Source of the DNA: Marsupella aquatica
Taxonomy: Eukaryota > Plantae > Marchantiophyta
Assembly (NCBI GenBank): GCA_973895155.1
Contig: OZ316891.1
Location: 15,965,037-16,029,036 of the forward strand
Length of the DNA: 64,000 nucleotides
Direction of reading: 5' to 3'
The notes under the pieces are model-generated. The model ran no database searches and had not been told where the DNA came from. It saw nothing but the letters and a program-made list of their open reading frames with translations. Positions 1 through 64,000 of the stretch are shown in pieces. Numbering within the stretch: the first letter of the stretch is position 1; each line of letters opens with the position of its first letter. The translations under genes were made by a program, and so were the position numbers.

Positions 1-1739
1 GCTACCATATCCAAAACCATATCCATGAATGGTAACGGATAGTGATCCTTTCAGGTGGCGTCATTTAGTTTACGATAGTCCTGGCATATGCAAATTTTGG
101 GCTTCTCGTCCGTACCTCCCTTCTTTGGCACGATGACAATGGGAGACACCCAATCACTGGCCATTACCGGGTAGATGATATCCGTGGCCAGAAGACAATC
201 AATCTCCTCCTTCACCAAAATGGAGTACCTCGGGTTCATACGGCGTTGCCGCTGCCGTACGGCGTGAGCTCCTAAGTTTAAAGCAATCATGTGTTCAATC
301 TCCCAACTTTGGGGAGACTCCAGTCAAATCGTGATGGCTCCATGCAAACACATCTTCATACTCCTTGAGCAGTGCTTGGATGGATTTTTCCGCATCTCCC
401 TTCAGAGCATGGCCTAAGTTGAAAGACTTATTTATCCCGATGGTGTACTTCCAATAGTGTTCCTTCCTTATGACCTCCACTTGATTACGCAAGTTAGGGT
501 CTAGACTTGCATTTAGCTTGGCTAACCAAACCCCTCCATACATTGGTGGCATCGGGATCGGCTTCGGAATTGGGGTTGCTTCCTCTTGTAGCGGGATGGA
601 CGGATCCTAGGAGACTCGTCTCTTATGCTTTGGCCTTGGGGTTTTGGCCTCGGGCAATGCTTTGGCAGGTGCCCGGTCAGTAGAGTCAACATAGGTAGAG
701 GCAGCATCGGCTCCCTGCTTAGCTGGAGCCGAATCCTCCGTATCCTCCGAGCTGATGGCTTGTATGTGCTGTTCATCCGCCGGAATGCTAGAGAGGCTTG
801 GGGTGGTCTCGTCTATACCAACCTTTGGATAATTCAGGAGATGCGTCTCCCAAGTTGCCTCTATTCCAAAAACATCTTCCTCGGAAAGGGATGAGATGAG
901 CTCAATCATATTGAGCTCTTCTTCCTCCAAGGTCTCTGAATCATACTCCTCGGGTCCCTGTGGAGTCTCGCCCTGATAATTGTCCACCGCCCATGATACT
1001 CATATTGTGGGTGTCTCGAATTGTAGCTCCTTCTTGCCTTAGTCTGTGACTATAGCCTTCCCAAGAGGACCGGGTAAGAAGATGGTCGGACCGGCCTCAT
1101 GACCAAAAAGTTTAGATAAAACTCCACCCCTCCTACGATCCTACGAGGGTGAGGACCTTGGTGAGCGTGCCCAGGGGGAGTACTCTTGCACCATTTGCTA
1201 ATCAAATAGCTCAGGCTGTGGGTTGATACGTGAGGTACCCCAATTTTACAGATGTTTCCTCAGTCATAATATTGACTCCCGCTCTGCCATCCACGAGAAC
1301 TATCTTGATGGTACAGCCCTTGATCTTGATCAAGATGTTTGGTGCCCCTAGGTCTTCACAGATCATATTACAATCCGCAACACCAACACGCGATAGCCGT
1401 CTTCTCCGTCGGCCCGTGAGCAACTCTCTCAGTTGCTGCCGGTATTGGGGATTATTTTGGAGTAGTTGTCCTACTATCGCTGTGACTGGGCAACTCTTCA
1501 CATCTTGCCGAATGTCGTATTCCTCCTTTTCTTCCTTTGGTTGCAGCTTTGCTTCCGCTTCCCCCTTCTCCTGCTCTTCTCATTGAGCAGCCCCAACTGC
1601 TTTTAGGTCTTTATCAATTGCTTTCTGGTACTCTTGTGCCTTGTATGCTTCCAACTGTTGCTTTACCAACTCTTTGATGCAGGGATAGAATAGCTTCGGG
1701 TCATCCTGATGGTAGTTGTCATTGTCCTCGGGGGTATTT

Positions 1740-3552
1740 CTACCGTTGGCTGCACTGGCATGGTATCTTGCTTCCGTCGGCATTTCTCTTCCTGTTTCTC
1801 TTGCTTTTGTTTGGATCTGGTTGACACTCGGTAACATTTGGCCTCATTTGACGGATTGGGGGGTGCTCCGTTACATTGACCAGGTTGACCCACTCGGTGG
1901 TGTCATCTTGCAATTCTATGGTGATCATTTGAACGACTGCATCACTCAGAGCTGGTCCACCTGGGGCCAGCCTAGCCGCGCTTGCTTGTGCGGCTATCAT
2001 CAACAAGCAATTAGCCGTGGAATGAGCCTCTGTTTTGCAAACTTGACACAGTGGCATGCCTCGGCCATCTCCTTGCCGTCTTTGTTCAGTGCATTCCCTC
2101 GCAAAGTGACCGAGCTTCTCACAGTTGTAACAAACCGGTGATTGCCAAATCCCTGGCTTAGGAGGAATGCTTGGGTTACTTATAACTTGGAAGCCTCTGC
2201 CACTAGTATGGATACGCAGTTTTGCCAGCCTAATTTTGAGGGCCCACCGTGGAAATCTGATACACAGAGTCAAGGGGTTCTTTGAAGAAGTACTTTGTGG
2301 ACTCCAGTTCTGGTGTCGGACTGTCGATATCATCCAATTCCACCTGATGGACTCGATTCTTCCATCTCGGGCATTCTTGCACCACATGCCCTGATTGGAA
2401 GCACTTGGAGCACCAAGCATGCGCTCGGGTTTTGGATGGCTTCTTCTTTTCCATAGGCTTCTCTGCAAGATGTACCGACAATGCCTTGAGACAATCAGTG
2501 ATTTCATTGACCTTGTGTGTTTTGGCAGCCTTGGGATCTGGTACAGTTCTGCAAAAGCGGGGCTTGACTTTCTCCTCCTTAGCACGTCGTTTCTTCTTCT
2601 TGCTCTGGGCCTCGCTCTCCGAATCACTACCCGATGAGCTTGAGGTGGAGGAGCCACTGGTCAAAGTTGAATCCAAACTAGATCCCGTCTCCAAACTGGA
2701 CGAGGTTGAACGATGTTTCTTCTTCTTCTTGCGCTTCTTCTTCTTCTTGTCATCTGAGTCGGAGTCACTGAAGGTTTGGTACTTGCTCTTCTTTCGTTGT
2801 GCCCGTTGGCTTTGTTGGGAGTTATAGGTGGACTCCTTGTATGTTTTGGCGCACGCAATGGCTGCTTGCATTGAAATTGGGTTATTTTGGCGTACCCAAA
2901 ATTGCATATTCGTGGGCAATCCATGTAGAAACCATGTAAGCTAGAGCGCATTGCCTGGCCTAGGCTGGATCTTGGCAGCAAGTTTCTGGAACTTCTGAAT
3001 GAATTTTTGCAAGGACTCCTTCTTTCCCATGCAAAGCTGACCGATCTTTAACAAGGAACACTGCTCCGCTCCGATGGCACAAAACTCTTGTAACAACGCG
3101 GCCTGGAATTGTGGCCATGTGATTCCGGGCTGTAGCGAGTTGTACCATGGACAAGCTTCTCCCCGCATTACTTCGGGAAGAATTGTCAACTTGATGGCGT
3201 CCTCTTTGTTGGCCTTAGCAATGGCTTCAAACTCATCCAACCATTCATCCGGATCATCCCCATGATGTCCTTTGAAAGGTCGGTAATGAAACCGTGATCG
3301 TTGTGATACTTGTGGGGGAGCTTGGGCCACGCAAGCCACAGCCAGAGGGGCTGCTGCCATGGCTGCCAGTGGTGCAGCAGGGGCCAGACCAGGACCTGCT
3401 GGACCGGATCCTGAAGGTCTTGGTGGTATGTTCATCTGTCGAGGTGATTGTGAGTCCTCTGAGTGTGAAGATTCGGAACTTGTTGTGGTTGCACTCTCTC
3501 GTTCACTTGTCAATCTCCTCAAGTAAGCCGCTTGAGAATGAGTGATGGGCAT
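1740..3552 (-). pseudogene. gag: gag (capsid plus zinc knuckles), frameshifted
   Basis: ORF pieces 2941-3552, 2230-2919 and 1740-2657 give consecutive gag segments with two CX2CX4HX4C motifs. Confidence 0.85.
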
Positions 3553-3650
3553 CTACTCTTATAAATGTAATGGTTAGCAACTATCTAGGGCCCTAGGTCT
3601 CGTGATCATGTACATAGGCACATATCTCCATTCTACTATACTTAGAATGG

Positions 3651-3668
3651 CCCCTCCATCTAGTGCCA
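3651..3668 (-). promoter_or_regulatory. Putative primer-binding site TGGCACTAGATGGAGGGG
   Basis: Starts with TGG, 13 nt after the LTR end (...GTGTGACA at 3682) and upstream of the gag ATG. Resembles PBSs of plant non-chromoviral gypsy elements. Confidence 0.55.
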
Positions 3669-3681
3669 AAAACAAAGGCTA

Positions 3682-5432
3682 TGTCACACCGTAAGCTTTG
3701 TCCTTACACGGATTTTGGCTTAGGGCATTATCTTCATTAGTTTTGAGGGTTCGGGCAAGGAGGGATGTGCAAACTAAACCTTACTCCCGTAATCTAGCGC
3801 TAAGTGCGCCTAATCCTACTTACAGAAATGTCATGGGTATAGCTTGTGTTCTGCCACCGGAACGTACCTTAAGTCAATGGCAAGATCAACCCCGGCTTAA
3901 GGGCTTCTAAGCCTTTGTGCTGTCCGCCTCCAATCCGGATCCGATGATACGGGTATCCAAACCGGGCTCGCAACCACTGTCCGTAGCCGACACCTCGTGC
4001 GCGGCTTGGATAATGCGTTTGGCCAAACATTCTCTACCCATATACAAGATTCATACATGCAACTGAACTCACAAGCATTCAATCTTGGTTTACACAAAGG
4101 AAATGGTGGGAAAAGACTTTACTTCAAAACTCGTCATACACATACACACGGTTGACTCAACATCTCTTGAGTGAACAGGCCCAACGGCAGAGAGACATAC
4201 ACTACAACGAAGCCCGGTTCCGCACTCGCCCAGCAAGCTTAGTTGTACCCTCCCTCCTTGGTGCTCTTTTACTCACAAAGGCCGGGACTCCCCGCACATA
4301 CTATGGATGCCTGGTTTTGAAACTAAAACCACCTTGCCTCTACCAGGGGGTGCACTAAATACTAAGAGTCGGGGCTTGGAGCAGCCGCGTGCTTGAATCT
4401 ATATGTTATCCAAGATTCTAAACCCTGCTAACTATCAGGCCATAAAACAACGTGTCTTATTCTAAGATTCTAACTATGAAGGTCGGTTGGATAGGACAGC
4501 GCTGCTAACTAGTTTTGGCGCTTGTCCTTAGTTATCGTCTGATTACCCTACTTCTAACTCTATCCTAAACCTACTCCGCCGCTAATGTCTGGCACGCTTG
4601 CCAGACCTGCCTGAGTTGGATTTGGAGCGGCCATCCCGCTGCCTCCCGAGCCGGTTGGCGTCCTGTTTGAGTAGCTGGACCTGGTCCAGCAGAGATTCAT
4701 TCTCTTGCTTTGTCGCGTCCATCTCCTTAGCGGCTTCCTGGCATGCCTCTTCCCATTGCTGGGCGTTGCTTGTCAGCTTGTCCACCAATTGGGCCTGCTT
4801 TGTGGCTTCTCCTTGAAGCCGTGCCACTTCCGCCTTTAGGGCGTCTATCTTGGCTGCGTCTTCTTGGGCCCGGGCGTCGGCCTCCTCCACATCCTTTTGC
4901 CAGATGATGGCTTGTCCCTTCATACCGTCAATCTGAGTTTGGAGCCGTGCGATCTCAACATCCTTCCCAACTCCGGCCTCTTTTGCCAAGGCTGCCCGGG
5001 CCCTAGGTTCGGCCACCTGATCTTCTATGGCCGCTACCTGAGGTCAAAGCAGTTGGAGTTCGGTCTCTTGGGCTGAAACTTTGTCTTTCAGGTGGGTAGA
5101 CTCAACCCGATATCGCTCTATCCTCTGCATGCCCTCAGCCTATCCATGCCCCGCTCGCACTGTTGCAACCAATTCCTGGTTGAAGAAGTTGGCCACCTTC
5201 CGTGCCATGTACTCCCCGGTATCCCGCGCAATTTGTTGGGAGAAGTCTCCTAGTAACCCTTTCAAAAGCGTGCTCGGTGCAAAGAGTTCCGGGTACTCTA
5301 GATTCCCGTCTAGATTATGCCCACTCGGGTTTGGGCAAGGACAGACCCTAGCTTGCACAGGAGTCAGAGTGCTGACGTCCGACCCTTGAAATATGATGGT
5401 AGAGGGGGTTGGGTTTGCATGGGGTGGCTGGT
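3682..5432 (-). repeat. Partial 5' LTR of the gypsy element, containing the 3' end of an LTR-internal ORF
   Basis: Reverse-complement homolog of ~51550-53264. ORF pieces 4582-5016 and 5140-5358 match 50634-52367 (QIARDTGEYMARKVA; RQRDGRS..GKRARH). Ends in GTGACA. Interrupted at 5433 by a chromovirus LTR. Confidence 0.75.
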
Positions 5433-6903
5433 AGTGGTGGACCTAGCCACCCATAGCCCTCGCCAATCCCAGCACTTGCGCCTAAGTGCCCTTGGTGCCC
5501 GAACGCCTCCACGGAATACCTCGAGCAAGCATCCAAGTGCCTCTAGCACCACCTGCGGCCCCTCCCATACAAAGCCGCACTTGCTCACCTACACAACCGC
5601 TACTCAACGGTCCTCATTGTGTGCACAAGAAACCAAGCACCTTGGTAAGTAACCCCTCCGGATCTAGAACTCGCCAAGTCTAGCATCCTAACTCAAGCTC
5701 AACAGACGTTGGTAAATAGGTCAGCGATAGGTCCTCCTGATGCCATAAGCCGGAACCAGAACCCACGTCCACTGTCCGTCCAGGACAGCTCCTTCCTTGG
5801 GCGCGGCCCAGGTTCCCCCTTGTACCTATCCATCACCAACTGACCGCCCTGACCTCAGGACATGCTCATGGCCCAATTAGCGTAGCTTGCCCTAAAGCTT
5901 GTCCCAAGCTTGTCTCAACACGCCGGGACCAGAACGGCCCCGACTCTAACAACCGCTCCCGGTTCGCCCCACTAATGGTCTAGGGACCGAGCATCCTTGG
6001 GACTCAGCCTCCATACCTACTTGGCCTTACCTCCCCAACGCAAGCTCCCTTGGTGGCTGAACGCGGCTTGGCTGCTGTTCGGCAGGATTTGGCAAGCGGG
6101 CGAGCTAACACCCACAAACCACGAGAACCCATGGCACCCTCGGACCCATCTGAGCTCAGGAGGGCGTTACCCTCAAGAGCTTTCCAACGCACCCAAGAAT
6201 TCCTCCAACGGATTTCCCGTTGGGAAGATATCGCCATTTCCGTTTGGCGGTTTCCCTTAGTGTCGCGACCGCCGCGGCTCACGACTTCGGCTCGCCCTTA
6301 GCCCCCAGGGAGACACCACTCCCCTCGTATATGCTTATGGAGACCTGCCACCCCCGGACCAGCTTTGGTCCCTAAACATTTGGGCCCCAACCCGGATCCC
6401 ATTGCGCATAATGGGCGCGCCACCAACTGGCAACGCCCATAACTTTCTTGATAGGCATCCGCAAGCGGAGTGCCTTAGCCCTTTTTCACCGGGCCGACCC
6501 AGTGCTCATGCCTAGGCCCTCAGGTCTGATCGCCGCTCGGGGCCCCCGACCGGCCCAACCCAGATCGGGCCACAACTTGCGCCCCAAGCGTCCGTTGTCA
6601 ATGGCGTCAACTCCATTGGCCTTGGGCCCAAGAGGAGCTCACTCCCAAGCCCTCAGAACTCAAAGTCCATCCGACGGTCCGGACGGCCATCCTTGAGCCC
6701 GGCCCATTTCCCCTTGACCCAACCCGCCATAGGCTAGTCCCCAACTTGGCCCCTTGCCTCGCCAGTGCCACATCTCATTGCCCACAAGTCTCCCCATGCT
6801 AAGTCCTCCCCGGATGGCCTATCCGGGCCTAGACCATAAGGGAGCTCGGCGTCGGAGTCAGCGACGCCGGAGCTAAGTGTTAAGGTAGTCGAGTTCCGCA
6901 ACT
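5433..6903 (-). repeat. 3' LTR of a chromovirus (Ty3/gypsy), ~1.47 kb, AGT...ACT termini
   Basis: Homologous to 9771-11253, 16923-18382 and 56249-57506. Preceded on the minus strand by a polypurine tract (AAGGGGGG, ~6908-6915). Confidence 0.85.
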
Positions 6904-7340
6904 TGCACCCCCCTTAAAAATGGTCACGTCCGTGTGACCTCAGTAAACGTTCCAACACGCCTAGACCACTTTGGGCCTTAAAAATTTTATGAGGTAACAA
7001 ATGGTTTGCCCATAAGGCTGATGCAAACCAGCTTGGTATGTGCATTCCAAACTTAGGAAATTCCAACCTATCCCACTTATCCAAGTAGGATACCAGTCCA
7101 AATGGGTAAGCTAACTCCAAACTCGTCGGACCCATTGTCCTCCCCTTGGGGTACTCCCCTTTGGTTCGGACCAGCCCGCCCACAGATGTAAGGCGGGCAC
7201 CATCAACTTCCACTCGCAAAAAGCAAATCAGCCGCCCAACAACCTCTAGCACCAACGCGATCCAAATTTATCCTTAAGAGGCCGAGAGGAGTGAAACTAG
7301 GATACAACTCACAAAGGTAGCTACAGCTGCCTGTACCAGT

Positions 7341-7810
7341 TCACAATGGCGGTAGGCCGCTTCGCTTACGATAGCTTCCAAGGATCTCTGAGGCATTACC
7401 CAAATTTTCCTCCGGTTCCCAAGTACTCTCAACCTGATCATAGCCAGCCCACTTCACCAAATACTCTAAGATTTGCCTTCCCAACTTGCGTTTGTAACGG
7501 TGGCCCAGAATTGCCTCCACCTCAAACTCCTCCGCGTCCTCCACCAGCATGGCGTCCGGACGCAAGGCCTGATCCCGATTGGGATCATCGTCTTTGACAA
7601 ACTTCTTGAGCCGGCTAACATGGTAGCTTTTGCCCACGTCCATTTCCTTGGGTGTCTCCAACACCACCGAAACCGGATTATCCTTGTGGGCCCATCGTAT
7701 GATGCGATAGGGCCCCGCATATCTGGGAGCCAGCTTCCTACTTATGTTCCCGTGGTATTGCTCTGGTCTCAACTGCAACCAGACGCTCTCCCCAATTTCA
7801 AAGCTTACCT
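7341..7810 (-). pseudogene. Chromovirus integrase C-terminus with chromodomain (5' truncated)
   Basis: GPY/F motif KLAPRYAGPYRI, YHVSRLK, chromodomain FEVEAILGHR...EYLVKWAGY..ESTWEPEENL. Confidence 0.9.
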
Positions 7811-9770
7811 GGTGTGATGCCTAGCCAGGAATCATTAGGCCAGTTTAAATAGTAAAATCAGGAGTGTACCCTAGGAAACACCTTAGTATAGTAAAAAAAA
7901 TAGGGAAAATATAAACAATTAAGGGTGACTATGGAAACCGAGCTGAGGCCGAAAGTAAGGACGTCGGGGGCCATCAACAAAGAATGGCTTCTTCCAAAAC
8001 ACCTGCACAAACCCGCACATAGGAGAAATGATCGATTTCTTGCGGGTGACCATGCATTGCAACTTGTCGAGGCAGAGATCGGCAAGGCACAGGTCTATCT
8101 GGCGGAGAGGCCAGACCCAAGCCGGGACTACAATGGGTACCTCCTCACCCAACTAAAGAAGATTTTGAAGGAGGAATAGCTGGTGATCGGCATGGGAAGC
8201 ATGTCCCGCCTTGGCTATCATATGCCGTTGTTGTGCCGGTATGCCCGAAGTCAGATATTTGCCCCGGTACTTCCCCTGCAGGCAAGAGCACCAGAGGAGG
8301 TTCCGAAACCAAGGCCGGCAAAAGAGAAACCGACCCAGCCCGACAGTCCTACAATCGAGCAGGTGTTTAGGCTGAGGAATTTCTCAATGGCACACTCATT
8401 GGAAAGCTAGAGTAAAATTAGAAACTCATCATCTTCTTAGTACACAAAATCTATCAATGTTAGGTTCATTGGAAAGTCAAAGAAATTTGGATACTCATGA
8501 TCTCTCTAATTCTTGACGAATACTCCCAATGGCACACTTTAGAAAGCTAGAGAGATTGAAAATCTCATGATCTCCTCAGTACCGTGACAAAATCTGACAT
8601 GAAATTTTTCAATGTTGGACTCAATGTTGGAAAGCTAAAAAAACTCATGAACTCATGATCAAAATTTCTTATTGTCACACTCATTGAAAATGCCAGGAAA
8701 TTCAAAAACTCATTTGGAATTTGACAAAATTTGTCAATTTGAAACTCATTGGAAACTCTTTCTCGATTAAGAGATGTTACAATCTCTTCACCGTCACAAA
8801 CTTAGCCGTTGCAAATTGATTTATTTGATTGCATTGCCATCATTTGTCTGCAATGCTTGCTTCCTAGTTTGAATTGTTTGCATCCCTCTAGTCTTCAATT
8901 GAAGCTCACTCTGAACACAGTTTGACGCCAAATGCAACCTTTATGTTGAAGAAACAATTGTTGATCTTCCCCTCACACCATAACTTTCTTAAATAAGAAA
9001 ATTACAAAACCTTCATATGAAGTGATGACTCGTCCATTTTGTGCATTCTTCCCACCAAAATAACAAGCGCTCCTTTGCCAACAGCTGAGTGTTGTCCTCC
9101 AGTTTGTCTTGTGATAGTATTGCTCAATGTAAGTCACAAACGATCAATCAGAAATGGTAGAAACACAATTTCTCCAATGTGTAAGCGAAAATAATCAAAA
9201 AACTCAATTCCTCCAATTCAACCTTCCATTTGATAAACCAAAGAGATTATCTCAACCAGATCAATCTACTCTATCTTTTGAGTGTTCTCTTTTGTATTGC
9301 ACACACCAAGACCACCAGGAGACTCAAAACCATTGGTTACCTCCTTGCTGAAAATTGATTTCACTTCATCACACACACATTCCTTAGATGAACATGGGGG
9401 TCCACGGATTAATTGGCACTATTATGTCTCCACTAGCTAAGCCAATCATTTTTAAACCTCATAATTTCCAACTCACGAGTAACAGCCACCATCAGTAGTA
9501 TCTTTCTTGTAAACAAGTTAATACCATAGTTTGGAGTGCTTTGTACCAGATTCATTCTGCAACCCTTTCTATGGATCTAAATTGCCACACAATGAGTAAA
9601 GATGCAATGATTCCCTAAACTCTAAACCCTAAACCCTCATCCCCAGAATATGTCCCTTTTGTAGAGTAAGCCCTCATCCCCGTAATATATCCCTTTTGAA
9701 ATGGTGGCTGAAGCGGAGTTGTAGGATGTGTTGGTAAGTATAAAGTATTATCTTATTCCTTGTTGGTTTA

Positions 9771-11253
9771 AGTGGTGGACCTTACCACCCAGCGCCCTCA
9801 CCAATCCCAACACTCACGCCTTTGTGCCCTTGGTGCCCGAACGCCTCTACGGAATACCTCAAGCAAGCAACCTAGTGCCCCTTGCACCGCCAGCGGCCCC
9901 TCCCATACGAAGCCGCACTTGCTCTCTAACACGACCGCTACTCAACGGTCCTCCCTATCTGCACAAGCAACCAAGCACCTCGGTAAGTAACCCTTTAGGA
10001 TCTAGAACTCGCCAAGTCTAGCATCCTAACTCAAGCTCAATAGACGTTGGTAAATAGGTCAGCGATAGGTCCTCTCGATGCCATAAGCCGGAACCAGAGC
10101 CCACGCCCACTGTTCGTCCAAAACAGCTCCTTCCTTGGGCGCGGCCCGGGTACCCCCTTGTACCTATCCATCACCAACTAACCGTCCTGACCTCAGGACA
10201 TGCTCATGGCCCAAATAGCGTAGCTTGTCCTAAAGGTTGTCCCAACACGTCGGGACCAGAACGGCCCCGACTCTAGTAACCGCTCCCGGTTCGCCCCACT
10301 GGTGGTCTAGGGGCCGAGCACCCTTGGAACTCAGCCTCCACACCTACTTGGCCTTGCCTCCCCAATGCAAGCTCCCTTGGAAGACTGAACACGGCTTGGC
10401 TGCTGTTCGGCAAGATTTGGCAAGCGGGCGAGCTAACACCCGCAAACCACGAGAACCCACGGCACCCCCAGACCCAGATGAGCTCAGGAGGGCGTATCCT
10501 TCTTCAAGAGCTTTCCAACGCACCTAAGAAGTCCTCCAACGGACTTCCCGTTAGGAAGATATCACCATTTCCATTTGACCGTTTCCCTTAGTGTCGCGAC
10601 CGCCGCGGCTCACGATTTCGGCTCGCCCTTAGCCCCCAGAGAGACACCACTCCCCTCATATATGTTTCTGGAGACCTGCCACCCCCGGACCAACTTTGGT
10701 CCCTAAACATTTGGCCCCCAACCCGGATCCCATCGCGCATAATGGGCGCGCCACCAACTGGCAACGCCCATAACTTTCTTGATAGGCATCCGCAAGCGGA
10801 GTGCCTTAGCTCATTGTGACTGGGCCAACCCAGTGCTCATGCCTGGGCCCTCAGGTCTGATTGCCGCTCGGGATCCCCGACCGGCCCAACCCGGATTGGG
10901 CCACAACTTACGCCCCAAGCGTCCTTTGCCAATGGCGTCAACTCCATTGGCCTTGGGCCCAAGAGGAGCTCACTCCCAAGCCCTCACAACTCAAAGTCCA
11001 TCCGGAGGTCCGGACGGCCATCATTGAGCCCGGCCCATTTTCCCTTGACCCGACCAGCCATAGGCTAGTCCAAGTCCTTAGTGTGTGCCCCCAGCTTGGC
11101 TCCTTGCCTCGCTAGACCCACGTCTCATTGCCCACAAGTCTCCCAATGCTAAGTCCTCCCCTGATGGCCTGTCCGGGCCTGGACCATAAGGGAGCTCGGC
11201 GTCGGAGTCACCGACGCCGGAGCTAAGTGTTAAGGTAGTCGAGTTCCGCGACT
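9771..11253 (-). mobile_element. Solo chromovirus LTR with a perfect 5-bp TSD (GTTTA)
   Basis: GTTTA at 9766-9770 and 11254-11258. Termini AGTGG... and ...CGACT. Full-length match to 5433-6903. Confidence 0.9.
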
Positions 11254-11370
11254 GTTTACCTTGGACTCTTTGAGTGAAAGAGTTAATGTTTGTCCAGGTT
11301 AGCAGTTTGGTGGTGGGTGTGTAAGTTAGTTACCACCTAAGTTCTTTACTAGCATCACGAGTAAAGTTAC

Positions 11371-11838
11371 ATCATCAATTATCAATCGTTTCCGTCAGTC
11401 GACCTGATATCAGTCGCCACATCATCTCAGAGAGGCCGCCAAGATGTGGAGCCAAAAAAAAATGCGAAAAAAAAAATTCATTTTTTTTCTCAAAATTTAA
11501 TGAATAAAAAAAATTGAAATTTTTTTGACTCTGGGTGTCCGTACCGTACGGACATCACTTCTCGTCGGGGCCAGGGGATATGGCCAGGCGTCCGTACGGT
11601 ACAGACACCAAATTTCGTAAACTTTTTTTTTCAATTTTTTTTCATTTTGAATTTTTCAAGAAAATAATTTTTAATTTTTTTTCTCACTTTTTTGTCCGTA
11701 CGCTGATCTCGGCGAGGTCAGCTGAGATTGAGTCAATCTCAGCTACCTAGCTGAGATGCGTGGAAGTGCAAAGTCATCATCTCAACTGCTCAACTGAGAT
11801 TCAAAATAATTTCAGCAGAAAAACTGATAATTGATGAT
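11371..11838. repeat. Fold-back / MITE-like element with 14-bp terminal inverted repeat
   Basis: ATCATCAATTATCA (11371-11384) and TGATAATTGATGAT (11825-11838). Internal mirrored A/T tracts and inverted GTCCGTACNGTAC(G/A)GAC motifs at ~11537 and ~11590. No TSD seen. Confidence 0.55.
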
Positions 11839-12021
11839 CCTCGCTAGCCCTAGCATCACTCAACCAAAAGATGTTATTTTTTGGCACTCTCGGTTGTTAC
11901 TTGGCCCAGGGTAGAGCATCTCTTCACAGTGTAACACAACTTGGGCAAAGATCTTTGCAGTGCAAGCATAGTAGCAGTAGAGCATGGTAACATCAATTGC
12001 CAAGAGATAGACGGTGCCTAA

Positions 12022-15000
12022 TGTTGGAAACCATCAGCTCAGACTAGACAACAATGCAGAACATGAGGATGCACACAATCTCATACTACACCTACAAGAC
12101 ACCAATGATGGAGAAACTCTTGAAGGATCCATAGCTCATGAGAAAGAATATGTGAAAAATAAGGGAGAGAATGTTCTTCCTCCAACCTATACCCCCCAAG
12201 GGGGACTAAGATGTGTGGGCCCAAATAAGTAGATTTTATCCTAAACTAACCAAAGGTCAACTAACTCTAGTAAGGCCAAACTAACTAAAGCCAAGAACTT
12301 GAGTCAATTCCTAACAATCTCCACCTTGACTCCAGTTCACACAATGAGTCAGGTGATAAACAATATGTAACTAAGTAACATATTTACATAGTCTCCGGTT
12401 TGGCCCTAACATTAATAATATCCACACAATGACTAAAGCAACTGGTAGATAAAACTTTGGTAAGCATGTTTGTCGCATTCTCCTCTGAAGCCACCTTCTC
12501 CAAAAAAATCTGTTTTGTCTCAATTACCTCATGGATAAAGTGATAACGAATATCAACATGCTTTGTCCTAGCATGGAACGCAGGGTTCTTAGCCAGATAC
12601 AAAGCACTTTGACTATCACACAACAGCACTGGTCTTTCAAGTGAAAGACCCATATCATGCATTCACCAATTTTTGTAACTAACCAGATCAGCTCCTTGGT
12701 TGTCTCGCAGCCACATACTCAACCTCACCAGTAGACAATGCAACACACGATTGAGTTGCCAACTTCCAACTTATACAACCTTCACCCAACATAAACACAT
12801 AGCCTGAAGTAGACTTTTTGTTATCCAAGTTATCAGCATAATCTGAATTTGCTTTCCCATCAAATAGAATCCCACAATCTAAGGTATCTTTCAGATACCG
12901 CAAAACCCACTTCACTGCTTCCCAGTGAAGTTTACCAGGGTTTGTCATAAATCTAATCAAAATGCTAACAACGTGGGCAATGTCAGGTCTAGTGCATGTC
13001 ATTGCATACATCAAACTACCCACAACACTATCATAGGGAACTTGTTTCATCGCTAGTGTATCACTCTCACTAGAAGGGCAACCATTCTTTGAGAGTTTGA
13101 AGTGGGAAGCCAATGGAGTACCAACTGGTTTTGCATTCTTCATTCCATACTTGGCAAGTACCTTCTCCAAATATTGCTTTTGAGACAACCATAATTGTCA
13201 CTGTTTCCTATCACAATGAATCTCCATCCCTAGAATCTTCTTGGCCTGACCCAAGTCCTTCATTGAAAACTCCTTACTCAACATTGCTCTTAGATGGGAA
13301 ACATCAAACTTATTCTCATCCAGGATCAGCATGTCATCCACGTATAGTGCCAGCACAATGTAACTAAAATATGAGCAATTCTTTACCTCCTTCATGTAAA
13401 TACAATAATCATGTTTACTCCGCGTGAATCCCTGAGACAACATGAAGGAATTTGCTTGTTCCACTATCTGGGACTCTGTTTCAATTTGTATAACGAGTGC
13501 AAGAGCTGACATACCAAAATGTTTGGTCTTCTCATCAATAAAATCTAGAGGTTGAGTCATATAAACCTCCACATCAAGAAATCCATGCAGGAAAGCATTA
13601 ATTACTTCCATCTGATCTAACTCAAGATCATAGAATGCCACAATTGCAAGTAAAACACAGATAGTAGCGAGTTTGACAACTAGTGAGAAAATCTCTGTGT
13701 ATTCCAAACCCTCCTTCTCGGTATACCCTTTGGCCACAAGGCATGCCTTGTAAGTGCCATCTTGCTTCTTCTTGTACAACCATCTACACATAACCAATGT
13801 CTTCCCGCGAGGCATGTCAATTAAGCTCCAAGTTGAATTCTTTTTCAAAGAATTCATCTCCTTCAACATTGCCTCCATCCACTTATCATTTTCTGGAGAG
13901 ACCATAGTTTCTTCATAGCTAGACGGGTCTCCATCTTCAGTGAGCAAAATAAAACCGGGATCATCATTGTGCTCAACTACAAGAACACGAGGATCTGCAA
14001 AACTAAATCTATCAGGGGGTTGGCCAAGATTGGCCCTTATGAAGTGCCTCAATTGAGGAACTGCACCTCTACCAAAGGTTCCAGTAACTTCCTCGGCACC
14101 ATCAAGCTCCACCATAGTGGGTTCCTCCACCTGCTCCTCCTGATTATCCTGGGGTCTTGACAACCATTCTTTGTCAAAAATAACATTTTTACTAACAATT
14201 GCCTTGCAATCGATAGGATCCCACAATTTATAGCCCTTCTACCCAAGACTAAAGCCTAGAAAAATATATTTTTTTAGACTTGGGATCCAATTTAGACCTG
14301 TGTCTGCTCAATGTGAACATAGGCAGCACACCCAAAAACTTGGAGTCTAGAGTAATTTGCAGGTCTCTTATACCACAACTCAAATGGAGTCTACATCAAC
14401 TTACTATTGTGCGGTGACAGGTTGTAAATGTATGCACCTTGGTTGATACCATCAACCCAAAAATTATTGGGCACCTTGGACTTATATAGCATGTTGTGTG
14501 CTTTCTCTGGTGATGTCCAATTCAACCATTCTACACCTCTATTTGCTGTGAGGTCTCCGGTACAATGTAATGACGCCTGAGGCCATGGTCCTAACCAAAT
14601 TGGTCAAACCCATTGGACTTATACTCGCCACCATTATATGACCAAACACACTTTAACTCCTTCCCAGTTTGTAGCTCCACCATGGCCTTCCACTCCTTGA
14701 AGATCTCAAACACTTGAGACTTTTCCTTCATGTAGTACAACCAACACATTCGAGAGTAATCATCAATAAATGTCACAAAATATCTTGTTCCATCCAACGA
14801 CAACTCGGGCACTGGACCCCAAACATCCAAATGTACATACTCAAAAATCTTATGAGAATGGTATGAACTGGAACTGAAACTCACTCTCCTTTGCTTGCCG
14901 TGGATGCAATCTTCATTGAAAGAGAGTATACCAAATTGAGCGTCTTGCAACAAATCTCTATTTTTGATGGTTGTCAATCCTTTACCACTCAAGTGCCCCA

Positions 15001-16703
15001 ACCGTGCATGCCACAAATCTATGGCTTCTGTGCGACAGATGTTGAGGGTGCTTCAATTGAAGTGGTCAAAGATGACTATACGACATATGTCGCCACTGCA
15101 TCCGAACATTCCACCATAGAATCCACATGCCTCACTCGAGGAGCAATGACATCTGCTTGCAAGATGTACAAATTATTCTACCATAGCGCGTTAATGAAAG
15201 ATACATCACCTTTGATGACAAAGAGTGCACCGTCACGTGGGGTATAACCACCGTGCCAGGAAACAGTAAAAAGGAAACAGCAAACTGTAAACAGTACACA
15301 GCAAATGGATGCAAAATTTTGATTTTTTTTGAATTATTTTTTGGAATTTGTTTTTTGGAATTTGTTTTTTGGTTTGTATTTTTGACATTTTTTTACTAGC
15401 GCCCCAAGCTAGTAATAGTAGCGTCTGGCGCTAGCCAAAAATGATCGTTTTAAAAAATATTTTGAAATTTTTGAGTTTTAATGAGAAATTTTTTATATTT
15501 CATTTTTGCTCGTAACAGTAAAATTTTGCTCATAACAGGAATCATTTTCCTGTTTCCTGGCACGGTGTAAAGCCTTGTCACGTGCAATGAAATGAGATCC
15601 ACCAGCTTCTAGAGCACCCAGGGAACCCAAATTCTTAAAGATGTCTGGTATGTGCCTCAGTTGTGTTAGTGCTAGCACAACACCATCAAACATCCGGAGT
15701 GATAGTCTCCGTGCCAACGATCGCACATCGGACACCATTTCCAATTTCCACAATACCAGTACATTGGAGAAATACAATTGCGTTGGACACACGCAATAAG
15801 AGGAACCTGAATCCAACATCCATTTATTGTCATACACACAATTCACAACACAGATACATAGCACTTCAGTGGTATCCTCATTTTCAGCAATCACAATCCA
15901 GCTGATGAGGAGGACGCACCATTGGAAGCAGGATACTTCTCCTTTGACAAAGAAGGATAATTCCACTTGGTGTGGCCCTTCTCATGGCAATGCCAGCACT
16001 GAATTTCTTGCTACGGGACTTAGATTTAGATCTACCTTGAGATTTGGATCTAGACTGGTCTGTAGTACGCTTTGTTGATCTTCCTCTAACCATTAAGGCA
16101 GTAGATTTATCTCCACAATCAAAAAGGTGTCGCTTGCTCCATTCTACAAGAACGGTAGCCTTCACCATATCCAATTTCAACGTAGTCTTGTCATGTGTGA
16201 TGACTGTTACCAATGTCAAAAAACTCTTTGGAAGTGACATCAACAAACGCATGGCAAGATAGTCATTGGTCAACTTATCTCCCACCGTGGTCACCTCGTG
16301 CACAATCTCATCAAAGAGACTCAAATGATCATGCATGTTTCCACCATCCTTCCACTTCAACTTGAACAACCACTCCAACTGATAAATATGAGTCAATAGT
16401 CAACAAAGTACTCCCGTATGGCTGAGTAAGCATTTCCCAGATCTTCTTGGCATTCCGATCCATCCCCAACACGTTCTTGAGAATGTTGTTGGCCAAGAAC
16501 AACTCAATTGTACTACACGCCTGCACCAACATGTCTTCCCACTCCTCATCTGCTAGAGTCAAGGGCTTCACTCCAGTGACGGTCTTCTCAAGGACCTGCT
16601 AAATCAGCACGTTGGTCACCTTCCAAGTCTAGAGGCTAAAGCTGACTTTCCCGTCAAACTTCTCCACCTCAAAATTTGACGCTGCAAGCTTTTGTGAAGC
16701 CAT
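12022..16703 (-). mobile_element. Ty1/copia retrotransposon (Tnt1/Tork-like), decayed; 5' LTR not found
   Basis: Gag FEVEKFDG (ATG 16703), protease WMLDSGSS, GAG-pre-integrase WHARLGH, integrase HLDVWGP..TFIDDYSR, RT LYVDDML, RNase H CDSQSALYLAKNP..HARTKHVDIRYHF, PPT at 12317-12330, 3' LTR at 12022-12316 (TGTTAG...CCAACA). Confidence 0.92.
15240..15575. mobile_element. Non-autonomous MULE derivative (336 bp) of family A, inserted in copia pol
   Basis: TIRs GGGTATAACCACCGTGCCAGGAAACAG and CTGTTTCCTGGCACGGTGTAAAGCCT. 9-bp TSD cGTCACGTG (15231-15239) / tGTCACGTG (15576-15584). Removing it restores the copia frame (SHFIARDGALFVIKG). Carries two motif-A copies (15397, 15419). Confidence 0.85.
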
Positions 16704-16922
16704 GGATGCTTCCTCAAACACACAGGAAACACAAGTAATAAACGACCTCCACTCAAAAATTTACCAAAATTGAGAGTTGGCAAATTTGAGTTCTGAATGC
16801 ACTAGCGTAACCAATTTTTTCAAACTGACTTTAATAAGAAAGTTATTGGCAAAAACATTTTTCGGTTTGCTCTTGGTTCAACCCTACTTAGGATCACCCT
16901 TGGGGCGAGGTTGCTTCAAGTC

Positions 16923-18382
16923 AGTCGCAGAACTTGACTACCTTAACACTTAGCTCCGATGTCGCTGACTCCGACGCCAAACTCCCTTATGGTCTAGGCC
17001 CAGAGGACTTAGCATGGGACGACTTGTGGGAAATGAGACGTGGCACTGGCGAAGGCAAAGCGCCAAGCCGGTGGCACACACTAAGGACTTAGGCTAGCTG
17101 AGAGCTGGTCGGGTCAAGGGGAAAAAGGTTGACCATCCGGACCCCCGAATGGACTTTGAGTTCTGAGGGCTTGAGTGTGAGATCCTCTTGGGCCCAAGGC
17201 CAATGGAGTTGACGCCACATGTGGGCTACGGATGCTTGGGGCGTGAGTTATGGCCCAATCTGGGTTTGGCTGATCGGGGACCCCAAGCGGCAATGAGACT
17301 TGAGGGCCTAGGCATGAGCATTGGGTCGGCCCGATCACAACGGGCTAAGGCACTCCGCTTGCAGACGTCTAACGAGAAAGTTATGGGCGTTGCCAGTTGG
17401 TGGTGCGCCCAGTATGCAAGATAGGGTCCGGGTTGGGGGCCAAAAGTTTAGGGATCAAAGCTGGTCCAGGGGTGGCAGGTCTCCAGAAGTATATATGAGG
17501 GGAGTGGTGTCTCCCTAGGGGCTAAGTGCAAGCCAAAGTCGTGAGCTGCGGGGGTCACGACACTAAGGGAAAATGCCAAACGGAAACGATGATATCTTCC
17601 CAACGGGAAGTCCATTGGAGGACTTCTTGGGTGTGTTGGAAAGCTCTCATGGAGGGCTAAGTCCTCCTAGATCAGCTAGTTCTAGGGGCACCATGGGTTC
17701 TTGAGGTTTGCGGGTGTTATCTCGCCCGCTTGCCAAATCCTGCCAAAACAGCAGCCAAGCCGCATTCAGTCTCTCAAGGGAGTTGTGTTGGGGAGGCAAG
17801 GCCAAGCAGGCATGGAGGTTGAATTCCAAGGGCACTTGGCCCCTAGACCATCAGCAGGGCGGAAATTGGGAGTTGATTGCTAGAGTCGGGGCCATTCTGG
17901 TCCCGGGGCGTTGGGACAACCTTTGGGACAAGCTACGCTTTTGTGCCATGACATATCCTGGGGTCAGGGCGGTCAGTTGGTGATGGATAGGTATGAGGGG
18001 GAACCCGGGCCGCGCCCAAGGAAGGAGTTGTTCTAGACGAATAGTGGGCGTGGGTTTTGGTTCCGGCTTATGGCGTCGGGAGGACCTATCGTTGACCTAT
18101 TTACCAATGTCTGTTGAGCTTGAGTTAGGATGCTAGACTTGGGAGTTCTAGATCCTGAAGGGTTACTTACCGAGGTGCTTGGTTGCTTGTGTAGACTGTG
18201 AGGATCATTGAGCAGCGGGCGAGTTAGAGAGCAAGTGCGGCTTTGTATGGGAGGGGCCACGGGTGGTGCAAGGGACACCAAGGTGCTTTCTCGAGGTATT
18301 TCGTGGAGGCATTCGGGCACCAAAGACACTTAGACGTGGGTGTCGGGATTGGTGAGGGCGTTAGGTGGCAAGGTCCACCACT
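16923..18382 (+). mobile_element. Solo chromovirus LTR, opposite orientation, near-perfect 5-bp TSD
   Basis: AGTCGC...CCACT. Flanks AAGTC (16918-16922) and AGGTC (18383-18387). Reverse-complement homolog of 9771-11253. Confidence 0.85.
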
Positions 18383-19239
18383 AGGTCACTATCAAAAACC
18401 CTTTTACCTTAGTTTATTGTTCACTTGTGAGGGGCCCACCTATTGGCCTTATCAGAGTATAACATGTGCCGCTATGAGCATGGTTGAGGTAGATTCTTAA
18501 TCCCAATCTTATCACTCAAAAATCCGTGCTTAGTTCTTGACCAACCAAAAAATAATTTGATCTACACGATTGATTGCCCGGATCCAACAATCCCCAATTG
18601 TGTCAAAAAACCACAACATTTGAATGTAGAAATACACAAGAATTGTGGCACCGGTTGGAGAAAATCCTCTCCCAAACTTAGCTAACTACAAATTGTAAAG
18701 GTTTAACAAGCTATACCTATCTTAATACAACTCAATTTTGGTCAAAACGACTCGCGACAAGGTGCTCAACCATGGATTTTGGGTATAACCACCATGACAG
18801 CAAATAATAAATAGATTTGCTGTTATGAGCAAATTTTTTGCTCGTACGAGCAAAAATTTACTCATATGAGGAATTCAATTACTCATAGTAGAAAATCTGT
18901 TTACTCATACAAGAAACTATTTACTTGTACAAATTTTCTAGGTTATTCAAAGTTGACAAAAAGGGCTCCATGTTAAAAAACAACAACCATATAAGCGCTC
19001 ACTGAAATGCTACTCACAATGGGGCCCACCATTCAATGATAAATAACAGACAATATAGAGGTCATTATAAGAAGATGCGCTTTATTTCACAGTCAATATA
19101 TTTGCTATCTGTTGCAAATTTTGGCTAGCGCCTGGCGCTAGCAACAGACACTACATATTTTTGGATAAGAAACGGGTACATCTTCTGCTCGGTAGAAAAG
19201 ACAAATGCCACTTAAAGTTGTTGAACGTCACCAAATTGA

Positions 19240-21832
19240 CTACATGTCCGTTTCATTTTGTCGATCAAGAAGGTAACGGACTTCGCCCAATGTCAAAAGT
19301 GGTTGACTAGATAGTGTCAAATCGTGAAGACTCAACTTCAACATAGTCCTGAATACCCAATATAGATGTTTGCAAGGCATGTAAGGTTTCCTATAAATGT
19401 GCCCCCGATAGAAATCCTCACATGAACAGCAAGGGAAACAACAAATCTGCACCCAATAAGAGGTACAGTCCTCTCATGTTCATGTGTTCTGATACAATAC
19501 TACTTCCCCCACGCATTCGCACTCGTGACATCTCTCTCACATACGAGTCTCATTACTTCTGTTTTGGATGCTTCGATCTTCTTGTAATGTGTTTGAGTTA
19601 GATTCACTCTCTGCAAGCACTTCCTTCCATTCTTGGAGCCACATCTGAAAATTGGGTCCGCTAAATTGATCCTCTCTTGGAACAAATTCACATCGATGCG
19701 TAACTCAGACGGGGATGGCTCTTGACCTTCCCTTATCTCTCCTGTCCCAATTAGACCTTGTTCTCTCAAGAATTGGATCTCGCCCTCCTGGAGATTGGTC
19801 CCTCTCGCAATGGGAAGAACGGGTGGTATATTGGGAATGTTTGAAACACCTCTTCTTGGCCAAATTTTGTAACATTTGTTGTTTGGGCAAAACCATATCT
19901 GGTCTGGATGAGGTTCTCCTCTAAAAAGTCTACATCCTTTTACAAATATTGCGACAACTCCTTCTGGATTTGGAAACCCAACCTTCTTTACTTGATTTTG
20001 ACATTCATTGCGGCTTCCTCTCCAACCGAGCGTCCTATTACAAGCTGGACCAGCACCACGTTTTGCAGTTCGTCGGAGCTGCCACAGACCTGGAGCTATG
20101 TCAGTTTCCATTGGGAGAAGAGATTCCTCAGGCGCGGCCTCAGCTTGATGTCTGACGGGAGGAATAGAAGATCTTGTCATTCGACGTGAGGGTGTCTCAA
20201 GGACGACAACCTTCTCAAAATCTTCATTCTCAGAATCTTCACTCTCAGTTTGAGACAAATTAACAACGCCACTTCCACCAGTAGAAGGTGTGGAAGACAT
20301 CTTCTCAAAGTCTATGGAATGGAGGTTTCTCCTCTTCAAACCCCTTGTATTTGGTGAAGTCACAAGGATAGTATCATGTCTGTGAGAGTCTTGTGCCGAG
20401 ACATTCCCACTTGCATTACCTTTTCATTTCACCGATCGAGTTATGACGTCTCCATTCAATGGAACAGTTCTTTCCAAATCAAATTCAGCTGCGTTGGAAA
20501 GAAGGAGATTGGTCGCTTCTTCAAATAGACGTGGAGACCCTGTCATGTCTGCAGATCTGAAATCCAGCTCAAAGATAGTGAGTTGAGTTCCCCGATGTAA
20601 TCCTTGACTGTATGCAGTATAAGCTGCGATCTGACATACGGCTCGGTTTTGGTCAATTTTGCATCCCTCCATGAGGCCAACCCGCTTCTTCATTTGCCAT
20701 GCCTTCATGCCTGCATGGACCAATTCCAAACCAGTACAATTCGGAATCATACCTGCCTCCTCAACACTCTTGCTCTGTCACCAAAAACAAATAAATATAT
20801 TTAGCAACTACAGTAATTTGCGACAAGTATAGTTTGTATTTCTGCTATCTGGTCTTTAACTATTAGTAGCGCCTGGCGCTATTAAATCTCTTGCATCAAT
20901 GTCATGTTTGTAGTTGCAAAAGTCTCCTTGTTCACACTAGCGCTTGGCGCTACTATACTGGAACAAGGCATTGGACTCAGAGTACTCATTTTCCATAGTA
21001 GCGCCCCTGGGCCCCCACTCCTTTCTAATACGGGGAGGACGTGAGAACCGTTCAAGGGTCATTTTTATCCCTTCGGCGGTAATTTTTATAATTCGCTTAC
21101 AATTCTGCAACCTCCGCATATATACCGAAACCACTTTGTAATTTTGCAAGATCCCTTGAAATGACATCCTTCTTACTTTTGTGAAAGGGTAAATCAATAG
21201 GTAGCAACACGTGACATCATATTGTTGGTACACGTGTCAAATTATAATTGGTACACGTGTATTATCCTTACAGTATCCATATCTCCTTCATAGATTAAAA
21301 TAGTAATACTGGCAGCTATGCTAAGCCAAAAAAAATTGAAGGGAGGATTGGGGGCGATCCTGGGGGGATGGACCGGGTGTGTGGAGTGAAATTGTAATAT
21401 ATGAAGGATAATTATTCTTGCCCAAAACTCCCTTTTGTAATACACTGAAGATACTTTAATAAGAGGAAATTTTTGGTTTTTATAAAAAACAAAGATAATC
21501 TCTATAGGAGAAAAATTAATAAGAAGGGGTACCTGTGTAGGGGAGGCTCACAGGTATGATTGTATAATATACAAAGAGTGAGGGCCCAGGGAGTAGCGTC
21601 GGATGCTATTACAAAACATTGGTAACGGACTATCGTGAATCTAAGAAAAGACTTACCAGTCTTATGAAGTTTCCCCACTGTCTCCAACGGACGACCTACC
21701 ATGAGAGCCATCCTTGCAACATTTGAAGCTTCCCCTAATGGCAATTTCCAGCTCACCACCAATCGTCGATCTCTCTTGACATACGATATGCGTCCAAAAA
21801 TGTTTTTGCATTACGAAGACCATCCCACATCT
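19240..21832 (-). pseudogene. MULE transposase A1 (end of exon 1, intron, exon 2 with SWIM finger), disrupted
   Basis: MWDGLRNAKTFLDAYR...VVRWRQWGNFIRL (21657-21832), PNCTGLELVHA, SWIM CSCEDF...PCKH (19240-19452). Paralog of 22432-26250 and 35601-39355. Confidence 0.85.
21005..21591. mobile_element. MITE (~587 bp) inserted into a motif-A palindrome in the A1 intron
   Basis: TIRs CCCTGGGCCCCCACTC and GAGTGAGGGCCCAGGG. 8-bp TSD AGTAGCGC (20997-21004) / AGTAGCGT (21592-21599). AT-rich non-coding interior. Confidence 0.75.
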
Positions 21833-22431
21833 GGGTATAGCGACGGAGACAGCAAACAGGCAAACAGGAAATACTTTTCTTGTTTGCCTTATGCTGTTAC
21901 CAGGAAAAAACATCTTGTACCAGGGGAAAGAACACACAATCAGCAGTTTAGAATTGTTGAAGTTGGAGTTAGTCCATTGCGGTGAGGGAGGATACCTTGT
22001 AATGAATTGCTGAACCACATAATAATTGAACCTTATATCCCAACACAAACAAGGGGGAGCATACATAAAAATGTCAAGGAATGCGCACAAAATGGTAGGT
22101 CCCACCACAATCGGCAACAAAATATATGAAAATAATACAAAATCAATGCAGCCCAAAACTTTATGTCATTATGTGGTCCAAAATAAAAGCGAACAACGAA
22201 TTGACTAGCGCCTGGCGCTATCTTATCGTTATTCAAGGAAACAAATAGTTGGCGTTGAGAACATAAATCACAACACAATGACATTTAACGGTGTAGCCTA
22301 GACGAAAAATTTACCAGCGCCTGGCGCTAACAAAACATGATGCGACATCAATAACACTATACCGTTGACATACGACAAAATCAATATAACCGTTTGGACC
22401 AATAATACAACCTACATCATCATGATTCATG

Positions 22432-25400
22432 CTATAAACGATGATCATTTTGCCTCTCTAATATGAGCCGAACCTCTCCAACAGTGAGAATTGGTTGGCT
22501 GGTCAATGTAGATTCCTCAACGTCTAGTTTGAAAACGGTAAGGAAAATCCAATACAAATGTTTGCAAGGCATATATGGATGTTTCCGGGAATGTCGCCGG
22601 TAGAAATCCTCACACGAGCAAGTGGGGAAAATGCAAATTTGAACAAAGTAACAATTTGGCGTCCGCATATTTTCGTGCGTTTGCACCTTAAACTGTTTTC
22701 CCCATGCATTCCCAATCGCAACATCCCACTCTCCCTGAATGTACATTGTCTGTTTTTTTGCAGACGCAATTCTGTTCATGTGACCCTGGGTAAGATTTGA
22801 CCGAGGAACCGTATTCCTCCCATTCCGGCTTCGGAGACGAACATTGGGTTCGAGAAGATTCACATGTTCTGGAAAGATATTGACATTGATTCGAAGATCA
22901 AAATCTGACGGGGGTCTAGTTGTAAGTTCATTTCCGCGCACTAGGGAGATTCCGTTGTCAAGAAGATATTGCAGCTCGTCCTCCGAAACATTTGTCCCTT
23001 TCAAAACGGGAAGAACATCAGGGAAAGGGGGAAAATTCAAGACACCTTGACGCGGGCGGCTTCTGTAACATGTATTGTTTGGGCAAAACCAAATCATTTC
23101 GGTTATGGGTTCCCCCCTGAAAATCCGTTGACCTTTGACAACAATACCGATAACACCATGTGGTGAGGGAAATCCAACTTTTTTCACGCGATTGCGACAC
23201 TCATCTCTTTCAGAATTACGGGAAAATGATCCATTGCACTGAGGACCAGCGCCAAATTTTGAAGTTCGACGTATTTGCCATGCAGCTAGAGCAACCTCCG
23301 TCTCACGGACAGGACACTCTTGTAACGGTTGCTGAAGCACGGAGGGAGCAGTCTGGGGAAGCCTCGTTGAACGCGTTCGGTCTCGAGCAGGAGGGGTATT
23401 GAAATCGACATCTTCTCCACCGCCCAATATGTCACTTCCAGACAGATTAACAATAGGATCAACTTGAGGCGTGGGGCCAGGGATAGCATCAAACTCCATG
23501 CGATTAAGATTCTTCCTTTTCATCGATCTAGTATTGGGCGAGGTGACAAGGATTTTATCATGCCTATGGGAGTCTTGTGGCGAGATATTCCCAGATGCAT
23601 GTCCTTTCCTCTTCAAAGACTTGGTGACAATGTCTCCATTGAGAGGTGCACGTCTCTCCAAGTCAAACTCGGCAGCGTTGGACAGTAGCATATTCATTGC
23701 ATCTTCATACAACTTGGGGGAGCCTGCTTGGTCCGCTGATTGGAAAGCGAGTCCCAAATTGTGGGACCTTTTCCTCTATGCAACCCTTTCCGATACGCAG
23801 TGTAAGCAGCAACCTGAGAAATAGCTCAATTTTGGTCCATTTCACATGCCTCAAAGAGCCCAACCTTTTTCTTCATTACCCATGCTTTCATACCTGCGTG
23901 CACGGACTCTGATCCTGTACAATTAGGAATCTTAGCCCCTTCTTCGACACTCTTGTTCTGCAATCACATAGAATAAAGTGTCTGTTACAGAACAAGAAAA
24001 CACTAGCGTCGGGCGCTAGTGAAGTGGACTTTGTCCTTAGAAGTCAAAACTGGCACTGTACATTAAGGGACAACTTATTTCGTCCTATTGTGTCATATGA
24101 CAGTTTGAATAAATGATAGCGCCAGGCGCTAGTATTAAAGGATGCTATGGTATTGTAATATTTGAATATGGATACAAACATTTTGAAATGAGAATATAGC
24201 ACTACAATACCTAAAGAGCGGAAAGCAAAGTAAACTAACTTACCAAACGAATAAAATTTCCCCATTGTCTCCACCTGACGACCCACCATGAAATCCAACT
24301 CTGGAGCATCCGGAGCTTCCCGGGGACACAGTTACCCGACTGCCACCACAAATCAATCTCCCTTGAAATTCTGTAAGCCTCTACAAACGTGGGGGCATTT
24401 CGCATCTTATCCCAAAGCCTACGATGCTCTGCTTGACTATCTTCAATCACTCCTTCAATCGAATGGCGATGGAAGGCTTGGTAGAAATGGAATGCATCAG
24501 TTCGCTCACGCTCAGGGTTTGGATGCCCTCCAAAAAAGACATTTCGTACTGCCAGCCAACCAGCTTGAGCATTGTCCGCCATGAATCCATGAATAATCGG
24601 ATTTTCTAATCCATTCTCTTTGGACACCTCAATCATTAGTCTCCAAGCCTTCTCGAACGACTCTGTATCCTCTGCTTTTAGTTCGCAGGTGAACAAGGTA
24701 CACAGAGCGCGATAGTTGTGATCATAAATATGCGCACTAAAAGTAACCCAATCTTTTGTAAGCCGTTTCATCACATCAAAACTTACCCAAGCACCTTCGA
24801 GACTTCCACCAGGTTGCATTTGTCTCAAAAGATCGACGCCTGATCCATGGCCGATCGAAGTCATCTTGAATATGTGAGGACGGTCTTCTTGAGATCCTTG
24901 ACGTGGTAGGAGGTACCTTTGGAGGAAAGGCATATTGATATTTCTTTGATACCGAACAAGAAAATCTAGTTCACCTCGACCTTTCTGGTCCTGTCTAACA
25001 CTACGAAAGAAGGACGCAAACTTCTGGGGTGTGGAAACTACCATGAGAGACTCAAATATCTCTGTTTCTTCAATATCTTGAATATCTTCCATACTTTCAC
25101 ACAAGGACTTTACAAAGGACCCTGTCGCCACATTTTTTACACCAGTAGGGGTGAAAATTGGATTTCCTTCCAATTTCTTTTTGATAACCTCCTCAACAAT
25201 CTTCTCTGCGCTCCGAGAAAACACCTTTCTTGAAGGATGGTTGTGGATCCCCATATGAATTGCCAAGCGGGACATGTGAGTACAGGTTTCTGAGTCAACT
25301 AGAACCTAGGGGTACATGTAAAATAACCTTGCTGGACAGGATTGGACACAAAACGGAACTTGATCACAAAATTGGCAAACAACTCCACCTTCGTCAATGA

Positions 25401-26250
25401 AGGAGCAAACACGATGTTGCCCGCCAAGTTTGGGGGTTCCACCCCAGGCCTTCTGGTTCCTCCTTTTCTTCCGCTGAAAATAGTCGCAAGTATTATTCCT
25501 ACACTCAATGGAACCAGTGCACGTTACTTTACCAAATTCCCAATATTTCTTGGGATGAACATTAGCTGATGTAGGAAATATTATGGTCCAGATGTAGCAA
25601 TCCTTTGACCGGTCCATGTCGCGTAGACGTGACCCCTTCGAAAGAGATGCCGTCGCAGGAGGCAACTCGAATACAATATTTCCATTGTATTTCTTTGGCA
25701 AACAGTCAACTTGTTCATGGAAGAAGTCCCGAGCCGCGATGAACCTCAAGATTTCACTGGAACCAGTTGACTTGAGAATGGTATCCATTGCACTTCTCCG
25801 ATACACAATGGAATTTTTGGTAAAAACTGCTGTAACCTCTTGTTTAACAGGGGTAACCTCCTGTTTAACAATGGTGTGAGGGGATTTATCACTACGCTCA
25901 GGCAAAGCAGGTCCATCATCGTCGCTATCTGAAAGCAGGACAACATCAACAAAGGGTTTGGATGAAGATGGGAGATCGGATGCGACTGGTTTTCAAATGA
26001 CAATAGAATACCAAATTCCTGCATTCAGGTGCCAAAAACGAATCCCGTCATCAACATCAAAAGAAGCAGTGAAATTAGAAGGTTCATCTCCATTTCCCTC
26101 CTCCAAAATGTCCTCAATGTCGTTCAAATCCAAACCAAAGCGCCCACAGAGATAATTCTCACTAACTTGCTTGTATACGTCATTGGCCGACAATGGAATG
26201 GATACAAGGTCACCGGTAGACGGACGCATCAGAACGATTGACCTCGACAT
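22432..26250 (-). pseudogene. MULE (Mutator-like) transposase A2: GCM/WRKY-like Zn domain, DDE core, SWIM finger
   Basis: CTGSIECRNNTC...CQFC...CPA...HMGIHNHP (GCM-like); WVSFD, FMADNA, DAFH and, in exon 2, NCTGSE fit the MULE D-D-(C/D)xxH-E pattern; CSCEDF...PCKH. GT-AG intron at ~23960-24240. Several stops and frameshifts. Confidence 0.85.
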
Positions 26251-26495
26251 TTTAAGATCATCCAAGCCAAAAACACTCAGTTCACGATAATGAATGGCGT
26301 CTTCGAATGTACACAATGGTATTCATAGTGAATAATCCGTTTGTCAGAGCCGTTATAATACGACAGAAACACTACCGGTCGAAAGCACATCTGACACAAT
26401 AAATGTTTTTTGTCGTTATGTCAACGACATTTACACTAATGAGCCTAAGATGTCCGTTTCCAAAGAGCATAATCATGATAATTAAATCATGTTAA

Positions 26496-26879
26496 TTGAG
26501 TAGCGCCCGACGCTACTCAAACATCCTACCTTCAACATGGACCCAAAATGGTGAAATATATGAGTAGCGCCAGGCGCTACTCAAACACACACCATAAATT
26601 ATGGTATAAAACTGGAATGTTTTATCCGGGTTTCAGAATAAATACTAAATGTTTGTAGCTAATTTTATTAATATTATCTAAAATATTACCAAAATGTGCC
26701 CATTTAATATTAGCGCCGGGAGCTAATCCAAAACGGTAATCATGACATTCATTTATGGAAAAATATTCAAAAATTGTATTCATTTGGCTTTTTATTGTAT
26801 ACTTGAGGGTGAATGTTGACCTAACTTTGGGAAATTTTGTGGTTTAAATTGTGATGATTTTGAGTAGCGCCAGGCGCTA
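26496..26879. promoter_or_regulatory. Cluster of motif-A palindromes in the divergent promoter region of A2
   Basis: TAGCGCC-N-GGCGCTA-like sites at 26501, 26565, 26711 and 26865, some with extended arms (TGAG...CTCA). Confidence 0.7.
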
Positions 26880-27209
26880 CTATTGACCAATATCAGATTT
26901 GAACTAGGAATATATATTAAATTCAACAAACTGTTCTTTAACGGTCATATTCAACGGTAACGTTAGGTCGCGTAACGTCGAAGATATGCCAACGGTATTC
27001 GGACAACTAATCCAGAATTGACAAGTGGCGCTCAAGAGATAGATATCAAAGTAGCAAGGGGATAGTTTAGAGATGATACTCTCCCCCCCTCCCTTGTCCG
27101 CTGTATTTAGGTTCCGTTTCGGAGGTTCTTCGTGCAAGAATTCTCTAGAAGAAGTACGGTACGAATGAGGTACTCATCATGATCGTGAAGCACTTCGTGT
27201 CTGAGAAAC

Positions 27210-30200
27210 ATGGACCTTCTCCCCACTACCTCGCATGGGTATAGTGCTAACGGGCAGAGAGAGCAGATCCATTCGCAGACATCCGAGTGCTCGTTTTCTG
27301 GATCTGTTTACAGTCGTCGAGTGACACGGTCTACAACATCCCAAGCTCCCAAAACAGTCTCTGTAGTCACATTTCCGAAGAGCAGGAGAGCAAAGATGGA
27401 CGATCTCGACACATATGCTGTGGAAGATCGAGGAGAAATGTCGCTGATGATGTCCGACGTTATCTCCAAGCATGTTATGGTGTTTGGCAAAGATTTTCGA
27501 GGGCACGACAAAGACCCCCCAAGGATTCCAATGTGCCGCTTGGTTCACATGGAAGTTGTCCGCACCTTACAGAAGGGAAGTCCTTCAATTGAAAAGTTGA
27601 CGGACTCTTTTCGTAGCACAGGATATAACTCAAAAATCGGAATGTTGTTCTATGTCCAGCCGACAGATTCGAATGGGAATGTCCAGACGTGTACTCCAGA
27701 AATTTGAGCTTCCTGGGACCCGATGTGGGTGGCCGAGAATGAGAAGTTTGAAGCTGAATGTGCGGCCGATCCAGACTTCATGGTGTTACAAGATAAGATG
27801 TTTTACGTTTTTGACGGTAACCATCGACTTTACGCATGGTCGATCGTTACGAAAGAAAATCCAGAAGATATCAAGTATCACCCGCGTGTGCAATGTACTA
27901 TCTTCAAGGGTGAAAAGGGATCTTTGATTGAGATTGAGGCGGCTATGCATACTGTGAACCAGTAAGTCTCTCGTTGAATTTCACTTATCCTTATCTTTTA
28001 TAGTGTAGTTTTTACTAGCGCCTGGCGCTATTGACTGACAAATTCTTCTGTAGACTTGGACAGGCCGTGGTGGAACCTTCCTGGATACTTGATGCAGACC
28101 GAATTAAGAGGATTTTGTCCAACGATCTAGAATACTACAAATCAATCATCGATGGGGCAAACTTCAAGAAGTTTGGGCAGGTGATGCAGAAGACTCGAAA
28201 AGGATCGTGGTATTCCAAGAAAATGCCTCAAGAAGCACTTCTGTATATCTTATGCGAGAATAAGATTAAATCCTATTCTCGACAATTCAAGATGGACATG
28301 GAGTCGGCTACCGCTAAGGGAAATCCTTGGTCTCAGGAAGAGACATCCAAACGACATGCGGTCATGATGAAAGAAGCAACGAAGGATTGGGCGATCAAGG
28401 TCTCAAAGATCACTCCCTTGTTGAGTCCAGAGTTTGAAGACTTCATGACAACCTGTGCTGAGATGTATCCGATGACCGAGGTGAACAAACGCGAGAAGAA
28501 ACCGGATGCGGTTGTCTGTACCATGGATCGTGCCAGGTTATTTACAGCAGTCTCCGCACTCGACCCCAAATTGAGGAGCACTTTGTTAGTAGCGCATTGC
28601 ACGCCAGAGCTCAGGAAGCAATTCTTTCATCCACAAAGTGTTAGTGATGACCCTGTGAAGCAGTGGTGCCACACTTGGCAAACTTGGAATAGTGTGGAGG
28701 GAATTGCTATTGGTATGCTGCAGACTGCCCTCCAGCAAATCAGTGAAATAATTCCTTCCAATCGATTGGAGGAATGGAAGTGTGAGTCTTATGATTCACT
28801 CGTTGAAATAGTGTGCAATGATTTCAAAAAATTTGGGGATGCAGTGAAAGGTAAGTTTTTCAATACGATGTGGATGTCCAAGTACCCGGACAAGGAAGAC
28901 TACACACTCAAGAATCAAAAGCGAGCAAAACGATATGTCTATCGTTTCTTCATGCACATGGAGATTGTGAAGCCTGACTATTTTTGGGCTTACCCAACTG
29001 CTTTCCAAAATTGGGTCATCTGCGCAGATGGAGACATTTTGGCCGAACTGTATTCGATGTATCCGGCTGAGGGTATACTTCCACCGAGGAAATTGTCAGA
29101 GTGGGAGAGAATTCACTGCCCTTGGTATCTTGACACCGACAGATGGGATTCTCCTTTTGACGACACTGAGAAGGATGCTTTCCATAAACTGTCTAAATCC
29201 CAAGTTCCGAGACAATTTGTCTCCGACATGAAGCAAGGAATTGAGGGGGACGTCAACTCGTCGACGACTGAGTTGCAAAAAAAATGCGAAACCACAGTGG
29301 TTCATGTTGATCGAAGCCGAAAACCAAGAGCCAAAGCCAAGGCGGATGCCCCTGTGGCAAGTGCTAGTGCCAAGTCTGGGAAAAAACGTAAGCTATACCT
29401 CCTTTTTCCGACTTCCTTCTTTGTTAGCGCCTGACGCTATCATGTGTCATGAGTTTAATGTGTCATATTTCCCAAAATTAATGTGGTGTGTTTGGTCAGC
29501 ACCTGGCGCTAACACTCTTTCTGTGCTTGACACCATTTTGGGTAGGTGGTCAAAAATCTGATGCCGCCACGGATGACACAAAAATCGATGCAACACTAGA
29601 AGTCTCTGAGGCCAACACTGGTGCCAATCCAGACCCCATCACCCCTGTTGAGAAGGGGCAGGTTATAGTTCCTGTGGATGCTACAAGCACAAAGAAGAAG
29701 AAGAAAAGGACCATCGATGTCTGGGAATCTTCTCGAGATAATGCTTCTGGGGCCGGTATCCAACGGGACGTGGGACTTTCAAGATCAAACTCGGAAGACA
29801 CTGTATGGTTGAATCAAGCTTGGCAGAATTTATTGATAGTGCATTTAGTAAGGAAGAGAAGCCAGATTGGGTCTCAGACGCTGAGAAGTGGGGTAAGGAT
29901 TTGATCAAATCAGGGTGTAGAGATAAAGGAATCATTCGAGGTGGGAAGGAACGATCATTTGGGGTGAATGCGGGTTTCATCTATCTCCCAACTGGTTTGA
30001 AACCCACAATTGTTGACCGTCGGGTCCCGAAATGGAATGTCACAGATCACACAGCAGCCGAATCATTCTTTTGGGCGATGGACCCTTTCCTTTCCGATGA
30101 CGGAATGCTCGCTATCTTATACTCGGATGACCACGATCAGATTTCCCAGGTCATTTCTGCATGTCAGCAATCCAAGAAGTTCATGTGCATCAATACGCAC

Positions 30201-30877
30201 AATGTTTTCATGTCTGTCCCAATGTACAGATCCAAGACAGATGTCCAGGTAAATATTCTCTCTCAGTATAGCTATACTAGCGCTCGACGCTACTCTTTAT
30301 TTCTTAGGAGGTCTTCTCTCATGAGTAAAAGATTTTTGAAATCCAGCTGGTTCGTCAACTTTTGCAGGTCTTCACTCTTAGACTGGACATATTTTGTCGA
30401 GTTTCTTTTAAAGGAAAGGTCCCAAAGGATCCAAGATTCAAGCCATTATCTAGCGCTGAAGATCCTTCAATCTCGAACCTTATTGGGCTACAATCTTTGA
30501 AGGAAGATCATTGTCCTGAACTCCATTTTACTGGGAATTCTCGACTGTCGGTTGGTTTTATGCAAACTGTCCTTGAACTCTTTACAATATCTAAGGATAT
30601 TGTAATTGATTGGACCGTCGGCTCAGGTAGTACGTTCATTGCTGGGGATTACTCGGGCCGTTTTGTCATCGGGTTAGAAAATCGTCGGGAGTTTGTTGAG
30701 ACCGCTTCGAGGATTTTTTTGGACCTCATTTCTCCAAAACCTTTGGAGACACAACCTCCCCCTCCTCAAATAACCGGACAAAAAAAGAAAGATAGACTTA
30801 GATTTGTCCTCAACTTTGATTCGGACGAAGATGATGGGACGCCAGAAGATGATGTTCCTGAGGATGTCAATGACGGC
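27210..30877 (+). pseudogene. ParB/Srx-like domain fused to a beta-class DNA amino-methyltransferase-like fold (copy A2), 4 exons, 3' truncated
   Basis: Exons ~27210-27961, 28054-29387, 29546-30248 and 30368-30877 with GT-AG junctions in phase. ParB-like RIPMCRL..EVVRTL..SIEKLTDSF.STGY and FDGNHRL. MTase-like GFIYLPTG, MDPFLSDDG, DIVIDWTVGSGST..AGDYSGRFVIGLE. TGA stop at 27705 and frameshift near 29775. Confidence 0.75.
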
Positions 30878-33800
30878 GTGATAGAAGGATCTTCAGTTGC
30901 AGAGAGGGGTCGAAACTTGGGGTCCTTTGGAACTTTAACCTTTGACGAAACACGACTGAACAGATCCAATCTCAATGTGAAAACCTGTGAAATCCCAACA
31001 AAGTCCATTGTTAAGATGCCGACGATCCAACCAGAAAATCATTTAAATCACGACATAACAATGAATTTTGGATAGCGCCAGGCGCTAACAAAGAATATCC
31101 CCTTAACCGAAAGGTATATGAAAACATTTTTAGCTAGCGCTCGGTGCTAACAAAGGACAGCACAAAGAGTGAGAGAATTTACCTGGCAATCACTTTGGGC
31201 CATGTACATTGGAACTCCCATAACCACGTTCAGGGTTTTCACACACTGAAACTTTTGAGACTCCTGGCTCGCGGCGATGACCTGCGAGATCTGATCATAC
31301 TCGCCGGTACGCAAAATGGCCAATATACCATCATCTGCTAGAAAGGGGTCCATTGCGCGAAAGAATGAACCAACAATTCTGTGATCTGGGGAATTCCATT
31401 TTGGAGACTTCTTCTCTAAAAGGGATGGGCGCAGTCCAGTTGAGAGGTAAACGAATCCAGCATCAACTCCAAATGATCTTATCTTCCCTCCTCTTATGAC
31501 TCCTTTCTCCCTTAGACCAAGCAAGACTAGGTCTTTCACCCACTTCTCCACATTTGACACCCAAGCCGGTTTCTGCTCTTTCGTGAACACACTCTCAAAG
31601 AAGTCCATTACGCTGGACTCAACAAAAACATGCCTAGAAGTCTTAGACTTGAACTGTCCAACATCTCATTGAACACCAGTAGAAGCGACTAAATCCCGAG
31701 AGGAAAATCCATGATCCAAAGATTTCTTTTTCTTTTTCTTCGTGTTGGTGGCATCTGCAGGTCGCACCATCTTCTCCGTGTTGGGAGGAGTCTGTTCATC
31801 AAGGACATCTTGTTCCCCCGTATCAGCTTCAGAGACTCCAGGAGTGATTATCGTCTTTGCATCTTGTGTTTCTTCTCCATCCAATTTCTGTCCACCTAGA
31901 AAAAGAAACAAAAGTTTCCAAGATTACGGTCCACATAACACCAGCGCCGGGCGCTAACCAAACTGCCCAAAAAATCAACCGATAAATAGACAACTTGATC
32001 AGCAGCGCTCATCAAAAGTCACTGACATAATCAAGCTGGTGGAGAGAAAATACAGAATGCCAATGGAAAATAACACCAGCGCCGGGCGCTAACCAAACTG
32101 CACAAAAATCAAGAAATAAATGGACACCAACATCTGTGGCGCTAAACAAAAAGACACCTAAATATCCAAACTAGTGAAGGGAAATACGGAATGCCAATGA
32201 AAAATAGAAGAATTTCACGTTTATTCCTGGATCTCGTTGATGGGCTGGTTACTCCAATGTCTACTTTTGCTTTCGCCCGGGGTTTTTGACTCCTGTCTAC
32301 ATGCAAAACTTCTGTTTCGCAATGTTTCTGTAGCTCGCTCGCCGAGGCATCTACATCTTCCGATAAACCTTGTTTCATTTCAGAGAGAACTTTCCAAGGG
32401 ACTAAAGACTTTGATAATTTCAGAAATGCATCCTTTTCAGCTTCATCGAAAGGGGTGTCCCACTTATCTGTGTCAAGATACCATGGATAGTGGGTTATCT
32501 CCCACAATGAAATGTCACGTGGTGGAACGTCCCCTTCGGCAGGGTACATTGAGTAAACTTCGCTAAAAGCATCCCCCTCTAGAACGGACCATTTTTGGAA
32601 TGCAGGAGGGTAAGCCCAAAAATACTCTGGAGAACTGGTCTCCATCGCCATGTAGAAGCGATACAGATATCTCTTGGCTCGCTTCTGGTTGCGAATGGTA
32701 TAGTCTTCCTTGTCTCCGTACTTGGACTGCCAAATTGTGCTAAAAAACTTTGCCTTCACTGTTTCACCGTATGTCTTGAAATCATTGGTGATGTTCAAGA
32801 CCAAAGCTTCAAACGTCTCCACTCCTCCTAGCGTCAGACGATCAGCAGGTAGGATCGACTGGACTTGCGAAAGAGATGTCTGTAACATTGAAATTGCAAT
32901 TCCTTCCACCAAACTCCACATGTGCCATGTATGACACCACTGTTTAACAAGGTCATCATTCACACTCGGGGGATGGTAAAATTGTTTTCTGAGCTCGGGT
33001 GTACAGTGAGCAACAAGAAGAGTACAGCGCAGTTGTGGATCCAAGTAGGAGACAGCAGTGAATAGATGCGCGCGGTCCATTGTACATACTACAGAGTCCG
33101 ACTTCTTTTCTCGTTTGTTCCTCTCCGTAAGAATGTACATTTCTGCACAAGTTGACAGAAAATCACCAAACTCTGGGCTTATCAGGGGGTAATCTTGGAT
33201 GTCTTTATGCTCCACTCCTTCGTTGCCTCCTTCATCATGGCAGCATACCGCTTACCAGTCTCTTCAGATGACCACGGGCGACCTTGACTTGTCGCAGCAG
33301 CCAAGTCAAGCTTAAATTGAAGTGAATACGACTTAATCTTGTTTTCACACAAGATGTAAACCAATGCTTCCAATGGCATCTGCTTGGTATACCAAGACCC
33401 CTTTCTTGTTTTGGCACGAACAGTTTGAAATCGCTTGAAGCTTCCGGGGTCGATGATCGGCTTTGTAGGCCTCCAAGTCATGAGTTAAAATCCGATTGAT
33501 TCTATCAGCATCGAGAATCCACAATGGTTCCACCACAGCTTGCCCAAACCTGTAAGGTATAATGGCAAATATTAGTGCCTGGCCGTAACTAACTTTGCAA
33601 AAATCAAGCGCAATCGACCAAATTCAATAGCGTTTATGCAACTTGAGGAATACTTACTGGTTCACCATGTGCATAGCTGCTTCAAGCTCAACTAGAGAAC
33701 CCTGATCTCCCTTAAAAATAGTGCATTGAACACGCGGATGGTACTTGATATTGTCTGGATTCTCATTTGTTACTTGGGTCCACGAGTAGAGTCGATGATT

Positions 33801-34367
33801 CCCATCAAAAACACAGAACATCTTATCCTTTAGAATGTGGAAATCTGGATCAGTAGCACATTCTGCTTCAAACAAGTTGTTCTGGGCAACCCAAACAGCA
33901 TCCCATGTCTCCCGAATTTCAGGTGTGCAGAATTGAACGACTCCTTCTGAATCCGTGGGCTGGACGTAAAACCGCATCCCAATTGAAGAGTTGTATCCAG
34001 AGCTCCGAAACGAATCCTTGAGCTTATCGATAGATGCACTATTTTTTTGTAAAGTCCAAACGATTTCCATGTGAACAAGCCGACAAAGAGGGATACGCGG
34101 CGGCTCTTTCTTCTCCCCTCTGAAATCGACTCCAAATGACATTGCGTATTTCTCAATCACAGCATCCATGGACAGGACTCCCTTGCCACCGTCCTCCATC
34201 GCAAAATCTCCGTATGACTCCATGATGCCTCGTTTTGGCTTTGAAATCGACTGACTAATGTTTCGCAAAGAGTTCGACGCAGACGAACGAGTGACTCTCC
34301 GAGTATAAACTGATCCGGAGAATGAGGACTCAGATGTTTCAGAATGGCCAGGAGAATGATTCTCCAT
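30878..34367 (-). pseudogene. ParB-MTase-like gene, copy A3 (3' truncated at the junction with A2)
   Basis: Paralog of 27210-30877 with the same intron positions (VNQ|LGQAVVEP; CQ|VFTLRLD), FDGNHRL, GFVYLSTG and MDPFLADDG. Homology stops at EDPSI (~30878). Confidence 0.75.
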
Positions 34368-34760
34368 GTTTGTTTAAGATGCACACACGGGGAACCCGCA
34401 CCTCAACGTGCTTCTTGCGTGATGCAATGTTTCTTGTGGTGTTGTACCGATATGGACGAATGATTGACAACGATCCTAAATGTGCGCAGAGGTCGTTCTA
34501 ACGATCAAGGAAGACACTATCACAAGAAGATCTTATCTGATATACCCTGTGGCAGACCGACATGTATCACAAGTACACATCGAAAAGCATGAGCATCCAA
34601 AAGCAGACCTACTAAAGGTTGACACTTGTCACATTTTAACTAGTTTATAGGTACTCATGAATATATTTATCCAGGAATTCGTTATAAATTGTAACGATAA
34701 ACGGTCAAAGTTACCGTTTAAAAACACTGTTTATGTCAGTATTCTACTTCGATCTAATAT

Positions 34761-35361
34761 TAGCGCCTGGCGCTATTATTATGCTAGACTAAAATATATC
34801 TTAAAATGAAGGATTTTAATAATAGCGCCTGGCGCTAGTAACATTGTACTAAAAAATCATGCGAATGATTGGACTGAAGCGAGAAAGATTTTGTAATAAA
34901 CGGCTTCTATTTCTATAAAGAATATGAAAGTGCCAGGCGCTATTTTTTTTTTAGTCTCAAATAGGGAAAAAATGTGTAGATTTCAATAATAGCGCCCGGC
35001 GCTAGTAACGAGACACCTCAAAATGGTAGATGTTTGGACACGAAATGTGTAAGTTTCTATAAATAATGTACGAGTACATCTTGACATTTTAAAGAAATTT
35101 TATGATAGCGCCTGGCGCTATTATTGTGATAGCTTCTACTCGATCTCAAATGGATCGATTTTAATATAAGTAGAGGGTAATATTGTCGTCTGACATAAAT
35201 AAGGGGCTATTTCCATGGAAACCCGATATATTTCCAAGGAAACCCGAAACCTGTCGTAGAATGTTAACCTGTGTCAGTAACCAAAATGGCCGATGATCTT
35301 TGCTTTTGTTGTTCATTTTTTGGGCTCTTTCAGATGTGGAAAACGCTAGCGCCTGGCGCTA
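34761..35361. promoter_or_regulatory. Cluster of motif-A palindromes in the divergent promoter region of A3
   Basis: Sites at 34761, 34823, 34928, 34990, 35106 and 35347. Five have perfect 7-bp arms. Confidence 0.7.
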
Positions 35362-35600
35362 CTATATTACCCCTTTGGTTACAATGTCAAAACCATTAAT
35401 TCTCCAGTAACTATCCGCCAAATATATGGTTTTGTCGTTTCTTGAACGGTAAGAAAATCCGTACCCAACGGATCCTATAACCGCTCGATGGCTCTTTCCG
35501 TTTGAGACTTGGATTTAGAAGAAACCCTCAACCATCCAAACTAGTTTCATTTTACAATGTATCATTATTTTATGTAGTCGGTTATCTTTGGGGAGTTAGA

Positions 35601-38600
35601 ATGTCTCGCATTATTGGAATAATGTGTCCGAATATAGGTGACGTTGTGACGATCCCTGTGTCGATTTCCAAAACCAAGAAACGTGTTAGTCATAATTACC
35701 TGTGTGGAAGATTTGGGGTGACGAGAAAACATATTTTGAGTATCAGAACTTTGAACGATGGGCCCGCTCATTTTGATACTGAAGCGGAGGACGTTGTTTG
35801 GAATCTCGAATATGGCGTGGAGTACTTGATTTTCATTCAACTAAGGGACATCGTTTATGTCAAGGTGGAGACGCATCAGGTTGCTCACGATGTGATTGAC
35901 CTTACGTCCGACGCTAAATGCTCTGAGGGTTCTCCACCAATCTCAAAGGGCGGTGAGGTCAATAAGGAGGGCGAAAGTACCAGTTTGTTGACGCCCCAGG
36001 TACTCCCCGTATTGATTGCGTCAGAGAAGTCTGATGATGGAGACACTCTAACTCGTCCTGTTCTGGTTGTGTACAGAAGAAGCGCACTTGATGCCTTGTT
36101 GAAGTCAACTGGACAAAGTGAGTTATCGCGCTTTGTTAGGTCTGAGGCATTCATTCACAAACAGGTTGAATGCTTACCTATAGAGTACAATGGGAATACC
36201 ATATTTGAGCTTCCACTTGTTGAAGGTGTTGGCTCGAAAGGGGATCGTCTACGAAACATGGATCGATGCAAGGACTGCTACCTCTAGACTAGAATCCTTC
36301 CTACTTCTGCTAATGTCGTTCCAAAGAAGATGTGGGAGTTTGGGAAAGTAAGCTGTAGTGGTTCTCTTGAATGCCGAAATAGAGCATGTGAGTTTTACAC
36401 CAGGACTCAAGTCAGAAACTGTAATGGATGGGATGGGACCCCCAAGCTCTCTGGTCAGCATTGTCCTGGGAGGTTTATCGATGCTGGAGGAATTGTTTGT
36501 CGCTATTGCCTTCAAGTTCCATTTTGTGTTGAGTCTTGTCCAGCAAAACTGTTTTATATGTACCCGCAAGTTTTGATCGAAAATGACACTGCAAAACACA
36601 TGTCACGACTTGCAATCCATATGGGAGTGCACAACCATCCATGTCGGAAGGTCTGGTCTAGAAGTGCTAAGAAAACAGCAATAGAAGAAATACGGAGACA
36701 ACATGAGAAGTCTCCTTCTACACCGTGCGTTTTGAAAAATGAGATCACTGGATCTTTAATGGATGCCGTAGGTGAGTCTATGGATGACATTTCAAAGCTA
36801 GAAGAATCAGAAATCTGGAAATCACTTATGCTCATTTCAACGCCTCAGAAGTTTTCTGCGTTATTTAAGAGCATTCGCAAAGATCAGGTTGGTCGAGGTG
36901 ATTTGGAATATCTGGTTTGCATGCAGAAGAATGTTACGTTTCCTTTTCTCCAAAGATATCTTCTTCCTGGGCAGGGCTGTAAAGGTGATAGAGCGCATAT
37001 TTTCAAAATGACTATCAAAGGTCATGGATCAGGAGTAGATTTACTGCGTCAGATGAAGAAAGGGGGGCCTCTAGAAGGAGCATGGGTGAGCTTTGACGTG
37101 ATGAAAAGGATGTCGAAAGAATGGAGTACTTTTAGTGCACATGTGTATGACCATAACTATCGAGCTTTGTGCACAATATTTACTTGTGAACTCAAAGCAG
37201 AGGACACTGCATCGCTTGAGAAAGCTTGGAGGTTGATGATCGAAGTCGCTTTGGAGAACGGTTTAAACGGTGTGGAAATCCATGGTTTCATGGCGGATAA
37301 CGCTCAGGCGGGATGGATAGCGGTTAGGAATGTCTTCTTTGACGGCCATCCAAACCCGGAGAGAGAGCGATCGGATGCATTCCACTTTTATCAGTCTTTG
37401 CATCGGCACTCTATCGAAGGAGTACTTGACAAAAAACGTGTTGAACATCGAATCCTTTGGGACAAACTGTTGCGGAATGCCGCTTCATTTGTGGAAGCCT
37501 ACAGGGTATCACGAGAGATTGATTCATGGTGGAGATCTGGAAATTGTATTCCTGGGAAACTTAGAATGTTGCAAGGATGGATCGCTTGGTGGGTTGTGAG
37601 GTGGCGTCAGTGGGGAAATTTCATACGTTTGGTGAGTCAATGTATACTAGCGCCTGGCGCTAGTATTAATATCCCTTTTCTAATTGTGATATTTACTGAT
37701 GTTTTTGCCAGCGTCTGGCGCTAACGTACGAATAGCTTGATAGCTTCTTCAATCTTCACAATAATCATGAAAACATTCATACCTTTCGTCCGCCCATTTT
37801 GAAGTTCCGCTTTATTTTTTATTCGCTATATTGTACTGAATTTGACAAAACTCTTTTTCAGAGCAAAAGTGCACTTGAAGGGGGGATGATTCCCAATTGC
37901 ACTGGTTCTGAAGCTGTTCACGGAATCATGAAAGCATGGCAGGGAAAGAAAACAGTTGGTTTGTTCGAAGGATGTAAGACCGATCACAACAGAGCAATCT
38001 CACAAATAGCAGCCTATACAGCATATCGTGAAGGGCTCCATCGGGGTACCGGTCCAACAGTGTTTGAATTGGCTTTTCGTTTGGCTGACCAAGCAGGGTC
38101 CCCGAAACTCTTCGAAGAAGCCTCTAATATGTTACTCGCAAATGCAGCAAAATTTGATTTGGAGAGGGATTCTCCATTGAATGGGGATTTTGTGACGAAG
38201 TCTATGAAAAGAAAAGGTCCGGCGACCAGGAATGTCTCTCCACAAGACTCCCATCGACATGACACGGTTCTCATAACTACGCCAAACACCCGAGGTTGCA
38301 AGAGGAGAAATTTGACCTCAGCCGAGTTTGAGCACATTCTGATACTTAGAACTCCTCCTTCGAATCCAGCTATCGATTTGTCTGAAAGTGGCTCTCCAGT
38401 TTCCCATCATGTCACTCAATCTTCCGAAGTTCCAGAAAGTGTTCCAAACACCACTCCATTCATTCCTGTAGACACTTCGCTTTTTGAAGTGGATGTTGTA
38501 CCCGGGTCGTGGCATTTGCGGAGAGTTTCCAGACACGGTGCTGGACCTCAGTGTAATGGGACGTTGTTTGGAAGTTGTGATCAAGATGAGTGTTGTAATC

Positions 38601-39355
38601 GAATTAAGAAGGTCGGATATCCTTCAAATGCAGGGGTTGTCGGAATAGTCGTCAAAGGTTACCGCTTATTTAGAGGTGAACACCATCCAGAGCTTGTCTG
38701 GTTCTGCCCCACTCGTGATTGCTGGAAGAGCCGCCCTCGTCAAGGTATTGTGAACCTCCCTACTTGCCCAGACTTTTTGCCAGTACAGAAAGGCACTCGT
38801 CTTTCAAGTCTGGAGTTGAATTTCCTTCACGAGCAGGGAATTGAAGTCTCGAGAGGAGGTGCTATTTCACGTTGTCCTTCTCCATTTGAACTGAGAATCA
38901 ACATTGACGTTTTCCCTGAAAAGATCGATCTTGCACAAGTCAACATCCATTTTCAAACAAGAAACGGGCGTGCGATGATCTCCAGATCAAATCTCACTCA
39001 GGAATATCATAAAAGGATTGAATCAGCAACGAAAAAAACAATGACTTTGATCAAAACTATGGAAGTTTCATCAGGAAATTCATACGGAAAACAATTCCAG
39101 ATACGCACACATGCACATTTACGAACTGCAAATACTTATTCGGTGCAGATTTGCATTTTCCCTTGTTGCTCTTGTGAAGATTTCTTTCGTCGACATTCTC
39201 GAGGGAAACCTTTCATGCCATGTAAACACTTGTACTGGGTTTACAAAGTTATCTGCAAGCTTGATCCTGTGGACAATATCCTCCCAAGCCAACCGATTCT
39301 TACCATTGCGGAACTGCGTTATATTCTAGCGAGGCAGAATGCTGATGGTTTATAG
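35601..39355 (+). pseudogene. MULE transposase A3, nearly intact (one premature TAG seen), 2 exons
   Basis: ATG 35601 (MSRIIG). TAG at 36285 where A2 has Trp. GCM-like CSGSLECRNRAC...HMGVHNHP, then WVSFD, FMADNA, DAFH; intron 37632-37861; PNCTGSEAVHG; SWIM CSCEDF..PCKH. Confidence 0.88.
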
Positions 39356-40168
39356 GAAGGCTTAGTATTCTTGTTTACGTTCAACGGGTATGTTGGACTT
39401 GTCGTTTTGTAACGGTAACCTTGTTTTGGTTAGCGCCCGGTGCTAGTAAACAACATTTGGTTTCTTTTCAACACGGCTCAATGTTTTGTGGGTTGCACAA
39501 AAAACTAAATTTGTTTTTACAATTTTACGGATGTGTAAATTTCATTGTACGGGTCACTTGGACTTCAATTTTGTCACTTGGACTTCAGTTTTGTTAGCGC
39601 CCGGCGCTAGACTTCATTTCCTTACTTGGTTTCAGTTTGTAGTTTCCAGGTCTGAACGTGTGGATTTCTTTCGCATGCATTTTCGAGGATGACCTTTTCT
39701 TGCCTTAGAAACCGTTATCCTCTGATCATTCCGGTAGATGTTGAGCGGGTATTTTGTTAATGATATTTTGTAACGGTATCGAACGCTTGGTTAGGACTAA
39801 GCGCTAGTAAAGGCATCTTCCGATAATTGTCGTTTTCCCCATCTTTTTGAGTTGATGTTGAATTTGACCTCTTTGGTTTGGGTCAAAATTAAGCCGTTTT
39901 TTGTCAATGATAGTACAAATTCTCTTGTTTTGTTCAACTATTTTTCCTGTTATGATCATCACTGTTTCCTGTTTCTTGTCACGGAGGTCGGGCCCTCCTA
40001 AAACTAGAAGTTGACGCGACCTCCTCCACTTAGACACCTGTAAATGAACAATTCGATTCTCATATTATGCAATTGCAAACAACCACGCGACCGGGCGCGT
40101 CACTCCCAAAATATAAAGTTCAATTTCAATCAATTTATAAATAATAATTGATAATAAACAATAAACGT

Positions 40169-40939
40169 TTACTTATTGGACTTATCCCGGGCTTCTATAG
40201 CACGGTCTTTTTCGGCAAATAAGTATTTCATAAATTCGTCAAACTTTTCTAAATGGTCTTTATTCCCCTGATTACGAATGATCACATTTCTCCTCCAATG
40301 ATTCATCTTATCAATATAATCTCTCTCAAGATTTTCTTGAGAGAACGTTGGAATCCCATATCCACTAAGGAGCTCGTGGAATGTCAACTTGTCAATTGAC
40401 ATGTCGCATAGATATGGATATAGTTTCTTTCTAAAAAATAGGTCATCATCGAGCCCAGAATATGCATCGGGATACAACGATGAATAGAAGTCATTAAGGC
40501 TCGTCTTATACGCAGCATCATCGATAAGAATGACATTCTCGATGTTGTAATCTTTAATATCGGCGGCAATGTTGGAGAGACATTTGACAAATAAGGGGAT
40601 GTCATTATTATTCTTTCCAATAAGTTGAGTTGATTCTTGTCCCCATATAAATTTAATACGTTTCAAAACTTCGGGTCGAAGTATCAGCCTTACACAAGAT
40701 AGAATATTCCGTTTGAACATGCACGACCAGATCGCAATATCGTATAGATCTGCCACCTTCTCAAGAAATTCCATGAAATCAGGCCTTGGATAGATAACCT
40801 TGTGCATCTGTCTCACACCCCATGACCGAATGGGCATCCCAGGGCTGATCTTCTCTGACCAGATAAGTACCCGATTCAGATTGAAAATTACAAGTCTCTT
40901 TTGAACCGGTGACTTCTTTGCCGATGGATCAGGCGCCAT
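40169..40939 (-). CDS. FCP1/NIF-like (CTD small phosphatase-like) HAD domain exon
   Basis: KRLVIFNLNRVLI (degenerate DxD/DLNG), YPRPDFMEFL, IAIWSC, FVKCL, NVILIDD. Confidence 0.75.
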   Translation of the reverse strand: MAPDPSAKKSPVQKRLVIFNLNRVLIWSEKISPGMPIRSWGVRQMHKVIYPRPDFMEFLEKVADLYDIAIWSCMFKRNILSCVRLILRPEVLKRIKFIWGQESTQLIGKNNNDIPLFVKCLSNIAADIKDYNIENVILIDDAAYKTSLNDFYSSLYPDAYSGLDDDLFFRKKLYPYLCDMSIDKLTFHELLSGYGIPTFSQENLERDYIDKMNHWRRNVIIRNQGNKDHLEKFDEFMKYLFAEKDRAIEARDKSNK

Positions 40940-41118
40940 CTATACCTGTGATGTTTGTGCCGCAGGGTTTGGAGAACATACTAGAACGATCTGTTTGTTT
41001 CCCACCTCCGAACGGTCACCGGACTTCCGGACTGGTGCCTTCGATACTCGATCAGGGGGTTTCAGGATAGGCTTCTGTAAAACATTAAGAAATGAAAATA
41101 AGTTTATAACGCGAACAG

Positions 41119-41955
41119 TCACGTGACTACAAAGAGAGACACTGAAATGAAGTGTATTACCTGTACAAGACGGTTATTTAGTGTTGGAATTCTGCCAGAA
41201 ATGTCAATCATAGCAGCACGGATCCCGGTAACTAGGTTACTTAGGGACGTCGGCTTGCGGAAGTCCATGTCAAATAACGACAAGACTATCTCCCTACGGA
41301 ATTTCTCAATTTGATCCGCGGCAAAATTAATTTTGTTTCCTTGACACAAGCACTTGGCGTATCTCAAGATAAACACACCACAACTGTGGCCGTCACTCTG
41401 GTGAGGAATATCATTCCGATATATCCGTTCCCAACCTAAGAGATCCAAGTTGACACCAGTTCTCCAGCCAATTTCGTCGGCGTAGTACTTCCCAACAATA
41501 TCTAACACCCCAGGATTTTGTTGATTATGAACTAGAGAATCTAGGTACTCGAGCCGTTTCTCCTTCGGATACACAACTACCAATGACCAATGTTCTTTCA
41601 CAGCATTGTGTACTGGAAAGACCAGTTTGTCGTATTCACTGATTTTTAGCGGAAACTCCTTTGTCCAAGCTGCTCTCTCCTCATCGAAAATGGTAGGATC
41701 CATGGAGAGAAGCTCAAAATGGTGTGTTTGGAAGAATTTGACAAGGTCTGACTTTCCAACTCTATCGAGAATCAGTTCGAGAAAACTCAAATAAGCGTTA
41801 ATTATATCATCGGTGAGCAACTCGCGCTGTCTCAGACACATCATATGTTTCCTCTTGATCGAGTGTTGTAAGAACTTGGTCAATAGCTCTTCCATATCCT
41901 TAGAAGGATCAAGGCATTGATCTATTCGACTAGCCAAATTTTCAAAAAACTGCAA
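41119..41955 (-). CDS. Ulp1/C48 SUMO-protease domain exon
   Basis: LTDDIINAYL, FPVH..EHWSLVVV, YLDSL, PHQSDGHSCGVFIL. The His-Asp-Cys triad and oxyanion Gln are present. Confidence 0.9.
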   Translation of the reverse strand: MQFFENLASRIDQCLDPSKDMEELLTKFLQHSIKRKHMMCLRQRELLTDDIINAYLSFLELILDRVGKSDLVKFFQTHHFELLSMDPTIFDEERAAWTKEFPLKISEYDKLVFPVHNAVKEHWSLVVVYPKEKRLEYLDSLVHNQQNPGVLDIVGKYYADEIGWRTGVNLDLLGWERIYRNDIPHQSDGHSCGVFILRYAKCLCQGNKINFAADQIEKFRREIVLSLFDMDFRKPTSLSNLVTGIRAAMIDISGRIPTLNNRLVQVIHFISVSLFVVT

Positions 41956-42959
41956 AAAACAGAGATTTCAGTACGCCTTCAAATAACGTACTGAGGTTGT
42001 AGCCTAAGGGTTCTACCTCAGAAAACAGAAACAATAACAAATCAATAATAAAATAATGACGTCTATAATAGAAACTTTAAGCTTATAGCTTGCAAATGAC
42101 CTTTGGATTGGGTGGATCCGGCCTTTTCGCAGCTGATCTCTTGGGTGCCTCAATCGCAACAACATCCTTCAGCCCTCCTCGAGACCACAGTGATCGCTCC
42201 ACCGGACCAGTTTGTGAAGTTTGGAGCGATGAGGCGGGAAGACCTTCAAATGGTTGTGGCATTTGATTCAAATATTCCACAATCTGGGAATCCGATTCCA
42301 AAATATCCGGTGCCACAATTTCTGCGTGAGTGACCTCTGCAATATATCGGGGTCGAGACCACAAACCCGGTCGCGTCAAGTCAGCTATTAGTCTCTTAAC
42401 GACTTGAGCCGAGTCTGGTGCCAAAGACGTTCCCAGGTCTTGCACTCGATTCTCGGAAAAGCGAACATTATTGATGATTGTCTCCATTCTGGATGCAATG
42501 GCAGTCTTCTCCTCGGTAATCAAAAGACCCTTCCAATATTGCAAAGCAAGGACTGCTTGGACTCGGAGCTGCTCCGGTGAATATTTATTCCAATCATCCA
42601 ACAAGACCATACTTAAGGGTGGATCGTTAAATTCAAACTCCGGGCGAAGAAAATAGTCTAATATTTTCTTCTTAACTACAACTGAGGGTGAAGGAAGAAG
42701 GCTTCTTCAAATTCAGCTTTGTTTTCGATAGACGTTGTGCCTCAGGAATAAGCAAAAGATCCTTGGCCCTCTCGGCCTCCTTCCTCGTTGCCTCCAGTCT
42801 TGCGGCTTCTTCTCTCTCCAGTCTTGCGGAATTGACCTTTTCCGCCTCCAACTTCTCCGCCTCCACCCTCTCCGGTCTTGCGGTCTCGTCCGCCATCCTC
42901 TCGGCCAGTAGCCTCTCAGCCGCCACACTCTCCGCCTTGGCCCTATTTGCCTGTCGCTA

Positions 42960-43970
42960 AAAGGACTCTCGCAGCCTCCACTTTCTCAGCCTGGGCTTTC
43001 TCAGCCTCCGCGTTCTCAGCCTTCGCTTTCTTGGCCTCCGCTTCCTCCGCCTCCGCTTTCTCAGCCTGGGCTTTCTCCGCCTCCGCTTTCTCAGCTTGGG
43101 CTTTCTCAGCCTCGGCTTTCTCAGTCTGGGCTTTCTCAGCCTCCGCTTTCTCAGCCTCGGCTTTCTCCACCTCCGCTTTCTCATCCTGGGCTTTCTCAGC
43201 CTTGGCTTTCTCCGCCTGGGCTTTCTCACCCTAGGCTTTCTCAGCCTGCGCTTTCTCAGCCTCGGCTTTCTCAGCCTCGGCTTTCTCAGCCTCGGCTTTC
43301 TCAGCCTCGGCTTTCTCCGCCTGGGCTTTCTCACCCTGGGCTTTCTCAGCCTGCGCTTTCTCAGCCTGGGCATTCTCAGCCTGGGATTTCTCAGCCTCGG
43401 CTTTCTCAGTCTAGGCTTTCTCAGCCTCGGCTTTCTCCTTCTTCTTTGCGGCAGTTGCTTTTCTAGCTGCCGCCTTTTTCTTCTTAGCCTCCTTCTTTTG
43501 AAGCTCCTCTTGCCGGGCCGCCTCTTGTCGGGATGCCTCCTCCTGCCGGGCCGCCTCCTTCTTTTGAAGCTCCTCTTGCCGGGCCGCCTCCTGCTGGGCC
43601 TCCTCCATCCGGGCCTCCTCCTGCCGGGCCGCCTCCTCTCTGGCCTCCTCCTGCCGGGCCACCTCCTCTTGGTCCACCTCATGTTGAGGCTCCTGTGTGG
43701 CCTCTTCATCAGAGTCCTCAGCGTCCTCAGAACCCTCCATCTCCTCGTCCTCTTCATCAGCGTCCTCAGCGTCCTTCATCTCCTCTTCGTCACTCTCTTC
43801 ATCTCCTCTATTGTCGGAATCTTCAACGTTGTTCTACGTATCGGTCATCCACTCTAGATCTTGGTCATTGACATCCCCATCCACGTCACCTTCCGCGTCA
43901 CCTTCCCCCTCACCATCCGCATCACCATTGCTCCCTGCATCCTCAACATCGAAGCCGCAGTCAACTTGAT
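42960..43970 (-). repeat. Coding low-complexity region: 15-nt tandem repeats (EKAEA/EKAQA), EEAARQ repeats and an acidic D/E tract
   Basis: Repeated CTTTCTCAGCCTCGG-type units at 42980-43440 on the + strand. Translations 42943-43170 and 43411-43779. Confidence 0.8.
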
Positions 43971-44481
43971 CTGAATAAAATCAGATCATTTGATAAGAAT
44001 GACTCACGCGCATATTCGCGTGAAAAGAAATGTTAAGAATGTCCACGCGCATGTTTGCGTGACGCAATAAAAAGTAAGAGGTTTCAAAAGTAACCTACCT
44101 TGGATTGGCCCACTAGGGTACTCCGTTGGTTGAATGTACAATCGATCAGAATCTTTAGAGAGTGCATACTCTTGCAATAATTGATTACAAATATTATCAG
44201 GGATATGTTATTCGCGGAGGACATCCAAAACATCAGCCCTGAGAGCAGTTACGGATGGACGGTACTTCATTAATTTATCTATACATTTTTCTATACTAGC
44301 CCGTACTGGGTCAATCAATGACAGCGTTGTATCAATTGTCGTCGTGGTATGTTGCAAGAAACAAGACAACTCCCTATGCGTTGTCACAGGGCAATAATAT
44401 TTTACATTGGATCCAGCATCCTGTAAAAAAAGCCGAAATTAGTTCACAATATTAATTGAGAATATAATAATCTAAATAATC

Positions 44482-47198
44482 TTAAAATCGAAACCCCAAA
44501 ATATAAATCTCAAAACTTACCATTAAGCACTGGATCAAGTTCGTTCCCTCACCAAAGCATATAGCCCATTCCCCACATTGGACAAATTGACTAACAATAC
44601 TTTCAAAGAATGGAAGTATCTTTTCTGGGGAAGGTGTCGTGAACTCGCCGCTCTCTTCAAAATTGGCTATCTTCTCAATCCGATATTTGGAGACCAATTG
44701 GAACTCGAGGGCTTGTGGATCGCCCATTGTGCTGAAGGCCAAGCTGTGAAAAGCGTAGGTTACAATAAGCTTCTTCTCCTTCGGCCGCTTCTGAATATAA
44801 TGGCTATCGACAGCAACGTAGTGTGTGTACTTCCCTAATTCCCGTTTGATTAAGTAAGACTCAATGGGAGAGGCTACAATAATAACCACATGGTGTGGTT
44901 TTGCCCCTATCTCGCTAGTAGCACGAAATAACCCCTCATAGAATGAGCAATTTGGCGGACGCAAATCTTCCATTGATGAGGGATCAAAATAAATCAAGCT
45001 TGCAAGGTTCTTGTCTTCACGTATGATACAGTCTGCAAACCCAGCATTTTGTATATCCTACAGGGATCGCAATTTCAGCCTCTCACCGACCGGCCGCACT
45101 AGTTGGTTTCCTTGACTATCAACTGATTTCTGTATTCCTTCCACCAACCTGTAGAATATCGGGTCGATCTCTTTCAACAAATTATCATTACTAATATTTA
45201 TATTTAAGCACTTCTTCAGATAACCACTCAACGCATCTCTCAACTGCTTCAGCACCATCTTGTCAAGCTTAAAGCGATCAATCATTCCTTTGACCCGCAA
45301 TTTCCGTGCTGAATCTGTCAGACTTTTCAGCTCCGTTCGGGTGGATGTATCCCCGTTGAGTTTACTCAATAATAAAATCTCAAACTCAACTTTCATCTTC
45401 TTCTTTATACAGAATTGCTCCAAACTCATGCTGGTCGTTGACAACACTGGAGCCTCAGAGGACTTCCTCGCCTTCCCAGATTTCACTTTGATGCTTTGGT
45501 TTTTGAGTATAGACAGTCTTCCGCTCAACATATATTCCGCTGCCTTTCGAAGAACCGAGTCTGAGCACCCTTGACAAGAACGGAACGTCTTCTTCAAAAG
45601 ATGATAAGCACATGGATTATCCACAATTTTGACGGCGCCCCTCTGTAAAATTCCGTTGTAAATTACAAGCTCTCCTATCCTTGATAGTACGTAGACCTCC
45701 ATCCACTTCTTGAATGTTTCGTCCTCCATTGTAAAGAGAAACGGAGCCAATTCTCCAAATTTCATCATTTCGTTCTTCCCCATTTGAGCCCATGGGCAAA
45801 CAAAACTCGTAGCTCTCATAAATACCTGAAAAACAATGGAAACATGACAATTCTAAGATTGACGCGACCGTTCGCGTGAGAAAAATTATAAGCTTGACGC
45901 GATCGTTCGTGTGACAAAAGTTTAAACGATAATGTGATCGAAGAGGGTTATTTATATACCTTCCAATTTGGATGACGATAATGTGATCCAGGCCGCCCAA
46001 ATGAGTTCCAGATATTACGACACTGTCGTACAATGGTGAGAAACTGTCCTTCTTCCATTGATGTTTGATGACAGTGGTTCAGAGCTTTCGATAATCCCAT
46101 CAAATGAACATTATTGTCGTTGTTGAGCGTTGCCCAAAACATTACAGCTTCTACAGTACCGCAAGTGTCTCGTCCAACTTGGCTGACTTTGTCGTCCTCT
46201 TTCAGCAATTTGTACGCCATTATTGTGTGCTAGCCTCCGAGTATCCAAAAATGACTGGTCATAATGTCCTCCTCCTTTGGCGCCGAATCGTAGGGTGCCC
46301 CATTGTAGTCGGGATCTCTGTCGGCCTCCGACTGAACCCACTTCACAGGGACTAAAAAGCAGCATCGCTTTTCAAACTTTATAGCCGAATGAGAGAGGAG
46401 TGAATTCTTTAGCCTATCTGTGTAATCCTGGTTCCACTCTCGGCACTTGATGTGGTCCGGTGCAAGATGACAACGTGATGTCTCAACAAAAAATGACTTG
46501 CTGTTAAATATATTCACAACATTATATTCTTTGAGGAAAGAATCGAACAGAGCCCTGACATTCGCTGAGGTAATTACTTTCGGAAGATTCTCCACCGAGT
46601 ATACTTCAACCTTGGTCACTGGCGGGGCCTTTCCCAAGCGAAATCCCTGGTTGAAAGGAACTCTCTGGAACTCAAGTACATCAATAATGTATTGACAAAT
46701 CAAATCTCCCGTTGATCCCTCTGGATCGGAAGGGTATCCCACACTAGTAACCTTTTCCAAGGCGTGCCTTGCACCTAGAAGATCATCGATTCTGGGCTGA
46801 TTGAAGGTTACATATTGCGTTCGATCCAAACAAATGCTTATTTTGTCCTCCTACTGGTCGTCGCTGACTAGCAGAACCAATCCCTCTGTACACTCTTTAA
46901 CTTTCATGCTCTTCTCAAAGAAACACCCAAGAATTTGTGATCTCTCCAAAACTGTAGCTTTATCATTTTTTGCCACCACAAGACGGACAGCCCCATTGCG
47001 AACAACTATTCCAAAATTGGATATCTCAGTCGATTCAAAGAGATGGATACTCTTTGTCTCCGTTGTTCTCTCTTTGATTGACTTTCCTCGATATGCAAGT
47101 ATGGATGTCTCCGCGGGAGTCATTTTTGTCTTGGCTTTCTTACGAGAAGCAGCTTAAGACGAGTTTTTTTCCCGCTTTGAAGTTCCAGTAGGATCCAT
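44482..47198 (-). CDS. ParB-like N-terminal region and degenerate MTase-like region of gene B
   Basis: CREWNQDYTDRLKNSL...FWILGG*HT (stop probably from Gln; GGxH ParB-like). Downstream LIYFDPSS...FFESIVSQFVQCGEWAICFGEG weakly parallels the MTase motif IV to motif I order. Confidence 0.5.
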
Positions 47199-49264
47199 TC
47201 TGAAACAGACAAATATTGAAAGTTAAATGTTTATTATAAAATACTAACACACGCATGGTCGTGTCATGCCGAATTACATTTTAGGATGGCAGTGGTGTTC
47301 CCCATGGATCAAAAAGCAGTACGATCCTTCTTGGGCTGTGTAGGGTATTACCGTCAGTTCATTAAAGATTTTGCTAAAATAGCTTTGCCCCTAACAGAGA
47401 TGATGAAAAAGGATGCGGTGATCGAGGAGACCCCAAGGAGACGGGTTGCTTTCGAAGAACTCCGTAAAAGACTCACCACCGCACCTATCATGGTCACTCC
47501 AGACTGGAACAAGGAGTTCCACGTGTATGTCGACGTGTCAGGGTTTTGTATCGGGTTTGTGCTTAGTCAGCTTGATACAGACGGACGCGATCACCCCATC
47601 TACTTCGCTAGCCGACAATTATTCACAGCCGAAAAAAATTATTCCCCCACGGATCGAGAGGCACTGGGCATAATCTACTCATGTAAGAAGTTCCGGCACT
47701 ACCTGCTTGGCTACAAGGTCATCTTCCACACGGATCACGATAGCTTGAAGTACATGGTCAACAAAGCAGACGTAACGGGACGGATAGCCCGTTGCTACTT
47801 CTCCAGGAATTTAACTACAAAGTTCGGGTTCGGCCAGGAAAGGCACACCTCAATGCCGACTTCTTTTCACGGCTGGACGGTGTACCAGTCGATCAGCCAA
47901 TTGATGATATTTTTCCGGATAAGGAGTTGTTCCACGTAGGGGAGGGGACACCAACATGGTATGGCTCGATAATCACCTTCCTTTTAACAGGCTGCATCCC
48001 TAACGACATCAATCAGGAGGCCGCCGCTGTGTTTCTACGGAAAGCCGGGCCTTACGTCATGGTACAGGGTCACCTACATAAGGAAGGAGTTAATGGGAAG
48101 TTACGACGCTGCTTGGAGTATAAGGAGACGCTTATCGTGATGCGGGCCTTGCATGAAGAAGAAGCTGGAGGCCATTTTGCGGCGGTCACGACAGCTCGAA
48201 AGATTCTGGACTCGGGGTATTGGTGGCCAACGTTGCATCGGGATGTACAACGCTTCATTAAGGGCTGTGACCTGTGTCAGCGGGCTGGGGCCCCGAGACG
48301 GGCTCATCATCACCCGCTCACATCTGTGCTCCCATTGGCACCCTTCAAAAAATGGGGAATTGATTATATCGGGCCATTTACTCCCGTTACCCAAAGGCGA
48401 AGATGCAGGTACATCCTACTAGCTATTGATTACTCCACCAAGTGGGTCGAAGCACGGGCTACGGTAAAGGACGATGCCGCAACCAGTGCCAGATTCTTAT
48501 ATGAACAGATTTTCACCCGATTCGGCCCGCCCTTAGAATTGGTAAGCGACCGTGGAACCCACTTCCTCAATGACACCGTAGCCCAGCTTACGGAGCATTA
48601 CCTAGTCAAGCACCGCAAGACTACCCTGTATCATCCTAAAGCCAACGGGATGGCGGAGAGGGCAAATGGTATCATTGGGAAGATCCTCAACAGAACTGTA
48701 GCTGCGCACAAAACGGATTGGGATGATAAGTTGTACGCAGTGGTGTACTCGTATAATCTCGCTTACAAAACTACTACGAGTCACAGCCTGTACTTTCTCG
48801 TGTTCGGCCAACATTCGTTAGTGCCCGTTGAGTTTGAAGTACACACTCCACGAGTCAGCATTCGGGGTCGCTTACCTGAATCTGAAAGTTCGTCAGACCG
48901 AGCTTATCAGATTGAAGCCTTGGAAGAAGCACGGCTACTAGCAGCTCGACATGCCGTGAAGAAACAGGCAACTTCGAAGAAGCAGCACGACAAAGGACTA
49001 CGGAGGGTCGACGTCGTGGCAGGCGATCTAGTCCTTCTGTACGATAGTAGGTACATGCAGTTTCTAGGGAAGCTTCATACCCGGTGGTTAGGGCCCTTCC
49101 TTGTCAATCAGATCTACCGTAACGGATCTTTGGAGCTTGCGACGTATGCCGGCAATTTACTCCCCACGCGAATCAGCTACGATCGTGTAAAAAAGTACCA
49201 CCATCAAGATGACGCCGCCGAGAGTGATGTTCGCGAGGACGCTTCACAATTAAGCGGGGAGCTA

Positions 49265-52200
49265 TGTGACGCCGCCGGTACGGCGGTTAATGAGTGATTC
49301 GGTCTAACTGCGCTTGGCACGCGCGTTAGGAGTGTCTTAGACCGCTATTATTAGCATAATGACAGTATTTAGGTAATCATTATGGGTAGGATATCATTAG
49401 GCAATAAGGGGGGATTCAGGTTCGGACTGGCGGTTGGTCGCTATTCGCACACCCGGGTTACGAGCGTGGAGGGGCCCCTCCCTCGGGCCCGTATAACGAA
49501 CTTAAGGAAGCGGCCACTGACACGCGCTGACTTAGACCGGCGGAGTGGCCGGCACACCACAAGCGTGAGCGGTTCAGCCTATGGGCGTCGAGGAGACGTC
49601 GGGGGATCGACAAGCCCTCAAGGTATAAAAGGGGAGCCAACCCTTTGTAGTGCACCAGTCCATCAGTCCACGCGCCAGCTTCGACCCCAGCTCTCTCGTT
49701 CGCTCTAAGTCGCCACTACTATCTCCCCTGAATGTCGCACATGATCCTCTCCAGCTCGGCCATTCAATTATGGACGCAGTTCCTATCTACCGGAAGGCAC
49801 TTGGCCGACTCATTGAAACACGCCAACCCGCGCCGATACGAAATCGAACGCGAGTACGAGAGACCCATCCGCCTAGCAGGACGACACCACTACATCCTTA
49901 ACTTTGACTACCCGTCTCAGAGCGAGCTTTACCAACCTGCAGAGGTATCCGGGTACTTCTTCAACGGAGACAAATATATCGGGTTCTGGGAAGCATTGCT
50001 TCGGCTTCCGGATGAGGTCTTCAATATCCCGGGTACGATCGACTTGCAGCGACATCACTTCGACCACATCCCTGCTCAGGTTCGGGCTATCATCAACAGT
50101 GAGTCCAGCACTACCCGTTCGACAAGGTCGTCTGCACTCACTTCGGAGAACTTCTACCAGCACCTACAGAGTTTCATAGTAACTCGGCCAGCAACCAACA
50201 TGACCAACTCAGTCGTACCCGTACCCGTACCCATACAACCTCAGGCTCAGCTTCAGCTTCAGCCTCAGCCGCAGCCTAGCCAAACCCCACCACCGATCGC
50301 CCAGCCAGCACAAGTACGCTCCGTCATCAACGTTGTGGATCTTAGCGATGACGACGAGGCTACCCTACCCTTGACCAGGCGGCCCAGAGGAGCAAGCGCT
50401 TAGGGGGCCAACACTATATCGTCCCCACCCCCTGCTCTGACCCCAGGAGCGGCCCCGGCAGACAACATGGTGACCGTGGCCGACCCGGGCCCGTTACGAA
50501 CGGCAGTGGCACTACCCAGGCCCGATCGGGAGGATGGGGAGGTGTCACCTTCCCCGAGCCAGTCACGGGGGAAGAAGAGGAAGGAATCCGCCACTGCATC
50601 CGGGTTACCGTTGGCCACGGTAGCCTGGCCAAGGTGACGATGCACCGCATGGGGGAAAACGTTCACAAAAACATCCTCCATCCCAAGCATGCGGTGTACC
50701 TAAAGACTCAGGGATTCGAGCACCTCGCCTCCCTCCCCTGGAACACTTGCAGGTACTACAGGGAGGACATGACGGAGTTCGTCAGGAATTATGACGACAC
50801 GCGTCAACATACTCGGCTGCGGGGAAGGAGTATGTCCCTCACGGAAGAACGGCTCAGGATGATCTTCGGGTTACCCGAAGGTGACCATCGAGTTGAATCA
50901 CGGGCTCCCGTGGGCAAGGGAGCCAAGTACCAATCTTCAAGTTTTCCCTCAGAGGGAGCAGTGGACAACGGGTTCGTGATGAAGACCTGCCTCATCCCCG
51001 AGATAGCTGAGCGACTGCAGTTCCAGAGGTACGCCCTCCACATGATGGAACCCCGGGGAGAGATCTCCGCCGCCCAGGTTATCCAGGTCGAGAACTATCG
51101 ACCTAGGAGGTGGGCGTCGTACTTCGCTAAGAAATTCCATGAAGAGATGGAGCGGCGAAGGAAGACGCTGTACATTGGCAGGAAGGCGTATTTTGCTAGC
51201 CACATCGAGATCATTCTTGAGTGGTATGCCCGGTTTGATCGACGAACCCTTCCCCGTGTCAACGTTACAAAACTGGTCCCAGCTAGGTGGGTTTTCCCGG
51301 CCTTGGAGAGGCGGCCCCAACCCGAGGCCCGAAGTCCAGCGAACACGCCAGCTTCACTCACCCCACCTCCACAAGTAGCTGTAGTTGTAACCGAGGAGGT
51401 ACCGGATGGGTCGGGCGTCGCAACCGTTGATGCGACCCCACAGGCCGGGCTAAGTACCGAAGTCGGTACGGTGGAGGTCTTACCCGAACCCGGTTCTCCT
51501 AAAGACCCACCGGTGGCTATTCCCGAGAACCGGACATTGCTACAGGAGGACGCTCCAGCCCCTTCCAACATTACGTCCCCAGGGCTGGACGTCACTGCCC
51601 CAGCCCCCGCGCGTGTTGACGTCTGCCCATGCCCAACTCCGGACAGATACAACTTGGACCACCCGGAACTCTTCGTACCGGGTACATTTCTGAACGGGCT
51701 TCTGGGAGAATTCTCTCATCAGATTGCCCGGGATACCGGGGAGTTCATGGCCCGGAAGGTAGCCTATTTCTTCAATCAGGAGTTGGTTGCCGTAGTAAAG
51801 GCAGGTCGGGCCCAGTCAAAGGCCCTTCAGAGGATAGAGCGATACCGGGTGGAGTCCGTGTACCTAAAGAACAAAGTTGCGGCTCAAGAGGCTGAGCTTC
51901 GGCAACTACGACCCAAGGTTGCAGCCGCCGATGAGCTGTTAGCAAAGGTGCACGCTCTTACCGCCCTAGCCGAACAGGCCAAAGCTAGGAACGAGGCCGA
52001 GATTACACGACTCAGGAACCAGATTGATAGTTTGAAGAATCAAACTGTCACCTGGCAGAAAGACCTGGAGGAGGCCGAGGAACGGGCCCAATAGGACACG
52101 GCGGAGATAGCCACGCTGTAGGCCGAGGTGGCGCGGCTCCAAACCGAGGCCGAGAAGCAGGACCAGCTGGCGGGTAAATTGACAAGTGACGCCCAGCAGC

Positions 52201-53264
52201 TGGAGGAGGCTTGTCAGGAGGCAGCAGAGGAGACAGACGCGGCGAGGCAAGAGAACAAATCTCTGCTGAACCAGGTCCAGCTCCTCAAGGCGGACAATGA
52301 CAGGCTTCGAAGGCAGCGGGATGGCCGCTCCCATTCGGGCGGCTCTGGCAAGCGTGCTAGGCATTAGCAGCAGAGTAGGAATAGATTAGGATTAGGACGG
52401 GCTTAGTCAGGCTCTTGGGACAGGCACCTGCCTTAGGTACAGCAGCGCTGCCGTGTTGTCCAGCCTGCGTAGATTAGGATCTTCTAATAAGACACAGCCG
52501 TTTTCCGGCCTGACTATCAGCTTAGTTAGGACCTTAGTCAGCGAATCTTCGGCGAGAGGACACCCCATCCCTCGTCCCTTAGTATTTAGTGCACCCCTCG
52601 GTAGAGGCCCACGGGGTTTTTAGTTGCAAAGTTGGGCGTCCGCGGTATGTGCGGGGAGTCCCGACCTCTAGGAATGAAAGAGTACCAAGGGGAGGGGGTA
52701 GGACTAAGCTCGCCGGGCGAGTGTGGAGCCGGGCTCCATTGTAGTGTGCACCATCGGCCTTGAACCTGTTCATTCCGGGGCTGTCGGGTCAACTAAGTGT
52801 ACGCATATGTTCCCTTTGCAGTAAAATCCTTTCCCATCATTTTCCTTTGTGTAAATCGAGATTGTATGCATGTGCGCATGTATGTGTGTGGGTTTCTCGT
52901 ATATGGGTGGCAGCGCCAGGCCGAACGCACTACCCGAGACGTGCACAGGGTGCAGCCTGCGGGTAAGTGGTTGCGAGCACGGGTTGAGGACCTGTATCAT
53001 CAAATCCGGATTGAAGGCGGATAGCACGAAGGCTTAGAAGCCCTTAAGCCAGGGTCGATCCTGTTATCAACTAAGATACGTTCCGGCGGCGGAACACAAA
53101 CCATACCTAGGAGGTGTCCATATTTAGCAGTATGCGCACTTAGCGCTAGTTTACGAGAGTAAGGTGCATTACGTGCTTCCCTTCCTGCCCGAACCACCAG
53201 ATTTACGAGGGATGTGACCGTCTAAGCTGAAGTCTGAGTTAAGGCCGCAGCCGATGACGTGACA
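49265..53264 (+). repeat. Putative 4.0-kb LTR containing protein-coding sequence
   Basis: TGT...ACA ends. TATA-like GGTATAAAAG at 49622. The 5' part recurs at 63425-64000 after an integrase; the 3' part recurs at 3682-5432 directly before PBS and gag. Confidence 0.65.
49732..52367 (+). pseudogene. LTR-internal extra ORF (plant retrotransposon accessory-protein-like domain plus coiled coil)
   Basis: ORFs 49732-50403, 50634-52094 and 52128-52367 separated by TAG stops or a frameshift. GFEHLASLPW..EFV..LRGR..LTEERLRMIFGLP resembles Athila-type accessory ORFs. Heptad-rich C-terminus. Confidence 0.6.
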
Positions 53265-53329
53265 ATAAACAATTCTTTGAGAGACTGTGATTTTTTGGGG
53301 TCACAACGTGACAAATCATAAATGTTGCT

Positions 53330-53820
53330 TCGTCCTCTAATAGAACCAGTCAATTAAAGAGCTACCTCAAACGCGACTGGTCGCGTCAACTGATCCTAAA
53401 TGGAACGGTACCTCCTCTAACAAAACCAATCAATGAGAGATCTACCTCAGACGCGACTGGTCGCGTCAACTGATCCTAAATGAAACCTTACCTCCTCTAA
53501 CAGAACTAGTCAATGAGAGATCTACCTCAGACGTGACTAGTCGCGTTAACTGGTCCTAAAAGGAACCTTACCTCCTCTAACAGAACCAGTCAATGAGAGA
53601 GCTACCTCAAACGCGACTGGTCGCGTCAACTGAACCTAAACAACTATATCCACTGAACCTTCCTTGTGGAGATTTGGATATGGTACGCGCTTAGTAAATC
53701 TATCCAGTTTCCTTCTCACACGCGACTGGTCGCGTCAACTGGTCCTAAAAGGAACCTTACCTCCTCTAACAGAACCAGTCAGTGAGAGAGCTACCTCAGA
53801 CGCAACTGGTCGCGTCAACA
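53330..53820. repeat. 80-bp tandem repeat array, each unit carrying palindrome B (ACGCGACTGGTCGCGT)
   Basis: Palindrome at 53371, 53451, 53531 and 53611 (80-bp period), then 53720 and 53800. Confidence 0.9.
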
Positions 53821-54927
53821 GCTCAAACAACTTTTGGACACTAGGATAATACAGTGATACAACTGTGATTACTGACCCGAACGGACAAGGAAATCCGAGT
53901 AAGCATGATTTCATTCATTTGTATTCATTCATGAACTTTACAATAATTCAGATGTTTGAGCTCTGTCATTGTGAAACTATTATATATCAGAAGTTTAGAG
54001 AATGATTCAGCTAAGATGATTCAATTTAGCAGTCTACTGGTTGTATTCATCAATTAAAGGATTCAGTGTAATGAGATTCACATAACATGAGAGTTTATAT
54101 GATTAAATTCACAGCGTGCAAGTTTGTAATGACTTACTTAAGACGATTCAGGTTGTATTTTAATTAGTGAGTTTGTATGATTCAGACATATTTGAGTTTA
54201 TAGACAAACCGCATTATGAAAACTCAGCTTAACAATCAAGAGAAATTTTAGCAAACAACAATCAACACCAGCAGAAAATGTAGAAATTGCACCTGAATTC
54301 TGAAAAATTGATGTAATCGTCTGAGAGATTGACGTCCAAGCACTTGAAGACCTTGCTGCGGCATTCCAGAAAGTAAATATAAGATTGAAGATATTAATAT
54401 GCTAAGCAACAACAACACAACTTCTATACTTCTATACATAGAGCTTCGCTGCCACCAATTGAATAACATGTGCTTAATGCTAAGGAACTCATTATGTCGA
54501 GTTAGAAAGACTCTTTCAAAAGTACAATCAAAGCTGTCGATAGACAAACTGAGCATGAATAAAAGCGCACTAAACCTGAAGATTGAAAGAGGTGAAACAA
54601 ACCTGAATGATGAATGGAAGGAGCTTAAACAAGCTGCCAAAAAGTAGTTTGAGTTGCTGAAACACGTTGATCGAGCTGATATGAGCTTAAAATTGGCTGA
54701 CACGAGCTGATACGAGCACTCCCAAAAAACTAGCTGCAACGAACCCAACGGGCTCCTAAGAATCCCTTCGAGCAAACTAGAAGTGAATACGAGCTGTAAA
54801 TGCAAGCTGCAATGCGCCAACAAGCTCCTGGTCGAAACGATCGACAACTACTAAGAGCTGCAACGCGCCGACAAGCACCTGACCACAACGAACGAGCTGC
54901 AACAACAAAAATGAAATCCAGGGCAGG

Positions 54928-55200
54928 AGCGAGAGTGAGAGCGACAAGAGCGAGAGCGAGAGCGACAAGAGCGAGAGCGACAAGAGCGAGAGCGACAAGA
55001 GCGAGAGCGACAAGAGCGAGAGCGACAAGAGCGAGAGCGACAAGAGCGAGAGCGACAAGAGCGAGAGCGACAAGAGCGAGAGCGACAAGAGCGAGAGCGA
55101 CGAGAGCAAGAGTGAGAGTGACAAGAGCGAGAGCGACGAGAGCAAGAGTGAGAGTGACAAGAGCGAGAGTGATAAGAGCGAGAGCGAGAGCGACGAGAGC
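54928..55200. repeat. Purine-rich 15-bp tandem repeat (GAGCGAGAGCGACAA)n
   Basis: About 9-10 near-perfect units at ~54950-55100 with degenerate flanking units. Confidence 0.9.
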
Positions 55201-56248
55201 AGGCGCACGAAAGTCTAGGGAGCGAGAAACAACAACAATGAACAGTGAACTCAAGACCGTGGGCGCCGACACTAAGGAAGGACTAATTAGGGTATTGTTT
55301 TAGCATAACCCTAATAACAGCCTAGCGACAGGAAGGTTCCAGATGATCTCCGTACACTCCACCATCGACTCAACAAACTATGCAATCATGAAAAAAAGAT
55401 TACCGGATTCCTTTTGATTTGCCGTACTAAAGGAGATTTCTATTTGATCGCCAATTTGAAATTTAAACCGGTAATTATGCAACTGCAAAAGATTGTTAGT
55501 GGGGGGATCCGGATCCGTATCTTCACTATATCTACCAATTCAAATCCAAAATGTGAACGAACGACAACTTTCTCACGATCGTTCCATCACGTAGTGGAGG
55601 CAAACTTCAAAATCATTCCATTTTGGTAGTGGAGACCGTCGGATCCGGATCCGTACTCCACTCTCTATCTTGCCAATTCAAACCCAAACTCTAAACAACG
55701 TAAAACGATTCTCACGGTTGGGGAGAACCGATATTCAAAATCAATCCTGTACAATGATTCTCACGACTGGAGACTCAACCAATTTTCAAAATCAAAATTG
55801 AGTCCAAATGAACACATCCTTCATGGAGTCAATAAATTGATCTCATTGCTCACGGATCATTCTTCATTTTCAGTTTCTCCTGACCAGGATACTAGCTGGG
55901 CTCTCAGCGGAGGCTGATCCAAGGCACATTTGAGGTGGAGCAGATTGGATCATTCGACTATTCCAGTCGGAGGCGGAGCTCATTCAAGCAATGTTGGCGC
56001 AGTTCTTGTTGTATCACCTTCAATCTTGGGGAGAGCACATCCGATCAAGCGAGAGAGTTGCGACGAAGCGAGACGACAAAGATTTAGAACCTCCATAGTC
56101 TGCCTCATTCATCGAAGCATTCTAGCGGACCAACAAAGAGTGGCTATTCTGAAATCACTGTCTGGTCGAGGATTTTGATCTTGATACGATCAACAAGTTG
56201 TCATTCTCTGGTGGTGGGATTCGGTCACGATACTCAAGGAAATTGGAG

Positions 56249-58099
56249 TTCTAGAACTCGCCAAGTCTAGCATCCTAACTCAAGCTCAACAAACGTTGGT
56301 AAATAGGTCAGCGATAGGTCCTCCCGCTGCCATAAGCCAGAACCAGAACCCACGCCCACTGTCCGTCCAGGACAGTTTCTTCTTTGGGCGCGGCCCGGGT
56401 TCCCCCTCTTACCTATCCATCACCAACTGACCGCCCTGACCCCAGGACATGCTCATGGCCCAAATAGGGTAGCTTGTCCTAAAGCTTGTCCCAAGCTTGT
56501 CCCAACACGCCGGGACCAGAATGGTCCCGACCCTAGAATCCACTCCCGGTTCACCTCAAAGATGGTCTAGGGCCAAACACTCTTGGGACTCAACCTCCAC
56601 ACCTACTTGGCCTTGCCTCCCCAACGCAAGTTCCCTTGGGAGACTGAACGCAGCTTGGCTGCTGTTCGGCAGGATTTGGCAAGCAGACGAGTTAACACCC
56701 ACAAACCCCAAGACCCCAAGGTACCTCCAGACCCAGCTGAGCTCAGGAGGGCATAGCCCTCCTCAAGAGATTTCCAACGCACCCAAGAAGTCCTCCAACG
56801 GACTCCCCGTCCCCGTTGGGAAGATATCGCCATTTTTGTTTGGCGGTTTCCCTTAGTGTCGCGACCGCCGCGGGTCACGACTTTGGCTCGCCCTTAGCCC
56901 CCAGGGAGACACCACTCCCCTCATATATGCTTCTGGAGACCTGCCACCCCCAGACCGGCTTTGGTCCATAAACATTTGGCCCCAACCCGGATCCCATCAC
57001 GCAACATGGGCACGCCACCAACTGGCAACGCCCATAACTTTCTTGATAGGCATCCGCCTTAGCCCGTTGTGATCGGGCCGACCCAGTGCCCATGCCTAGG
57101 CCCTCAGGTCTGATCGCCGCTCGGGGCCCCCGACCGGCCCAACCCGGATCGGGCCACAACTTGCGCCCCAAGTGTCCGTTGCCCATGGCATCAACTCCAT
57201 TGGCCTTGGGCCCAAGAGGAGCTCACACACAAGCCCTCACAACTCAAAGTCCATCCGGAGGTCCAGACGGCCGTCCTTGAGCCCGACCCATTTCCCCTTG
57301 ACCCGACCAACTATCCGCTAGTCCAAGTCCTTAGTGTGTGACCCCAGCTTGGCTCCTTGCCTCGCTAGTGCCACGTCTCATTGCCCACAAGTCTCCCAAT
57401 GCTAAGTCCTCCCCGGATGGCCTATCCAGGCCTGGACCATAAGGGAGCTCGGCGTCGGAGTCAACGACGCTAGAGCTAAGTGTTAAGGTAGTCGAGTTCC
57501 GCGACTTGCACCCCCCCTTTAAAAATGGTCACGCCCGTGTGACCTCAATAAACATTCCAACACGCCTAGACCACTTTGGGCCTTAAAATTTTTATGAGGT
57601 AATAAATGGTTTGCCCATAAGGCTGATGCAAACCAGGTTGGTATGCGCATTCCAGACTTAGGAAATTCCAACCTATCCCACTTATCCAAGTAGGATGCCA
57701 GTCCAAACGGGAAGCTAACTCCAAACTCGTCGGACCCTTTGTTCTCCCCTTGGGGTACTCCCCTTTGGTTCAAACCATCCCGCCCACAGGTGTAAGGCGG
57801 GCACCATCAACTTCCACTCGCAAAAAGCAAATTGTCCGCCCAACAACCTCTAGCACCTACGCAATTTGACTTTATCCTTAAGAGGCCAAGAGGAGTGAAA
57901 CTATGATACAACTCACAAAGGGAGCTGCAGTTGCCTGTACCAGTTCACAACGGCGGTAGGCCACTTCGCGTACGATAGCTTCCAAGGATCTTTGAGGCAT
58001 TACCCAAATTTTCTTCCGGTTCCCAAGTACTCTCAGCCTGGTCGTAGCCAGCCCACTTCACCAAATACTCTAAGATTTGCCTTCCCAACTTGCGTTTGT
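56249..58099 (-). mobile_element. Chromovirus remnant: chromodomain end, 3' UTR, PPT and truncated 3' LTR (LTR 56249-57506)
   Basis: Near-duplicate of 5660-7495. KRKLGRQILEYLVKWAGY..STWEPEENL. Interrupted at 58100 by a copia LTR end. Confidence 0.88.
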
Positions 58100-61000
58100 T
58101 GTTGAGCATAGACGACATTTGTAACAACAAGCCCATGAACCATCCAACATACAAGAGTCAACACAGAGAGATACGTGGTTCACCTCCACATGAGGCTACG
58201 TCCACAGGAACACACGAGAGTTTTACTATACTCTAGGTCGACAGGCCATACAAGGCATCCATAGCACATGTAGTTTGTTATGAAGAACCAAAAACACACT
58301 TAAAGGTCTTCAAACTCGGTATTCATTCCCGTAAAGAACAAGATGGGGTTGGTTTGATAGATTTAAACAATAATAAAGAACTAAAGATATTTTCCACACA
58401 TAGTAATCAAGTTTGATTACTTCATTAAGGTATTTTGAAGATCGCTCCACAGCGGTGAGTAGTTTTCAATGATAACTCAGCATCATGTAAACATAAATTA
58501 ATGAAAAGGGAATGATTAACAAAATACACCAAAAATATCTTAAAGTATGCTAAGGGAGTCTGGAATTGACCAAGGTTGCTCCTTAGACATAAGTCAAAAT
58601 GAAATGACTTAAGGATTCAAATCCATATTGCTTTTCAGGTCTAAAATGCTTACTAGAGTACCTTTTAAAATACCGTCAACATGTCTTATCCTTTCTTTCT
58701 AAGTGGTACTCAGATAAAATCTAAAAGGTAGCTACTTCAACATTTAGATGGTACTAAGCAACACGAAAGAAAATCCATCAATTTCAATGAGACTTAAACT
58801 CAATGAGTTAACTTTAAGAACTCAAGAGATTGCAATGAGTCACCAACAAGGAATCTATCATTACAACTCAAAAGATTTGCACAAAAGGAATTTTACTTCC
58901 TGTGTTTATAATCATAGGTAAAAACACAAGAAGGAGGTAAGTCTCTCCAAATGTTAAACCTGATCTCGAACTCATAGATTCATGATCAACTAGTTTAACA
59001 CAAGGAAAAGGCAAAAATGCATAACTTAACCATAAACTACACTAGTGGTGGAGAGGTCTTATAGTAAAAACCTATAGGGTAAGAGGTTATAGGGTCGAAG
59101 AGACATGCCTCTTCATACTCCTCAAAAAGTCAAAACAGCGATTCAGTAAGTGAAAAGCCGGAAAATGGCTAAGTAAGAACCCGTAAAAGCGTAAAGGCGT
59201 AAACTCGTAAAAGCATAAAAACATAAAGGCGTAATCCGTAATTGCGGTACAACTAAAAACTTATCAAATTCAACTATTTTTAACTTCTTAACTATAAGTC
59301 AAAAAACTCTGAGATTTTGCCAACAGATTTTCCTAGGTACAGACTATATACTAAAGAAGTATGACAGCTTTTAAAGCTCTAGAGCACATTTTGAAAAATA
59401 GGGAAATATGCACTATTCTTAAAACTAACTAAAAACACTTAGACTACTCAAGCTTGTTGTCGGATGTCTTCTGGTTCGAGTAGCTCCACTGCTTTAACAG
59501 TTCAATTTTATGTAACTTTCATCAGCTCAGCCTGGCGTGGGGATCCTCGAGAGTAGGGTAGGCATCTCAATTGCCTTTCAGGATATATCAAGGGCATTCT
59601 CTTCCTTAGATAACATATGTCTATTCGAAGAGCTTCTCTATACATCCCAATCACGTCATAATTATTGCAAGTAGCAGCATATACTTGGGGATAATGGTAT
59701 AGGAATTCATCAGAGTTCAGCATCCTGGAATAGAAAGGGTGAAGCCTCCATTTGACATCTTTGAAATATCGGTTGAAGTTGGCTAGAGTTTGAGAGGTGA
59801 CATTGTTCCAGATTCTCTATTTCTCAGCTAATGAACTGGTTGAAACAAGGGTAACCTTGGGCTCTCGAGGAAGGTAAGCGTTCTGGGGAGAAGTAGATTT
59901 CTTACTCTGCATGAGAAAAGAAACCACAAAATCTAGGGCATAAGCTGCCAAATTTCCAAAATATGCCAGAACTAAATCTGGATCCTCCACCTCCACATCT
60001 CCTTGAAGCAGCATCACAACAAGAATGGGTCGGAAGTAGAGAGAGTCAGTCCAGAACTCATCGAATTGTGCCATCTCTACTCTGGAAGTTCCAAAACACC
60101 TAAGGTCGAAGATATAACTGGCCTCTATCTTTTTGAGATAGTAGTATCTCCAAAACTCTCCAACCGATGGTCTGTTGGCCTGCATTATCTTACAGGTCTC
60201 CACATACCTGTGCACTTGGGACTCTGGATGTCTCGGGTATCTACTCTCAATGGTGGCATTCCGAGGTGTTTGAGTAGATGAGGTGACAACTGCTACTAAG
60301 TTTGGATTGGATCTTAAGGCAGTATCAACATCTTCAAATCCCTACCTTGGGGATGACTCAAGAGAATTATCATAAGATCTATAAGTTTCACCATCTGAGG
60401 GTGGATCAGAGTCTTCAAGCATATCCTCTCTGACGTAAGGGTGCTCATATTGTGACCGATTGTAGGTGGGTCCTTCAGTGGGTTCATAGTTGGAATCAGG
60501 GCTGTAATGTTGCGAACCTGGGCTAGGAGTGGGACTAGCAGTTGGACATTGTTGGATCAAGTTGCTGACCACGGATGCTATCTGTCGAGGTTCACACTGA
60601 AGTATTTCTAGCAAATCATCCACAATAGCTACACAACTGATACTATCTGCTACTGGAACAGGTTCACTTGTTTCTAGGGGAGGGGGTTGTACAGTGACAG
60701 GAGTACAGATCACAAACTCCATTGGTGCTGGTTCTCTTGGGGGAGAGGTCATTCTGACAGGACTTAGCTGATCATGAAATGGTGATCTCAAACTAACAGC
60801 CTCCATTCTCAAATTACTAACAACATCATATAGTCCATCATCACTACAAGTGAGGAGAGATGTCAACTTATCAATAAGCTGCTGATTCGACTCTGCTTTC
60901 GAAGGAGTGGGCCTGGTGGTCTCATGAGGAGTAGCATCAGTTGGTGTAGCAACATCGTCTTGTTGATGAATGCTCCTTACTTCTTCAGCTTCTAGTGGAT

Positions 61001-63055
61001 CTGCATCCATAGTCCGGCTAGGGGTATTCTCATTACTTATTGATTGGCAAACAATTTCCCTGCTATGCATAGGAGAATGTGTAGGAACTTCTAATGAAGC
61101 ATCCTCCATAGGAACATCAGCATTCTCCTCAACGTTCTGATCATTCAAATTCAATGGGGTAACATGTACAATGTCTTCCATGGGAATTTCTTCTTCAATA
61201 CCCAGGTCAATTAGGAGTAACCCCCTCTCTGTCTCTTCCTCAAGATGTAAACAGTCATGGGCATAATAGAGTTGAGAGAGATAATTCTGCAAGCAAGTGG
61301 TCCTCCCTGATTCCAAGCTCCTTACTTGATCCTTCATTACATTAAACAGAAGTAGGGCCCAATTTACTTTTATAGCTCCACTGTGAGCAGCTACAATGGT
61401 GTTAGCCAAGGCCACAGGGCAGAGGGTTGGCTTTTTCGGATGAAGAATGGGTACCAGAAATTCCATGAGCACTCTCAATTCAGGATAAGTACACTGGGAC
61501 AAGTTCCAGCCATTTTTGAGATTTCGAGTTCCTGAGAAGTATGGAGTAGATAAGTCTTGCTTCTTGGAATATAATGCCTCTCCTTCTGACGGGCATCCAA
61601 AGGCATAAGCAATTTGCTCAACAGTCCACAGGCTGGGGTGAGCTCGAATTGTTCGCTTGAATTCAATCGGGATGATAGTCCCCTTTACAAAATCTTTCAA
61701 GTAGGAGTCGAGCTCGACATTCCAGGGAATCTTGAGTAAGCGTTCCAATCCTAAGTGCTATAAAGAGTCTTGTAAATTAGAAAGACTATCAAGCGCTCGT
61801 GGTATACAAGCTGCCACTACTTTTGAGACTGCTAGAGCTTCAATTTGATATTGTTCCTTAGCACCCAGGTTCGCCATAGCTGCAACGATAATTTGCGTGC
61901 TGCAAAGATTACTTTTGAAGGGAAAGAGCAAGTGAATAGGGGTGGTGAAGAGATAAGAGTGAGCACCTGAACTCTGTGCTTGGTTCCTATCAAGGCATGA
62001 AGTCCCTGTTCCGTTGCTAAGTCCCGTTGCGAAGTTAGCCGTAGCGCCTTAACGTGAACTTTCCTTAAACGCGTAAGGCATAAACCATAATCCCATATCG
62101 GCGTAAACTCGTAACATCGTAAACCCGTAAACCCGTAACACTTATACGCATAAATGCGTAATCCCGTTATAAAGTATACCCGTAGTTTACACTTGGCACT
62201 TTAACAGCAACAGCAGGCTTAAACACTGTAAAAAGTTTAAATTTTTCAGTAATTTCAGGTTTTCGGTATTACCCAATACTCACAACACAAGCTCTCCCTA
62301 TCTCTCAACTAGCTCCATAACAATGAGCCTAAGTTCCACCAGGGTTTGGCATCAGCCCTGGCTATATACACAATAGCACTACCGCTAACAATAGCTAAGT
62401 CCTAACCCGAGTTAGCCTAACTATAGTTAGCTCATGAGTCACAAGACTAGAGCAATATCTAACAAAATCCCCCTTGACTCTTGTCCTGGGGACTGGACTA
62501 ATTGCTACCATATGGAATCCTCAACGGGAAGTTCTAGACAATCACCAAACCAGGTCTCCCCCTAAAAACCACAAGGGTTAACTAAGGGTTAACTAGAACT
62601 AAGCCGTAGCCAAACATGAATGAGTAATCCATATACAAATAGTCATACATTGCTAAATAACTCTACTTGCACTACAACTGCAAAACCTGCAAAGTAGCAC
62701 GGTGTCTTGAGAAACTCTCCAAAGGAATTACTTTGGTAAAGGCATCAACGGGATTAAGCTTTCCATCAATCTTGACTAGCTCAAAAGTTTTATCAGATAC
62801 TACTTGCCTGATAAAATGGTACCTGATATCAATGTGCTTCACCCTGCTATCCATCACCTGGTTAGCAGCCAAGTGAAGAGCACTCTGACTATCACAATTT
62901 AGAGTCATTTTTCCATGCTCTAAACCCATCTCCGCGATCAACTTGTCCAACCAAATTGCTTCCTTTGCTGCTTCTGCTACTGTAACATACTCTGCTTCTG
63001 TAGTAGACTGAGATATACACTTCTGCAAGGTAGATTTCCAGCTGATAGTTCCTTT
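58100..63055 (-). mobile_element. Ty1/copia 3' end: RNase H, PPT, LTR 5' part (62271-62464) and LTR 3' part (58100-~58320), separated by ~4 kb containing an ORF
   Basis: STTEAEY..AAKEAIWL..CDSQSALHLA..RVKHIDIRYHF (62672-63028). PPT GAGTCAAGGGGGA then TGTTAG at 62464. Copia U5-like GTGGACGTAGCC...GAACCACGTA...CTCAACA ending at 58100. Confidence 0.75.
59508..61877 (-). pseudogene. ~790-codon accessory ORF related to the gypsy LTR-internal ORF, with three in-frame TAG stops
   Basis: ATG 61877. Segments 60342-61748, 59817-60215 and 59508-59723 are in one frame. GLERLLKIPW..DFV..WTVEQIAYAFGCP..NGW..C.YPEL..NWA aligns by eye with the 50634 ORF. Confidence 0.6.
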
Positions 63056-63059
63056 GATA

Positions 63060-64000
63060 GGGCTTACCAGATTGAAGCCCTAGAAGAAGCTCGACTACTA
63101 GCAACCAGGCATGCGGGTAAGCAGCAGGCAGCTTCCAAGAAGCAGCACGATAAGGGACTACGGAAGGTCGACGTCATGACGGGCGATCTAGTCCTGTTTT
63201 ACGATAGTAGGTACATGAAATTTCCTGGGAAGCTTCATACCCAATGGTTAGGGCCTTTTCTAGTCAATCAGATCTACCCTAACGGATCTTTGGGACTCGT
63301 GACGTACGCCGGCGATTTACTCCCCACGCAAGTCAGTTACGATCGTGTGAAGAAGTATCACCATCAAGACGACGACACCGATAGTGATGTTCGCGAGGAC
63401 GCTTCACAATTAAGCGGGGAGCTATGTGACGCTGCCGGTACGGTGGGTAATAAGTGATTTGGCCTAACCATGCTTAGCACGCCTGTTAGGGGTATGTTAG
63501 GCCATAATTATTAGAGTAACGACAGTATTTAGGTAGCCATTATGAGTAAGAAATCATTAGTCAATAAGGGGCATTCGTGTTCGGGCCGGCGGCGGGTCGC
63601 CATTCGCACGCCCGGGTTGCGAGCGTGTAATGGGCCCCTTCCTTGGATCCGTATAACAAACTCCGGGAGGCGGCCACTGACACATGCTGACCCGGACTGG
63701 TGGAGTGGCCGATACACTGCAAGCATGAAAGGCTCGGCCCATAAGCAACAAGGAGGCGTTGGGCGACTGACGAGCTCTTAGGATATAAAAGGGGGCCGAT
63801 CCTTTGCAGTGCACCAGTTCTTCAGTCCACGCGCTAGCTACGATCCCAGTCCTCTCGACCATCCTTAGTCACCTTCTATCTCCCCTGAATGTCGCACACG
63901 ATCCATTCTAGTTTGGCCTTGCGATTCTGGACGCAATTCTTGTCTAGCGAGCTGCACTTGGCCGACTCATTAAAACACGCCAACCCGCGATGATACAAGA
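63060..64000 (+). mobile_element. Third copy of the non-chromoviral gypsy: integrase C-terminus, PPT and LTR start (63425)
   Basis: Near-identical to 48900-49840 (GDLVLFYDSR..WLGPF..SQLSGELCDAAGT). TATA-like GGATATAAAAG at 63781. Confidence 0.9.

Follow-up and report, generated by a model that had tools for sequence, protein, structure and literature searches.

In the 64-kb stretch of DNA analysed here (the window), damaged copies of a Mutator-type transposon that is present in high copy number lie clustered and nested in one another. The second gene of this transposon (the cargo) encodes a protein with a ParB/Srx fold and a methyltransferase-like domain. Copies A2 and A3, ~67% identical at the DNA level over long aligned blocks, both contain a transposase gene of two exons and a cargo gene that diverges from it. 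None of the copies is intact: A1, A2 and A3 each lack one end, and the transposases of both A2 and A3 are interrupted by stops. Their non-coding DNA is studded with a palindrome, TAGCGCCNGGCGCTA, whose sites are given below with the parts of the element in which they lie.

A1 is a minus-strand remnant (18781..21832) that retains the terminus GGGTATAAC at 18781, the 3′ part of a transposase with one intron and a SWIM finger (19366-19428, minus strand), and palindromes at 19126, 20867 and 20938; it is truncated by the end of A2. The latter opens with the terminus GGGTATAGC at 21833 and a non-coding end (21833..22431; palindromes at 22206 and 22315), followed by the minus-strand transposase (22432..26250; exons at about 26250-24244 and 23957-22432, with in-frame stops), which has its catalytic residues at 24763-83 (D), 24565-82 (D) and 23898-915 (E), a SWIM finger at 22558-620 and intron palindromes at 24004 and 24117. 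One of its stops, at 25306-25308, is missing from other contigs matching there. Across a divergent intergenic region (26251..27206; palindromes at 26501, 26565, 26711 and 26865) lies the plus-strand cargo gene (27207..30880), whose four exons encode the ParB/Srx domain (exon 1, to 27961; FDGNHRL at 27810), a helical domain (exon 2, 28054-29387), the first half of the methyltransferase domain (exon 3, 29546-30248; motif IV YLPT at 29982) and the part with motif I, DWTVGSG, at 30608 (exon 4, 30368-about 30880). Its introns carry palindromes at 28016, 29425, 29497 and 30278, and its coding sequence is interrupted twice, by an in-frame TGA (exon 1) and by a frameshift (exon 3).

The A2 and A3 cargo genes abut tail-to-tail at about 30880, a junction at which the natural 3′ end of A2 and both cargo-side termini have been lost. 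The A3 cargo (30880..34367, minus strand; exons 34367-33658, 33549-about 32219 and 31895-31183) carries FDGNHRL at 33789-33809 (minus strand) and is disrupted in exon 2 by a stop as well as a break in the frame; because exon 4 is cut to a 35-codon stub (30984-about 30880, minus strand), A3 lacks the SAM-binding motif I. Intron palindromes lie at 31073, 31135, 31942 and 32077, with a three-mismatch copy at 33573. Beyond the divergent intergenic region (34368..35600; palindromes at 34761, 34823, 34928, 34990, 35106 and 35347), the plus-strand transposase (35601..39355; exons 35601-37631 and 37862-39355) features a Cys/His-rich N-terminal region (36354-36641), D at 37095, D at 37296, DAFH at 37374, E at 37910, a SWIM finger at 39167-39229 and intron palindromes at 37648 and 37709. 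The non-coding end (39356..39995; palindromes at 39431 and 39595) finishes with GGGCCCGAC, read inward from 39995. A previous, sequence-only reading of this DNA had described the transposase with a divergent four-exon gene in both copies and placed the end at 39800; the pairing and the FDGNHRL motif are indeed found in both, but in A3 the greater part of exon 4 is missing and the element ends at 39995.

The transposase is Mutator/IS256-like, as that reading had assigned it. Foldseek places ISCth4 on top (E 2.4e-4 and 7.5e-4) and Hermes next, the longest VIA match is likewise ISCth4 (Z 6.6, rmsd 10.1, 172 aligned), and the catalytic D, D, DAFH and E can be placed in a DDE RNase H-like core with a helical insertion and a CxxH-type motif. 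A C-terminal SWIM zinc finger, CSCED...CKH, is recognizable by pattern in all three copies; Pfam returned no match for this finger, nor for PF10551 in any of 18 transposase members. The ~9 bp target duplication characteristic of Mutator/IS256 is present on a 336-bp miniature, non-autonomous family member (15240..15575) inserted in a copia element, where 9-bp repeats (CGTCACGTG/TGTCACGTG) differ by one mismatch. Matching contigs pile up their ends at 15240 and 15575 with unlike flanks, and an empty-site joint skips 345 bases (336+9). This miniature carries palindromes at 15397 (three mismatches) and 15419 (one mismatch), the latter made perfect by T15424C in most contigs matching there (short matches include other family parts), and its ends share merely a ~20-bp imperfect subterminal match. 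Long terminal inverted repeats are thus not seen at its ends, and the termini in the family are short and dissimilar; MULEs of this kind (non-TIR MULEs) exist.

In the 64 kb, 15 sites match the palindrome exactly, and 10, 5 and 3 sites differ from it by one, two and three mismatches, respectively, against cumulative chance expectations of 0, 0, 0.1 and 0.85 (20 first-order Markov simulations). All 30 sites with ≤2 mismatches (0.1 expected) fall in non-coding DNA of the transposon family, and none in the 14,954 exonic bases of the gene models; 8 of the 9 introns contain at least one, the ninth having the three-mismatch copy at 33573, and sites reach up to about 9 kb from an element end. Elsewhere in the 64 kb the palindrome does not occur, not even in the introns of an unrelated element next to the cluster. 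The earlier count of about 30 copies confined to these elements stands, except that 15419 lies outside the range then proposed, whereas the length of 15 bp was too short: the motif, which includes CCNGG and GCGC, extends on both flanks with a preference for N-Y-(A/C)-W (Y in 59/60 and W in 58/60 half-sites). Pairing between the flanks of a copy is no better than in shuffled sequence (p 0.10-0.96 at offsets 1-9; 0.04 at offset 10), and a symmetric preference without extra pairing favours a dimer reading the sequence over a hairpin.

Both liverworts and ferns contain relatives of the transposon. Translations that run on into the intron reveal the palindrome behind a cargo exon 2 of 37% identity (P0020/P0021, LAPGAS) and behind a transposase exon of 54% identity (P0004, SARR-stop), and one contig (L001, 60% identity) has three zero-spacer copies in the corresponding transposase intron, the spacer varying among families (0 vs 1 bp). 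Four of five relative loci have no such palindrome (27-45% identity; loci of 1.0-2.1 kb with little non-coding DNA), and no terminal read-through signature was seen among 150 ParB-exon homologs, a single internal match being probably due to chance. Exon exclusion, flank preference and persistence in relatives support reading the palindrome as a candidate protein site that is under selection and tied to this family. CpG o/e is 0.64-0.79 in the transposon family and 0.31-0.41 in two neighbours, but 0.97 in a gypsy element, so that reduced methylation of the transposon copies is only weakly suggested. The unrelated element nearby carries another palindrome in its introns as well as a gene judged by eye to be ParB-like.

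The N-terminal domain of the cargo is predicted to have a ParB/Srx fold, modelled on the Riccia homolog P0182 (pLDDT mostly >90 in the domain). The model matches KorB (Z 7.6, rmsd 2.6, 95 aligned), PadC (Z 6.9), SerK and pNOB8 ParB-N (6.3) and Srx (6.0); besides KorB, six more ParB/Srx family members match the same region, and SbnI, SerK and Srx, which use other nucleotides, score within 2.2 Z of KorB. The GxxR-type motif GNHR occurs as [DE]GNHR in 93 of 150 homologs, and the Arg, GNHR and Asn positions are conserved; the residue preceding the Asn is variable and not Glu, which the 'EN' motif of ParB contains. VIA matches to ParB/Srx proteins are confined to residues 12-193 of the model, and no HTH for the helical middle domain, modelled within a longer protein, is among the VIA matches listed. 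While the structural matches support the fold that had been proposed and PF01555 is matched as well (see below), Pfam gave no match of the cargo to PF02195, and none to PF12520. The ESM Atlas clusters nearest the ParB exon (0.95-0.96) carry DUF3723 on 31-92% of their members. Between A2 and A3, pN is 0.16-0.23 and pS 0.82-0.85 (saturated) in all four exons, a divergence pattern indicating that purifying selection acts on every cargo exon.

Judging by profile and motif order, the C-terminal part is a beta-class amino-methyltransferase domain. A2 exon 4 matches PF01555 with 28.5 bits (cut-off 26.7; E 1.8e-6), the best solved relatives are DpnA (E 1.9e-4) and MboIIA, the Riccia domain P0183 scores 0.94-0.95 to PF01555 clusters in the ESM Atlas, the order IV...I is that of the beta class, and motif I is intact in A2 (DWTVGSGS); the predicted model of this domain has pLDDT <50. 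Working enzymes of the beta class carry [DNS]PP[YFW] at the catalytic motif IV. Both window copies, with YLPT and YLST, have Tyr in place of the Asp and Thr in place of the aromatic residue, and five relatives read DLPT (two), DMPS, DFPI and DVPF. Considering that the motif is degenerate in the window as well as in most relatives, the domain is probably a pseudo-enzyme. The earlier class assignment holds for the domain, though that reading did not remark on the degenerate catalytic motif. These copies are unlikely to mark DNA by methylating it, as had been suggested, because their motif IV has neither the acidic nor the aromatic residue.

We tentatively propose, with a probability of roughly 0.45, that a dimer of the cargo protein binds the palindrome of its element and holds off host silencing, so that the element stays open, without methylating DNA. 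Recognition would fall to the helical middle domain, the ParB/Srx domain would act as a nucleotide-controlled switch, and the methyltransferase domain may have been retained as a SAM- or DNA-binding scaffold; by analogy with VANC, the outcome would be anti-silencing that also licenses miniature copies. The non-coding sites, together with the 8 of 9 tagged introns, match the reported site layout of VANC21, and binding by the cargo is in line with the ParB-bearing accessory genes described beside inverted-repeat arrays in red algae and with the neighbouring element's own intron palindrome and by-eye ParB-like gene. Counting against binding by the cargo are the ParB/Srx matches, which end at residue 193 with no ParB-type HTH matched, and the four of five relative loci devoid of the palindrome; anti-silencing is further weakened by the retention of the palindrome in a miniature element, for which transcription is unnecessary, and its VANC-like form by a motif conserved across divergent copies, unlike the fast-changing motifs described for VANC. 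A bolder version, in which a eukaryotic ParB/parS-like device loads on its own palindromes as a nucleotide-gated clamp and spreads across the entire element, the pseudo-methyltransferase shielding it from or sensing host methylation, and in which ParB-fold proteins with family-specific palindromes make up a general and transferable module against silencing for DNA transposons of algae through ferns, appears unlikely; if true, two independent examples of a ParB fold with a palindrome would lie side by side in the window.

Since transposase and cargo occur together in the window, co-occurrence cannot separate them as binders. It is conceivable, if somewhat unlikely, that the palindrome is bound by the transposase, probably through the Cys/His-rich region at its N-terminus, as a means of bringing the ends together for synapsis, while the cargo does something else. 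The miniature element, retaining ends plus palindromes (one of them perfect in most matching contigs), the short, imperfect inverted repeats and dissimilar termini, and the conservation of palindromes beside transposases at 54-60% identity would suit such a role. So would the distances between neighbouring sites, which often come close to an integral number of helical turns (R 0.61 for 10.4-10.5 bp, p 0.013). Nevertheless, this phasing drops to p 0.14 once the 61-64 bp spacings are counted a single time, most sites lie deep inside the element, in cargo introns and promoters, rather than subterminally, the ends bear other short repeats (AAACAG, TTRCTC), and no DNA-binding fold was matched in the N-terminal part of the transposase, where model confidence is low. 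We consider it decidedly unlikely that the element has accumulated the motif to exploit a host protein recognising it, or that the motif acts in RNA as an intron hairpin or splicing signal: nearly every intron carries it and its conservation among lineages greatly outlasts that of VANC motifs, but it is missing elsewhere in the 64 kb, the neighbour's introns use a different palindrome, 10 of the 30 sites lie in divergent intergenic regions, pairing is not extended by the flanks, and the spacer is 0 or 1 bp depending on the family.

Very unlikely is an active N4-cytosine/N6-adenine methyltransferase that marks its own palindrome or nearby DNA in the manner of a restriction-modification system. 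The beta-class order with an intact motif I, the above-threshold PF01555 match, the kinship with DpnA/MboIIA and the PF01555 clusters, selection on cargo exons 3-4, an Asp at motif IV in all five relatives covering it (one fern relative reading DVPFG) and a beta-class 4mC enzyme reported at work in the Marchantia genome all speak for activity; against it, the window copies have lost both key residues, the aromatic is missing in four of the five relatives too, and the consensus of working enzymes, matched by TSPPY in MpDN4MT1, is not matched here. Finally, that the palindromes are neutral by-products, arising by local duplication or as footprints of a tiny mobile unit tolerated outside exons, is extremely improbable. 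Any insertion would be expected to avoid exons, and the 31942/32077 pair does sit within a 138-bp duplication; yet sequence beyond the motif is unrelated among copies (best 21/40 identical, mean 11.4), half of the sites are perfect despite saturated A2-A3 synonymous sites, and unrelated non-coding DNA contains none.

The architecture is not new, and the earlier reading, which knew of no described MULE of this kind, overstated its novelty: a ParB-methyltransferase accessory gene of an algal transposon has already been described. In Ectocarpus, Sola1-1_Ec32 encodes, on the strand opposite its DDE transposase, an accessory protein of about 1,100 aa with ParB-like and N4C/N6A methyltransferase domains, which its authors propose to bind and modify its own element (PMC12477816). 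By description, the two systems share both domains in one accessory protein opposite the transposase; they differ in host element (Sola-1 in a brown alga, Mutator in land plants here), in the dispersed palindrome, of which that account, supplement rows included, makes no mention (PMC12477816), and in the degenerate motif IV of the cargo. In red algae, PAG2 and PAG3 of Plavaka elements, with homologs in Chondrus Mutator elements, bring ParB and PF01555 domains, inverted-repeat arrays adjoin the ParB gene, and self-recognition by self-binding has been put forward (10.1101/2025.02.11.637652). There, as reported, ParB-2OG oxygenase and methylase-SET fusions are separate genes and the repeats form tandem arrays, whereas here one protein joins ParB and methylase and the sites are dispersed over introns, promoters and ends. 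As described, neither of the algal proposals specifies a bound sequence or an experiment that tests the idea (PMC12477816, 10.1101/2025.02.11.637652). The present family offers an exactly defined candidate site, a spacer variant that occurs naturally and a palindrome-keeping miniature derivative, and full-length relatives exist in annotated liverwort genomes, which makes the self-binding proposal testable (EMSA/DAP-seq, a transformable liverwort). The binding domain, if confirmed, would add a new module for targeting DNA by sequence, and the degenerate methylase implies that the proposed step of modifying own DNA may not be under selection.

VANDAL/VANC of Arabidopsis, described as the sole system for which binding to its own element and relief of silencing have been demonstrated (10.1101/2025.02.11.637652), likewise combines a Mutator-like element, an accessory gene and a short motif in non-coding DNA, the VANC21 sites being spread over introns, intergenic DNA and the non-coding ends (PMC5735166). 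Its motifs are non-palindromic 8-9-mers in tandem repeats, with proven binding (PMC5735166), and change fast between families, whereas the palindrome here is a candidate site conserved across very divergent copies. With the ParB/parS, Noc and KorB clamps the cargo shares the ParB/Srx fold, a GxxR-type motif and a multi-copy palindrome of ~16 bp; unlike ParB/parS, it does not conserve the 'EN' Glu, has no HTH among its listed structural matches, and is not accompanied by a ParA partner, A2 and A3 encoding transposase and cargo alone. It resembles the Starship-associated DUF3723 proteins of fungi in its nearest ESM Atlas clusters, and differs from them in element type and in having no PF12520 match. 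MpDN4MT1 of Marchantia, a host gene with TSPPY intact that is active genome-wide in sperm, is, like the cargo, a beta-class amino-methyltransferase in a liverwort genome, working there as a 4mC enzyme, and the main text describing it does not contain the term 'ParB' (10.1101/2021.02.12.428880). Set against these systems, three features are new here: that the host element is a Mutator of land plants, that the enzyme is degenerate, and that a candidate site is defined.

The window contains A1, A2 and A3, three damaged members of a single DNA transposon family that are nested or abut one another. A1 begins at 18781 (GGGTATAAC), retains only the 3′ part of its transposase gene, and is interrupted at 21833 by a terminus of A2. 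In A2, a predicted two-exon transposase gene on the minus strand is paired with a divergent, predicted four-exon gene on the plus strand (here termed the cargo); A3, which ends at 39995, mirrors this arrangement, and the two copies meet cargo to cargo at about 30880. Exon 4 of A3 is homologous to that of A2 for about 106 bases and not beyond; methyltransferase motif I is therefore missing from A3, and neither copy retains its cargo-side end. The sequence-only reading, in which A2 and A3 each pair a MULE transposase with a divergent four-exon ParB–methyltransferase gene, holds for the pairing in both copies, with the correction that the A3 cargo is truncated within exon 4. Although stops or frameshifts occur in every gene copy, pN between A2 and A3 is 0.16–0.24 versus a pS of 0.70–0.85 in the six usable comparisons (the 5′ part of exon 2 and the transposase C-terminus, out of frame or misaligned, were left out), and this low pN relative to pS indicates that the family genes were under selection until recently.

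Pfam recognised no family in any of the 18 aligned transposase members. In Foldseek, the predicted transposase structure best matched ISCth4 of the IS256/Mutator group, followed by Hermes; in VIA, the ISCth4 match (Z 6.6, rmsd 10.1, 172 aligned) was tied with helical matches. The protein carries a D, a second D, a DAFH motif, an E and a SWIM pattern; GCM/WRKY was absent among the structure matches listed for its N-terminal part, where the predicted model is of low confidence. Taken together, the predicted fold match, the catalytic and SWIM motifs and a 9-bp target duplication support assignment to Mutator. That duplication is derived from a multi-copy, 336-bp miniature relative (15240–15575) inside the coding region of a copia element, where the empty-site joint jumps 345 bases and loose contig ends with unlike flanks stack at 15240 (20, 8, 17 and 10 contigs in four runs) and at 15575 (9, 4 and 9 contigs in three). 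The family is large: in four public runs, compared as assembled contigs, 2,142–6,112 contigs per run match the A1–A3 stretch at at least 80% identity, with all 30 bins covered, and the stop at 25306–25308 is missing from the contigs spanning that site. Sixteen transposase relatives (45–65% identity) reside in unannotated assemblies.

An HMMER search with cargo exon 1 returned 207 relatives at E ≤ 0.001; [DE]GNHR is present in 93 of the 150 matches listed, while 35 of the 150 have no pattern match. Riccia sorocarpa, Adiantum nelumboides and A. capillus-veneris supply the named relatives that are full-length or long, and Calypogeia fissa has an exon-2 relative. Since the 1,207-aa Riccia protein P0182 matches all four window cargo exons (exon 3 weakly, at E 0.03 among the compared protein set), the ParB–methyltransferase fusion is conserved. 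The UniRef label of P0182 and of two further Riccia relatives, P0180 and P0183, is 'Trimethylguanosine synthase', which is probably wrong, as all three are ParB plus beta-class methyltransferase-like proteins. In the P0182 model, the N-terminal domain is confident and matches KorB (Z 7.6, rmsd 2.6, 95 aligned), with PadC, SerK, pNOB8 ParB-N, sulfiredoxin, SbnI and Atu1540 as further structural neighbours; Foldseek placed Noc and ParB at the top, at E 0.25 or worse. Seven members of this fold family matching one region, together with the GNHR-type motif, argue for a predicted ParB/Srx fold at the cargo N-terminus, with modest Z values. In the ESM Atlas, exon 1 of the window is nearest to DUF3723 clusters and one ParB_N cluster.

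Pfam found no ParB, MULE, SWIM or GCM match among family members, and a weak DndB match in 3 of 36. Of the two anticipated folds, ParB was recovered from structural neighbours but not from a ParB profile, and the methyltransferase from beta-class homology. No significant match emerged when solved structures were searched with profiles of the transposase, exon 3, methyltransferase and ParB or with P0183, and no relatives of the transposase or cargo were found in viral contigs. The helical middle part of the cargo received no fold assignment. As no HTH was listed among the structural matches, the Glu before the Asn is not conserved and there is no ParA, a CTP clamp would be allowed by the predicted fold while gaining no specific support.

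The palindrome, a 15-bp word with a 1-base spacer, occurs in the window at 30 sites with ≤2 mismatches, against 0.1 expected, and no version with a spacer of 0, 2, 3 or 4 bases is present there. All 30 sites fall within 6,597 non-coding bases and none within 14,954 exonic bases, which bears out the observation that, within the window, about 30 palindromes are confined to the non-coding DNA of the family. The miniature relative carries two palindromes spaced by 22 bp, one of them among these 30. The flanks share a preference for N-Y-(A/C)-W that is symmetric, but pairing specific to individual copies is lacking, for which reason a hairpin reading was dropped. Helical phasing is no more than suggestive: spacings below 250 bp tend towards whole numbers of helical turns (n = 16, p = 0.013), with p = 0.14 once the 61–64 bp group is collapsed. 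The palindrome is also old: among 29 proteins scanned, the ends of the transposase relative P0004 (54% identical) and the cargo exon-2 relatives P0020 and P0021 (37% identical) read into an intron as its translation. In the contig of a 60% identical relative (L001, 1111–1298), the same transposase intron holds three extended zero-spacer palindromes of about ATATTGC-TAGCGCC-GGCGCTA-GCAATAT, a likely natural specificity variant; the palindrome is absent from the other four of the five loci compared.

A selected binding site for a protein would be expected to show such a distribution. In the reading we prefer, with a probability of roughly 0.45, the cargo would bind the palindrome, presumably as a dimer given the symmetry of the site, and would protect the element by anti-silencing akin to that of the Arabidopsis VANDAL protein VANC, without methylating DNA. 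That the transposase is the binder instead is rather unlikely, and a host factor or an RNA role of the palindrome distinctly more so. The palindromes might also be a mere by-product, which is very improbable, because beyond N-Y-(A/C)-W their flanks are unrelated from copy to copy and the sites are not one duplicated unit.

Whether the cargo could instead methylate its own element turns on its C-terminal domain, which is a beta-class amino-methyltransferase homolog. Motif I is intact; motif IV reads YLPT and YLST in the window copies, which argues against active self-methylation and makes it, in our estimation, improbable. The five relatives covering the site have DLPT, DLPT, DMPS, DFPI and DVPF (10 misplaced fragment rows and one further row were left out of the rebuilt alignment). 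Because motif IV departs from established catalytic motifs, the window cargo proteins are putative pseudo-enzymes; one fern version could be active.

A second, unrelated element (40000–53900, minus strand) is interrupted by the A3 end at 39995 and has a gypsy element in an intron (about 47270–53270). It encodes Ulp1 (PF02902) and NIF (PF03031) domains, and no transposase was found in it. Its own palindrome, ACGCG-N6-CGCGT, is present in 12 copies at ≤1 mismatch, where 0.45 would be expected; introns hold six of them (40085, 41109, 44006, 44045, 45862 and 45897), and the other six belong to an 80-bp tandem array (53371–53800). By eye, a gene in it shows a ParB-like ILGG-stop-HT (about 46230) and methyltransferase-like YFDPSS and CFGEG; in profile tests, neither these motifs nor homology to the A1–A3 family were significant. 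Low-complexity tandem arrays occupy 42960–43440 (an EKAEA-type coding repeat within this element) and 54900–55200 (GAGCGA/GACAA). Four related GC-rich repeats of 1.3–1.5 kb, 82–90% identical (5432–6903, 9771–11254, 16923–18383 and 56250–57506), are probably LTRs of one retrotransposon family, and the reading frames at 59508–61757 (minus) are long and degenerate, CpG being strongly depleted there (o/e 0.31).

The suggestion that no MULE of such architecture had been described survives in part: in a literature search lying outside most subscription journals and Repbase reports, neither this Mutator family of land plants nor its degenerate motif IV or palindrome was found described, but the ParB–methyltransferase accessory architecture is in print. 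The accessible portion of PMC12730594 contains no mention of ParB. The chlorophyte proteins of Iyer et al. 2016, as presented in the available text, fuse ParB-HTH to a Dam-type methylase and are a different class from the cargo (PMC4738411). According to the available part of Petroll et al. (10.1101/2025.02.11.637652), red-algal Plavaka elements carry ParB (PAG3) and PF01555 (PAG2) accessory genes, homologs of which occur in Mutator elements of Chondrus; PAG3 is adjoined by inverted-repeat arrays, and self-binding was proposed. Dinatale et al., in the portion available (PMC12477816), describe in Ectocarpus Sola1-1_Ec32 a protein of 1,104 aa that combines ParB with an N4/N6 methyltransferase and is encoded opposite the transposase; in their view, such accessory proteins may form a new class. 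Both the architecture and the self-binding hypothesis are thus already published; the feature described here is real and belongs to this recently named kind of accessory protein, and the family offers a defined candidate site and tractable hosts for the self-binding question raised by the algal papers.
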